From the NCBI GenBank assembly GCA_026936335.1, contig JAPMXV010000024.1, positions 62,001 to 126,000 of the forward strand: 64,000 nucleotides of DNA, read 5' to 3'. Below the pieces are notes generated by a model. It had not been told where the DNA came from, did no database searches, and worked only from the letters and a program-made list of their open reading frames with translations. Of this stretch, positions 1-64,000 are shown piece by piece. A program made the translations under genes and the position numbers. Every line of letters starts with the position of its first letter. Within the stretch, counting starts at the first letter, position 1. This stretch comes from Mantamonas sphyraenae STR306 (taxonomy: Eukaryota; Protista; CRuMs).

Positions 1-2
1 CC

Positions 3-2524
3 ACAGGCCTCTCCGTGGCCCTCCATCCCATGCGTGTGCAACACATCCTCGGCACCCCTTCCGGTCGTGTCTTTGTCACCGCCGGCAAATCCGCCCCGTA
101 CCGTCTGTACGAGCTCGTGTACAACCCGCAGGAAAGCTGGTTCTCCAAGCGTTGCGAGCTCCAAGACGTGACCCCATCCACCGTACGCAACAGCAGTGGA
201 GGCAAGAATGGAGGCGGCGGCGGCAGCAGCAGTGGCACAGGTGGAAGCGGAAGCAGCTTCGGTTTGGCACCCCTGGCCGAGTACGTCGGGTATTTCGGAA
301 ACGCGGCGTGCCCGTCGTTTGGCGCGCTCGCCCACGATCCGGCCAACAATTTGCTGTACGCAGTGACAGAGGCATGCCATGTGCAAGTGTTTGATCTGGG
401 CGAATCGGGCTACGAGTGGACACATCTGGAAGACAGCGGGGTGGCACTCGATTTGAACAGCATCGAGGAGGCGTGTGCGGATCAGTTTGCACAGGCAGGC
501 GATCGTAAGGATCCGTCCGTGGTGGCGCTGCACGTGCACAGCAGCAGTGAGAGCGCAGGGGTACGCACACAGGGCACTGCATACGATGTGGTGGCCATCA
601 CACGTGACGGCTGGCGGTTGTATTTGACGCTGGAGACGGAGGAAGGGCGACCCTTTCTTGTGTTTACGCACATGCGACTGCCGCCACAGCGTGTGGGCTT
701 CTCCCTCGACGCTGCCAGTGTCTGTGTCCACGAGCAGCACTTTGTATATTCCAATGCGTCGGCGTTGCACTTTCACCTCGTCAGCCCGCTGGCCGCGGGG
801 CATGGCGGAGCCGACGGCGCCTTGGGCAGGCTTCACGAAGCTCACACCCTGGTCGGCAACCAAGTCAACCAGCCGGGACAGAGTGGCAACAACAGCAACA
901 GCAACAACAACAACAACAGCAACAGCAGCAAGGGCAAGGGCAACACAAGTGGTAATGGCAACGGTGGTGGTATGACGCTGTCGTTGCCGACGCTGTACGG
1001 CATGGCGCCGTGGCCTGCGGAAGATGCGCTGTTTCAGGGCAGAGTTGCACGCACGTCGCCTTTGCTGACCCAACACCTGTTGCCAGCCAAGGCCTTTACG
1101 GTGCTTACCTCGCATGCACTTGTCACCGTGCGTGTGTTGCCTCCCATGGACCAGTTGCGACGCCTGCTGGACCGTGACTCCCCCTCACGCATTGCCATCT
1201 CTGCCTTTTTCACAACCTACGGCCCCACAGAGGCCCTGGCGATGTGTTTGCTCCTTGCCAGTGAGTGTGACGACTTGGCAATGGCATCGTCGTCGTCGTC
1301 GTCGTCGTCCTCCGCCTCGTCGGTGTCACGTGTGGCATCGCATGCCGCCGAGTTGTTGACGTCGATGAACAATACGCCGGCGTTGGTGGTGGGTACGGGT
1401 GGACGTGTGCTCGCATGTCCCGACAAGCCCGGATTTGTGGCACCGCACGAAACACGCCTGCAGATCGATTATGGCACGGAGGAGCAGCGGGTGCAGTTTA
1501 GCCACGCACACAACGCGTTGTATCTGGCCACCGCACGTCTGGTCTCCTTTGTGTGGGACCAGGGTGTGTTGAGCGGGGTTGCTGCAGCTGGAACAGAGAC
1601 GTTGACCTCTTCCTCCTCCTCCTCTGCACTCGGCCTCGTGCGGGCCACACTGAGCAAGAGTGAGGCAGAGAGTGTGTTGCGACGTGTGGAGACCCTGGTG
1701 CACTTTCTGCCACGCAGCATGCCGCAGGTTCAGGGCACCCCTGTGCAACGACTGCATGCCTTTCTGCGTCGCACGCCCCTTCACCACGTGCAAACCATGG
1801 AACTGCGCTCCTTGCTCCATCTGCGTGCTCTCCTCCGTCGTCTGGCCGAGTGTCTGCACCTGCTTGCTGCCGTTGCTGAGTACGCACCTGCCAACCTCTC
1901 TCGTCGCGCCGTGCGCCATCCCACCACCCTGGCAGCCCTTGTGGCAGGGACAAGCGTGGGTGCACAGTCTCTCTCTGCTTCGTCGTCGTCCAGGGCATCC
2001 AGCAGCAGTGGCGGTTCTGCAGGACGTGGCATGGTGTATCGTGCACGCATGGCACGTGAGGAGCTGGTGTTTCTTGTCATGCGTCACTGCATGCACAACG
2101 AAGCAGCCATGGAAGCGATGGCCTCTGAGCTTGCGCGTCGTTGTCCCACACTGTTTGGCCCCGTCGATCGCATCCGATACAAAGCCAAGCAAGCCCTGGA
2201 ATTTGCCTGTGCCCCGCACCGCAGGTTGGATGGTGGTGACAACGATGGTGATGATGATGATGATGATGATGATGATGACGTGGACCGGTACAAGACCTAC
2301 TTGCAACGTGCGGTGGCACTGTATGTGCGCATTGCAGAACACGTGCGCATCCGTCCTCTCTGTGCACAGTTGGCACAGATGAGCTTCTACAACGGCTTGG
2401 TGACCATTGCGCTGGTGCGTGCGGCAAAATTGGACCCCGACAACATGGCATTGCGCTACGAGGATGATGATGACGACGAGGACGATGATGAATACGACCG
2501 CAACGCTCTCTTTGACGATGATGA

Positions 2525-2569
<45 letters not shown>

Positions 2570-4250
2570 TGACAGGATGGACCACGACAGTGCCACGTCC
2601 TCGCGTCGCCGCGTGCGTCGTGGCGGAGGCATGGTGGCCGTGCAACGTGCGTACAACGATCGCATGGAGTGCTACGATTGCATCCTGGAACATCTGGGCA
2701 AGCTGCTGCGCAGTGTGGAAAGGGGAGGTGGCGATGGCAGGGGCAACATTGACGACGGCGAGGATGGGATGGACGTGGATGCGGCCGCCGAGTTGGATTG
2801 GCAAGCCATGGTGGATGAGACGTGGCAACTGGCGGTGGAATCCAAGGACAAGCTGTGGCACGAAACACTGTACGCATGGCTCATGCGACAGGAGGATTTG
2901 CACTCACGTTTGCTGTCCATCAGTTCCCCATTCCTGGAACCCTTCCTTGTGGAGCAAGCCACGCGTGCGGAGGAGGAGGACGGCCTGAGCGACGTGCTGC
3001 CAGTCACCCTTGCGGTGGAGTTTTACAAACGGAACCACAGTCCGGGCAAGGCTGCCTCGTTGCTCCAACACCTGGCTGACAAGCCACCGTCCAGCAGCTA
3101 CCAGGTGAGCATCCACGACAGGGCTGAGTATCTGCGTGAGGCATTGCTTCTGCTGCGTCTTGCCGCCTGGGAGCATGGCAACGATGGCGACTACGACAAC
3201 GGCACCCATGACGACGACGACTGGATGCACCTGCAGCATGTGGAAGGCAAGCAGAGCGGCGCCATGCGTTTGGATGCGGCCGAGTTGGAGCTGCGGCAGA
3301 TGGTGGCTGCGGTGCAGGTGACCATGACGGAAGAGGGGCCGGAGGCGGTGCGCGAGGCGCTGGTGGAACAGGCTCTTGTGGACAGGGACGACTTGTACGC
3401 GATTGCATTGGAGCATGGGATGTATGTGCAGTGTTTGGACATTTGCGACGCGCTGTGGCAGTATTACATGGCGGTGCGGGACATCCACGGAGGCGAGGGC
3501 GAGGAGGCGGAGGAGGCGGAAGAGGAGTTGGCTCACGTGCAGGAGCTGATGCATGAGAATTGGGTCAACATCATCGATGACACCATGCACAGGCACAACG
3601 AGCTGCAGGACGCCCTTGACGATCTGCAGGCCATCGTGCATCAACTCGGCAGTGGCTACTACGCCGACAAGAGTCCTGTGTTTGATGTACCCTTCCTGGT
3701 CACCAATCTGGAGCTGGTGAACATGCAAAACCACAAACACACCCGACGTGCAGGCTCCTCCTCCCTCCTCTCCCTCTCCACACACGCCATCTCGTCGCCC
3801 CTGCGCTCGCCCATGGCCTCCAATGCAGGGTATGGCGGACGTGGCAACAGCAGCAGCAGCCGTGGAGGAGACAATGCCGCCGCGGAAGACGACAGCCTGG
3901 GGTGGATTGTGCGTGTCATGCGTGCGGTGGGTGTGCCCTTTGCCACCCTCGCACAGATCTACGATCGCTTCGAGAGCGACCAACCCGAGCTGTGGCGCAA
4001 GGAGGCGTCCATTTTGCACCTCATGCGTGTGCGTCTGTTGCTGCTGCAGATGTGGCAAAGCCACGGAATGCGTCGCAACAACACCCTGGCCCAGACCCGG
4101 CAGGAGTTTGCCAACTTTATGGCTACGCACGGGGAAGACATGGTCTCTGAGTACATGGTTGTGTTGCAGGGCATCACGGGCAGGCAACAGCAGGTCAAGC
4201 GGCTTGTGCGTGGCTTTGCGTCGCTGGTGCGTGCCACAAACACACGATGA
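3..4250 (+). CDS. NUP155: Nucleoporin Nup155/Nup170 (5'-partial; frame open from the window start)
   Basis: GRVFVTAGKSAPYRLYELVYNPQESWFSKRC resembles the Nup155 beta-propeller segment (GRIF.AG.DG.LYE..YQ...WF..RC). Also PMDQLRRLL..FFTTYGPTEALAMCLLLA, FSHAHNALYLATARLV, ELARRCPTLF, DKLWHETLYAWL..LLSISSPFLEPFL. Microsatellite-coded poly-D/S/N insertions. Confidence 0.9.
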
Positions 4251-4356
4251 ACACACACACACACACACACGGGGCAGTGACGAAGCACAGTACACGGGTG
4301 TGTGTGTGAAGAAACGGGATGAACATTTCCCACGGGTTTCATTTTCCATCGCCTCC

Positions 4357-7300
4357 TCACCTGGTCTTCTTGACAAAGTCTTGTGTGGGCGGCTGCTCGG
4401 CAGGGAGGGCAAGAGAGAGGAGAATGAGGAAGGAGAGGACGACGAGAAGGATGGCACAGTCAAACACAAGCTTGGGGGCAAAGATGGCCCAGACCATGAG
4501 ATGCCTGCGTGCACCGTAGACAAAAAACGCACTCAGGGCAGCGTTGAGGCCATAGTACAGAGCAAAGATGGCCAGGGGCAGTGCCCAGGTACGATGGCCC
4601 GTGTGGGAGTGCACGACATGGGCGGCGACGGGCAGCAGGAGCACAATCAGCAGGAAGGAGGCAAAGGTGTTGAGGCCCATGAGCGCGCCGTTTGCGTAAA
4701 AGTTAAACTCCTCGATGCCAACAAAGGTGTTGCCTACCTGCAGGGCCCCAAAGTCGTTCTGGTGGCCTGTTTCAAAGAAGTAACGATGAGCGCTAAAGGC
4801 CAACGAAAGCAGGGTGCCGAGGAGGAGGAAAAACGGACCCGTGCTGACGTGGGACAAGGCATTGGCGGCGTGCACACGTGCCAGGTGACCCACCGTATCC
4901 AGCAGACTCTGCACGTGAAGATACAAGAGCAACACAATGCACGGGGAACTGGGACCCAACGCCAACGCCAGCGACGGGGTGAGCACAAGCCATGCCGCAT
5001 AGCAACGGAGATGATGCACGCCTGCGGTGCTGCCATCGCCATCATCCAGTGCCCCCGTTGCAGCAGCCGTTGTGTCATCTCCTGTCTCGTTCCGTATCTG
5101 CATCCTGCGTCGTCTGCCTCGGGTTGTTGTCCTTGCCAGCACGCCGCACCAAAGGCAACGCCAACAAGCCAAGTGCAGAGAGGGCGTATGTGAGACGAGG
5201 CAAACCCAGGCGAAGGTGCGCGGGCTGTGCATCGATGCTGGTGAACGTTTGCAGGGAGAAGAAGAGGAGCATGGCGGCATGTGCGAGGATGGCGTGTGCC
5301 CCAAGGGCGAGACGGGTCATGGGGCTGCTGCGGGCCCACAGATGACGTTTGATGATGACAAGGGGCATGAGGAGGGATGGGAGGGCACAGACAAGGAGCA
5401 TGTGTGTGGGCTGCTGGCGATCGAGTTCGGCGGCAGGTGAGATGGGCAGCCACTCGTGAGCCTTGACAGTGGCAAGGTGCAGCAAGGCATGGGCCAGGGC
5501 AGACGGGAGGGAACGATGGGACGATTCGCGTCCTTCGGTGTTCAGAGTGGCGATGAGGAGAAGGAGGGCGGCGCCTGTCTGCAGGTAGGCCAACACGGTG
5601 TGTTCCGCCACAATGAAGCTGTTTGAAAACAGGCCTGCAGCGTGCATGGCGGTGGCAAGCAGCATGTACTTGTCAAACAGATGCAGATGGAGGGTGGAGA
5701 TGGAGGCAGCCGCACGTGTGTAGGCCAACACACGGGGCACGCCGTGCACGAGCATGTGCCAGGCGAGACCCAACACAGAACCCAGTGCAGCCAGGGCCAT
5801 GGGCGAGGGTGAATCCAGCACCAGGAAGAGACTGGAGGGACACAGGTGGGCGAGAATGACACCCACAAGGGCACCCACAGACATGGCCAGAGTGGGCGGG
5901 TTCAGATGCAGGGCCATGGCACGCAATGCCAACGCCCCAGTGAGAGCAAGGGCAAGCACAAAGATGACAAGGGCCCAACGCATGGCCGAGAGGTCGAAGC
6001 GAGCCCACACGTGACGGCACATGTCCAGGGTCTGCGTGGTGAACTGTTGGTACTTGGAACACAGCAACTTGAGATGGTGCAGGTTGTGTGCCTGCGAGCC
6101 ACCCGCTCGGATGTACAACATCTCAGCCTCTTGGTACAAGGTACGCAGTTTGGTCAGCTGGGCGTCGGGCAGCTGGCCGGGTGCCAGGCGGTGGTAGACG
6201 TCGAGGAAGCGGGAAATCTGCGCCGCGTTGACATGCAGCGCCTGCAGCAGACGACGGAAGCCGGCGAGCTGCGTGGCCGTGGACAGGGTAAAGTGGGTCT
6301 CTGGATGTACGTGTGCGGTGGGCGAGGCGGCAGTGGGGGCGTCGGAGAGGCGGGCGCGTGCGTCTGCGGGAAGATCCTGAGAACGGACGAAAAACAAGTC
6401 AGGAATGACGGTTCCGAGCGAACCAAAGGGAATGGGCAGCCCCAGCAGGAGGGAGAGGGTGGGCACGAGGTCGACCTGTGGGATGGTGGTTTGGTGGTGT
6501 GGGGCATCGGAGACGGCGTGGGAACCGGTGTACTGCACGGTGTCCAGCCTGTCATGCAGATGCTGACGGTAGTGGCGTCGCAAGTCAAAGTTGAACGGTG
6601 TTTTGGCGTACAAAAACAGCGCCGCGTTGACTTCCTCATCACTGGCGCCGCCATGGTTGCCGCCTGGGGTCATGCCATGGTCACCCATGACGACGAGGAG
6701 GGTGTCGTCGTCGAGGGCATCGACCACATCGGTGATGACACGGTCCATCTGGCGCAGTTTGTCGGCAATGATGGGGTGGTAGGGCCCGTAGCGGTGGCCG
6801 ACGTGGTCGACGCCGAGAAAGTGAGCGATGAGCAGGTTCCAGTCGCTGGAGGTGTTGCGCATCTCTGGCAGGAGGTGGTCGATGCAGCCGTTGTCCACAG
6901 TGTGCAGGTCCTTGACATTGAACGACGGATACGGGTAGGCAAGGTCGAAATGGGTTGGAAACAGGGCCGTCCAGGTGTCGTCGCCCATGAACACCGTGGT
7001 GCGTGCGTTGAGCTTGGCCTGTTGCACCAAACTGTCCTCCGCAATGGTTTCCGAGGCAAAGTTGGCGGAAATGTCGATGAACGTGGGCAACCCTCCCGTG
7101 GTGAGTCCCTTGAGACGTTGCATGGTCACGGTGGGGGCATCCGCCGCAAAGCGATACAGCACTGCGTTGTGTGGTTGACGATTGATGAGTCGACGCAGGA
7201 TGGGAAGTCGGTTGACATACGGTGGCACCTCGTCCGTGGTGGCCGTGGCCAACGAGTCGTCCCAGCGGGCAAAGTCGTACCGCAGCGCGTCGATCACAAG

Positions 7301-7591
7301 CAACACAGCGCGGGAGAACCGTCGTTCAGGCAACCAACACGATTGGGTGTGGGAGGAAGAGGAGGAGGAGGAGGAGGAGGAGGACGGCGGGTCGGCATGG
7401 CTGTCGTTATCCTTTGCCCCTGCTTGTGTTGCAGTTCCTGTGGTGGTGTTGTACGAACCGGGGATGCGCACCGGCGGATCGTCGCAGCGAGACAACTCGG
7501 TCAGCTCGTAGCGGGTGAGCAGGAAGCCATGGAGGTAGAGATAGACGCCCGATGCAAACAGGAGGGCAATCCACAGGAGGGTGGTGCGCAT
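4357..7591 (-). CDS. PIGO: GPI ethanolamine-phosphate transferase 3 (PIG-O/Gpi13); two frames joined near 5100-5150 by a probable ~52-nt intron or a frameshift
   Basis: N-terminal TM then GFLLTR, VLLVIDALRYDF, ADAPTVTMQRLKGLTTGGLPTFIDI, FMGDDTW, YPSFNVKDLHTVDNG, HFLGVDHVGH, MGDHGM..GNHGG. The second frame carries FFETGHQNDFGALQ and RRHLMVWAIFAPKLVF. ATG at 7591. Confidence 0.93.
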
Positions 7592-7707
7592 GGTTGTGTT
7601 TGGGCAATGGAACCTGCTGGGGTGTTGTCTTGTGTCTCGCCGCGCGAATGGAGCCAACACACACCTTGTGAAACCCCCAAACTTACCCCCTTTTCACACT
7701 ACAAAAA

Positions 7708-8185
7708 ATGGCAATGGTTGGCGCTGTGGGCGATGCCCAGGACATTGACGAGACGGTGACTGCTCTGTGTGAGACGCACCGCGCAGACATTGGCGAGTAC
7801 GAGACGTTTGAGCCCGTGTCGTATGCCTCGCAGGTAGGTGTGGATGGGTGTGCAATGCCATAGGTGGCATGCGGGGATGTGCGACGGTGTGACACATGTT
7901 CTGTGCGACTCGTGTGCATGTGAGGGCGTGGAGAGCGGCAAGAGGGTTTTGCTGGGAAACGTCAAGAGGCCACGTTTTTTGGGCCGGAGGTGCTGACACG
8001 CGTGACACGCACACACAAACACATGGGCATGCAAACAGGTCGTGGCAGGAATCAACTACTTTGTCAAGATCAACGTGGGCGACGAGCACGTGCACGTGCG
8101 CATCTACAAGCCCCTGAGCGGCGATTCCGAGTTTGTGTCGAAGGAGACGGGTCACACCGCCGACGATGAGATCACTCATTTTTGA
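7708..8185 (+). CDS. Type-1 cystatin (stefin), join(7708..7833,8039..8185), 90 aa
   Basis: Spliced translation MAMVGAVGDAQDIDETVTALCETHRADIGEYETFEPVSYASQ|VVAGINYFVKINVGDEHVHVRIYKPLSGDSEFVSKETGHTADDEITHF* restores the QVVAG motif. Donor GTAGGT at 7834, branch GCTGAC at ~7992, acceptor ACAG at 8038. Confidence 0.92.
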
Positions 8186-8212
8186 AGGGGAAGAATGTGA
8201 AAACCCTTTTCA

Positions 8213-8520
8213 TCAATAGAACACTCGGATCTCCACCACTTCACCCGACATGCCATGTTCCATGGCCTCCTGCAGTTCCAGCTGGTTGGTCATGTTGCAC
8301 CAGTCGCCGTCTTCGTCCGGGTACTTCATGGAAAAGTCGTCGTGGTCCAGCTGCAATGCCGTCTGCACTGCCAGCCGGAACGTGTCCATGTGTGTGTTGA
8401 CAGGCACCTGCACCCGTTTGGTGGATCCGTTGTAATTCAACACCAGCTTGTACGTCACCACAGGTCCCACACTTGTATCCGGCTGCTCCTGCTGCTCTTT
8501 CTGTTGTTGTTGTTGATCCT

Positions 8521-8568
<48 letters not shown>

Positions 8569-9097
8569 CCTGTGCTTTCGTGTTGGGTCTTCGTCGGAAG
8601 CCGTCGTCTGCCGTCTTGCCGTGCAGCAGAAGGCTCTCGCTAGCAAGATCGTCCTCCATCAGACTCCATTCGCCAAACTTTGCCCTGCTTGGCCGTGCGC
8701 TGTTGTTGTTGTTGTTGTTGTTTGTACCCGTGTGTGCATGCCCGTCTTTCTGTGTGGTTGTTGTCGTTGTCTCGTGCCCTTGTTCCCCCGGCTGTGTTTG
8801 TTGTTGCGGCACTGTAAACGTCACAACGGCGCTCCCATGCTCGCCGTTTGCGTCCAATGTGTCCCTGTAGTCAATCTTTTCCCAATCGTCGTCCTCTCCA
8901 TCGTTGTGTGGCCCTCCCTTGTTTGCCCTGGCTCCCGTGGACGACGGCGTTCCGTCCTCACCGTCCGAATCGACCTCGGAAATGGCAATGGTCCCACCGC
9001 CGTTCTCGTTGCCGTTTGCGCTGTTGTTGGACGTCCCATCCGTCCCGTCTTGTCCCTCGGGCGTCGTTCCAGCCAGCCAGTTCCACACACTGCTCAT
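8213..9097 (-). CDS. Protein with disordered N-terminus, LIR/AIM-like motif and C-terminal PB1 domain (PB1-A)
   Basis: C-terminal KLVLNYNGSTKRVQV...FSMKYPDEDGDWCNMTNQLELQEAM is a PB1 with an OPCA acidic motif. EDDDWEKI fits acidic-[W]xx[I]. Likely ATG at 9097 (MSSVWNWL). Confidence 0.8.
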
Positions 9098-9273
9098 GGC
9101 TGTGGATGTGTCCTCCGTCTGCTTTGCGGCACCCAGCGCAAGTGAAGTCGCGTGCCCCCCAACACAGAGACGCACACAAACACAGACTCCACACAGCCAA
9201 CCCAGCCGCACGTACACATACACACACACACACAGTCAACCCATCCATTCATTTTAAGAAAACAACCACAACC

Positions 9274-10656
9274 ATGGAACACGACTGGGAAATCCTCGAG
9301 CTGGACGGCGGCACGGACGCACTGAGTGAAGACGACGGCGACGTGCCCATTGTCACCTTTCATGGCGACTGGGAGAGTGTGGCACAATCTGTGTCGGAAG
9401 AGGTGGGTGTCATGTGGGGGTGGCAGAGGAGGGGAAAGGCGGGCGGGGACGGTGAAGAAGAATCGAGGCCCCAAACCCAAGAACAACCAAAAAGCTCACA
9501 CCAGACGCACTGACGCTTGCGTACACACTGGGACTGGACTCGCACAGATCACTGTGGACCGGCTGACGGTGGAGCAGCATGGCGACGAGACGTACATCTC
9601 GCTGGGGGCGTCGAGTCTGCTGCAGAGCGTCTCGGGAATTCAAGCGGAAACGCAAACGTTGCCGCCGGCGACCAGTTCGGCGTCCACATCGACGGACGAG
9701 ACGCAGACGGCCGAGGCAGGCGTCGGGGCAGTGCAGGAAACCACCGAGATGGGTGTGGGTGGCTCTGCAAGTGATGCCGATGAGAATGAGGACGAGGAGA
9801 CGGCGGAAAACGGCCAGGAGGTGAGCGATGAGTTGCTTCGCTTCAAATTCGACTACCAGGGCGACAAGCGACGCATTGCGGTGAGTTTGCAGGAGCTTGT
9901 GTTTGGCGAGGTGTGTGCACGCGTGGCTGCGTTGTATCGGCTGAACAACGTGCAGGCGTCTCGCATGCACTTTGAGTATGCGGACGAGGACGGGGATGTG
10001 TGCAAGATCACCTCGGATGCCGAGCTGGTGGAGAGTGTGCGTCACCAACGCGAACTGGGCCAATCTCCACTGCGCTTCTCCGTGTGTGTGGGCACAGGCA
10101 GCATCACGGTGTGCATTGGCAGCAGCGCAGGGACGCAAACCACAGGGGTGGAGGTGGAGGTGGTGGAACAAGTGGCCATGGAGGACAGTGCCACCAACAC
10201 AGAGGCAGAAGAGGTGGCAACAGCAGCAGCAGGCGACGATGCAAGCACACAGACGGAAGAGGAGGAGGGCAAGCAGACAGAGGAGACAGGGGTGGGCACT
10301 GGGTTGGCCCTGTGTGTGGAGTTGGACCAGGGGGCACAGACAGACGACACAAACGGCAACGAGGAGAGTGAGGCCCAACGAAAGGCAGCAGCAACCAAAT
10401 TGGCTCGCAATGGGACGGTGGTGCGCCACGGAAGCAACGTGGTGATGGCAAAAACCAACAAGTCGGTGGTCATCCGTTGTGGCTCCACCGTTGTCATCAC
10501 CGGTGGCTGCCAGGTCAGGGTGTCGTCGCCAAAGACGAGCAATGGCAGTGCAGCAGCAGCAGCAGCAGCAGCAGTGGTGGCACAAAGGCAAAGGCAGGGG
10601 TGCAAATCAAGCGCACTCACCAGGGTCAAAGCGTGGTCATTCCCAAGCGACTCTGA
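9274..10656 (+). CDS. LIR/AIM + PB1 + multi-TQT protein (PB1-B); exon 1 9274..9402, intron 9403..9547; probable true stop TGA 10654-10656 after a 1-nt indel near 10550
   Basis: Exon 1 MEHDWEILE...GDWESVAQSVSEE; donor GTGGGT, branch CACTGAC, acceptor CACAG in phase with the 9326 ORF. PB1: LRFKFDYQGDKRRIAV...FEYADEDGDVCKITSDAELVESV. Repeated xxTQT motifs. Confidence 0.65.
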
Positions 10657-10789
10657 TGGGCTTGCTTTGTGTTGTGAGAGCATGAGCATGGCGTGGATGA
10701 TCCAACCCACCCATGGCTTCCCACTTTGGAAAATGAAAGGAAGATGTTTGTGTGAGCACGCCCTTGGCATCCAACCCAGCCCCAAGAGA

Positions 10790-13700
10790 ATGAGTGCGAA
10801 GGAAGCCGGCGAGTCGAAGCAGCCGCCACAATGGCATGAGGAAGACGACCGCACGTGGGCCAAGGAGACGCTGGGGCTGAGTGACGAAGCGTTGGAGGAC
10901 CGGGAGGCTGTGTTTGCGGCGGTGTTGGAGCAGCTGTGGTCGCATCGCAAAGAGTCGAGCGACAGCCGGAAAGAGGACGACAGCAAGGAGGCAGACGGCG
11001 ACAAAGAGGCAGACACGGGCAGCAAGACACGCAAAGACGACCCAAAGGGCACGAAAAAGGGCAAAAGCGCACAAGGCAAGGCAAAGGGCGGGGCCAAGGG
11101 CGAGAGGGACGCTTCAAGTCAGGAGGAAAAGGAGCCCGCGAGCAACAGCGGCGAGGACGGAGACGCAGATGATGAGGGCAAGGATGGGAAGGAGGGGGAG
11201 GGTGGGCAGGGGAAGGAGGAGGAGGAGGAGGAGGAGGAGACAAAGAGCAGTTCGAATCGAGGTGGAGGAGGGAGGAAGAAGCGTGGGTGGCGCACGAAGA
11301 AGCTGGAAGCGGAGCTTGCAGCTCAGCCGCCGCTTCCGACAGCATTGCTACCGACGCGGGACGTGCATGCGATGGTGGAAGGGATGGCAGAGGTGGAATT
11401 GGGCAAGGGGGAGAACCGGGTGCAATTGCACGAGCATCAGGTGCAAGGGTTGCACTTTCTGTGCCGTGCGCTGTTTGCTCGAAGTCGCAGCTGTGCGGCG
11501 GCAGCGATGCTTCACCACGAAATGGGTTTGGGCAAGACGCTGACGGCACTGATGATGGTACTGCGTGTGTTGCCAGCGGTGACGGGCGACCGGCGTCCAG
11601 TGCTGTGGATTACACGCGGTCAATTGGTGGACCAGCTTGCCAAGGAGGTGCGCAAGTTCTTTGGCACCTCCGTGGCACCCGTGCTCAGCGTCACCTCGGC
11701 CAACCTCAACTCATTGAGGCGACACCATGTGCAGGAGGCCTCCATTGTGGTGGTGGCCAACACGGCCATGCTGGTGGCGTACAAACGCGTGTTTGGTGAC
11801 AAGCCCAAGAGCAAGGATGGCTGGCGATTCCCAAGCAATTGTCAGGATTTGGACAGGAGCACAGCCAACAGCAAACGCGGGTCGGCATTGATTCTGAACC
11901 CGGGCAGGCTGTACTCGGCCATTGTCATGGATGAGGTGGGCGAGTATGCACGCAACGCAAACAGCCAGATCACGCAGGCGCTGTCGTACGTGTCGACCAC
12001 CCCGGGTCACTGGGGTTGCTTTGGCCTGTCGGGAACACCCATTCACAACGGAAACGCCGACGTGGTGGTCGAACAGAAGGCCATGGGCTACTTTGAACGC
12101 AACGACCCTCTCTTCTACACCGAGTGGATGACCTCCAAGGAGAGCGAAGAATACTCGTTTGGCACGTTTATGCACACGTGCTTTGTCCACGACGTGGCTG
12201 TGTTTGTGGACAAAAACGATGCCAACAGCAAAGCCATGGTGGTGGAGACAAACATGGATGGCCTGGCTGCCACACGCAAGGCAGAAGGCGAGGCTGGCAA
12301 TGGCGACGACGATGAGGATGACGATGACGAGGAGGAGGAGGAGGAGGAGGAAGAAGAGGACGATATGGAGCTTTTGGCGGCGGCAATGCAGGACAAGAAG
12401 GATCGGCTTGCCGCCAAGCGCAGGATGCACGGTGCGCGGGATGGGAACGACAGCGACTCGTCGGGGTACATGTCATCGGACAGCGACGACAACCAGCATG
12501 TGGATCGGAAACGAAAGAGGGAAAGCAGTGAGGAGGAGGAGGAGGACAGCAGCAGCGAGGAGGAGGTGGAAATTGAGATGGAGCTGACGATGCCAGAAGG
12601 GATAGAGAACCTGAGCGCAGAGGAGCAACAGGCCGTGATGCACGCGCAAGTGGCACAACAATTGCAAGCGATGAACAACATGGGCAGTGGGCAGGATGGG
12701 AAGGAGGGCAGTGACAGCGACAGCGACAGTGATGGCAGTTCGGACAGCGATAGTTGGTTTGATTCGGACGACAGTTCGTTGGAGGGGTCGGACGATGAAG
12801 GAGCAGGAGCAGGGGCAGGGAAAGAGGCAACAAGCAGCAGCAGCAGCAGCAGCAGTAGTGGTGGTCGTGGTGTGGAGGATGGGATGGTCACGGAAAAGGC
12901 TGAGCAACAGGAGGGGCAGGAGGAAGGGAAGGTGGAGAAGAAGGAGGAGCAGGACGAGGAGCAGGAAGGCAGTAGCAAGCAGCCAGCAGCCAAGAGGCAG
13001 AAGCGAATGCTGCGTATGGCGCATGTGCAGTTCAAGGCTGTGGTGCACTCGTGTTCAGACGCAGAAATGGAGGCGTTGAAGGTGCTGTTGAAGGAGACAG
13101 ACACTCTGTTCAGCAAGGTGGAGGAACGCAAGGAGGAACGTGCGGCACGCGAGGCAGAGGAGAAAAAGGCAAAGGCAGCAGCAAGGAAAGCCGGCAAGGG
13201 GGCAAGCAAGGGGGCCAAAGGGGCCAAGGGCAAGGGCAAGGGCAAGGCGTTGCAAGGACCGAGTGTGGATGTGAACAGTCTGGATGTGGAAGACCTGGAC
13301 GAGGACGTAGATGCGTCGTTGGGTGCGGCGGGAGGGGATGTGAGCGCCATTGAAGCGGCAGACGGGGTGGACGAGGAGGAGAAGTTGCTTGCCATTCGAG
13401 GGATGGCATTGCGGATGGCAATGCGAGCTCAACAGACGTCGTCATGCATCCTGCAATTGCAAGGGAACACGGACCTGCCCGAAGGATTGCGCGAGGGACT
13501 GAGCTGGGCGGACTGTTCAAAGATGCGCATTGCCAAGGGTCTAATCGCCAAGTGGGCGAGTGGAGAGGAGGAGAAAGTGGTGATTGGCACACGGTTCACC
13601 AAGGAGATTCCTCTGATTGCGGAGGAGTTGGAACGGTGGATGCAGGGGCGAGGGTGGAGCAGCACGGGTGTGGTGCAGTACCACGGAAGCATGTCAGAGA

Positions 13701-14191
13701 AGGAGAGGCAGGCGTCGTTGGATGCGTTCAAAGGCTCGCGTGCTGTCAAGGTGATGGTGTTGAACATGAAGTCGGGAGGCATCGGGTTGAATCTCACCGA
13801 AGCACACACGATGATCATCTGGTCGCCGTTTCACACGAGTGCACTCACGAAACAGACGATGAAGCGAGTGCACAGGATCAACAGCACACACAACGTGCGC
13901 ATTTGGTTCCTGATCAACCGGTACGTGGAGTGGTACATGGAAATCTGGTCGCGGTTGAAGGTGAAGGACGCCCTTTGGCAGCAGCTGGAAGACGATCCGC
14001 GACTGGAGGAGGTGGTGGACATGCTCAACGATCGCAAGTACGGCGTGGCACGGGAGTGTACGTTGACACGGCTGGCAAAGTCTCGTCTGCTGTTGGAGAT
14101 GGAGCAGAAGGAGTTGTACGGGAAGGAGCCACCCAGAGCCATTGAACACGTCATCATGGACACGGCACAGGGTGGCAAGTTGGCAGAGTGA
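10790..14191 (+). CDS. Divergent SNF2-family helicase/ATPase with a large acidic insertion
   Basis: LHEHQVQGLHFL (Q motif), HHEMGLGKT (I), IVMDEVG (II), LSGTPIHN (III), KVVIGTRF (IV), YHGSMSEKERQASLDAF, SGGIGLNLTEA (V), QTMKRVHRINS (VI). In-frame ATG at 10790 (MSAKEAG). Confidence 0.85.
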   Translation: MSAKEAGESKQPPQWHEEDDRTWAKETLGLSDEALEDREAVFAAVLEQLWSHRKESSDSRKEDDSKEADGDKEADTGSKTRKDDPKGTKKGKSAQGKAKGGAKGERDASSQEEKEPASNSGEDGDADDEGKDGKEGEGGQGKEEEEEEEETKSSSNRGGGGRKKRGWRTKKLEAELAAQPPLPTALLPTRDVHAMVEGMAEVELGKGENRVQLHEHQVQGLHFLCRALFARSRSCAAAAMLHHEMGLGKTLTALMMVLRVLPAVTGDRRPVLWITRGQLVDQLAKEVRKFFGTSVAPVLSVTSANLNSLRRHHVQEASIVVVANTAMLVAYKRVFGDKPKSKDGWRFPSNCQDLDRSTANSKRGSALILNPGRLYSAIVMDEVGEYARNANSQITQALSYVSTTPGHWGCFGLSGTPIHNGNADVVVEQKAMGYFERNDPLFYTEWMTSKESEEYSFGTFMHTCFVHDVAVFVDKNDANSKAMVVETNMDGLAATRKAEGEAGNGDDDEDDDDEEEEEEEEEEDDMELLAAAMQDKKDRLAAKRRMHGARDGNDSDSSGYMSSDSDDNQHVDRKRKRESSEEEEEDSSSEEEVEIEMELTMPEGIENLSAEEQQAVMHAQVAQQLQAMNNMGSGQDGKEGSDSDSDSDGSSDSDSWFDSDDSSLEGSDDEGAGAGAGKEATSSSSSSSSSGGRGVEDGMVTEKAEQQEGQEEGKVEKKEEQDEEQEGSSKQPAAKRQKRMLRMAHVQFKAVVHSCSDAEMEALKVLLKETDTLFSKVEERKEERAAREAEEKKAKAAARKAGKGASKGAKGAKGKGKGKALQGPSVDVNSLDVEDLDEDVDASLGAAGGDVSAIEAADGVDEEEKLLAIRGMALRMAMRAQQTSSCILQLQGNTDLPEGLREGLSWADCSKMRIAKGLIAKWASGEEEKVVIGTRFTKEIPLIAEELERWMQGRGWSSTGVVQYHGSMSEKERQASLDAFKGSRAVKVMVLNMKSGGIGLNLTEAHTMIIWSPFHTSALTKQTMKRVHRINSTHNVRIWFLINRYVEWYMEIWSRLKVKDALWQQLEDDPRLEEVVDMLNDRKYGVARECTLTRLAKSRLLLEMEQKELYGKEPPRAIEHVIMDTAQGGKLAE

Positions 14192-14303
14192 GGCGCATGG
14201 ACTGTGGTTAATGTAATTTTTTGGAGTTTGAATCGAGTGCGCCAGTGGGGGCAGGTGGGTGGAGAGAGGGAGAGAGCAAGAGAGAGAGAGAGCGAGAGAG
14301 AAG

Positions 14304-14864
14304 ATGCGACACACACAAGACGACGACCACGAGGCGTACAGAGACCAGTGCATGCTGTTGCCACTGGTGGACACACAAGGACGTCAAACACCGGGGTCCA
14401 AGCTGGTTTGGTGGACCTCAAGTGTGTGTGCACCGGCTATGACCCTTGTGAGCGGCGTGGGTTTGGCGCTGCTTGGCAGTGACACACAAACGACGCCGCA
14501 GGAGGCTTGTACAGCGCAATTGGTGAGCATGGCCGTGCTCCTGGCAATAAGTGTGCTTGTTCTGCTGTTCCATCTGGCGCTGGTTTATGTGCGCATGCAG
14601 GTGCCCTCGCAGAGGGAGGTTGATGCAGGGATCTACGCCGCCGACTGGGTGCCTTCCGCCCTGCGCTTTCTGCTGGCCATGCGACGGTTTTGTGTGCTGC
14701 TTCCTGTGGCTTGTGTCACATTGTTGCTGGTCCACACTCTGGTGTGGTCACCCGTCTGTGTCTTGTCTGCGTGGAACACCACCACGGCAGTGGTGAGTGC
14801 GCTGGGGTCAGCCGCCGCAGCTGCGCTTGCCGTGGCCGGCGTTGTGTGGACGCTGTGTGGATGA
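14304..14864 (+). CDS. Hypothetical small multi-pass (~4 TM) membrane protein
   Basis: Four hydrophobic stretches (TLVSGVGLALLG; VSMAVLLAISVLVLLFHLALVYV; FCVLLPVACVTLLLVHTLVW; AVVSALGSAAAAALAVAGVVW). Fills the gap between flanking genes. Confidence 0.5.
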   Translation: MRHTQDDDHEAYRDQCMLLPLVDTQGRQTPGSKLVWWTSSVCAPAMTLVSGVGLALLGSDTQTTPQEACTAQLVSMAVLLAISVLVLLFHLALVYVRMQVPSQREVDAGIYAADWVPSALRFLLAMRRFCVLLPVACVTLLLVHTLVWSPVCVLSAWNTTTAVVSALGSAAAAALAVAGVVWTLCG

Positions 14865-14920
14865 ATGCACAGAGAGAGATAGAGGAAGAGAGAATGGGGA
14901 ATGGATGAAAGAGAGTCGTT

Positions 14921-17900
14921 TTATCCTCGTTGAGACACCTGATCCAGAGTGGCAACCTGTTTGCTGAGTGAGGTTGCCAAACGTGCTCCGTTCGCACCCA
15001 ATCGACTGTGGTCATCGATGTACGAGTCCAACAGTTCGTTCTCCCTCTGTTCCTTCTCCTTGGCTTCCTTTCGTGCACGCGCCGCCTCTGCACGTCGCTG
15101 CGCCGCCTCCTTGGCCCTTCGCGTGCTTGTCACGCGTGCACTGTACGGTCGTTTCTTCTCCGACCCACTTCCGTGTGACGACGATGCACCTGTGGAATGC
15201 GACATGGAATCCCTGCCATCTCTCGTCACGCGTGGCTGTGCTGTTTCCGGCCGTCGCCGTTGCCCCACAGAGTTTCCTGTTGCTCCTGCTTCACCCCCCT
15301 TGCCTCGGTTGCCTTGGATCCCTCCTCTGCTGCTGGCTGCCGTCTGTGGTCGTCTCTTGTTGCTGTTGTTGTTGTTGTTGCGCTTTGAGGCACTGCTCTC
15401 TGCCCCATCCGTGCTCACCATGCGCCCCCGACCATACATCATGGCCGTAAAGTCTTCACGCACACCCACACTCGACTGGCCGTCCATCATCATCAGCACA
15501 CTGTCCGACATGTCCGATCCCACCGCTGACACAGACCCTCCATCTCGTCCACCGCCACCTGGTGCACTCCCCATCCCACCCACCCCACCGCCGCCACCAC
15601 CGTGTTGTCCACCGTGTTGTCCACCACGTCCACCACGCCCACCACCACCGCGGCTGCCAAAGTTGGTCAGTTCGCCCGGTGCAAACATGTGTCTGTCGCC
15701 AGAGGAGCTGGCCGAGGCAGCGTCGTCGTCGTCGTAGCCGTGATCCAGGAAATCGTCATCCCCGTGGGTGTCATCTGCCCACCGACCACCACCACCACCA
15801 CCACCACCAGCAGCAGCTGTGTTGTGTGTGCTGCGTGCGTATGCACTCTGTGGGCGGTACTTGTTGGTGTGTGAAATCTCCCATTTGGTTTCCAGCTGGC
15901 GATTGCGACGCGATTCCTTCTGCAGGGCCTTTTCGCTCTCGCGGATGCGTTGCAGCTGCTGGTGCATCACACGTCCCTGCTCCTCAATCTTTCGCGTTTG
16001 CTCCTTGACCAGTGCGGCAATCTCCTTGAAGATTTCGTAGGGCTTGCTCTTGAGGGACTCCTCGTGGTTGAGATAGCGAATCCACAGTGCGTTTGCAAGG
16101 CCGTGCATCTCTCGCAACTTGGCCCCACTTGCACTCGGGTGGTGGATGGTAAACATGTTGTCCAACCCAGCCACAATGTGCAGGGGATCGGTGGAATCCA
16201 CCACCTTGGCATCGTCGTGCTCGTCCACCCGCTCGCTCTTCAACGCATGCTGCTTCCACTTCTCCCACAGGTCCACAATGGCAAAGTTCAACGTCAAATA
16301 CTTGTCCTTGATGCGATGCGCCAGGCTCAGTTCGTTGTTGGTGGCCCGCAACTCTTCCGTGAGCTCCTGGATTTGCCGTTCCAACTTCTGCATGGCTCCC
16401 TCGTACTCCACCGCCAGCGACTGCCTCAAATTCTCCTTTTCCTGCTTCAGGGCCTGCATCTTGCGTTCCATGGCCGTGCTCTGTTCCTGGGCCTCGAGCA
16501 GCTGGGTGTACGAGTCCATTTGGGTGCGCTCCAGGTTTTCCAGGCGTTCGATGACCTCTGCGGGTGACTGGAAGTGGAAACTCTGGGAGAGCTGGTTGAA
16601 CACGGGATCCAGCCTGGAAAACACCTTCAGTTTGCGCTCCTGTTCCATCTGTCGTTCGCTCATCTTGTGCAACTTTTTCCGTTGCAACTCCACGATGCGT
16701 TTCAACGAATCGTGCTCGCTCTCCACCTCGCCAAACTTGTCCCTGACCCGCTCGTAGTTCCACATGTACTGGTCCCTCTCTCTCGACAGCGTGGCCAGCT
16801 TGCTTTCGTACTCCCTTCGCACCGCCTCAATGTCCTCCCTGGCAATCTGTCTCACCTCCTCCAGCGTCTGCTGCTCCGCCTCGTCGCGGATGTTCCTGCG
16901 TCCCGCCTGCTTCACCAAATCCACGTACTGCGACACCGTCTTTTCCGACGCCGCGTGTGGGTTGTTGCGCAACACGTCCGACACCACGTCGTTCAACGTC
17001 TTGGGTCGGTTGTGTCCGCGGAAGTGTTCGTTGTTCGTCCCCGACGCCGCACGCAACAACTTTTCATCCGTCACCACATTGCTGTTGGCCACTGTCACAA
17101 TGTCGTCGTCATACTCTTCCAACTGGTCATGTTCTGCTGCCTTGGTGGCTGCCCGTTGCAGCTTGGAACGCAACCCACCGCCACCTTCACCCCCCTCCTC
17201 ATCATCAACATCACCCGCCCCCTGTTTGGCCCCACGTGCAGTTTCACTCGTGGGTCGCAATCGCTCCTTGGCCTGCGTCAGTCGCTTGTGTGCTTGGCTG
17301 TTGCGTGCCTCCAGCTTGCGAAGGTACGCCAACGTCTGCGATCGGCTCTCAAACGCAGAAATGGGTCGCGGACGCGATGCATCCTTGGGAAATGGGTTGT
17401 CAAAGGGTTCGTCGTCCAGTCCGTCGTTGTCCACGTCCCAGTGGTGGCCCGGATTGCGCTTTGCGGCGGAGCGGCTGACCGCGGATTTCGAGCGAAGTGA
17501 GGTGTGGAAACGGGCCTTGCGACTGGCACTCTGGGGCCTTCTCACATCCAAAGTGGAGGCACGAGAGGTTCCAGCAGAGGCAATACGAGTCATGTTGCGT
17601 GTGTGTGAGCCTCCCGAGGGTGGACGTCTGCTTGAGGCGGCGGTTTGTGGGCGAGCGCGCGTTCCCGCCGAACGGGTTCCCGTTGCCGTTCCTGACTCGT
17701 GTGTTGCGGCGGGTGCGGCATAGGCCACGCGAACGTCGCGAGCCCCATACGAGTTGTCGTCGTCGCCACTTGTTCTGCGTGATGAAAACGGAGATTTGGA
17801 GGGTGGGGAGGAGGTGGAGTGGCGACCGTTGGCGCCACCGCTGTGCGATGACTCGTCGTCGCCCACGGCAAGGTCGGCCTGGTCAAAGCCAAAGTCATAC

Positions 17901-18148
17901 GAGGAGGAATTGGCCAGGGGAGTGTCTGGGACGAGGACAGCCAGATTGGAGGCACTTGCAGATGGGGAAAGGGTGCCCGTGCTACCGATGCTGCTGCTGC
18001 TGGTGAGCGTGCTTGCCCACGCCACTGTGTTGCCACCCCGTGGTGAGGCTGGTGTGCTACTGCCTCGTGACGACCCTCCACTGTCGTCTCTGCTCAGATC
18101 CACACTGCGTAGGGAGCCTGTGGAGCCACTCGAGCTGGAGGAGTGCAT
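14921..18148 (-). CDS. Coiled-coil protein, probably ciliary (CCDC42/CFAP73-like core)
   Basis: Central heptad coiled coil, FQSPAEVIERLENLE...TLNFAIVDLWEKW..VDSTDPLHIV, reminiscent of the CCDC42/CFAP73 C-terminal half. Low-complexity flanks with many RPx[S/T]A motifs. The start at 18148 is inferred, because the ORF extension to 18970 overlaps the opposite-strand gene. Confidence 0.6.
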   Translation of the reverse strand: MHSSSSSGSTGSLRSVDLSRDDSGGSSRGSSTPASPRGGNTVAWASTLTSSSSIGSTGTLSPSASASNLAVLVPDTPLANSSSYDFGFDQADLAVGDDESSHSGGANGRHSTSSPPSKSPFSSRRTSGDDDNSYGARDVRVAYAAPAATHESGTATGTRSAGTRARPQTAASSRRPPSGGSHTRNMTRIASAGTSRASTLDVRRPQSASRKARFHTSLRSKSAVSRSAAKRNPGHHWDVDNDGLDDEPFDNPFPKDASRPRPISAFESRSQTLAYLRKLEARNSQAHKRLTQAKERLRPTSETARGAKQGAGDVDDEEGGEGGGGLRSKLQRAATKAAEHDQLEEYDDDIVTVANSNVVTDEKLLRAASGTNNEHFRGHNRPKTLNDVVSDVLRNNPHAASEKTVSQYVDLVKQAGRRNIRDEAEQQTLEEVRQIAREDIEAVRREYESKLATLSRERDQYMWNYERVRDKFGEVESEHDSLKRIVELQRKKLHKMSERQMEQERKLKVFSRLDPVFNQLSQSFHFQSPAEVIERLENLERTQMDSYTQLLEAQEQSTAMERKMQALKQEKENLRQSLAVEYEGAMQKLERQIQELTEELRATNNELSLAHRIKDKYLTLNFAIVDLWEKWKQHALKSERVDEHDDAKVVDSTDPLHIVAGLDNMFTIHHPSASGAKLREMHGLANALWIRYLNHEESLKSKPYEIFKEIAALVKEQTRKIEEQGRVMHQQLQRIRESEKALQKESRRNRQLETKWEISHTNKYRPQSAYARSTHNTAAAGGGGGGGGRWADDTHGDDDFLDHGYDDDDAASASSSGDRHMFAPGELTNFGSRGGGGRGGRGGQHGGQHGGGGGGVGGMGSAPGGGGRDGGSVSAVGSDMSDSVLMMMDGQSSVGVREDFTAMMYGRGRMVSTDGAESSASKRNNNNNSNKRRPQTAASSRGGIQGNRGKGGEAGATGNSVGQRRRPETAQPRVTRDGRDSMSHSTGASSSHGSGSEKKRPYSARVTSTRRAKEAAQRRAEAARARKEAKEKEQRENELLDSYIDDHSRLGANGARLATSLSKQVATLDQVSQRG

Positions 18149-18802
18149 TGCGGGTGGGCGTTTGGGCGTTTGGTTCGGCTGGCGCTGGCGGACACAAGGA
18201 GAGGACCTCTCACAGTGTGCCATGGTGGGTAGTTGGAGTGTGTAGGACATGGAGTGCCCGCGGGGGAGGACGAGGATGGTGTCATGTTTGGGACTGACAT
18301 TGTGGGGACAGAGTGGGAAGGCGACGTCGCGCAAGAGCCAGAGGTGAGTAGCCGTTGCGGCGGAGTGTTTGAAGCGACCACACGGCTGACACAGCAGACG
18401 GCTGGGATTGGAATGTGTGCGTATGGCTCGATTGGAAACGTTTACACATGCGAATGTGTGTGTGTGGGCTGGGGTATGAGTGTAGAAAGCGCAAGGACGT
18501 GTCGACGGACTTGACGGTGAATCAAGGCCGGCGACGAGGCAAAAGGGGCTCTGAACGGGGAGGGAGCAGCAGCGAAGCAGCCGCAGACAAAGCATTGGAA
18601 GACCAGGTTGCATTGGAGGCCCAACGTATTCTGCGAGTGCACATTGCAGGGGTGCTCCAGCCTGTCGAGGTGGTCGTGGGTGAGTGATGATGCGCGCTGG
18701 AGGGGTGGGGAAGCGTGGAGAAGAGAGAGAGAAAGAGAGATGAAGGGAGGCACTGACACACAAAATGGGATGAATGGGTGGCGGATGGATGTGTGCTTGC
18801 AG

Positions 18803-21800
18803 AGGAAACCATCCAGGTTGCCGTGGAAGAAGAGAAGAAGGAGACACAGGTGAAAACGGCAGCCATGATGCAACTGGCGGGCGAGGGGAGTACGAGCAAC
18901 AGTGGGGCAGGGAAGGACAGGCGAAGGAGCAACGTGGCAACGGCACGGGGAAGGACGAAACGAGGCACACGGACAGGCAAAGATGGCAGCAACAGCAACA
19001 AGGGAAGGAAGGAGAAGGAAAAGGAGAAGGAAAGGGAGAAGGAGAAGGAGAAGGAAGCGGGTGTGAAGATGGTGGACAAGGTGGTGAGTGTGCGCAAGCA
19101 GGTGTTGAAGCGTACCATGATGCATGCGCGTCTGTTCAACCAAAGCGAAACGAAACGGCTGGGGGGCGAGGAGGGAAGTGCGGAGGAGGCGTTTGAGGAC
19201 GAGTTTGAGGTGAGGGTGGAGCGTGTGGACGACGCCTGGGTGCGACGGTGCTACGCGTGGCCGTATCTGGAGTTGGAGGTGTACGAGGTGTTGGAGGATG
19301 AGCATGGGAACGCAAGCGGGATGGAAAAGCGAGGCGTGTTGCCCGTGGACATTTCCCCTCTGCTCGGGTGGGACACCACAGTCACCGCCAGCTTCAGCAA
19401 CCTCAACACAGAGTATCCCCCCGCACCCAACACAGTGGGTCACGTGCAGGTGACCGTGTCTGTGGACAAGCCGCTGCTGAGTGCAGAACAGCTGGACACC
19501 CTGCATCCGGTGGTGTTCCATCTGCGCGGCTGTGAGGACATGCCGGGCAATCCCGACGGGTTTGAGGCCCTGCGCAGCGAGTGTCAACCCGTGTGGGCCA
19601 CCTACCGCTTCTTTGACCAGCCGCCCGTGTATGTGCCCGGGGTGCCGCAGCAGACACACATCAGCTGGGAACATCGCCATCTGGTCTTTCTGGGTGGGTT
19701 GCCAAAGGCTCAGCTGCATGAATATCTGCTGGCACAGCCCATGACGGTGGAAATCCACGACAGGGAACGCAAGCACAGCCGTGCATTCCCCATGCCTTGG
19801 CCTCTGGGTGAGCGCGATCCCAGCGAACCGGAATTCCTGCAATACCTGCCTGCAGACGGGGATGAGGATGGGAATGGCGGTGGCAGTGGCAGTGGCGAAG
19901 AAGGCAGCATGTCGCGCAGTGGCAGCCGTGGCGACGGCGCAGGGGACGGACGCAAGTCGTCGCGTGCACGATCGCGTAGGTCGCGCACAGTGTCTTCTCG
20001 AGCGACGTCTCGAACGACATCGCGAAGGAGCAAGCGGAATGGAGCGGGTGCGTCATCGTCACAACCGGGGCCAACCGACGGAATGGAGGACGGGGTAGAG
20101 GGAGACGGAGGAGGAAGCAATGGGTTGGAGGACGGGGAGGAAGAGGTGAATGTGGTGAGGCGTGCTTGGATGGCAGACGAGTGCATGGATCCGTATGCAG
20201 AGGTGCCGATCTGGTTGAGCAACATGACGACGAACCAGAAGGACTTTGTGTGCGAAGGGACACTGGTGCCGTCGAGAAGGGCAGGTGCAGCGGGGGATAT
20301 CAACCAAAGCATCCCGGGAGGGTATCTGGAGGCATGCAGCAGTCTGACGATGCGTGTGGAGATGCACAAGCCTGTGGAATTGCCCAAGGCGGACCAGCTG
20401 GGCCCGCTGACACGATGCATCTACATTGTGGCGACGGAGGATCGTGCGACACAGTACCGTCTGCTGGATGCGATCTATGCGGTGAACGGGGCAGCATTGG
20501 AGATTGCAGACGCGGATCCTGCGCTGTTGGCAGCGTACGAACTGGACGACGGGCAACGTGAGGACAGCAGCCTGGATGTGATCACAGGGGTGCAGGTGGC
20601 AGACGACACACAAACCATGTTTCTTCTGGAAGGGTTGGCAGACGCAGGGATTGCGGCGGTGCAGGCGGCGGTGCCACGTGAAGTGCGTGGGAATCACGCC
20701 GGGTTGACCTTGCTTGCCAACTCACAGTTGCGATTCAATCGCAGGCTGTATGCAGACATGAACGTGGAGCTGCACAAGATCAAACTGGAACAGAGTGCGT
20801 CTGAGATGCTTGCGTCGTCGCGTGAGGTGTACCTGCGTCACAAGATGCCATCGTCTGTGTTTGACTGCCTGGTGGCACTGACGGAAATCCCCAAGCTGCG
20901 ACGCATGGACCAAGTGGTGCGTCGTCGTCTGTTGCCCACCTGTGACATGCTGGTGGACTTTGAGAAACGCTTCGGGATGCCGTTGGATGCGGAGGACGAA
21001 TTCGCCACCATGAAGCACCCGTTGGCACGACCACGCACGGCTCGCTTCAGTGTGACCGACCACAAGCGACTGGACACCGCGGGGGGAGTGAGCAAGGAGG
21101 AGGAGGCAAGGATGAGGGAGGAGCGGGAGCGGGAGGCAGCGGAGCGGGGCAAGGGAGAGCTGCAGCAAGGCAGAGGTGGTGGTGGTGGTGGTGGTAGGAG
21201 CAAACAGCGCAAGAAGCAGGCGTTGGATCAGGAAGGGATCGATCTGAGCAAGACAGTGCGTGAGGAGAGGGATTACGTGGGGGAGAACATGACGATGGTG
21301 GCAGAGGCAAGCAAGGCCAACACACGACGCAGACAGAGGGAGGAGGAAGAGGGGACACAGGGAGGACGGGTGCGACGAGTGCGTGCAAGCGAGTTGGAGG
21401 AGATGACGGGGTTGCGTCAGGTGGCATACTACAGCGGTCAGCGATTGAACGGGGTGCACCAACAGCAGGAGGTGCTGCGGAAGCGGATCGAGTCTGATCA
21501 CAGTCATCATTACACATACGGGGCACTGTTGTCGAACAGCGTGGCACGTGGGGACATGGATGAATTGGAACGGATCGAGGAGATTGAGCGTCGGGATCGA
21601 TGGCTGACGGCAGACGGGTTCCAGACGGCCAAGGCGAGGAGTGCGGCACAGGACAGGAAGCATGCCAAGGAGTTGGATGAGATGGTGAAGGAGGAACTGA
21701 GGCATCCGTGGCAGGAGGCACCGTCGTTGCATTCGACGTTCCGAGGGGAAGAGGGGAAGGGGGAGAAGGGGGAGAAGGGGATGATGCATGAGAAGGCGTG

Positions 21801-22326
21801 GAGCAACGCAACGATGCATTCGAGCAGCCACGGGTTCTCGGATGCCGAGTATTGGAAGAGTGTGCATGTGAACAGCGAGGAGATGGCCGAGATCATGGAG
21901 GCGGAGAAGCGGAAGGCAAAGGAGGAGTGGGAACGCAAGGTGGTGGTGAAGGACACCACGTTCCGTGTGCATTGGACGTCGCAGAACCGCAAAACAGCAA
22001 TGGTGGATCGGAATGCCAACATCCTGCGTGGGGGACCCAGGTTGCCGTACTCGATGTTTGTGAACGAGGAGGCGCAGGAGAAGAGGGTGGAACGTACGGT
22101 GGACAAGAGCCGGTTCATCACCCCGGATGGGTTCAAGACGTATGTCAAGGCGGAACGGACGTTGCCCCAGGACAAGGTGGTCACCAGGGTGCCCAAGAAG
22201 ATGTCGCAGGTGGAGTACGACAAGAACGATCTCTTTGTCATCAAAACACGGGCAGCTGGCCTCAGTGAGGTCAGCAGTGGTACCGACGTGCGCAAGAGCA
22301 CGTGGGGAGGGTTTGTGGACGGGTGA
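18803..22326 (+). CDS. CFAP92: CFAP92/KIAA1257-like cilia- and flagella-associated protein, main exon (upstream exons ~18250-18679; intron 18680..18802)
   Basis: LDTLHPVVFHLRGCEDMP..LRSECQPVWATYRFF..HISWEHRHLVFLGGL..QLHEYLLAQPMTVEIHDRERK resembles the CFAP92 core. Also LDVITGVQV..MFLLEGLA and RFNRRLYADM. Phase-1 GTGAGT/TGCAG intron with CACTGAC branch. Confidence 0.75.
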
Positions 22327-22482
22327 ATGTGTGGGGGGACGGGAGAGGGAATGAATGAGAGGATGAGAAGATGATTGCTGTTGTTGGAAATGGAGGGAGG
22401 ATGATGAGTGGGAGGGGAAGGGGAAGGGTGGTGGTGGTGGTGGTGGTGGTGGTGGTGGAGGAGGAGGAGGAAGAGAAGGCGA

Positions 22483-23987
22483 TCAGCTGTGTTTGCCCAG
22501 CTCGATCTTCTTCTTCATGGTGCGCATGGTGGCATAGGTGGCGGAGTCGATCATTTGGGCAACGGTGTAGACGCCGCCAATGATGGCACAGACGCCGGTG
22601 AGGAAATGGCCGAGACTCTGGCTCTTTTCCTGGTAGGCAACCATGATGGGAGAGAGATCAAACATGAAGAAGACGCCTGGGAGGCCATGGCCGGACTGGC
22701 GATTGAGGGGACGGAAGTGTTCGGTGACACTGAACTGGTTGGTGTTGATGGTGCGTCCGGAGAGACGTCGGTAGGTGGTGGGCACGATCTTGATGAAGTA
22801 CTGGAACATGCCACCCTCACCCTCCTGGGGCTTGACGGTGCCGTCCAGAGGGTTCACCACGCCGGGAAAGTCCTCGCCAAAGGACAGCTTGTTGATGATG
22901 TGTGTCAAGTTGAACGACTTGACTTGGAAGGGAAGCAGGTCGTGGACGTGCATGTGATGCTGCTGGAAACTCTTGCCGGGGGCGAAATGGAAGTTGCCGG
23001 CCACCTTGTTCACCTCCAGGTACCCGTAGATGTTGCATCCCTCTCCCTGCTGCTTCTTGATCTTTTCCGAAAAGCCCTCCTCCACACACTGCGTGGTGGG
23101 GAGTGGTGGGTGGGGTGTGCGGGAGGGGGGAGAGGGGGAGGGGGGGGCAGGAGTGAGCAAAGGGGGAAAAGCCGGAAAAGGTGCGTTGTGTGAGTGACGT
23201 GGCACAAACGGGGGCACAGGACGGTGGGATGGGGTTCATGGCAAGTGGGAGATGGTGGGAAATGTGCATGGGAGGGAGTGGATGGGTGGGGTTGCAATGG
23301 GTTGGGTGTGCGGCATGTGTGTGTCCTCCTACCTGCTGCATATTGGCGTGGTTTTCAAACGACCAGCCCTTCTTGCGGTACTGCTCCCGCACGCTGTCGC
23401 AGGTGTTGCAGCACTGGCCCTCGTGGTCCTCTGCACCGTAGCAGCTTCCACAGTAGTTGGCTGCACGTGTCTCACCAGTGACAGTGGGACCACCGAGCTC
23501 TGTGGAGGGAGGCGGGGGGGGAGGCGGGGGCTGGGGTGAGCGGAATGCGTTGCAGGAAACAAGAGGGGCCAAACAACCATGCCAAGAGAATGGATGGACA
23601 CAGTGGCAACATACTGGTTTCCTTCTCCACCTCGTCGGGGATGGGTTCAAGGGTATTTTGGTCCACGCGTTTCTTGTAGATGTTGTGTACGACGTCGAGT
23701 TGGTGGCTGCCGGAGATGTCCATGGCGTCCAGGGAAAGGAAGGCACAGGCCATGTGGGGGAAGGTGACGTCGACGTTGATGCGCAGCTTTTGGTTGCGGC
23801 TGACATCGACAGACAGTTTGTGGTCCACGCCTGTGGTGAGGTAGGCGGAGAGTTCGCTGAAGAAGAGAAAGAGGATGATGGTCGAGGCCAGGATGGAGAT
23901 CAGGGCCCCCGACTTTGTCTGCACCACATAGTCCTCTGCCGTCTTGGGGAACACATCCCACTTGCGCATGGATTTCAGGAGGGACAT
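22483..23987 (-). CDS. ERGIC3: ERGIC3/Erv46, complement(join(22483..23088,23333..23499,23615..23987)), 381 aa
   Basis: WDVFPKT..QTKSGALISI, LRINVDVTFPHMACAFLSLDAMDISG, YCGSCYGAE..CCNTCDSVREQY, EGCNIYGYLEVNKVAGNFHFAPG, GLPGVFFMFDLSPI, KKIELGK. Canonical introns give a consistent frame. Confidence 0.95.
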
Positions 23988-24157
23988 TGGGGGATAAGCA
24001 ACAAGGGGATTGTATGTGCTGGTGGCATCGGCGCATGCGTGCTCCGAGAGAGAGAGAGAGAGAGAGAAGAGAGAAAAAAGGGAACGGTTTGCCGTTCTTG
24101 GGTTGATGGTGATGATGATGGTGATGATGGTGATGGTGATGGTGATGGTGTGCATCA

Positions 24158-26194
24158 TCATGCTGTGGTGTGGCTACGATGGGAGCGGAAACGCAGGCCT
24201 GCGGGGCTGGAAGCACTGGCGGGGCCCGAGGCATCGTCGTGGGCCTTTCCCGAGAGTGAAGGGAATGGGGTGTTGGAGTTGGAGGAGGAGGAGGAGGAGG
24301 AGGAGGAGTCACCCTCATTGCGTGGTAACCCACGAGGGTTGAACACAGAGCGGGTGAGGTGAGCAGAGTCGTGAAGGAGGGATGATGATGATGATGATGA
24401 TGATGGTGTGGTGGTGTGCATGCCCATGGAACGGAGTAGCTTGTTGGCAAACAGCTTCTGTTGGGCCTGGACATACTTCTGGGAGGGACGCACATGCTTC
24501 ATGTAGCCGTCAAACTCGGTGACCTTGAGGCGGGCCTTGTCGGCAATGGCATGACGCACACGGTCGGCAAACTGTACAGCCGACTCTTCGGGCTCACGGT
24601 CCATGGGGGACAGGTAGTAGACGTCACAGACAACCGCCCATCCTGTCATCAGGTGGAAGAGGTGGTCCAGGAAACTCTGCTCGCGGCTGTTCCAGAAGGC
24701 ATCCGCAAAGATCTTGTTGTACTTGATGGCAATCGGGTACACGCGGGCACCCAGGTCAAAGGCACCCTTTTTGAATTGGACCACGTATTCGTTGTTGACA
24801 CACGTGCCCTCAGGGAAGATCAGCAGCGGGTTGTTTGTTTCATCCCCAATGTGCGTGGTGATGGCAGTGTGCACCGCCTTCCTGTCCCTGCGTGCATACC
24901 GGTCGAACCACAGGCAACCCAGGCACTTGAGAATGTGGTTTTGGAAGAATCCTATGGGGTGGGGGTGGGAGGAGGGGGGGAGGGGGAGGGGAGGGTTGGT
25001 GTTGGGGAAAGTGGGTGCGGGGGGGAGATGGGGGAAGGAGAGGGGGGTAGGGGCTTACCGACGAGACCAACATGCTCCTGACCCACAACAGCAAAGGTGT
25101 TGACAGAAAAGAGGACAATGACGTCGATGAGAGAGGTGTGGTTGGCAACAAAGACCTGGTTGGGGCGGCGACGAGGACGCGCTCCGTGGTACTTGATCAC
25201 CCCTGACCAGGAGACCACAAACGAGGTGGCCAGCATCTGGATGCAGAAGCGTTGGTAGGATTCACGAACCTTGACATCACGGATAAAGGTGGTGACCAGG
25301 AGGAAGGCAAAGAGGGAGAGGAAGGCGCCCAGAATGAGGGCAACCAAGCTGGAGGGGAAAGGGGCGGAAGGGAAGGGTGAGAGAGGAGGACAAGGGGAGG
25401 TGGGGGGGGGGGTTGGGAATGGGGGATGGGGATGGGGATGGAGGCACACATACACACACACACACATGTTGGTTGTGTGGGCATGTGGGGTGGGTGGACG
25501 TACCGAAGGGGAAAGAGAATGAAGTAGCGGGTGATGACGCCCATGAACCACGCTGGCATCAGGTAGGCGTTGAAGTTCCAGCGGTCACGCTTGTGGCTCT
25601 CAAAGCATTTGGAAAAGTCGTCCTGGTGAGGGTGGGAACAGGGCATGCGGGAGAGAGGGAGAGAGAGGGGGGAGAGAGGGGGGGAGAGTGAGGGTGATGA
25701 AGATGGAGGTGTCCAGGAAAAAGAGGGAAACTCAAGGGTTGGTGGAGGGGCACCGGTGGCGGAGAACAGAGTGGGCACGGTGGGCAGCAATCAAAACCAT
25801 GTGGTGCTTACCTGGGCAATCTTGGAGATGGCTTCGCGCATGAGGTAGAGGCCGTCGCTGGAGAGGTCAAAGCTGAAAGGGGCGAGGATGTGGGAATGAG
25901 CCAAACCAGGAACTTGCTTGCGTTTTGGGAAGGGGAGGCGATGGACACGGCACAGACTTACACGTCGGTGGACGAGGTCTCGCGTACGAGTTTGCTGAGC
26001 CGATGCTTCTCGTAGTGGCGTTGGATGGCGTCGAGGTCGGCTTCGCTGGCATGGCCAATTTGGAAGTCGCCCAGATCGTGTTCGTGGTTGCTATCGCCAC
26101 CACTGGAGACAGAGGAGCCACGGGAACGGGCTCGTTGCCTTGGTTCGTCCTCACTGGAGGCAGGGGTGCCCAGGGGGGAGGTGTCGTCCGACAT
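24158..26194 (-). CDS. Glycerol-3-phosphate acyltransferase (GPAT3/4, plant GPAT9 type); exons 26194-25962, 25872-25812, 25622-25504, 25348-25059, 24951-24158
   Basis: Acyltransferase motifs VANHTSLID, CLWFDR, LLIFPEGTCVNN, FKKGAFDLG..YPIAIKY..DAFWNS. Four canonical GT-AG introns, mostly C-rich. Confidence 0.92.
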
Positions 26195-26249
26195 TAGGGC
26201 AGGTTTGGCTTGGGTGAGACGGTGGAGGGATGAGAGAGACCAGGAGACT

Positions 26250-26400
26250 TTGGGTGAGGGTCGGGGGGGGGGGGGGTTGGTTGGGTTGGGTTGGGGGGAG
26301 GGGCTTGGGTGGGTCGGGTGGATATGCGGGGGTTGGGTTGGGGTAGGGTGGGGTGCGGTGGGGTGGGTTGGGTGGAGGAGAGATGTGAAGTGGGAGTTGG
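26250..26400 (+). repeat. G-rich low-complexity tract (poly-G and GGGTT-like runs), G-quadruplex-capable
   Basis: gggtcggggggggggggggttggttgggttgggttggggggaggggcttgggtgggtcggg... immediately upstream of the GPAT ATG. Confidence 0.6.
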
Positions 26401-26498
26401 GCTAGGAATTTTGATTCATACGGAAATCACGGAATGACGACTGTGGATGGCATTTCAGCGTGAATCAAAATTTGAGAACGGAAATTCTCCGGATGCAC

Positions 26499-26611
26499 TG
26501 GGCGGCGATATCACATGCGAACAGCAGGGTCAGAGCAAGCATTGTGATGCAAAGGTTGGTGGACGTGTGCCTCTCCAGGATCGGGGGCGTGATGTGGTTC
26601 CAGCGCGGCAT
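26499..26611 (-). pseudogene. 5' fragment (signal-peptide region only) of the EGF multi-pass membrane protein gene
   Basis: MPRWNHITPPILERHTSTNLCITMLALTLLFACDIAAQ, then loss of homology and a stop at 26465. Several substitutions relative to the intact copies. Confidence 0.8.
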
Positions 26612-26719
26612 GTGTGCTTGCCTGCAATTTCGGTGGCGCACGTGGTGGACAGATCGGTGGTGGTGGTGGCGATGGGGAGATGGGTGGGAATGCGTGTGTT
26701 GGTGGATGGCTGATGTGTG

Positions 26720-26835
26720 GTATTTTCGCGGAAGAGTGGTGGGGGGAAACTCGGAACGGTGTCGGGTGCAGAACTCGGAACTCGGAACACAGGGCAGTTG
26801 GGGTTCAAAAGGCGCACTCACGCGCACTCACCCAA
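26720..26835. promoter_or_regulatory. Putative bidirectional promoter between the NBR1-like and EGF-membrane genes (repeated in each unit)
   Basis: Short head-to-head spacer containing AACTCGGAAC x3 (26748-26788) and GCGCACTCAC x2 (26812-26831). Confidence 0.35.
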
Positions 26836-27006
26836 CTTGTCATCACAAAAACACACACACTCGGATAACCCAAGAGGACGAGTAACGATACAACACAACG
26901 ACTGCGAATACAGACAGCAGCAAGTGAAAGTGAGAAACAAGTGAAAGCGAAAGCGAGCAAACGAAACGAAATCAAGCAAACCCAAAACAACCAAAAACGC
27001 AACTCG

Positions 27007-27431
27007 ATGACGATGAGCAAGAGTGGAAACAACACCAACGAGACGACGATGACAAAGAACAGCAGCAGCAGCAGCAACAGCGACGTGAAGACCATGGTGT
27101 CTGTAAAGGCAACTGTGGGAGCGGAGACACGGCGCTTCGGGGTGTGGAGCGAGAGGCTGTGCGAGGAAGGAGGACTGGATGGACTGGTGCAGCAGATTGC
27201 AGAAGTGTTTGGGAAGAAGGAGGAGAGGATGAGCCGAATGGTGATGTCGTACGCAGACGAAGACGGAGACTGGGTGCGTATGAGCAGCGAGAAGGAGCTG
27301 GGACACGCGGTGGAACTGTGTGTGATGCAGAGCAAGCAGAGCGGGCGTGAGCCTGGGGTTCTGCGGGTGAAGCTGATGACACGAGTTGCAGCACGACGAG
27401 CAGCCAAGGCAGCCGAGGAGTCGATGATGCC

Positions 27432-27467
<36 letters not shown>

Positions 27468-28545
27468 GAAGAGTGGCAAGAAGAGTGGCAAGACCACAAA
27501 GAAGCAGAAGACGACGAGCAAGACAGGGACAAAGAAGGGCGGTGTGAAGAGCAAGAAGATGGGAAAGGAAGTGGAGGAGGAAGTGGAGGAGGAAGCGGCT
27601 GTGGTTGGAGCAGGAGACCTTTCAGAGAGCGTGCAGGAACGGCTGGGAAAGCTGGAAGCTGTGGATGTGGAGCGTGTGCTTGGACACATGCCACGACGCA
27701 AAGTGCCTGGACATGTGCTGGACAAGATTGCCATGGCTCGGATGGACAAGTTGGAGGCTGGAGAACTGCTGACGTATGAAGCGAAGCAGCAGGAGCAGGA
27801 ACAGGAGGAGGAGGAGCAGCATGAATGTCATGGCCATGGACGTCGTGGTGGTGGTCATCGCGGTGGTCATCGTGGTGGTCATCGAGGTTGCCATCTGCAT
27901 CGCCATCACGGACATCATCACGGACATCATCACGGTGGACGACATGGGGAACGAGGACAGAGTCGACACAAGGCTCGGTTTGTGAGCCATGTGAGCTATG
28001 GGACGGATGCTCGGGTGCAGTGTGGACGCAAGTTTACAAAGACGTGGCGTCTGCGGAACGAGAGCGAAGAAGCATGGCCTGCGGGAGCGCAGGTGGTGTT
28101 TGTGAGCAAGAAGAACGGAGACGCAATGGGAGCAAGCGAGGCTGTGCCTGTGGATGTGGTGGCTGAGGCAGGAGAAGAGGTGGACGTGAGTGTGGAGATG
28201 GAAGCACCTGAGGCAGCTGGAAGCTACAGCGGGTTCTGGAGGATGGCAGATGGGGAAGGGAAGAAGTTTGGACAACGATTCCGATGCCAGATTGTGGCAG
28301 TGGAGGAAGAGGTGGAGGAAGAGGTGGAGGATGAGGATGAGGAAGAGGAGGATGAGAGCAGCGGAAGCAGCAGCTCTTCTTCGTCTGAGAGCGAGTCTGA
28401 GTCTGAGATGGACTCTGAGAAGGAGTGGGAGAGCGAGCTGGCGACACTTGCGCTGGTGGGTCTGACGGATCGAAAGGCATGTGTGGACGCACTGGAAGCA
28501 TGTGAGGGAGATCTGCAGGCAGTGATCCAGTCGCTGCGTGGATAG
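27007..28545 (+). CDS. NBR1: NBR1-like selective-autophagy receptor, copy a (PB1, Lys-rich, His/Gly-rich, FW domain, acidic, UBA)
   Basis: PB1 VKATVGAETRRF..MSYADEDGDWVRMSSEKEL. FW domain ARFVSHVSY..FTKTWRLRNESEEAWP..EEVDVSVEMEAP..GSYSGFWRM..GKKFGQR. C-terminal UBA-like WESELATLALVGLTDRKACVDALEACEGDLQAVIQSL. Confidence 0.85.
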
Positions 28546-28753
28546 GCTGAAGAGAGAGTGTACAGGGATTGAGAATGAATCGCAAAGGACGAACCCGGGG
28601 AGGTTGAGACTCCTCCCCACACAACCAACAACAACAAACAACAACAACAACACAACAAGGTTGATTGCATTTGAGAGCGTCTTGAACAGAGTGGAGAGTG
28701 GGAAGTGGAGGAGGAGGAGAGGAAGTAGAGCTGAGTGTGTTGGCCAGGTCGTT

Positions 28754-31700
28754 TCATTGCAGATCCGAGACGGTGTCCACAAAGAAGGCTGGGATGAGTG
28801 CGACAAAGGCAAGGACCAGAGTGAACAGGGAAAAGTCAAACACAAAGGCCACCGTGAAAATCATGTTGAAGAGGTTGGAGAAGAACTTGACGGCACGTGC
28901 ACCGCGGCCTGTCTTGAGTTCAAGCATAGCATGGCCCTGGGCGTCTTGTGCCAGGTCCAGGACGGGTGGGTTGTTGAGCACCTCGACAAACTTGCCTGCG
29001 ATAAGTGTGGGACCGGGGGCAATCATAAAGATGAGCGCACTGCTACGCCCAACATTGGCAATGACGGCCTCCTGTTGGGAATCGACATCCCACTTGTCGT
29101 CGTCGTACTTGCGGGATCGAGGCAGGATGCTAAACGCCTTGACCATGTACGAGTTCCACAGGCCCACAGCAAGCATGAGCAGGCGGAACACACCAAAGAG
29201 CACTTTGACCACGATGACGTGAGGGATGAGCTGGATGAGTGCACGACCCAGTCGCACGGCAGCAGATGGGTTCTTCTGCGCCTGCTCCTCGGTTTGTTCA
29301 CAGGTGATGGTTCCCATGGCCTTGTGCACCAGCGGATCATAGCCCGTAAACATCTCCCAGTGGGCGTAGATAAAGAGGGACAGCACCACGAGGGTAAACA
29401 CAAAGCCAAAGTTGCGTGCCTCCAAGTCGGTGGCCCCACAGTTGCGTCCGCCTCCGAGACCCAGGCTCAAGTCGCCAATGGTGACAATGATGACCTGGGA
29501 GACGTAAAACACGGCAGCAGTGGCCAGATTGGCCACCAGAGTTGCAAAGGCCTTGCCCTTGGCTGTGGTCTGGCGCTTCTTCAGGCTCTTGAAGTACATG
29601 GAGAGCAGGAGGAGGAACTCGCGCTTGAGCATGAGACGCAGGAACAGGGCACCCATGAGGACCAGGATGGGGGCAATGAGAGTGGCAAATCCGTTGCAGT
29701 TCCACTCTGTGGACACCAGCGTAAAGTCGATGGAACGCAGAAAGGTGATGAACAGCCGCACGAGTTCGCCAAACCCACCCAGGGCCAGCTCGATGGAGGG
29801 GTACACCAGCTCAAAGTCATAATCAGGCAGAAACTTGCTCAAGGAGGTTGCCATCAGCGATACGTTGAAGATGGTCTTGACGACACCCGCAAAGAGGGTG
29901 ATCAGGTTGATGATCACGATGAAAATGACACTGCCGATGCTCAGGTGATGGCAGGATCCGTCGTCCTGCCCCGTGTGTGCATACGGTGAGGATGATGACG
30001 ATGATGACGAGGTTGGCAGTTGGGTTTGGATCTGACTCATTTCGACGGAATCCCCGCCCGCGGAGGCCATCTCGGCAGCAGCAGCCTTGGCAGCCTCGTG
30101 TTGCTGCTTGGCCATGGCAGCCTCTTCGCGAGCCTGCTTCTCCAGGGCCAGGTTGTGCATGTTGACACCAGAGACCTGCATGTCACGCAGGATGTGGTAT
30201 TCCACGAATCGGAAGCCCGAGTCGAAAAAGTGCTCGATGGCATGGTAGTGGCGCACGGGGTCCATCTTGCCACCAATCGCCGCTCCAATAAACACATAGG
30301 CCACAAAGACACATGCCACAATGATAAACACAGTGGGCACGGTGGATTCGTTGGGGTCGGCAATCTCCACCCGGACCTGGAAGCGACGCTGTTGAGTCGA
30401 CGTGGTGACCCGTCCGCTGTTGCCATACCTTCCCGTGATGCCCACGGATACGTAGAGGCGCATGTTGTCTGAAGAGGCAGGCATGCTCTTGGGGTCGACC
30501 TTGAGGGTGGTGTTGCCCACCAGAGGGCCTCGCACGGTGGCCACGCAATCGGTGCAGTTGAAGCCCTCGACCCACACCCATGGCATCAACAGGGGTCTGT
30601 GGTCCGGTTGAATCCGGGGAGGACTTCCCCACTTGGCCATCAGGACCACGTCACCCGCGAATGCACTTGGGCTCCGCGAGGAGCTCTCTGTGATGGCAGC
30701 CAGTTTGTCCTCTGCGTCGTAGGTCCAAAAGGCGGCCGCTGGGGCAGTGTGCACCCACAGACGCGAGTTGGAACGGGATCCCTGGATCCAAAAGGTGACG
30801 AGCTCGCTCTCGTTTGTGTGGAGGCCAAGGAAGGAGAAGCTGTTGTACAGCTCGCGCATGTCTTGTGTGCGATTGGCGTAGTGGCAGTTGATGCCACTGG
30901 TGCCTGGGTTGCAGACACAGACGCCAAGGTCGGAACACGTGCCCTTGCACTTGTCCATGCAGTTTGGAGAGCGTGTGACCTTGACCTCGACGGGACAGGA
31001 CATGTCCAAACCCGACGATGGGGTGCTGATCTTCAGAAGCTCGGTGACCTGATTGCGTCGGTACAGGTACAGGCATTCTTCCACGTACCGCGGCCTGCGG
31101 AATGCGTTGTAGAGTTGGTTGAGGGTAACGGTGCGTGGCACACCGGGGACCACATCGTCGAAAGTGTAGCTGTCACGCCGTTTCATGTCGTTGCCACACA
31201 TCATCTCGTACTGGACGTCGATGGAATCGCGGCATTCGTACTGGGAGAGACGATTGAGTTGCACAGTCAGATAGTTGGTGGTGGCTGGCCCAGGGTGCTG
31301 AATGTACACCGTTCGATTGACGTGTCCGACGGCATAGGTACGAGACACGCCCGAGAAGGGTTGCTCCTGATTCCGATGTTCACACACGGTGCCCAAGTAG
31401 CCGGGGTTGCAAGTGCACACGTAGTTGTAGGATGTGTCGTTGTGGATGACCAGTCCACGTCCGAAGCATGCAGGTCTGAGGCTGACAGAGAGTGTGGCGT
31501 TGCACGGGGTGTCGGGCGAGGTGTTGACCAAGGAGAAATCGACAGTGAGATCCGAGGCCGCGTCCTCAGCCAACACGTAAGAGCGACAACCACACGAGAA
31601 GGGTCTGTCCAGAAGCCAGTAGGAATACTCGTTGAACCCGGTGTAGCTGTGGGGCCATCGGTTGGCGCAGTAGCCCGCCTGGGTGTCGTTGTACGAGGTG

Positions 31701-32568
31701 CCACAAAACCCAGTCACCCCCATGCGGCAGGATGGGTTTGAAAACGACGTCGAGTACGAATAGTAGAATGGTTGGCCACCGGGTAGGAAGCGTGGCTTGT
31801 AGGAAAAGTAGGTGGCATTGCCTGGGGCCAACTCGACCGTGGTGGAAAAGGACGAGGTCAACGTGACGTTGGCTGTGACGTCCACAGGGGCAGGGGAGGC
31901 ACATGTGGGGCCAGCCCAGCCTGGGAAACAGCGACAGTAGGCGTAGGTCTGGGCATCCACCTCACCGTGACCTGGGGTGCACACAGGCTGGGTGTCGGCG
32001 GTGATGGAGAACGCGCAGGACGCCGTGTTTTGTGTGGAGGCATACACGTTGGCTTGGATCAGGTAGGTGATGGTGGTGGCACATGTGTAGCCATTGCACC
32101 CTGACCTTGCCTTTGGGTAGAAGTTGTAGGTGAACGGGGAGGTGCCGACGCTGCGGGTGGCCTCGCTGCAGCGGCGGTCGCTGTTCATGTCTGCCACGGA
32201 TCCTGGGTAGCATGAAGAGAACACAAGGACCGATGGCGTGTATTGACTGAGTGTGGGGAATGGCATGTGGGTCAGTGAAGTGAATGTAAGAGTGGGGAGG
32301 GGAGGCGGATCCCGGACCAGATGTCAAGCGGAGGATGGAGTTTGCGGCCCACCTACCATCCGGTGCGGTTGAAGATTGTGAGCGACAGCCGGACGTCTTG
32401 GTTCCTGTCGATGGTAATGGCCCATGTCTGGTTGGAACGGCCGTTGGAGTCCGTGTACGTTGGATAGGTGGCGTCGATGGTGACGGTTGACGGAAAAGGC
32501 GCCGGAATTTCAGTGATGGTCGCTTGGGCGGCGACATCGCATGCGAACAGCAGGGTCAAAGCAAGCAT
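28754..32568 (-). CDS. Signal-peptide, EGF-repeat multi-pass membrane protein, copy 1; intron 32247..32356 (alternative ATG at 32637)
   Basis: Signal peptide MLALTLLFACDVAAQ. Three EGF-like motifs (CRCFPGWAGPTC, CTCNPGYLGTVC, CKGTCSDLGVCVCNPGTSGINC). Many NxS/T sequons. One TM, a loop, then several more TMs. Phase-2 intron GTAGGT..CACTGAC..CTCAG. Confidence 0.8.
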
Positions 32569-33032
32569 TGTGATCCCAAGGTTGGTGGCGGTGTGCCTCC
32601 CCAGGATCGGGGGTGTGATGTGGTTCCAGCGCGGCATGTGTGCTTGCTTGCAATTTCGGTGGCGCACGTGGTGGACAGATCGGTGGTGGTGGTGGCGATG
32701 GGGAGATGGGTGGGAATGCGTGTGTTGGTGGATGGCTGATGTGTGGTATTTTCGCGGAAGAGTGGTGGGGGGAAACTCGGAACGGTGTCGGGTGCAGAAC
32801 TCGGAACTCGGAACACAGGGCAGTTGGGGTTCAAAAGGCGCACTCACGCGCACTCACCCAACTTGTCATCACAAAAACACACACACTCGGATAACCCAAG
32901 AGGACGAGTAACGATACAACACAACGACTGCGAATACAGACAGCAGCAAGTGAAAGTGAGAAACAAGTGAAAGCGAAAGCGAGCAAACGAAACGAAATCA
33001 AGCAAACCCAAAACAACCAAAAACGCAACTCG

Positions 33033-33457
33033 ATGACGATGAGCAAGAGTGGAAACAACACCAACGAGACGACGATGACAAAGAACAGCAGCAGCAGCAG
33101 CAACAGCGACGTGAAGACCATGGTGTCTGTAAAGGCAACTGTGGGAGCGGAGACACGGCGCTTCGGGGTGTGGAGCGAGAGGCTGTGCGAGGAAGGAGGA
33201 CTGGATGGACTGGTGCAGCAGATTGCAGAAGTGTTTGGGAAGAAGGAGGAGAGGATGAGCCGAATGGTGATGTCGTACGCAGACGAAGACGGAGACTGGG
33301 TGCGTATGAGCAGCGAGAAGGAGCTGGGACACGCGGTGGAACTGTGTGTGATGCAGAGCAAGCAGAGCGGGCGTGAGCCTGGGGTTCTGCGGGTGAAGCT
33401 GATGACACGAGTTGCAGCACGACGAGCAGCCAAGGCAGCCGAGGAGTCGATGATGCC

Positions 33458-33502
<45 letters not shown>

Positions 33503-34581
33503 GAAGAGTGGCAAGAAGAGTGGCAAGACCACAAAGAAGCAGAAGACGACGAGCAAGACAGGGACAAAGAAGGGCGGTGTGAAGAGCAAGAAGATGGGAA
33601 AGGAAGTGGAGGAGGAAGTGGAGGAGGAAGCGGCTGTGGTTGGAGCAGGAGACCTTTCAGAGAGCGTGCAGGAACGGCTGGGAAAGCTGGAAGCTGTGGA
33701 TGTGGAGCGTGTGCTTGGACACATGCCACGACGCAAAGTGCCTGGACATGTGCTGGACAAGATTGCCATGGCTCGGATGGACAAGTTGGAGGCTGGAGAA
33801 CTGCTGACGTATGAAGCGAAGCAGCAGGAGCAGGAACAGGAGGAGGAGGAGCAGCATGAATGTCATGGCCATGGACGTCGTGGTGGTGGTCATCGCGGTG
33901 GTCATCGTGGTGGTCATCGAGGTTGCCATCTGCATCGCCATCACGGACATCATCACGGACATCATCACGGTGGACGACATGGGGAACGAGGACAGAGTCG
34001 ACACAAGGCTCGGTTTGTGAGCCATGTGAGCTATGGGACGGATGCCGGGGGTGCAGTGTGGACGCAAGTTTACAAAGACGTGGCGTCTGCGGAACGAGAG
34101 CGAAGAAGCATGGCCTGCGGGAGCGCAGGTGGTGTTTGTGAGCAAGAAGAACGGAGACGCAATGGGAGCAAGCGAGGCTGTGCCTGTGGATGTGGTGGCT
34201 GAGGCAGGAGAAGAGGTGGACGTGAGTGTGGAGATGGAAGCACCTGAGGCAGCTGGAAGCTACAGCGGGTTCTGGAGGATGGCAGATGGGGAAGGGAAGA
34301 AGTTTGGACAACGATTCCGATGCCAGATTGTGGCAGTGGAGGAAGAGGTGGAGGAAGAGGTGGAGGATGAGGATGAGGAAGAGGAGGATGAGAGCAGCGG
34401 AAGCAGCAGCTCTTCTTCGTCTGAGAGCGAGTCTGAGTCTGAGATGGACTCTGAGAAGGAGTGGGAGAGCGAGCTGGCGACACTTGCGCTGGTGGGTCTG
34501 ACGGATCGAAAGGCATGTGTGGACGCACTGGAAGCATGTGAGGGAGATCTGCAGGCAGTGATCCAGTCGCTGCGTGGATAG
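33033..34581 (+). pseudogene. NBR1: NBR1-like copy b with a +1 frameshift at ~34046-34051 (G run; possibly a sequencing error)
   Basis: Matches copy a apart from a longer AGC tract and GATGCCGGGGGTGCAG instead of GATGCTCGGGTGCAG, which splits it into ORFs 32967..34202 and 34033..34581. Confidence 0.75.
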
Positions 34582-34791
34582 GCTGAAGAGAGAGTGTACA
34601 GGGATTGAGAATGAATCGCAAAGGACGAACCCGGGGAGGTTGAGACTCCCTCCCACACACAACCAACAACAACAAACAACAACAACAACACAACAAGGTT
34701 GATTGCATTTGAGAGCGTCTTGAACAGAGTGGAGAGTGGGAAGTGGAGGAGGAGGAGAGGAAGTAGAGCTGAGTGTGTTGGCCAGGTCGTT

Positions 34792-37700
34792 TCATTGCAG
34801 ATCCGAGACGGTGTCCACAAAGAAGGCTGGGATGAGTGCGACAAAGGCAAGGACCAGAGTGAACAGGGAAAAGTCAAACACAAAGGCCACCGTGAAAATC
34901 ATGTTGAAGAGGTTGGAGAAGAACTTGACGGCACGTGCACCGCGGCCTGTCTTGAGTTCAAGCATAGCATGGCCCTGGGCGTCTTGTGCCAGGTCCAGGA
35001 CGGGTGGGTTGTTGAGCACCTCGACAAACTTGCCTGCGATAAGTGTGGGACCGGGGGCAATCATAAAGATGAGCGCACTGCTACGCCCAACATTGGCAAT
35101 GACGGCCTCCTGTTGGGAATCGACATCCCACTTGTCGTCGTCGTACTTGCGGGATCGAGGCAGGATGCTAAACGCCTTGACCATGTACGAGTTCCACAGG
35201 CCCACAGCAAGCATGAGCAGGCGGAACACACCAAAGAGCACTTTGACCACGATGACGTGAGGGATGAGCTGGATGAGTGCACGACCCAGTCGCACGGCAG
35301 CAGATGGGTTCTTCTGCGCCTGCTCCTCGGTTTGTTCACAGGTGATGGTTCCCATGGCCTTGTGCACCAGCGGATCATAGCCCGTAAACATCTCCCAGTG
35401 GGCGTAGATAAAGAGGGACAGCACCACGAGGGTAAACACAAAGCCAAAGTTGCGTGCCTCCAAGTCGGTGGCCCCACAGTTGCGTCCGCCTCCGAGACCC
35501 AGGCTCAAGTCGCCAATGGTGACAATGATGACCTGGGAGACGTAAAACACGGCAGCAGTGGCCAGATTGGCCACCAGAGTTGCAAAGGCCTTGCCCTTGG
35601 CTGTGGTCTGGCGCTTCTTCAGGCTCTTGAAGTACATGGAGAGCAGGAGGAGGAACTCGCGCTTGAGCATGAGACGCAGGAACAGGGCACCCATGAGGAC
35701 CAGGATGGGGGCAATGAGAGTGGCAAATCCGTTGCAGTTCCACTCTGTGGACACCAGCGTAAAGTCGATGGAACGCAGAAAGGTGATGAACAGCCGCACG
35801 AGTTCGCCAAACCCACCCAGGGCCAGCTCGATGGAGGGGTACACCAGCTCAAAGTCATAATCAGGCAGAAACTTGCTCAAGGAGGTTGCCATCAGCGATA
35901 CGTTGAAGATGGTCTTGACGACACCCGCAAAGAGGGTGATCAGGTTGATGATCACGATGAAAATGACACTGCCGATGCTCAGGTGATGGCAGGATCCGTC
36001 GTCCTGCCCCGTGTGTGCATACGGTGAGGATGATGACGATGATGACGAGGTTGGCAGTTGGGTTTGGATCTGACTCATTTCGACGGAATCCCCGCCCGCG
36101 GAGGCCATCTCGGCAGCAGCAGCCTTGGCAGCCTCGTGTTGCTGCTTGGCCATGGCAGCCTCTTCGCGAGCCTGCTTCTCCAGGGCCAGGTTGTGCATGT
36201 TGACACCAGAGACCTGCATGTCACGCAGGATGTGGTATTCCACGAATCGGAAGCCCGAGTCGAAAAAGTGCTCGATGGCATGGTAGTGGCGCACGGGGTC
36301 CATCTTGCCACCAATCGCCGCTCCAATAAACACATAGGCCACAAAGACACATGCCACAATGATAAACACAGTGGGCACGGTGGATTCGTTGGGGTCGGCA
36401 ATCTCCACCCGGACCTGGAAGCGACGCTGTTGAGTCGACGTGGTGACCCGTCCGCTGTTGCCATACCTTCCCGTGATGCCCACGGATACGTAGAGGCGCA
36501 TGTTGTCTGAAGAGGCAGGCATGCTCTTGGGGTCGACCTTGAGGGTGGTGTTGCCCACCAGAGGGCCTCGCACGGTGGCCACGCAATCGGTGCAGTTGAA
36601 GCCCTCGACCCACACCCATGGCATCAACAGGGGTCTGTGGTCCGGTTGAATCCGGGGAGGACTTCCCCACTTGGCCATCAGGACCACGTCACCCGCGAAT
36701 GCACTTGGGCTCCGCGAGGAGCTCTCTGTGATGGCAGCCAGTTTGTCCTCTGCGTCGTAGGTCCAAAAGGCGGCCGCTGGGGCAGTGTGCACCCACAGAC
36801 GCGAGTTGGAACGGGATCCCTGGATCCAAAAGGTGACGAGCTCGCTCTCGTTTGTGTGGAGGCCAAGGAAGGAGAAGCTGTTGTACAGCTCGCGCATGTC
36901 TTGTGTGCGATTGGCGTAGTGGCAGTTGATGCCACTGGTGCCTGGGTTGCAGACACAGACGCCAAGGTCGGAACACGTGCCCTTGCACTTGTCCATGCAG
37001 TTTGGAGAGCGTGTGACCTTGACCTCGACGGGACAGGACATGTCCAAACCCGACGATGGGGTGCTGATCTTCAGAAGCTCGGTGACCTGATTGCGTCGGT
37101 ACAGGTACAGGCATTCTTCCACGTACCGCGGCCTGCGGAATGCGTTGTAGAGTTGGTTGAGGGTAACGGTGCGTGGCACACCGGGGACCACATCGTCGAA
37201 AGTGTAGCTGTCACGCCGTTTCATGTCGTTGCCACACATCATCTCGTACTGGACGTCGATGGAATCGCGGCATTCGTACTGGGAGAGACGATTGAGTTGC
37301 ACAGTCAGATAGTTGGTGGTGGCTGGCCCAGGGTGCTGAATGTACACCGTTCGATTGACGTGTCCGACGGCATAGGTACGAGACACGCCCGAGAAGGGTT
37401 GCTCCTGATTCCGATGTTCACACACGGTGCCCAAGTAGCCGGGGTTGCAAGTGCACACGTAGTTGTAGGATGTGTCGTTGTGGATGACCAGTCCACGTCC
37501 GAAGCATGCAGGTCTGAGGCTGACAGAGAGTGTGGCGTTGCACGGGGTGTCGGGCGAGGTGTTGACCAAGGAGAAATCGACAGTGAGATCCGAGGCCGCG
37601 TCCTCAGCCAACACGTAAGAGCGACAACCACACGAGAAGGGTCTGTCCAGAAGCCAGTAGGAATACTCGTTGAACCCGGTGTAGCTGTGGGGCCATCGGT

Positions 37701-38606
37701 TGGCGCAGTAGCCCGCCTGGGTGTCGTTGTACGAGGTGCCACAAAACCCAGTCACCCCCATGCGGCAGGATGGGTTTGAAAACGACGTCGAGTACGAATA
37801 GTAGAATGGTTGGCCACCGGGTAGGAAGCGTGGCTTGTAGGAAAAGTAGGTGGCATTGCCTGGGGCCAACTCGACCGTGGTGGAAAAGGACGAGGTCAAC
37901 GTGACGTTGGCTGTGACGTCCACAGGGGCAGGGGAGGCACATGTGGGGCCAGCCCAGCCTGGGAAACAGCGACAGTAGGCGTAGGTCTGGGCATCCACCT
38001 CACCGTGACCTGGGGTGCACACAGGCTGGGTGTCGGCGGTGATGGAGAACGCGCAGGACGCCGTGTTTTGTGTGGAGGCATACACGTTGGCTTGGATCAG
38101 GTAGGTGATGGTGGTGGCACATGTGTAGCCATTGCACCCTGACCTTGCCTTTGGGTAGAAGTTGTAGGTGAACGGGGAGGTGCCGACGCTGCGGGTGGCC
38201 TCGCTGCAGCGGCGGTCGCTGTTCATGTCTGCCACGGATCCTGGGTAGCATGAAGAGAACACAAGGACCGATGGCGTGTATTGACTGAGTGTGGGGAATG
38301 GCATGTGGGTCAGTGAAGTGAATGTAAGAGTGGGGAGGGGAGGCGGATCCCGGACCAGATGTCAAGCGGAGGATGGAGTTTGCGGCCCACCTACCATCCG
38401 GTGCGGTTGAAGATTGTGAGCGACAGCCGGACGTCTTGGTTCCTGTCGATGGTAATGGCCCATGTCTGGTTGGAACGGCCGTTGGAGTCCGTGTACGTTG
38501 GATAGGTGGCGTCGATGGTGACGGTTGACGGAAAAGGCGCCGGAATTTCAGTGATGGTCGCTTGGGCGGCGACATCGCATGCGAACAGCAGGGTCAAAGC
38601 AAGCAT
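34792..38606 (-). CDS. Signal-peptide, EGF-repeat multi-pass membrane protein, copy 2; intron 38285..38394
   Basis: Translation in the ORF track matches copy 1 (1170-aa exon-2 ORF plus upstream exon). Confidence 0.8.
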
Positions 38607-39064
38607 TGTGATCCCAAGGTTGGTGGCGGTGTGCCTCCCCAGGATCGGGGGTGTGATGTGGTTCCAGCGCGGCATGTGTGCTTGCTTGCAATTTCGGTGG
38701 TGCACGTGGTGGACAGATCGGTGGTGGTGGTGGCGATGGGGAGATGGGTGGGAATGTGTGTGTTGGTGGATGGCTGATGTGTGGTATTTTCGCGGAAGAG
38801 TGGTGGGGGGAAACTCGGAACGGTGTCGGGTGCAGAACTCGGAACTCGGAACACAGGGCAGTTGGGGTTCAAAAGGCGCACTCACGCGCACTCACCCAAC
38901 TTGTCATCACAAAAACACACACACTCGGATAACCCAAGAGGACGAGTAACGATACAACACAACGACTGCGAATACAGACAGCAGCGCAAGTGAAACAAGT
39001 GATAGCGAAAGCGAGCAAACGAAACGAAATCAAGCAAACCCAAAACAACCAAAAACGCAACTCG

Positions 39065-40600
39065 ATGACGATGAGCAAGAGTGGAAACAACACCAACGAG
39101 ACGACGATGACAAAGAACAGCACCACCAGCAACAACAGCGACGTGAAGACCATGGTGTCTGTAAAGGCAACTGTGGGAGCGGAGACACGGCGCTTCGGGG
39201 TGTGGAGCGAGAGGCTGTGCGAGGAAGGAGGACTGGATGGACTGGTGCAGCAGATTGCAGAAGTGTTTGGGAAGAAGGAGGAGAGGATGAGCCGAATGGT
39301 GATGTCGTACGCAGACGAAGACGGAGACTGGGTGCGTATGAGCAGCGAGAAGGAGCTGGGACACGCGGTGGAACTGTGTGTGATGCAGAGCAAGCAGAGC
39401 GGGCGTGAGCCTGGGGTTCTGCGGGTGAAGCTGATGACACGAGTTGCAGCACGACGAGCAGCCAAGGCAGCCGAGGAGTCGATGATGCCAAGCAGCAGCA
39501 GCAGCAGCAAGAAGAGTGGCAAGAAGAGTGGCAAGACCACAAAGAAGCAGAAGACGACGAGCAAGACAGGGACAAAGAAGGGCGGTGTGAAGAGCAAGAA
39601 GATGGGAAAGGAAGTGGAGGAGGAAGTGGAGGAGGAAGCGGCTGTGGTTGGAGCAGGAGACCTTTCAGAGAGCGTGCAGGAACGGCTGGGAAAGCTGGAA
39701 GCTGTGGATGTGGAGCGTGTGCTTGGACACATGCCACGACGCAAAGTGCCTGGACATGTGCTGGACAAGATTGCCATGGCTCGGATGGACAAGGTGGAGG
39801 CTGGAGAACTGCTGACGTATGAAGCGAAGCAGCAGGAGCAGGAGCAGGAACAGGAGGAGGAGCAGCATGAATGTCATGGCCATGGACGCCGTGGTGGTGG
39901 TCATCGCGGTGGTCATCGTGGTGGTCATCGTGGTGGTCATCGAGGTTGCCATCTGCATCGCCATCACGGACATCATCACGGACATCATCACGGTGGACGA
40001 CATGGGGAACGAGGACAGAGTCGACACAAGGCTCGGTTTGTGAGCCATGTGAGCTATGGGACGGATGCTCGGGTGCAGTGTGGACGCAAGTTTACAAAGA
40101 CGTGGCGTCTGCGGAACGAGAGCGAAGAAGCATGGCCTGCGGGAGCGCAGGTGGTGTTTGTGAGCAAGAAGAACGGAGACGCAATGGGAGCAAGCGAGGC
40201 TGTGCCTGTGGATGTGGTGGCTGAGGCAGGGGAAGAGGTGGACGTGAGTGTGGAGATGGAAGCACCTGAGGCAGCTGGAAGCTACAGCGGGTTCTGGAGG
40301 ATGGCAGATGGGGAAGGGAAGAAGTTTGGACAACGATTCCGATGCCAGATTGTGGCAGTGGAGGAAGAGGTGGAGGAAGAGGAGGATGAGGAAGAGGAAG
40401 AGGAGGATGAGAGCAGCGGAAGCAGCAGCTCTTCTTCGTCTGAGAGCGAATCTGAGTCTGAGATGGACTCTGAGAAGGAGTGGGAGAGCGAGCTGGCGAC
40501 ACTTGCGCTGGTGGGTCTGACGGATCGAAAGGCATGTGTGGACGCACTGGAAGCATGTGAGGGAGATCTGCAGGCAGTGATCCAGTCGCTGCGTGGATGA
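39065..40600 (+). CDS. NBR1: NBR1-like receptor, copy c (intact, slightly diverged)
   Basis: Same domains as copy a. Differences: KNSTTSNN vs KNSSSSSN, 6 vs 11 Ser, an extra HRGG unit, TGA vs TAG stop. Confidence 0.85.
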   Translation: MTMSKSGNNTNETTMTKNSTTSNNSDVKTMVSVKATVGAETRRFGVWSERLCEEGGLDGLVQQIAEVFGKKEERMSRMVMSYADEDGDWVRMSSEKELGHAVELCVMQSKQSGREPGVLRVKLMTRVAARRAAKAAEESMMPSSSSSSKKSGKKSGKTTKKQKTTSKTGTKKGGVKSKKMGKEVEEEVEEEAAVVGAGDLSESVQERLGKLEAVDVERVLGHMPRRKVPGHVLDKIAMARMDKVEAGELLTYEAKQQEQEQEQEEEQHECHGHGRRGGGHRGGHRGGHRGGHRGCHLHRHHGHHHGHHHGGRHGERGQSRHKARFVSHVSYGTDARVQCGRKFTKTWRLRNESEEAWPAGAQVVFVSKKNGDAMGASEAVPVDVVAEAGEEVDVSVEMEAPEAAGSYSGFWRMADGEGKKFGQRFRCQIVAVEEEVEEEEDEEEEEEDESSGSSSSSSSESESESEMDSEKEWESELATLALVGLTDRKACVDALEACEGDLQAVIQSLRG

Positions 40601-40810
40601 GGCTGAAGAGAGAGTGTACAGGGATTGAGAATGAATCGCAAAGGACGAACCCGGGGAGGTTGAGACTCCTCCCCACACAACCAACAACAACAAACAACAA
40701 CAACGACGACAACAAGGTTGATTGCATTTGAGAGCGTCTTGAACAGAGTGGAGAGTGGGAAGTGGAGGAGGAGGAGAGGAAGTAGAGCTGAGTGTGTTGG
40801 CCAGGTCGTT

Positions 40811-41003
40811 TCATTGCAGATCCGAGACGGTGTCCACAAAGAAGGCTGGGATGAGTGCGACAAAGGCAAGGACCAGAGTGAACAGAGAAAAGTCAAACAC
40901 AAAGGCCACCGTGAAAATCATGTTGAAGAGGTTGGAGAAAAACTTGACGGCACGTGCACCGCGGCCTGTCTTGAGTTCAAGCATAGCATGGCCCTGGGCG
41001 TCT
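40811..41003 (-). pseudogene. 3' fragment of the EGF multi-pass membrane protein gene (last ~63 codons)
   Basis: Encodes ...DAQGHAMLELKTGRG...FFVDTVSDLQ* and is cut off at 41003 by the LRR gene. Confidence 0.85.
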
Positions 41004-41006
41004 CTC

Positions 41007-43233
41007 TCACCCAGCCACTACGACCCACCCAATCACCCTCTCCATCACCTCATCCGGCAGTGTCACCCACCCTTCCCACCCTCTCTCCTCCACATACTCC
41101 TCCATCCCACCACACTCAAACATCACCTCTCTCTCTTCACCATTCATCACCAACGCCACCTCTATCGCCTCATCCACCTGCTCACCCCATCCAATCCAAT
41201 GCCACGCCTTCCTCCAGCCCTCCTTCCTCACCATCTTCACCGTTTCGATCCTCGGCGTCGCACCCCACGCCCGCAACACCTCCACAATTCTCTCATCCCC
41301 TCGCTTCACAGCCCTCTCCAGCGCCGTCTTCTTCCCCTGCTCCCCTGCACATGTGTTCACAGGCACACCCCACTCCCTCAACGCAGCCATCTGTTCCACA
41401 ATCCCACACTCCACAAACTCGGCATGTTTCTCCTTGTTTCTCTCCATCAGTGACTGCATCGCGTCCTCGTTAACACCCTGGAGCTTCCAGCACGACCGAT
41501 TCCCTACCATTGCCTTTGTCAGCGCTGCTTCACCTTCCGCACCGATGATGTTGCCATCTAGGTCCAGTTTCTGCAAGCTGCTGTTCCGACTCAGCGCCTG
41601 CCCCAGTGCTGTGGCTCCTTCTGCCCCGATACTGTTGCGGGTGAGATTCAGTATCTGCAAGCTGCTGTTCCGACTCAGCGCCTGCCCCAGTGCTGTGGCT
41701 CCTTCTGCCCCGATACTGTTGCTTGTGAGATTCAACATCTGCAAGCTGCTGTTCCGACTCAGTGCCTGCCCCAGTGCTGTGGCTCCTTCTGCACCGATCG
41801 CATTGTTTTCGAGGTTCAGTGTCTCCAAGCTGCTGCTCGCACTGAGTGCCTGTGCCAGTGCTGCTGTTCCTTCATCCCCGATGGTGTTGCTGTGGAGGTA
41901 CAGTGCCTGCAAGCTACTGTTCTCCCTCAGTACCTGCGCGAGTGCTGCTGCACCTTCTGCACCGATGCTGTTGTTCTCGAGGTCCAGTCTCTGCAAGCTC
42001 TTGTTCGCACTGAGTGCCTGCGCGAGTGCTGCTGCTCCTTCTGCCCCGATGGTGTTTCTGTCGAGGTACAGTGACTGCAAGCTGCTGTTCTCACTGAGTG
42101 CCTGCGCCAGTGCTGCTGCTCCTTCGTCCCCGATGCCGGTGCTACAAAGGTTCAGACTCTGCAAGCTGCTGTTCTCAGCCAGGGCCTGTGCTATTGCTGC
42201 TGCTCCTTCTGCCCCGATTCTGTTGCGGCTGAGGTCCAGTCTCTGCAAGCATCTGTTCCCACTCAGTGCACGCCCCAGTGTTTCTGCTCCTTCTGCACCG
42301 ATACTGATGCTCTGCAAGTACAGTGTCTGCAAGCTGCTGTTCCCACTCAGTGCCTGCCCAAGTGCCGCTGCTCCTTCTGCCCCGATGCTGTTGCTACTCA
42401 GGCTCAGTGTCTGCAAGCTGCTGTTCTCACTCAGTGCCTGCGCCACTGCTGCTGCCCCTGCTGCCTCGATTCTGTTGAGGCTGAGCAACAGTGTCTGCAA
42501 GCTGTTGTTCGCTTTCAGTGCCTGCGCGAATACTGCTGCTCCTTCATCCCCAAGGCTGTTGAGGCTGACGTGCAGTCCCTGCAAACCACTGTTCTCATGC
42601 AATGCCTGCGCAAGTGCTGCGGCTCCTTCAGCCCCGAAGAAATTGCCGCCGAGGTTCAGTGTCCGCAAGCTGCTGTTCTTACACAATGCCTGTGCCATTG
42701 CTACTGCTCCTTTTGCCCCGATGTTGTTGCTCTCGAGGTCCAGTTTGTGCAAGGTGCTGTTCTCACTCAGCGCCTGCGCCACAGCGGCTGCTCCTTCTGC
42801 CCTGATGCTGTTGTCCCAGAGAATCAGTGTCTGCAAGCTACTGTTCTCACTCAGTGCACGTGCCAGTGCTGCTGCTCCTTCTGTTCCAATGCTGTTCCTG
42901 CTGAGGTGCAGTGTCTGCAACGTGCGGTTCACAACCAGCGCCTTGGCCAGGGCGGCTACTCTTTTGTCACCAAGCCCGATAAAACGGACATCCAATTCCT
43001 GTGTGTGGCATGTTGATGTCAACATACGTCCCATCCTTCCTATGTATGTGTACTGTACGCCCCACAACCTCCCTCTATCCATCCCCACTTCCCCTTGTGC
43101 GATCACCAAACCCTCTCTCAATTTCTTTCCACACCGGCTTACTTACCCTTCCCTGATCCTTCACAGCATCGATAATCCGCTCATTGTCCTCGCTATGCAA
43201 CAATTTCACCCATTCATTTCTTCCCAAGCCCAT
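41007..43233 (-). CDS. LRR (18 x 28-aa, RI/NLRC3-like) + single ankyrin repeat + C-terminal F-box/PRANC-like protein; complement(join(41007..42998,43147..43233))
   Basis: Repeat unit SSLQTLxLxxNxIGAEGAAALAQALSEN. ANK: GVPVNTCAGEQGKKTALERAVKRGDERIVEVLRAWGA. C-terminal WVTLPDEVMERVIGWV. 29-codon first exon and a 148-nt GTAAGT..ACAG intron. Confidence 0.85.
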
Positions 43234-43900
43234 ATTTCCTGCGAGAAGTTTGAAGTCAGCAACTTGAATTCCGCACTCTTTCTCGAGCCTCCTACCCAGC
43301 CACACACCCATGCGCACAAGACAAGCAACTCCTCGACGTCTCCGCCCTTCCATACCTGATGTGTACAGTGTGTATGCGCTGGATGCACTCGCGCACGAAG
43401 GACGAATGACGCTCCACCCACTTTCATTCGATCCAAGACCCCACATTCAAAGCCAAGGGGAAAGATGAATGGGAAGTGGCACCAAAACCTCCAACGGATG
43501 GGTAGCCACCAGTCGACCACCATCACCACTGGCATGATATGTTCGCAGGAAGCCCAGAAAATCAACGTCCTGATCACCGAAACGAGCCCAAAGTGCCGGC
43601 GCAGTGTCGGACACAGTCCCCAGAAGAGTCAAGGCGACCAGCCCCGACGCAGGAACCACTGCGATTGGGAACAAGGCGGCGTTCAATGGTCGCTGGCAAG
43701 CCATGCGGTTCCACTTGGCGACGGTGCTGGATGATCATGGGATGACGCTTTCTTGCGCGCCATCATCGTTCAGAGGAGGGGGGGAGGGGGGAATCCCAAT
43801 GCAATGCTTGTGTTGTGTGTATATACCTGTGTGTGTGCTGTGATATTTCGTGTGCTCAGTTCGTAGTCCAGGCAACAGCGGTGCGGAGCACTGTCTGAAG

Positions 43901-44296
43901 CTACCCCTTGGCTTCGTCGAACGAAAGCTCAACAGGGAGGTGCTGGACCGAGACCGAGCTAGGCACCATCGCTGCAATGAACCGCTGTGCTTGTGGGCAG
44001 TCGACCAACTTCTCTGCAGCAGAGAGAGCGTCGGCCAGGGAATCCCACTCCAGGATGTCCAAGTAGGCGCCAGAGGTGTCCATGGACCGCGTAAAGCGCC
44101 GCCAACGGTAGCCAGGAAATGATTCAAGGATGGGTTGCACTTCCTGCGCTAGGCGAATCATTGTGGACGAGGAAACGTTTGCCAAGGCCGTAAAGGTTGC
44201 ATGTTCGAGAACTGGCCCGCCTTTGACGCTCTTGGAGGCGTGAGCGAGGATGATCATGGATGCCAGCACACACAGGACCACCAGGTGAGCTTTCAT
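43901..44296 (-). CDS. Secreted dimeric alpha/beta-barrel (antibiotic biosynthesis monooxygenase-like) protein
   Basis: Signal peptide MKAHLVVLCVLASMIILAHA, then VLEHATF..QPILESFPGYRWRRFTRS..YLDILEWDSLADALSAAE..PQAQRFIAAMVP, matching the ABM-fold pattern (PGF/Y..R..W.S..A). Intronless. Confidence 0.7.
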   Translation of the reverse strand: MKAHLVVLCVLASMIILAHASKSVKGGPVLEHATFTALANVSSSTMIRLAQEVQPILESFPGYRWRRFTRSMDTSGAYLDILEWDSLADALSAAEKLVDCPQAQRFIAAMVPSSVSVQHLPVELSFDEAKG

Positions 44297-44550
44297 TGGG
44301 GAAGTGAGGACACCAGGTAGCTCGAGATGGTGTGGCGACGCTTGCGTGCCACATCTTGCACACGCAGCTGGGATCGTTGTCATCGAATCCATTTGCGCAC
44401 GTGTGGATTGGATGGAGAGACGCAAGCGAGGGTGCTTGGCTGCACGTGTCTTCATGTGTGCCAGCAGCGTCTGGAACTCCAGCGGCCACGATCGTTGTTG
44501 GGCTGGTCTCAAAACGAAAAATCTGCGCGCCATCTCGCCCATACGAACAG

Positions 44551-47500
44551 ATGATGACCAGGTGCGCTTTCTCCCCCTTCCCCGCTACCCCCCCCCCCCC
44601 CCCCCCTCCAAACCCCCCACCCCATGACCGCCTGGACAACACTGGGTTGCATTCCTTTCGCCGTGAGCGCGAGGGAAAGTATCCTTGCACACACCTCCCG
44701 TATGCCACTTCCCATCCCACCACCTTGTACCCATATATATGACCAGTGCAAGGATTGTATGGGCGACACACCAGCCCCCACTGAACACCATGCTGGGTGT
44801 CGGGAGTTTTGGATTGCCCTGCAAACAAAATTTTCTAGTGCGCTTTTTTTCCTTCGTCGTCCTCTCGACCCTTCTCACTCTCCACATACACAGATCCATT
44901 GCAGTTGTTCTTCTCACTCTCTGCGTGCTGGTCTCTGCGGCGGTCGCCCTTCCCGAAACCGTTCTCGAACAAGTCACCGACGCCTCAGACGAGGTCATCC
45001 AAGTGCCCGCAAGCGTGAGCAAAGCCCAATTTTTCGACGAGGCTTCTTTCGTCGAGCCGCACGAGCTGGGCAATACCAACCAAGAGCTGAACGAAAGCGA
45101 CTTTGAGCCATTGCAAGGCCTGCTTGGTGACATTGAGGCGCTCAAGACCCCAAAGGCCGTCCGTACCTTTGTGCGTGGGCCGGTGGTTGTGCACCCCGAC
45201 TACCTGGCGATTCGCGAGTCACACCGCTCCCACCTGCAGATGCTGGTCAAGCCGGTCAACGAGCTCGACAACCAGATGTCGCTCAAGGCTCTGCGCCGGC
45301 AAGCGCACCATGCGGTCCGGGAAGCCACCGGGCAAAAGCCTGATTTGCGCGACGAAGTGCTCAACGACTTTGACGACGAAACCATCCGTCTGCACGCAAA
45401 GAGCATGGCCCAACTGGCCCAACAGGGGCTCATCCCCTCTGGATTTGCCACAGACGGCGCCTTTACGGCCACCTGCGAGTTTATGCGTGCTCACAACGCG
45501 ATTCATGTGGGTTCGCGCTTCAGCTCGCCAAGCGGCATCTTCAAGGTGACGAACATCCAGGCCCCGCTCGGATCACCAGCGTGGACAAAGGGTAGCAACC
45601 TCACGTGCACCCAGCACTCGCTGCCATACCATCTGTTGTGCGCCAATGCAGAGCTGGAGGACGTCGTTCAGGACGCCATGGTGCAGGCTGAGCTGACGCA
45701 GCTGCCCGGAAACGTGTACGACGAACTCCAGGGCAAGGTGGTCGACCAGTCGGTGGCCGCTCAAGTGCAGCGTGACCTCAAGCGCACCATTGTCATGCAG
45801 CGCGAGTCTGCTCGCGCTGCCATGGCCGCAAACTACGACGAGCACACGCAATCGTCCCTGAAGGACATGGCCGATGCCGTGTGGCGACTTGCCAGCAATC
45901 GCATGTCCAACCTTGGCCTGGGCCAGCACCGAGAGGTGCACGAAGCCACCAAGGACCTGCGGGACAACATTGTGCAGGACACGGCGGAGCTGTTTGACAA
46001 TCTCAAAGACACCCTGCTGGACGACGTGCACGAGTTGCATGACGACATTGCGGACAACCCGGACAACGTGGACAGCGAGGATGCCCAGGTGCACCCTGAG
46101 CTCCAGGCCCTCGTAGATCTCCACGACGACGAGTCGGCGACTGGCGACGTCGTGGACGACGATGACATGTATGCCAACTCTCTACCGCAGTCGGGGGACG
46201 ACTACGACGATGAGGAGCAGGATGATGATGAGGAGGAGGAGGAGGAGGAGGAGGCAGACGAGGAAGAAGAAGACGTCACCAGCTCGGGCGAAGAACTCCA
46301 GGACCAGAACCGGGACACGTGGGGCAGAGCCAGACGCTGGGTCAGAAGGGCCGTCCGCACAGTCCAGCGAGGGCTCAACAGGGTCGCTCGTGCCATGCAA
46401 AAGGCGTGGAGCGCCATCAAACGGTTTGCCCGTCGCGCAGTCAACACAATCCGCCGCGCAGTCTCCAACATGGTCAACGCCATCAAGCGTGTCGCCAATC
46501 GCGCATGGAGCGCCATCAGGCGCGTGGCCAACAAAGTGGCCAAGGATTTCAAGCGCTTCGGCAAGCAGATTGCCAAGAGCGTGAAGAAGTTTGCTGGTGC
46601 TGTGGCCAAGGTTGCCAAGAAGGTTGGCAAGGCCGTCGTGGCAACCGTGAAGAAGATCGGCAAGGCCGTGGTCGCCGTAGGCAAGCAGATCTACAAGGTA
46701 GGCAAGATGCTGTACAAGCTGGGCAAGTTCTTGGTCGCCATGAGCACTGGCACGGCCAAGTACAACGAGTCGTTCTCGTTCGGCTTCAAGAAGAAGCTGA
46801 CCGACGTGGACATCATCAACACGGCCGAGGATCCACTGGATGCACTCAAGGCAAAGGCCATGGAGAAGTTTGAGGACAAGCGCACGGGCACCACAAAGGC
46901 CCAGCGAGAAAAGATGGCCGAGGACAAGAAGAAGGAAGCTGCCAGGAAGAAGAAGGAAAAGGAGATTGCCAAGAAGAAAGCACAAGCGGAAAAGGACCGC
47001 AAGGCCGGCAAGAAACCGAAGCGACTCACAAAGGCGCAGAAGCGTGCTGCCAAGAAGAAAAAGGCTGCTGCAGCCAAGAAGAAAAAGGCAGATGCGGCCA
47101 AGAAGAAGAAGAAGAAGAAGATCGATATCAAGCTGAACGTGCTGGTCCGTGCGCTGACGTTTGAGATCATTGTGATGCCCAAGCTGGTGGTGGGCATCCA
47201 CATCCGCAAGTACGTTCCTCAGTCTGTCAAAATGGAGCTGCGAGCCCATTTCAAGATTGACGCCAAGCTGTTGGTACAGCTCACTGCCGAGTGGACCAAG
47301 GAAAAGGACAAGAAAGTGTGGGAGAAGACGGTGAAGCGATTCAAGTTCTCTTTGGGGCCGATTCCGATCTGGATTGCCGTCAAGGCACAGGTGTATCTGG
47401 GTGTGAGCATCACCATCCGCGCCGGCATGCAATTCAACATCGGTGGACTGTACGAGCTCAAGATGACGCTTGGAGCGCACTGCGCCAAGACGCCCGACCC

Positions 47501-50333
47501 AAAGACGGGCAAGAAGAAGTTCAAGTGCAGGATGAAAAAGAGCACCAAGGAGAATCAGAAGTTCATCAAACCCAGTGGGTTCCGTCCATGTGGCTCCATC
47601 GAAGTGGAGGTGTTCTTCCGCCCACAACTGGCGCTGCATGTGTACGACGTCTCAGGCCCGGCATTTGGCATCGAACCGTACCTGAAACTGGTGTTCCAGC
47701 CCCAGGGTGCCACGGAGTGTGTTGCGCCCAATCCATCCAACGAGATCTTGACGCGCTCGACCGAGACGCCCGCCGCAGCAAACGAAAAGGCAGGAGGCAA
47801 CAAGTTGACCCTCTTTCTCGGACTACGTCTGAAGTTGACTTTTCAGGTGACCATTGCGGGAAAGGAGCTGGTGGACGAGGCATTCCCCTTGTGGGAGATG
47901 CCGGAGATCAAGCTGTTTTCGTTCGAGCTGAAGATTCCCTCGCTGTCCAAGCTGAAATCGATGGCCAAGAAGATGGGCAAAGCGATCAAGAAGGCCAGTG
48001 TGCAGGACGACGACAACCTGGAGAGGCTGATTGTGCGCCCTGCACACACGATGACACTCGCCGAACTGGCGGCGCTGCCAGAGACGCGCAACCCACGGCT
48101 CATCGTCAACTGGTGGCCAGGACAGCGCACGGACCTGCGTGAGCGCACTGTGCAACAGATGCGTGACGAGGCGGATTTGGAGCATCAGGACGACGAGCTG
48201 GCGGACAAAATGGCCTCGGAGATCACGGGCAACAAGCGCACAGTGGACGTGGCCGACTCGGACGCGGACGCCGCGTGGCGCAAAACGCTGGACTGGCATG
48301 CGTACCAGCACCGCAAGTTGACCATGGAGCTTCAGGCTGAGCACCGCAAGCATGGGCACCAGATGCGCGAGTGGCATCGGTACTGGAACAGGATGTACCG
48401 CGTGTGGAAACCAAAGTACGAGGACTACAAACGGCGGATCCACTCGACGGAGCACCGTTACAACCAGCTGCATCGGCACCTCCGCCACTTGCACCACCGG
48501 GTGCACCACCTGAACGGCAAACTTCATCAGCTGCGACACGCAAGGCACATGTACCAAATGTTGGTTGCCCGAGGACATCATCAATTTGTGGGAGTTCTGC
48601 ACCATGCGCATCGTTTGCTGAACTCTGTGCACCACCAGCTGCACGCAGTGCGCCGGGACATTGCGCACACTCGCCACAGGATCAACCAGGCACAGCGTCA
48701 CCTGCACAGCCTCAGGACCCTGCGCAACCACATGCGACATCTGCTGCAGAGGCGCCACAACATGGCCACGTATCTGTTTCACCGCTACAAGCACATTGTG
48801 GCCCGACTTGTTCACCGTCGCCGCCATGAGCTGCACCGCCTGAACCTGGCCCGTCTGAGATGGGACAATGCGCACCTCGTCGCATCCAACACGAAGCTGG
48901 AGCGCTACGAGCAGCACGTGGTCAAGCGCCGCCGACGCGAATTGTCCCAGGCGAAACACAAACTGCGTGTGGCATGGTCGCACTACAACCATATCAACCA
49001 CCAGGTACGCGTGTACTATCAGCGTGCAGAACACGCACATCGCGTGATGATGCACTACCGCCACCGCTACAACAGCACGAGGCATCGTTTGCACCAGATG
49101 TACGGGTTGCGCCACCATGCGCATCAGATGATCCGCTTGGGCCACCGTCTGGGACACCGTGGGGGCCATTTCGTACATCATGGAAGGGCGTTGCTACGCC
49201 GTGTCAACCCCCAGATTGCACACCTGGAGAGGCATCAGCGCCACATGCATCACAAAATGCAACACTACAGGCGTCTCAAGCACCAGCTGTGGCGTGGCTT
49301 CCACCACCGTTTGCACCTCCGAAAACCGCGTCGGCGCGCTCTGGAACATTGGAAGCGCCGTGTGAGCTGGTTCGAAGAGTCGATCCGCTACCACCAACGC
49401 CGGGTGCGCCATGCGCGTATGGAGGCGCGCTTTGCACGCGCTCGCATCCAGATGGAGAAGCACCATGCGCATCTGCGACGAACCCTGCGGACCCGTGCAC
49501 ACGCCCTGCGTCTGGCCCGCTTCCAGTACTTCCGATGGAAGAATCGCCACAACGAGCACCGCGTCAACGTAGCTCTGGACCGGTTCCGCTTGGCGCAGGC
49601 CAGGACCATGGGCCGCGAGGAAGTGCTGTACCGCATTGCTTCTGTGACGGCGCGCTACCGAACGCAGAACGCAAAGATGGTTGCCACACAACACCGCATC
49701 AGGCGTTTGCGATCGAACGCGGCAGCAGAAACGCGTGCTGCACAGCATTGCCTGCGGGAAATGGATCGGCACCAGCACCATAGGCATGCAAAGCAGATCA
49801 TCGCGTTCTGGCGGCCTCGGTACAGGAACCATTCGAACAGGGCACTGCACATGAACAACCAACTCAACGACGAGATCAACAGGCTCGGCCGTGAAGAGCG
49901 CGCGCTGGACGGATACAGGCATACGCTCAACATCCTCAACTCTGCCGGACGTGTCGCCATTCAGGACGCGGAGAAGGTCAAGGTGAAGAAGCAGCTGTTG
50001 GCCATGCTGGCGCAACCCGCGGTGCGCAAGCTGCGCCACGAGGCCCGCAAAGCGCGCATCATGCGCAAATCGGCTCTGCGCAACCTGCATCGTGTGATCC
50101 GTGCCGAGACCATGCCCCGTGCCTACCGCGCGATCATCCTGAAGGAGATCCGGGAGGTTCTCGTCACCACCAGGCATGCCCTGGATCAGGACTTTCTCCT
50201 GAACCAAAGAATCATCGAGATTGCACGTCAGGGTGGTGTGCACGCGAACAGCTTCCTGTCTGCGTCGCGCACGCATCCAGAGGCAATGCGACGAATGGAT
50301 GATCGGGAGCTGCGCAGGGCTGCGAGGCGTTGA
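44551..50333 (+). CDS. Giant secreted protein (~1816 aa) with acidic, amphipathic cationic 11-mer, beta-rich and His/Arg-rich helical regions; join(44551..44561,44894..50333)
   Basis: Micro-exon ATGATGACCAG|GTGCGC spliced to CACAG|A gives the signal peptide MMTRSIAVVLLTLCVLVSAAVA. The intron has the C-run seen in other introns here. 5.4-kb uninterrupted ORF. Confidence 0.8.
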
Positions 50334-50677
50334 GAGTGCCTGCGCAGAGGTTCACGTACTTTGCAGGTGAGCTTCATTATTGGCTGCACCCGTATTTGTT
50401 GTTGTGGTCAGCGTGGCTGCCTGTGTGCACAGACCGCTGCCAGGCGTCGCTTGCGTGCTTGATTGCCACCAGCTGGCTGCGATGACTGGTCCTCAGGCAG
50501 CCGTACCCAGCCAGAACATGACCCTCGCCAACACCTCGTCAGGTAGGTGGGACTCAGAGCATGCTGAGCGGTCGCGTGGAGGAGGGCCGATGACGGGGTG
50601 TGGCAGGCATGGATCTGGTGCCATGGCGGGATTGTGCGTGGTTCATCATCAGGAACACAGTGAATCCGTTGACTGGT

Positions 50678-52729
50678 CTATGGTGTGGGCACAATGGTCA
50701 TCTTGGAAGTGTGGCAGCTGAAAGCAGGGTACCACGTGTCGTCGCCAATGTTGTCGATGGTGACGTCGACATTCCCATTGCGGGAGAAGGTCAGTGTGTG
50801 GGCTGTGGTGTCCACCTCCACCGTCACAATGTCGCCTTGGTTGTAGTGCGTGTTGACGCTCGTGTAGCTTCCATTTCTCCGCGTCTGTCCACTTGAGGCG
50901 CACGAATACCAGCTGTAGCTTCCCCGCATGCCTCCTGTGGGCCATGTGGTGTCAGTACTCGGTGTATGGTGTCTCTGGGATGTGGTGACTTACCAACTGC
51001 TTTGCTTCTGAGATCACAGGAGCTGTTGCAGATTCCGATCGCGCTGAAGTTCAATCGGTCCACTCGCACGCTCCATCGCTGTCCCGAGCGCAGCTGCTTC
51101 TTGCCAACCCATGTTGTATAACTCCCTCCAGTCACATCCAGGCTGTTCTCCGTGAATGTTCCTCGGCTTTTGTCGACCCGGTCCCAGTCCAGACTCGGGA
51201 TGATCTCTCCTCCAAATTCTCGTTTCTTGCTATTGACTGGTTCCTGACCTCTCGTGCATCGCAGGGCATCTAGCAGACCATCCACCAACACCTCCAAGTC
51301 CACATACCGCGTGTCCCACTCTCCATCCACCTTCATCCTTTCCAGACGTTCCGGACTCAGCAAACCAAACCGCACACAACCATACATCCGCCGTTCCCAC
51401 CCTCCCTCCTCCCCCTCCCCATCATGATCCTCCACATATCTCTCCACAATCTCCAGCACATCGTCCTCACTCCTCACATCGATCCCATCGGCACTCAGAA
51501 TCAGCTCGGCCACCCACACCGGCAGCCCGCTCAGGTTCACACGCCCATCCTCCCGAATGTCATCCAGCTTCCCTGCAATTGTCACACACAATCCTCTCAC
51601 CACATCCTCACTCGCACCTTTCGTCAGTGCCACCTTCAGCAAACCCATGTCCTCGTGATGCTTCACGCCGTCCAACAATCCACTCAAGTACTCCACCTCC
51701 TCCGCCTCCACCATCTCCTCCACATCCACACTGTCCAAATACCCACCCACCACCCGTGCCAGCTTCCTCTTGTCCACTCTCTTCTCCCCATGCTGCTCCA
51801 ACGCCACCTTGACCATTGCCACAAACACACAGCCCCGCATAAACGCAAACGCCCCACGTGCCACCTTGCCACCACTCACCGCATCTGCCACCTTGCTCCA
51901 CTCCATTGCCACCCGCAACACACTTGCATGGTACACATTGGAGTGCACCACCTCGGCGACGCCCATGGCCCCCACGCGACTGCCCCCACGACACATCCTC
52001 ACCAGTGTCTCTGCATCATGCTCCTGTCCCACCCACTGCATCACATGCTCCGTCAGCATGGGCATCAGCCAGAACTGTGCCACGGCCAACAGACTGTAAC
52101 ACAGCTCCACGTTGGTCACAGGCAGGGTACCGCCGTAGCACCACCCTACCGCCACTTCCATTGCACGCAACACACCCACACTCTGTGTGCCCCGCTTCAC
52201 CACCATTCGAAACATCCCTCCTCCCTGTCCATCCTCCCCGCTGTGTTCCAACACCGCTGCCCCCGACGACGCTGCTGCCCCGTCCTCAACCTCCAGCAGA
52301 TACCGCCACATTCCGCTGTGCAGACACAGAAACGAACGGTGTGCACGAAGCACCACATCCTTTCCTCCCAGATCGTCTCCATCTGGTGTCCCGTCATTGT
52401 CCATTCGCTGGTGTGAGCGTGGTTCAATCTCTTCCTTCCGCCACTGCCAACCACTCACCCGCTCCATCCAGTCCTTCCAGCACAATCTCCACATCGGCAC
52501 ACAGGCCACTCTTGTACATGTCATGATACAGCGTGCGCACTGCCGGCGATGTGTCGGGTCCTGCCTTGCCCTGCAGCGGCGAAAGAGGGCCGTACGCCTT
52601 TGTGCGCTCCGACTGCAGGTAATGGTCAGGTCCATCGGTGGACAGACCATGCGCACTGCCCATCCCATGGTTGGTGTTGCTGCTGCTGCCTGCCTTGCCC
52701 TTGCCCTTGCCCCGTGCGATTGTGCTCAT
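50678..52729 (-). CDS. BTB-BACK-SPRY protein (Cul3 adaptor-like); introns 52383..52458 and 50935..50993
   Basis: BTB: LCADVEIVL..VVLRAHRSFLCLHSGMW..WCYGG..LLAVAQFWLMPML. BACK: LSGLP..ILSADGIDVRSEDDVLE..CVRFGLLS. SPRY: WSVRVD..AIGIC..YNQGDIVTVEVDTTAHTLTFSRNG..WYPAFS. Splice sites join the three ORF pieces in phase. Confidence 0.85.
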
Positions 52730-53377
52730 TGGTCCCCCACTCTGTGTGTGTGTTTCGTGTTGTTGTGTCACACCCGTCGCATGGCACACCCCATCCATCA
52801 ACCACCACCAAGAACGCAGATCTGGCATGGGCAGTGGCGGTGGAATTGCCTTTGTTCACTCGATTGACAATGTGCAAGCAAAGGGGGTCGACACCACACC
52901 TTTCTTCCTCGGACGCAGCAAGAGAGTATGAAGTGGCCGTGCCATGCTTGTAATATGTTGTTCTGGTGGTGCACATGCTCCAACCTGTGTCGGACAACGT
53001 GAGGGAAACGGCATGAGGCGGGTTCAATCAAACAAAGATCCGAAGGGCCGGGCCATGGCCGAGCGTTGGGGTTCGGACTTTGCAGGGAAACAGCGATTGG
53101 ATTAGATTCCATGCTGTTGCGATGGTTCCCCACTTTTGTTGAATCGCTGGCTTTGGTAGTCTTCATGTGTTGGAGTGATTCAGAACGGAGCCATCCAGCG
53201 CAAACAAGGTGCTCCCTGAGATGCTGAGAAGCAGCAGCGAATGCATGTGTGAGCTTGATTGTGGATCCTATGTGGATTCAGTGCTGGGATCGATCGTTGT
53301 GGTGTTGGGACGTGGTGCCAGCTCGGGCTTTGCCAAAGCAAACCCACGTTCAAGGCCACCACTGTGGACACACATTC

Positions 53378-56300
53378 ATGTCACGAAAGCGTCCCACGGT
53401 GGATGGAGAGGAGGAGGATGTGGCTGATGAGGAAGAGAAGCCGTCTGTTGACACCCCTGCGCCCAAACGTCAGCGGGTAGCCAAGATGCGCGCGGTGGCA
53501 AAGCTCGCCAGCCACACAGACGACATGACGGTGGACGACACACAGACAAGCAGGTAGGAAGCCCTGTCGCCACCCATTCTTCCCCACTCCACCCTTTATC
53601 TGTGCTGACATGGCCATGGGTGTGCTGTGTGTTTCTGACAGGTCGGCATCCGGCGACCACCAGCAGCAGCTGGGTGACGCAGCACAGAGCACTACGTCAC
53701 GCCGCCCCCTTCCCCAGAGAACACCACCCTCTCGCATGGAGACACTGCTGTCACAGGTGCCAGTGGAGGTGTGGGAGCGTGTGGTGCCTCGGTTGGACGC
53801 GGGTGGTGCCCTTGCCCTCTTCTCCATCAACACACACATGGTGGACATGGGCGACCTGTACCAAGTGGACAACCAACCACTGAGGAGCACTCTTGTGTCC
53901 ACGCTGGGCAAGATTGGCGGTGTGGTGGTCAAGTTTGGCGACAAACGGCACCGGGTGCCGCGGCTGAACCGGCTCTACCTGAACCGGACCCTGTTTGAGC
54001 TGTTTGGGGAGAACAGTGTGCCTGAGCGCATGCATGCAAAGGAACTGCCATCTTTGTGTGGACGCTCACTGCCTGTGCTGTACTGTGTGCTGCGGCGAAC
54101 AACACTGAGCGAAAGTTGGGAGGACGACGGCGACCACTACTTCACCCTGCTGGGCGCTGTCGATAGATGCCTGCCTTTCCAAGAGGCAATAGTAGGTGTA
54201 ATGTCGGCAGCTGGTGCCCCGGAGTATGTCGTGGAAGACATTGACAGTGATTCCGATTCGGGTGAGTTCGGGAACACCGTGTGGGGCAATGTGTGCGTGG
54301 GTGAAGCGGACTCAAAGGGACGAACACTGGCAGACGTGCCACTTTCCAACATCGTTGCACACGTAAAGCGTGTCACGAAAGAAGGGGGTGGGCAGGTGTG
54401 GCACACCGCTTCCGCATTGACGCAGGTGTTTGTGGGACACGGCCTTGCCGGTGTGAAGGAAGCAATGGCAGTGGGACTGAGCGGGTGTGAACGCATGCTT
54501 GCCTGCATTGCAGAAATGTTGCCAGAGGCCGAGTGGCCAAAGGCGTTGCAAGCAGTCTGTGAGTCGGAGAAGAACTTGACTCTGTTGCGGGAGTTGGCAA
54601 ATGTTCTGGACAACCGTGCACTTGTTTCATGTGTGCTTTCCACGCTACCCATGGACACTCTGGTCGTGAATGCACCAGCCGATGCACTGCACAACGCACT
54701 CGTCCTGGTGAAGGGTGAGGAGACGGCCATGGCCACACTTGTCGAACACGCCACGCTGCTCTTCGAGGCTGCACAGCAGTATCGGGCAACGGCACAGTGG
54801 ATTGCCAGCACACCTGAAATCGTGTCACAACTGGACAACGATGCTGTGGTACAGCTGTACCGAATGTATTATCTGCAGCAGCTTCTGGCTGTTCTGGTGG
54901 AACGGGAGGCGTGGAAGGAAGTCATTGACATGGCCAGACCAGGGGATTTGACGGAAGTGCTTGACAAGAATGGCATGGTACTTCCGCACGAGCTTGTCCT
55001 GCCATTTCTCAAGTGTGCCACAGGAGTCGAAGCTACCACCACCGTGGAGTGGGTGCTGGTCCACCACGGGGAACAGCTGGATGATGACACTGTATCGGAC
55101 GTGTACAAGGCATGCCCACACAAGGAACCCATTCGTGTGCTGGTGGAACGGAAGGCATGGGAGATGGTTGTTGACATAGCCAGACCTAGTGATCTGAGGG
55201 CGGCCCTTGACAGCAAGGGCATGGTCCTTCCGCAGGAGCATGTGCTGCCATTTCTCGAGCGTGCACGAGGAGGTTCTTCCAAGGAAGCAAGTGCCGCCGT
55301 GGAGTGGGTGCTGGTCCACCACGAGGAACAGCTGGATGACGACACTGTGGCGGAACTGTACAAGAAACATCGACACAAGGAAGCCATTCGTCTGCTGGTG
55401 GAACGGAGGGCATGGGAGATGGTTATTGACATAGCCAGACCTAGTGATCTGAGGGCGGCCCTTGACAGCAAGGGCATGGTCCTTCCGCAAGAGCACGTGA
55501 TGACATTCATCAAGCGTGCCCGAAAGGATCCAACCATTCATCATCGTGAACGCATTGGTGCTGTGCGGTGGGCGGTGGAGCAACACACGGCGCAACTGGG
55601 GCTCGAGACCGTGCTCGAGTGCTACAGGTGTGACCATGACCAATGGCTGTTGCCAGTGTTGTTGTCCAAGGACAACTTCGAGGATGACGACAGGGCATTG
55701 TGGGTGCCATACGAGCTGAAGGAGAACACGTGGGCCGAAGCCATTCGCGTAAGCTTGCAAGAACGCTGGCAACAGCAGGTGCATCGATGTGTGAGCGTGT
55801 GCAGAGAGATTGGGGCTGAGGCGTTTGTGGAATACGTGCGGCAGTGGATGAGCAGAACAGTGGGGAAAGAACCCTGCAACGACTCGGAGGTGATGGCAGT
55901 GGCCATGGAGGGGCTGGAGAACGCGGATTTGGTGAAGGTGGGCAAGCTCGTGAACGCGGAAGAGCTGGAGACAGGACGGTGGTCGAAGGAACTGGCCACA
56001 GAGGCTTGGTGGATGCAACTGCTGGACGATGGGTTTCCTCTGAACGTACTGGGCATCATAATCCCTCGAATCGACGGCTCCTTTGATTACAGTGAAGAGC
56101 TGCAGTGGCGCATCGTCCGTGGGCTCATTGAGCAAGGAATGAGTCTCGTTTTGAGCTCGTTCTTGAAGAGAAGCAGCAAGCTGGACCTTGCGAAGGACGT
56201 TTATCCGTATCTGTACGAGTTGGACAGCTCGACCGCACTCGAGAAGCTGCATGAAATCCGCATGTGCGTGGACAACGAGGTGTTGCTTGCGCTTCTGCAG

Positions 56301-56729
56301 CAGTACAAGGATCCGCAGGTCCTGGAGAGATTGATATCGCGCATCCCGTTTATGTTGGTGACAAAAGGGATGTACCAGGCCTTGGGAGGAGAGAACTTTG
56401 GTGTGCGGACGCAGAAGAGGTGGGACAAAGTGGAGAAAGTTCGCCAGGAGTGCCATGCACAACGGGGACACTGGGGCGAATGGGCTCTCGATGTTCTGTC
56501 ATGGGGTGGTTCTGTTGATACGCTCATCCCTTGTCAAGTGCTGTTGGAGTGTGGGTACGAGTTTGGGGAGCAGGACTGGACGGACGATGTAAGCGAGGAA
56601 GGAGCCAACTTTTTGGCGTCTCTGGGGATCAGAGTGTCTGGCAGAGCATATAGCAGCGCAGCACATCGTGATGAGCAGACAGAGGAACTGAAAAGGCTGA
56701 GGGAAGTGTACAGTGCGTTTGAAAAGTAG
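53378..56729 (+). CDS. F-box-like protein with ~85-aa helical repeats; join(53378..53553,53642..56729)
   Basis: Exon 1 has NLS-like MSRKRP..PAPKRQR; phase-2 intron GTAGGA..GACAG. F-box-like LLSQVPVEVWERVVPRLDAGGALALFSIN. 3+ repeats (WVLVHH.EQLDDDTV..LVER.AWEMV.DIARPSDLRAALDSKGMVLPQEHV). Confidence 0.65.
54795..55660 (+). repeat. Intragenic ~255-bp tandem repeat (3.4 units)
   Basis: GAGTGGGTGCTGGTCCACCAC recurs at ~55047 and ~55302; diverged units flank them. Confidence 0.85.
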
Positions 56730-56740
56730 CATGCAAGCAG

Positions 56741-56810
56741 AGCTCACAAGCCACACCGACAGCATGACGGTGGACGAAGCACGGCCCAGCATGTAAGAAG
56801 CCCTGCCGCA
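56741..56810 (+). pseudogene. Diverged duplicate of the exon-1 end and splice donor of the F-box gene
   Basis: agctcacaagccacaccgacagcatgacggtggacgaagcacggcccagcatgtaagaagccctgccgc vs agctcgccagccacacagacgacatgacggtggacgacacacagacaagcaggtaggaagccctgtcgc (53502-53570). Confidence 0.65.
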
Positions 56811-59800
56811 GGCAGCAAACGGGGTGGCCAATTGTGGCAGCCGCCTTTTCGCCACCCAGCCTGGCCCCCGTCACCGTGTTCCTCGGCACTCTGGCACACA
56901 GCACACAGTACCATTTGCATCCACATCCTTCCTTACACACACGCCCTGCACCGTCGGTGGTTGTGCTGCGTTGTTCTCGCACAGTGGCTTCATGCAGCGT
57001 CCCCCACACACTCACTTTCTTCCAGATTCTGCCTCCGTTGCCTGGCGTCAAAACGTCGTCCCAGCAGCCCTTCCATCAGATTGGGGTACAAAGCCAGCAA
57101 TAGAGGTGCATGGGTTCATGTGGATCCGCATGCACTGTCACTCTTGTGTTGTCCATCATCACCGATTGGGAAAGGGGAGAAAGCTGGCTGGGCCACTTTC
57201 GTTCATCCCAGCCTCCAGCCCTTCCCCTCCTCGTCCCCTCTTTTTGTTGTTTGTTCATTTCCATCGTTTGCCCATCGATGCCCCAGGTGGGTCCCTTTGG
57301 GGCACCTGATTCATCCCAGCAATACACTCGCCAGCAGTGCCACCACCACGCCGTGCAGGAGGCCCCACCAAAAGGCTCAGATCCTGACGACTTGTGTGCC
57401 GATGCGTCACCACCATCCTTCCTACGCTTCTTTGCTTTCTTCAGTCTCAGTTCATGTCTCGTTGGTGATTGGCCAGGCGGTGCCTTGCGGTGGGTGCTCT
57501 GGTGTGGCGATGCTCTGCCTTGGCGGGCGCGTGAGGGGCGAGTGTGTTTCTCTTGCCACTGGATGGGGGGCAACAGAGACGATGGGCGACCTGTGGCCTT
57601 CATCGATGTGAGCACGGAAGAGACAGAGACACGAAGGAGTGGTGGTGCTGATGCTGGATGGAAGATGCATCGGACGGCGGGTGCTTGTTGGATGGGAAGG
57701 AGGAATTTGCACGCGGCGATTTGATTGCCAACGTCTCTGTGGTGCTGTGGATAGGGAGAATGCAGACTTGAGGAATATGTCCGCAGGTCCACACGTGTGG
57801 TGGGGAGGCTGAGCAAGACTCAACTCGTTTCGTTTCTTGGCAACTCTTTTTTCTCAATCGTGCTCGTTCCCATCTCCACCACGCATGTTCATGCCCATCC
57901 TCCCATGCATTCACGTTGGCTTGCCACTCTTCAAACCCATGCTACCTTCTCCAACATTCTTCAAAATGGGAAAGGGAGGTGATGAGAACTCGTTTTCCGC
58001 TTTGCATGGTCGCTGTGGCTGGATGAGCCAGTGCCAGTGGAGTGCAGTCCAATGCACATCCATTGCAGTTGGTGGATCAGGTGTGGGGATGGGGGAGGTG
58101 AGGGTGGGGAGGATGAGCCTGCGTGTGGGCGGCCAAGACAACCTTGGACGACTGGCATGGCACGTGTGTGTGTATCGTTCACCCTGTCAGCCATGTGGCA
58201 TGAATGGATTTGAGTTGTAGCTTGCTCTGGTGGTGTTCATGGGTTTGGTCGGCGGATTGGTGGCGAGGTGGCCTCAACGAGCCTCTGGACTCTCTGCTGG
58301 TTGCCTCTGTGTGTTGATGCTGTGAGCGGTGGATACTATGACGATCCATTGGCCCTTGGTGACACCGTGGTTGTATGAATGACACAGGCGCGAGTAGAAA
58401 CCCCGCCTGTGAGGATCAACGCACACAAAACCTGCCCTGTGTCGGCACACAGCACCCGCTGGATCCTGCAACCGGATAGACGAGGGCATGGGAAACACAC
58501 GCGCAGACTCAGTTTCGTATTTGGGCTGATTTTGGTGGAGAGCGGCTGGTTGTTCATCATGTCGACAATGGTCGAAAAGTGGCGAAAAGTGGAATGAGGG
58601 TCAGTGGGGTGTGGTTGATGTGTGGAGGGCGGAGACCGAGGCTGAGGGCATGGGGCGGCCTGTGGTGTGAGCAGGGGGGCGGCAAAGGTGCAGGTGCTCG
58701 GTCACCGCCTGAAACCAGCTGCGTGCGTTTCTGCGACACTGCTCACGAATGCACAGCCTGACTGTGGTAGAAGTGTGCATGGGAAGTGTGTGGGTGACTG
58801 CACACAGGTTCAAGTGGTGTGCGTGCTGATCAAGGGGGTGTGTGATCCGTGGGAGGGCGGTTTGTGGTGCAGGAAGGCGACGAGGTGCGGCTGGGCTGGC
58901 AAGGCGACAAGCAAAAACGACGCCACGACCACCACCAGGCACATTTTTCATCGAATTTGGGGAACTTGGTGGAGAGGTGGGGTGGGTGGATGCGGGCCCA
59001 GAGAACGGAGGATGAGGGCGTGGAGGGACCTGTGGCGTGTGTGGGAGGCGGAGTTGATGGCGTCGGGATGGCCACCCTGCGACAAAATCACCCCAGGATG
59101 GCAAGGGAGGATGGGGGTGGGGATGGATGGTTGTGGGAGAGGGGTGGAGAGGGAAGGAGGGATGGTTGGGGTAGCATGTGTGTGCATGGGCACAGCCATC
59201 CGCACACGCGAGCCGAAGAGCAGGAAGATGGGCGGCGACTCAGACTCTGGAAGGGGAAGCAAGGTGGAGAGTCAACCATGTCGCAAGGATGAGATTGGTG
59301 GACGCCATTGGCATTGGATGGGGCGCATGGGTGAACACAGTGGCAGGCAGGAGGAGGAGGCCAGCCGTTGTTCCATGCTGGTGGCACTGATGGACAAAGA
59401 CAGAGTGACGTGTGGAACACTATGGGTAGTGGTAACACGGCATGGATGCACTGGGCAGTGCGAAAGAGGGCATGCATGGGCGGTGGAGGCAGACAAGGGC
59501 CAACGGAAGGTGGCAAGTCGTGGCAGGCGCTGCTGGGAAGGACGAGGGAGGTGTGCGTGTGGAGGGTTGTATGGTGAAGAGGGGAGGTGTGGTTCATTCA
59601 TGTGTGGTGGTGGGTGGTGGTGGATGGAGGAAGAGGGTCAGGAGTGGGCTGGAGGGATGGTGGGGCGCGCAAGCGTGATGGAACGCCACCGTTGGCGTAG
59701 TTGGGTTATATGTAGATGGGCAGTTTGTGAACAGTGATTGGGTGTGTGTGTTGTGAACGCGGGATGTGAAGGCGGGGAGGAAGGAGCAGAGTGCTCCTTG

Positions 59801-59984
59801 TCCCCTGTGCGGAGGCGCATCCAACGCAAATTGCATACACACACACACGTTCAGAGCAGTCATTGGGTAGGTAAGGGTGGGGGTGTCGGGGACTTGTGCG
59901 CTGTGTGGGTGGGATAGAGAGTGAGAGTCACGGAGGAAGTGAAGACTCATGTGGGGCTGATTCACATTGAATATCGCAGGAAAC

Positions 59985-62499
59985 ATGTTTTTGGGAACAG
60001 ATGAATGGGTGGAATTGTTGCAGAGTGGGGACCATGGGCGGATTGTGGAGGCTTTGGAGGCTGAGGAAGCGGTGAGTTGGCGAGAAAGCGGGAGGTTTTG
60101 GTGAGCGTGACGTTGCGACGTTTGGTCGTCGCACAAGGGGAAGGGAAGGAGGGATGGGGGTAGGGTGGGTGTGATGGTGTGTACGCAGCGTGGGAAGTGT
60201 GTTGACACGACACATACAGGAATTGAACCTTGCAAGGGAGGAGCTGGGAGACAAAGAAGCAATTGCACTTGCGCATGCACTGGGAAAGAACCGCAGCTTG
60301 CAGCAGGTGTACCTCGAGAACAACAGGATCGGGGACAAAGGAGCAGCTGCACTTGCGCGTTCCCTGGCTGAGAACGGCAACTTGCAGACACTGGTCCTCA
60401 GCAACAACGACATCGGGGATGAAGGAGCAGCAGCACTGGCGCAGGCACTGAGTGAGGTCAGCAGCTTGCAGACACTGGACCTCAAATACAACAGCATCGG
60501 GGTAGAAGGAGCAGCGACACTGGCGCAAGCACTGAGCGAGAACAGCAGCTTGCAGACACTGAACCTCGGGAGGAACAGCATCGGGGCAGAGGGAGCAGTG
60601 GCACTGGGGCAGGCACTGAGGATTAACAGCAGCTTGCAGACACTGGACCTCGAGATGAACAGCATCGGGGCAGAGGGAGCAGTGGCACTGGGGCAGGCAC
60701 TGAGGATTAACAGCAGCTTGCAGATACTGAACCTCTGGGGCGACAGCATCGGGGACGTAGGAGCAGCAGCGCTGGCACAGCCACTGAGTGAGAACAGCAG
60801 CTTGCGGACTCTGATTCTCAATCGCAACAGCATCGGGGCAGAAGGCGTAGCAGCACTGGCGCAGGGACTTGGTGAGAATTGCAGCTTGCAGACACTGAAA
60901 CTCTGGTCCAACGATATCGGGGACGAGGGAGCAGCAGCAGTGGCGCAGGCACTGAGGATTAACAGCAGCTTGCAGACACTGATGCTCACAAACAACAGCA
61001 TCGGGGACGAAGGAGCAGTAGCACTGGGGCAGGCACTGGGCGAGAACGTCAGCTTGCAGACACTGAAGCTCGACGACAACAGCATCGGGGCTGAAGGAGC
61101 AGCAGCACTGGCGCAGGGACTGAGTGAGAACCAGAGCTTGCAGGCACTGTACCTCGACGAGAACAGCGTCCGGGACAAAGGAGCAACAGCACTGGCCCAG
61201 TCGTTGAGTCAGAACAGCAGCTTGCAGACACTGATGCTCATAAGGAACAGCATCGGGGACGAAGGAGCAGTAGCACTGGGGCAGGGACTGAGTAAGAACA
61301 GCAGCATGCAGACACTGAACCTCGGAGACAACAGAATCGGGGACGAAGGAGCAGTAGCACTGGGGCAGGGACTGAGTAAGAACAGCAGCTTGCAGACACT
61401 GATGCTCAGAAACAACAGAATCGGGGACGAAGGAGCAGTAGCACTGGGGCAGGGACTGGGCGAGAACAGCATCTTGCAGACACTGGGACTCGACAACAAC
61501 AACATCGGGGACAATGGTGCAGCAGCACTGGCGCGGGCACTGAGTGAGAATAGCAGCTTGCAGGCACTGCGCCTCTTCTGCAACAGAATCGGGGACCAAG
61601 GCGCAGCAGCACTGGGCCAGGCACTGAGTGAGAACAGCAGCTTGCAGACACTGAACCTCAACAGCAACAGCATCGGGGACGATGGAGCAACAGCAGTGGC
61701 CCAGTCGTTGAGTCAGAACAGCAGCTTGCAGACACTGAACCTCAACAGCAACAGCATCGGGGACGAAGGAGCAACAGCACTGGCGCAGGCACTGGGGGAG
61801 AACAACACCTTGCAGACACTGAACCTCGAACAGAACCGCATCACAACAGAAGGAGGCGCAACACTTGCTCAGGCGATGAATGGCAATCGGTCCTGCTGGA
61901 GAATCCACGGTGTTGGCAATGGCGCGTTACGGGCACTGTTGGAGAGAAACAAGAAGCAGCACGTGGTGTTTGTGGAGTGTGGGGATGTGGAGAAGATGAG
62001 AGAGTTGAAGGAGTGGGGGGTGCCAGTGGACACGTTTGCAGGGGAGAGGGGGAGGAAGAATGCGCTGGAGAGAGGAGTGTCGCGAGGGGATGAGAGGATT
62101 GTGGAGGTGTTGCGGGAGTGGGGTGCAAAGCCGAGGATGGAAACGGTGGAGATGGTGAGGGGGGAAGGGTGGAGGAAGGCGTGGCATTGGATTGGATGGG
62201 GTGGACAGGTGGATGAGGTGATGGAGGTGGCGTTGGTGATGAACGGGGAGGAGAGGGAGGTGATGTTTGAAGCAGGTGGGATGGAGGCGTATGAACCGAC
62301 TGCACAGTGGATGACACTGCCGGATGAGGTGATGGAGAGGGTGATTAGGTGGGTGGGAAGGGGTGCTGCACCGGCAAGGGTCGCTGTGAGGAGGTCAGAC
62401 GAGGCGAGGAAGCAACAGCGAGAGTTGAAAAGGAAGAAGAGGAGGGAGCGGAGGTTGAGAAGAGGCAACATATCGAGGAGGATGGAACGATTGGGGTGA
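59985..62499 (+). CDS. LRR (20 x 28-aa) + single ankyrin repeat + F-box/PRANC-like protein, paralogue of 41007..43233; join(59985..60071,60220..62499)
   Basis: Exon 1 MFLGTDEWVELLQSGDHGRIVEALEAEEA is homologous to MGLGRNEWVKLLHSEDNERIIDAVKDQGR. 148-nt GTGAGT..ACAG intron. ANK: GVPVDTFAGERGRKNALERGVSRGDERIVEVLREWGA. WMTLPDEVMERVIRWV, then a basic tail. Confidence 0.87.
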
Positions 62500-62724
62500 T
62501 CAGCAGGATAAATGGAAGTCCTTTTGATGCGATAGGGGTCGGAGGCAGGGGAGGAGGAAAGGGTGGAGGTGACTTGGTGGATTCGGAGGAAGGGGAGGGT
62601 GAGGGGATGGCCAGAGAGCGAATGTCGCGTGTGCGGGCAAACAAGGCAACGATTGTGTCGATGCGAGATGTGGGGACGTGGCACAGGCGTAAGTGTGAAG
62701 AGGCAGAATAAGAGGAAGAACTCT

Positions 62725-63278
62725 CGCAACCACCATCCAAACCACCACCATCCCTTCGCCAGCACCCATTGCCACTGGAATTACACCAGCCAGCGTCACC
62801 TTCCCCCTCCACCCTCACCTCCGGCGCCTCCCAAACAGGCCCCGTGCGGCACTTTTGCGCACCCCAAGCCGCGTTTGTAAGGAGCGTCCTTCACCACAAT
62901 CACCATCCAAACCACCACCATCCCTTCGCCAGCACCCATTGCTACTGGAATTACACCAGCCGGCGTCACCTTCCCCCTCCACCCTCACCCCCGGTGTCTC
63001 CCAAACTGACCCCGTGCGGCACTTCTGCAGCCCCAAAACCGTTGTGTAACCGAGGTGCTTCAACCACAACCACCACCCAGACCACCTCCAATCCCTCACC
63101 GGCACCTATTGCTACTGGAATTACACCAGCCAGCGTCACCTTCCCCCTCCACTCTCACCTCCGGCGCCCTCCAAACTGAGCCCGTGCGGCACTCTCGCGC
63201 ACCCCAAAGTCCCTTAATCCTGCACTATCTGTCTTCACAACCCCCATCCAAACCTCCACCATCCCTCCGCCAGCACCC
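62725..63278. repeat. 170-bp tandem repeat, ~3.2 diverged copies
   Basis: CACCATCCAAACCACCACCATCCCTTCGCCAGCACCC-like units start at 62731, 62901, 63071 and ~63242. Confidence 0.9.
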
Positions 63279-64000
63279 GAAGAAGACGTACAGCGACTTG
63301 ACGGACAAGACGGTGTACGCAGGCGTGAGTCTGTACTCGCCGAACGACAAGGTGACGTTCCAGCGCGTGGGCGGCGCCGGAGGCGGTGGCGAGTCTGGCA
63401 ACAAGACGTATGGCTCGCCCGAGCTTATCCGCAAGGCGCGTGTGAACAACCTGCGTGCGCTGGGCTTTGGCCAGGCGGCAGCGGAGAAGGCGCTGGACGA
63501 GGTGTGCCCCGACGTGGACGACGAGTTTGACGTGGAGGGCGTGATTGCGTGGATGATCGAAAGGAGCGCGGAGCTGGAGAATGTGGAGGACTCGACGGCG
63601 CAGGCGGAGGAGGAGGACGCGCAGGAGGACCTTGTGTTTGACCTGGGCAGCCTCGGATCGATGGGCGAGAACCAGGCGTTCGAGGTGCTGAACGCACCGG
63701 GCCAGAGCAAGAAGAAGAAAGAGAAGAAGGAGAAGAAGGAGGGCAAGGAGCGCCCGACGCTAACCAAGAGTTTCAACGCAGGCGGACCTCCGTGGAGGAC
63801 TGTGCTGCTGTCGCAGTTTGCGAGCTCGACCGAGGCACTGTGCGTTGTGTTTGCGCGCCAGGCGTTCTTTTCGCTGATGAAGAACTGGCCGAGCGCACAC
63901 ACGTTCAGCGTGGAGAAGCTGGGTGGCGTGAGCACGTTTACGCACCTGCTGAAGCTGAACGCGGCGGCCTACGAGGACGACCTGGAAATGGGCGACAAGG
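63274..64000 (+). CDS. Internal fragment of a SPRY-UBA protein, probably a HERC1/HECTD4-like E3 ligase (no 5' part seen; runs off the window)
   Basis: Open frame HPKKTYSDLTDKTVYAGVSLYSPNDKVTF (SPRY C-terminal strands), VNNLRALGFGQAAAEKAL..DVEGVIAWMIE (UBA-like), EALCVVFARQAFFSLMKNWP (resembles the HERC1/HECTD4 LYAR..L.LL..WP segment). Strongly GC3-biased codons. Confidence 0.6.

Follow-up and report, generated by a model that had tools for sequence, protein, structure and literature searches.

Two genes with PB1 domains, here called PB1-A and PB1-B, lie head to head in the window (the whole 64,000-nucleotide stretch of DNA that was analysed), and each encodes rare, short Trp-containing motifs that resemble ATG8-binding sites. 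The locus raises the question of whether the two products take part in selective autophagy, and with which partners. The initial annotation proposed a split receptor, in which PB1-A and PB1-B lend ATG8 binding in trans to a nearby NBR1-like protein without an LIR through PB1 co-polymerisation, with PB1-A capping the chains. In this study, the gene models, PB1 surfaces, motifs and genomic surroundings of the pair were analysed, and several explanations of the locus were weighed.

Both genes are real, and their start codons are 176 bp apart as first described. Each contains a PB1 domain with a Pfam E value of ~1e-11, and the scores against PF00564 (43.5 bits for PB1-A and 42.8 bits for PB1-B) are well above the gathering cut-off of 23.6. 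PB1-A is a single open reading frame (8216-9097, minus strand) closed by a stop codon at 8213-8215; its codon score is +0.34 in the reading frame used, whereas both remaining frames score below zero. The spacer between the two genes is presumed to hold a shared promoter and the 5′ UTRs. PB1 was the only Pfam domain in PB1-A and in the N-terminal half of PB1-B; the cargo- and ubiquitin-binding FW, ZZ and UBA domains are absent from both, in agreement with the earlier statement that neither has a ubiquitin-binding domain. The features of the locus are listed in Table 1.

Table 1. Coordinates of the features discussed, numbered from the first letter of the window
Feature	Position	Strand	Details
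PB1-A coding sequence, one exon	8213..9097	-	294 aa + stop; ORF list, first ATG 9097, codon score
PB1 domain of PB1-A, aa 205-294	8216..8485	-	Pfam PF00564, E 3e-11
DDWEKI of PB1-A, aa 70-75	8873..8890	-	fits cLIR and xLIR patterns
WNWL of PB1-A, aa 5-8	9074..9085	-	colinear with WEIL (aa 5-8) of PB1-B
Divergent spacer, 176 bp	9098..9273		between ATGs 9097(-) and 9274(+)
PB1-B exon 1, 43 aa	9274..9402	+	WEIL aa 5-8, GDWESV aa 31-36; codon score +0.52
Intron 1, 145 nt	9403..9547	+	GTGGGT...CACAG; codon score <=0 in all three frames
PB1-B exon 2	9548..10461	+	ETYISL, PB1 domain, acidic linker; codon score +0.45
ETYISL of PB1-B, exon 2	9587..9604	+	
PB1 domain of PB1-B	9839..10084	+	Pfam PB1, E 5e-11
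Non-coding-looking stretch	10462..10779	+	codon scores -0.11, -0.31, -0.06 in the three frames
Exon 3, divergent SNF2 ATPase	10780..14191	+	Pfam SNF2-rel_dom 2.4e-9, Helicase_C 2e-12
SNF2 N-lobe of the PB1-B frame	11435..12064	+	SNF2-rel_dom, 37.1 bits, above cut-off
Helicase_C of the PB1-B frame	13538..13882	+	47.8 bits, above cut-off
NBR1-like gene	26941..28545	+	first of three tandem copies; N_BRCA1_IG E 8.6e-25, PB1 E 1.6e-8

PB1-B had originally been ended at a TGA at 10656, which is wrong: codon scoring finds no coding signal in the frame of that stop, and the PB1 frame runs without any stop from 9548 to 14191 (ORF list). The best model comprises three exons and ~1484 aa. A GT..AG intron, intron 1, is needed to connect exon 1 with the PB1 frame; codon usage agrees with it, and its splice sites are similar to those of five other introns inferred within the window. 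For the stretch between exons 2 and 3, an in-frame intron of 318 nt (GTCGGT...CCCAG) is the best reading, the alternative being a spacer between two genes. Its ends form the top-scoring GT..AG pair there, and the length, a multiple of three, keeps the frame; the proposed donor has C at +3, unlike all six reference donors, which belong to introns inferred from split conserved genes. A shorter in-frame intron (10600-10779) was set aside, since its donor GTGCAA lacks the +5 G present in six of six reference donors, and the string GTRGGTGT was tested as a splice-donor signature and showed no enrichment. No RNA run was listed, and neither an annotation record nor an orthologue was found, which leaves codon statistics and the six reference introns as the basis of the exon structure and the fusion.

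The third exon encodes both lobes of an SNF2 ATPase, separated by an acidic insertion of ~450 aa. Motifs I, III, V and VI are present (GLGKT, GTPIHN, GGIGLN and RVHRI), motif II deviates, and basic NLS-like clusters occur. Motif II reads DEVGE without the usual His, and therefore ATPase activity is not assured. Rather than being a small adaptor, PB1-B most likely forms the N-terminal module of a ~1500-aa SNF2 ATPase. The genome contains at least 26 PB1 domains, including fusions with kinase, RING, ARM, TPR and a xanthine-dehydrogenase-type enzyme, and these N-terminal PB1 fusions to large enzymes were counted in favour of a PB1-SNF2 fusion.

The same region could instead hold two genes: a PB1-B of ~350 aa, brought to its end by an intron that shifts the frame, and a separate SNF2 gene starting from the ATG at 10790. 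The ~320 nt in between look non-coding, the coding signal restarts at this first ATG, splicing from the GTGAGA donor at 10674 to the acceptor at 10779 would change the frame, and no database match combines PB1 and SNF2. However, a spacer of 60-100 codons would stay open in the PB1 frame by chance in only an estimated ~4-15% of cases, the stops in the other frames (10656 and 10685) lie well within the non-coding-like stretch, and the best-scoring splice pair preserves the frame. We therefore regard two separate genes as rather unlikely.

Homologue searches returned distant relatives of the SNF2 part and generic PB1 domains. The exons of PB1-B were searched separately and never joined as one spliced protein. 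An exhaustive HMMER search with 851 aa covering the PB1 domain, the junction and the N-lobe gave seven matches (E 1e-7 to 1e-3), and PB1 and SNF2 were combined in none of the seven. The word-based search with the whole PB1-B/SNF2 exon retrieved remote SNF2 matches alone, whereas the N-lobe by itself gave zero matches; in a library of 1.84 billion proteins, the SNF2 part reached E ~1e-4 at best. PB1-A gave zero matches in the word-based search and no record when its exact sequence was looked up for annotation, and the ESM Atlas returned generic small PB1 clusters alone. The linked orthologues that the initial annotation had suggested seeking were found for neither gene, and searches of the organism's own genome with the SNF2 part and with each N-terminal module detected no paralogues.

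The binding faces of the PB1 domains appear to differ between the two genes. The acidic OPCA motif reads YPDEDGDW in PB1-A and YADEDGDV in PB1-B, both placed in the invariant Y-D-G-D columns. PB1-B keeps both faces, as first proposed, with the beta1 Lys (aligned to AtNBR1 K11), the RR finger and OPCA. For PB1-A, OPCA was confirmed, and the Val reported at the Lys column holds in HMMER and BLAST alignments, but MAFFT aligns a Lys two residues upstream; KR replaces the RR finger. The PB1 domain of PB1-A looks acidic-face-only, or type A-like. Lys, RR and OPCA together have been linked to polymerisation of PB1 domains, and type-A PB1 domains bind the ends of p62 filaments, which become shorter (PMC6978347).

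The N-termini of the two proteins are colinear, with W5-x-x-L8 followed by DWE-x-[IV], at marginal significance (P 0.02-0.07). A recent inverted duplication was rejected as the origin of the pair, because the PB1 domains are just 27% identical and are not mutual best paralogues. Judged by these sequence features, PB1-A and PB1-B are an ancient paralogous pair that shares an N-terminal WxxL/DWE module, one member of which is probably a PB1-SNF2 fusion.

All of the Trp and Tyr motifs first reported were found, namely DDDWEKI in PB1-A, HDWEIL and GDWESV in exon 1 of PB1-B, and DETYISL in exon 2. According to the cLIR and xLIR patterns (PMC5119064), DDWEKI and ETYISL fit both, GDWESV fits xLIR alone, and HDWEIL falls outside both as it fails position 1. 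Three xLIR and two cLIR matches occur in 348 aa, compared with nine and zero in neighbouring genes that total 10,555 aa. The frequency is ~10 times that of the neighbouring genes, with P values of 6.5e-4 (xLIR) and 1.4e-3 (cLIR) in composition-preserving shuffles. The pattern [DE]W[DE]x[LIV], which was defined post hoc after inspecting the sequences, was observed three times against 0.05 expected, and local ORFs totalling 110,000 aa contain just two further matches. The motif-bearing parts contain 12-30% hydrophobic residues and have a net charge of -14 to -20. These data support that the LIR-like motifs exceed chance. ATG8 in this genome is canonical (E 4e-51 to solved Atg8 structures), and binding of it by the motifs of PB1-A and PB1-B is plausible. 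The fit of the motifs to the LIR consensus, together with this canonical ATG8, makes ATG8 the best single partner candidate.

W-acidic motifs also serve receptors other than ATG8. The motifs could dock a W-acidic receptor of the kinesin-light-chain type, the ear domain of an adaptor, or a partner that the SNF2 protein meets in the nucleus or that binds histones; their shared D-W-E core within strongly acidic tracts is consistent with this, as are the NLS-like clusters of the SNF2 part and the four TQT motifs in the acidic linker of exon 2, which are typical of multivalent hub binding. This alternative is doubtful, since xLIR fits three of the four quoted motifs and the stricter cLIR two, and every copy carries the +3 hydrophobic residue that an LIR requires. 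It is less probable still that the motifs arose by chance from Trp in acidic low-complexity sequence and that the adjacency of the PB1 genes lacks functional meaning. In favour of this view, short motifs are degenerate, divergent gene pairs are numerous in this very compact genome, and orthologues for a conservation test were not found. Nevertheless, the published patterns reach P ~1e-3 or lower in the shuffles, the local ORFs rarely contain the motif, and its positions match between PB1-A and PB1-B.

The NBR1-like gene belongs to an array whose other two tandem copies start near 32.9 kb and 38.9 kb. The PB1, FW and UBA domains initially assigned to it were confirmed for PB1 and FW, with both PB1 faces kept in the alignment (beta1 Lys, RR finger and OPCA); the UBA match is weak (E 0.015, below the Pfam cut-off). 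A Trp lies in an acidic Ser-rich tract directly before the UBA-like end of this gene. The absence of an LIR stood in so far as the gene contains zero [WFY]xx[LIV] cores, but the absence is not significant (0 against 2.5 expected, P 0.06); the copies of the array lack this core. The genome as a whole encodes at least eight FW/NBR1 matches, which include this gene and, on another contig, a canonical NBR1 (PB1-ZZ-ZZ-FW-UBA) with an acid-flanked YEDV. In phmmer comparisons (E ~1e-3 to 1e-4), PB1-A and PB1-B show no greater similarity to the NBR1-like PB1 than they do to other PB1 domains, and by a rough estimate chance would place some PB1 gene no more than 20 kb from an FW locus in ~1 of 5 cases. 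Because of the numbers of PB1 and FW domains and the canonical NBR1 elsewhere, neither the 16-kb distance nor a supposed need for an LIR in trans singles out this pair, and little can be concluded from its proximity to an NBR1-like copy that lacks the motif.

The proposed division of functions among PB1-A, PB1-B and the NBR1-like protein is very unlikely: the two-faced, core-less NBR1-like copies, the LIR-consensus motifs of the pair, the binding of type-A PB1 domains to p62 filament ends (PMC6978347) and the precedent of p62 and NBR1, PB1-linked paralogues that split functions between them (PMC9582228), all speak for it, but specific PB1 similarity or any other link to the NBR1-like PB1 is absent, such proximity is not rare by chance, a canonical NBR1 with the acid-flanked YEDV exists, the missing core is not significant, a Trp lies in the acidic tract, and PB1-B is probably an SNF2 ATPase. 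The NBR1-like array is not specifically implicated.

The reading that we prefer, at an even balance of probability, takes the two genes as old paralogues that are transcribed divergently and share an acidic N-terminus, Trp motifs and a PB1 domain; PB1-B is probably fused to SNF2, and PB1-A would be its partner or cap. In both proteins, two WxxL/I/V motifs (residues 5-8, and DWE-x-I/V) would lie in a disordered acidic N-terminus ahead of PB1. In PB1-B, the two-faced PB1 domain would lead through the TQT-rich acidic linker and the probable in-frame intron into the divergent SNF2-family ATPase. The OPCA face of PB1-A may dock on the basic face of PB1-B, so that the SNF2 protein would have PB1-A as a small partner or cap, and PB1-B may also self-associate or join other proteins of the large PB1 network. 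The shared Trp motifs would let both proteins dock on one common partner, for which ATG8 is the foremost candidate. A bolder version, in which an SNF2 motor with a polymerising PB1 and a double LIR, capped by PB1-A, tethers an ATP-driven remodeller to ATG8 or to NBR1/PB1 condensates, is very unlikely; if true, it could serve, for example, nucleophagy, condensate remodelling or cargo extraction.

If the fusion is real and the motifs bind ATG8, PB1-B would link an SNF2-type ATPase to the PB1/LIR toolkit of selective autophagy for the first time. Under the same conditions, it would exemplify how PB1 is used to assemble enzymes in a lineage whose PB1 network has greatly expanded; otherwise, the locus is one more lineage-specific PB1 gene pair. 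The corrected PB1-B model is useful either way for annotating and testing these genes.

Among known systems, exon 3 resembles SNF2 ATPases with a long inter-lobe insertion (INO80/SWR1-like layout), having both lobes and ~450 acidic residues between them. The closest solved structure is 8qy7 for the N-lobe and the Sulfolobus Rad54-like 1z63 for the C-lobe, although exon 3 is strongly divergent from solved SNF2 structures (E only 1e-5 to 1e-11). It differs from SNF2-family ATPases in the motif II without His and in the N-terminal PB1, which occurs in no database match. The NBR1 family is defined by FW plus PB1 or ZZ (PMC9582228). The NBR1-like genes of the window share PB1 and FW and thus belong to it, but a His/Gly-rich tract replaces ZZ, the UBA match is weak and a canonical LIR core is lacking; PB1-A and PB1-B fall outside the family because they lack FW and ZZ. 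Relative to p62/SQSTM1 and NBR1, the pair differs in lacking ZZ, FW and UBA and in the apparent SNF2 part of PB1-B, and orthology was not found. By contrast, PB1-B shares with them the Lys/RR basic face and OPCA, and PB1-A resembles a type-A-like partner. The LIR-type motifs of p62 and NBR1 lie in acidic disordered segments, as the candidates in PB1-A and PB1-B appear to do from composition. Likewise, the quoted motifs resemble validated W-type LIR/AIM motifs in being acid-flanked and located in regions of low hydrophobicity, and are candidates on the strength of their sequence.

From its sequence, the locus is best read as an old pair of PB1 paralogues with a common N-terminal Trp-motif module, in which a divergent SNF2 ATPase probably has PB1-B as its N-terminal module. 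The initial annotation had described the pair largely correctly, and every W/Y motif that it quoted for the two proteins was found in the sequence, but it misjudged the extent of PB1-B. In this 25-Mb genome (78 contigs, ~59% G+C), 176 bases lie between the two start codons, and the PB1 domain of PB1-A occupies residues 220-282 (Pfam, E 3e-11). Downstream of PB1-A, a GTAGGT...ACAG intron interrupts the QVVAG motif of a stefin/cystatin-like gene, and 27 bp lie between the two stops, so that the convergent 3' ends overlap or nearly so.

Coordinates of the features discussed (positions are those of the window, G000:C24:62001-126000, unless a locus is named)
Feature	Position	Strand	Description
Stefin/cystatin-like gene	7708-7833, 8039-8185	+	two exons
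PB1-A coding sequence	first ATG 9097, stop 8213-8215	-	single ORF, 294 aa
PB1-B, three-exon model	9274-9402, 9548-10461, 10780-14191	+	1484 aa
PB1-B linker flanking its PB1 domain	9650-10260	+	acidic, four TQT motifs
SNF2 part	11435-13882	+	
NBR1-like gene, first copy	26941-28545	+	PB1, FW, weakly matching UBA
Tandem array	26500-41000		NBR1-like gene and 1170-aa EGF-like/multi-pass membrane gene, three repeats, period about 6 kb
Canonical NBR1	L004:1219-3435 (G000:C52, about 131.7-133.9 kb)	-	PB1, two ZZ fingers, FW, C-terminal NBR1-type UBA
PB1-molybdoflavoenzyme	L019:3042-8000 (G000:C35, about 216.5-221.5 kb)		single open frame >1650 aa, N-terminal PB1

The gene model of PB1-B was evaluated by log-odds of codon usage, for which eight long window genes served as the training set. 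Codons 1-43 (9274-9402) do not share the frame of the PB1 domain; a GT..AG intron at 9403-9547 must join 9402 to 9548. Exon 1 scored +0.52 when read in its own frame, against zero or less for the intron in all three frames, and an unspliced start at ATG 9362 scored -0.2. The splice sites resemble those of five further window introns inferred from split conserved genes (donors GT[AG]NG[TAC], acceptors YAG, length roughly 130-250 nt). Inferred introns, read on their own strand, were G-rich in both cases from + strand genes and C-rich in all four from - strand genes, and the + strand of the window (1-64000) is G-rich nearly throughout (GC skew up to +0.39) independently of gene orientation; the asymmetry is therefore a property of the DNA strand and not of transcription direction.

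The end of PB1-B had been placed at 10656, a position that had to be abandoned: the TGA at 10654-10656 sits in a frame without coding signal, and the PB1-carrying frame is stop-free from 9548 to 14191, with matches to PB1 (E 5e-11), SNF2-rel_dom (2.4e-9) and Helicase_C (2e-12) in Pfam. Coding signal in this frame was +0.45 from 9548 to about 10460 and +0.56 again from about 10790, and the intervening 10460-10780 was non-coding-like (-0.11, -0.31 and -0.06 in the three frames). The top-scoring GT..AG pair of this stretch, 10462..10779, delimits 318 nt, a multiple of three, and its splicing preserves the reading frame. On these sequence statistics, a single fused gene is the reading that we consider fairly likely. 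That PB1-B and the SNF2 part are two genes is rather unlikely; since the unspliced PB1-B message has no stop, two genes would require a frame-shifting intron.

The SNF2 part of the putative fusion carries the motifs GLGKT, GTPIHN, GGIGLN and RVHRI, has DEVGE instead of DExH as motif II, and contains four basic NLS-like clusters; its two lobes are set apart by an acidic insertion some 450 aa long. The nearest solved relatives are remote, namely, 8qy7 for the N-lobe (E 7e-6 alone, 6e-10 in a longer query; titled only 'DEAD/DEAH box helicase') and 1z63 for the C-lobe (5.6e-11; its shorter fragment 1z5z, 1.6e-11). The best protein-library matches of the N-lobe, all weak, include a prokaryote-type SNF2 protein with an Mrr nuclease domain (P0013). 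With exons used separately as queries, no orthologue of PB1-A or PB1-B was found by word-based searches or by exhaustive HMMER comparison with 1.84 billion representatives, PB1 and SNF2 did not occur in one protein among the database matches, and the genome yielded no paralogue of either N-terminal module or of the SNF2 part. At least 26 PB1 domains in the genome exceed the Pfam cut-off. PB1 fusions seen here involve a xanthine-dehydrogenase-type enzyme, a kinase (L016), ARM repeats (L009), TPR repeats (L023) and a RING finger (L011); to find PB1 at the N-terminus of an SNF2 ATPase is therefore unsurprising in this genome. The first of these enzymes is a complete molybdoflavoenzyme of xanthine-dehydrogenase/aldehyde-oxidase type (Fer2, FAD_binding_5 and MoCoBD domains).

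As sequence facts the LIR-like motifs hold, and statistics support them. Under the cLIR and xLIR patterns of PMC5119064, DDWEKI (PB1-A) and ETYISL (PB1-B) fit both, GDWESV (PB1-B) fits xLIR and fails cLIR, and HDWEIL (PB1-B) fails both at position 1. The N-terminal disordered sequence of the pair (348 aa) holds three xLIR and two cLIR matches, compared with nine and none in nine neighbouring genes (10,555 aa); composition-preserving shuffles gave P 6.5e-4 (xLIR) and 1.4e-3 (cLIR). The shared core [DE]W[DE]x[LIV], a pattern defined after viewing the sequences, occurs three times against 0.05 expected, with only two further matches among ORFs totalling 110,000 aa, drawn from the window plus 20 other loci. 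The motif-bearing parts are strongly acidic (hydrophobic residues 12-30%), and the two N-termini are colinear, sharing M-x3-W-x2-L (residues 1-8), a GGT-A-SE-D-D block (9/15 residues identical) and DWE-x-[IV] (marginally significant, shuffle P 0.02-0.07). The LIR-like motifs probably act as functional docking sites retained from an old duplication. ATG8, present in this organism with a close match to solved Atg8 structures (E 4e-51), would be the leading candidate partner, albeit a tentative one; another Trp-acidic receptor may bind them instead. The TQT motifs beside the PB1 domain of PB1-B read AETQTL, DETQTA, GTQTTG and STQTEE; TQT forms the core of the sites bound by the dynein light chain LC8.

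The specific proposal that the two proteins complement an NBR1 without a LIR is not supported, and the genomic context weakens the link. The absence of [WFY]xx[LIV] from the NBR1-like protein is not significant (none against 2.5 expected, P 0.06). At least eight FW-domain matches occur in the genome, including the three tandem copies (the middle one with a frame change ahead of its FW domain), a near-identical copy on contig C70 (L006) and the canonical NBR1 on C52. By a rough estimate from PB1/FW counts, the probability that some non-NBR1 PB1 gene would lie 20 kb or less from an FW locus by chance is about 1/5. The sole acid-flanked aromatic-xx-aliphatic motif of the canonical NBR1 is YEDV, between PB1 and ZZ, with none near the UBA. 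The PB1 domain nearest to that of PB1-A is the canonical NBR1's (E 1.6e-9) and that nearest to PB1-B belongs to a PB1-RING protein; PB1-A and PB1-B themselves lie far from the NBR1-like PB1 of the window (E about 1e-3 to 1e-4).

The earlier reading of the PB1 faces holds at the sequence level. PB1-B has the Lys of FKF aligned with K11 of AtNBR1, RR in beta2 and a complete OPCA motif; the canonical NBR1 shares all three, as does the NBR1-like gene. PB1-A, whose domain is 27% identical to that of PB1-B, has OPCA, KR where RR is expected, and Val in the Lys column (HMMER alignment to PKC-zeta; BLAST alignment to PB1-B); MAFFT instead placed an insertion of two residues and aligned a Lys lying two positions upstream. 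PB1-A is therefore probably, not certainly, an acidic-face-only domain; in the best reading of the locus it is the likely acidic-face partner of PB1-B. According to PMC6978347, PB1 polymerisation is determined by Lys and a double-Arg finger facing OPCA, type-A PB1 domains attach to the ends of filaments, and p62 filaments are made shorter by NBR1-PB1.
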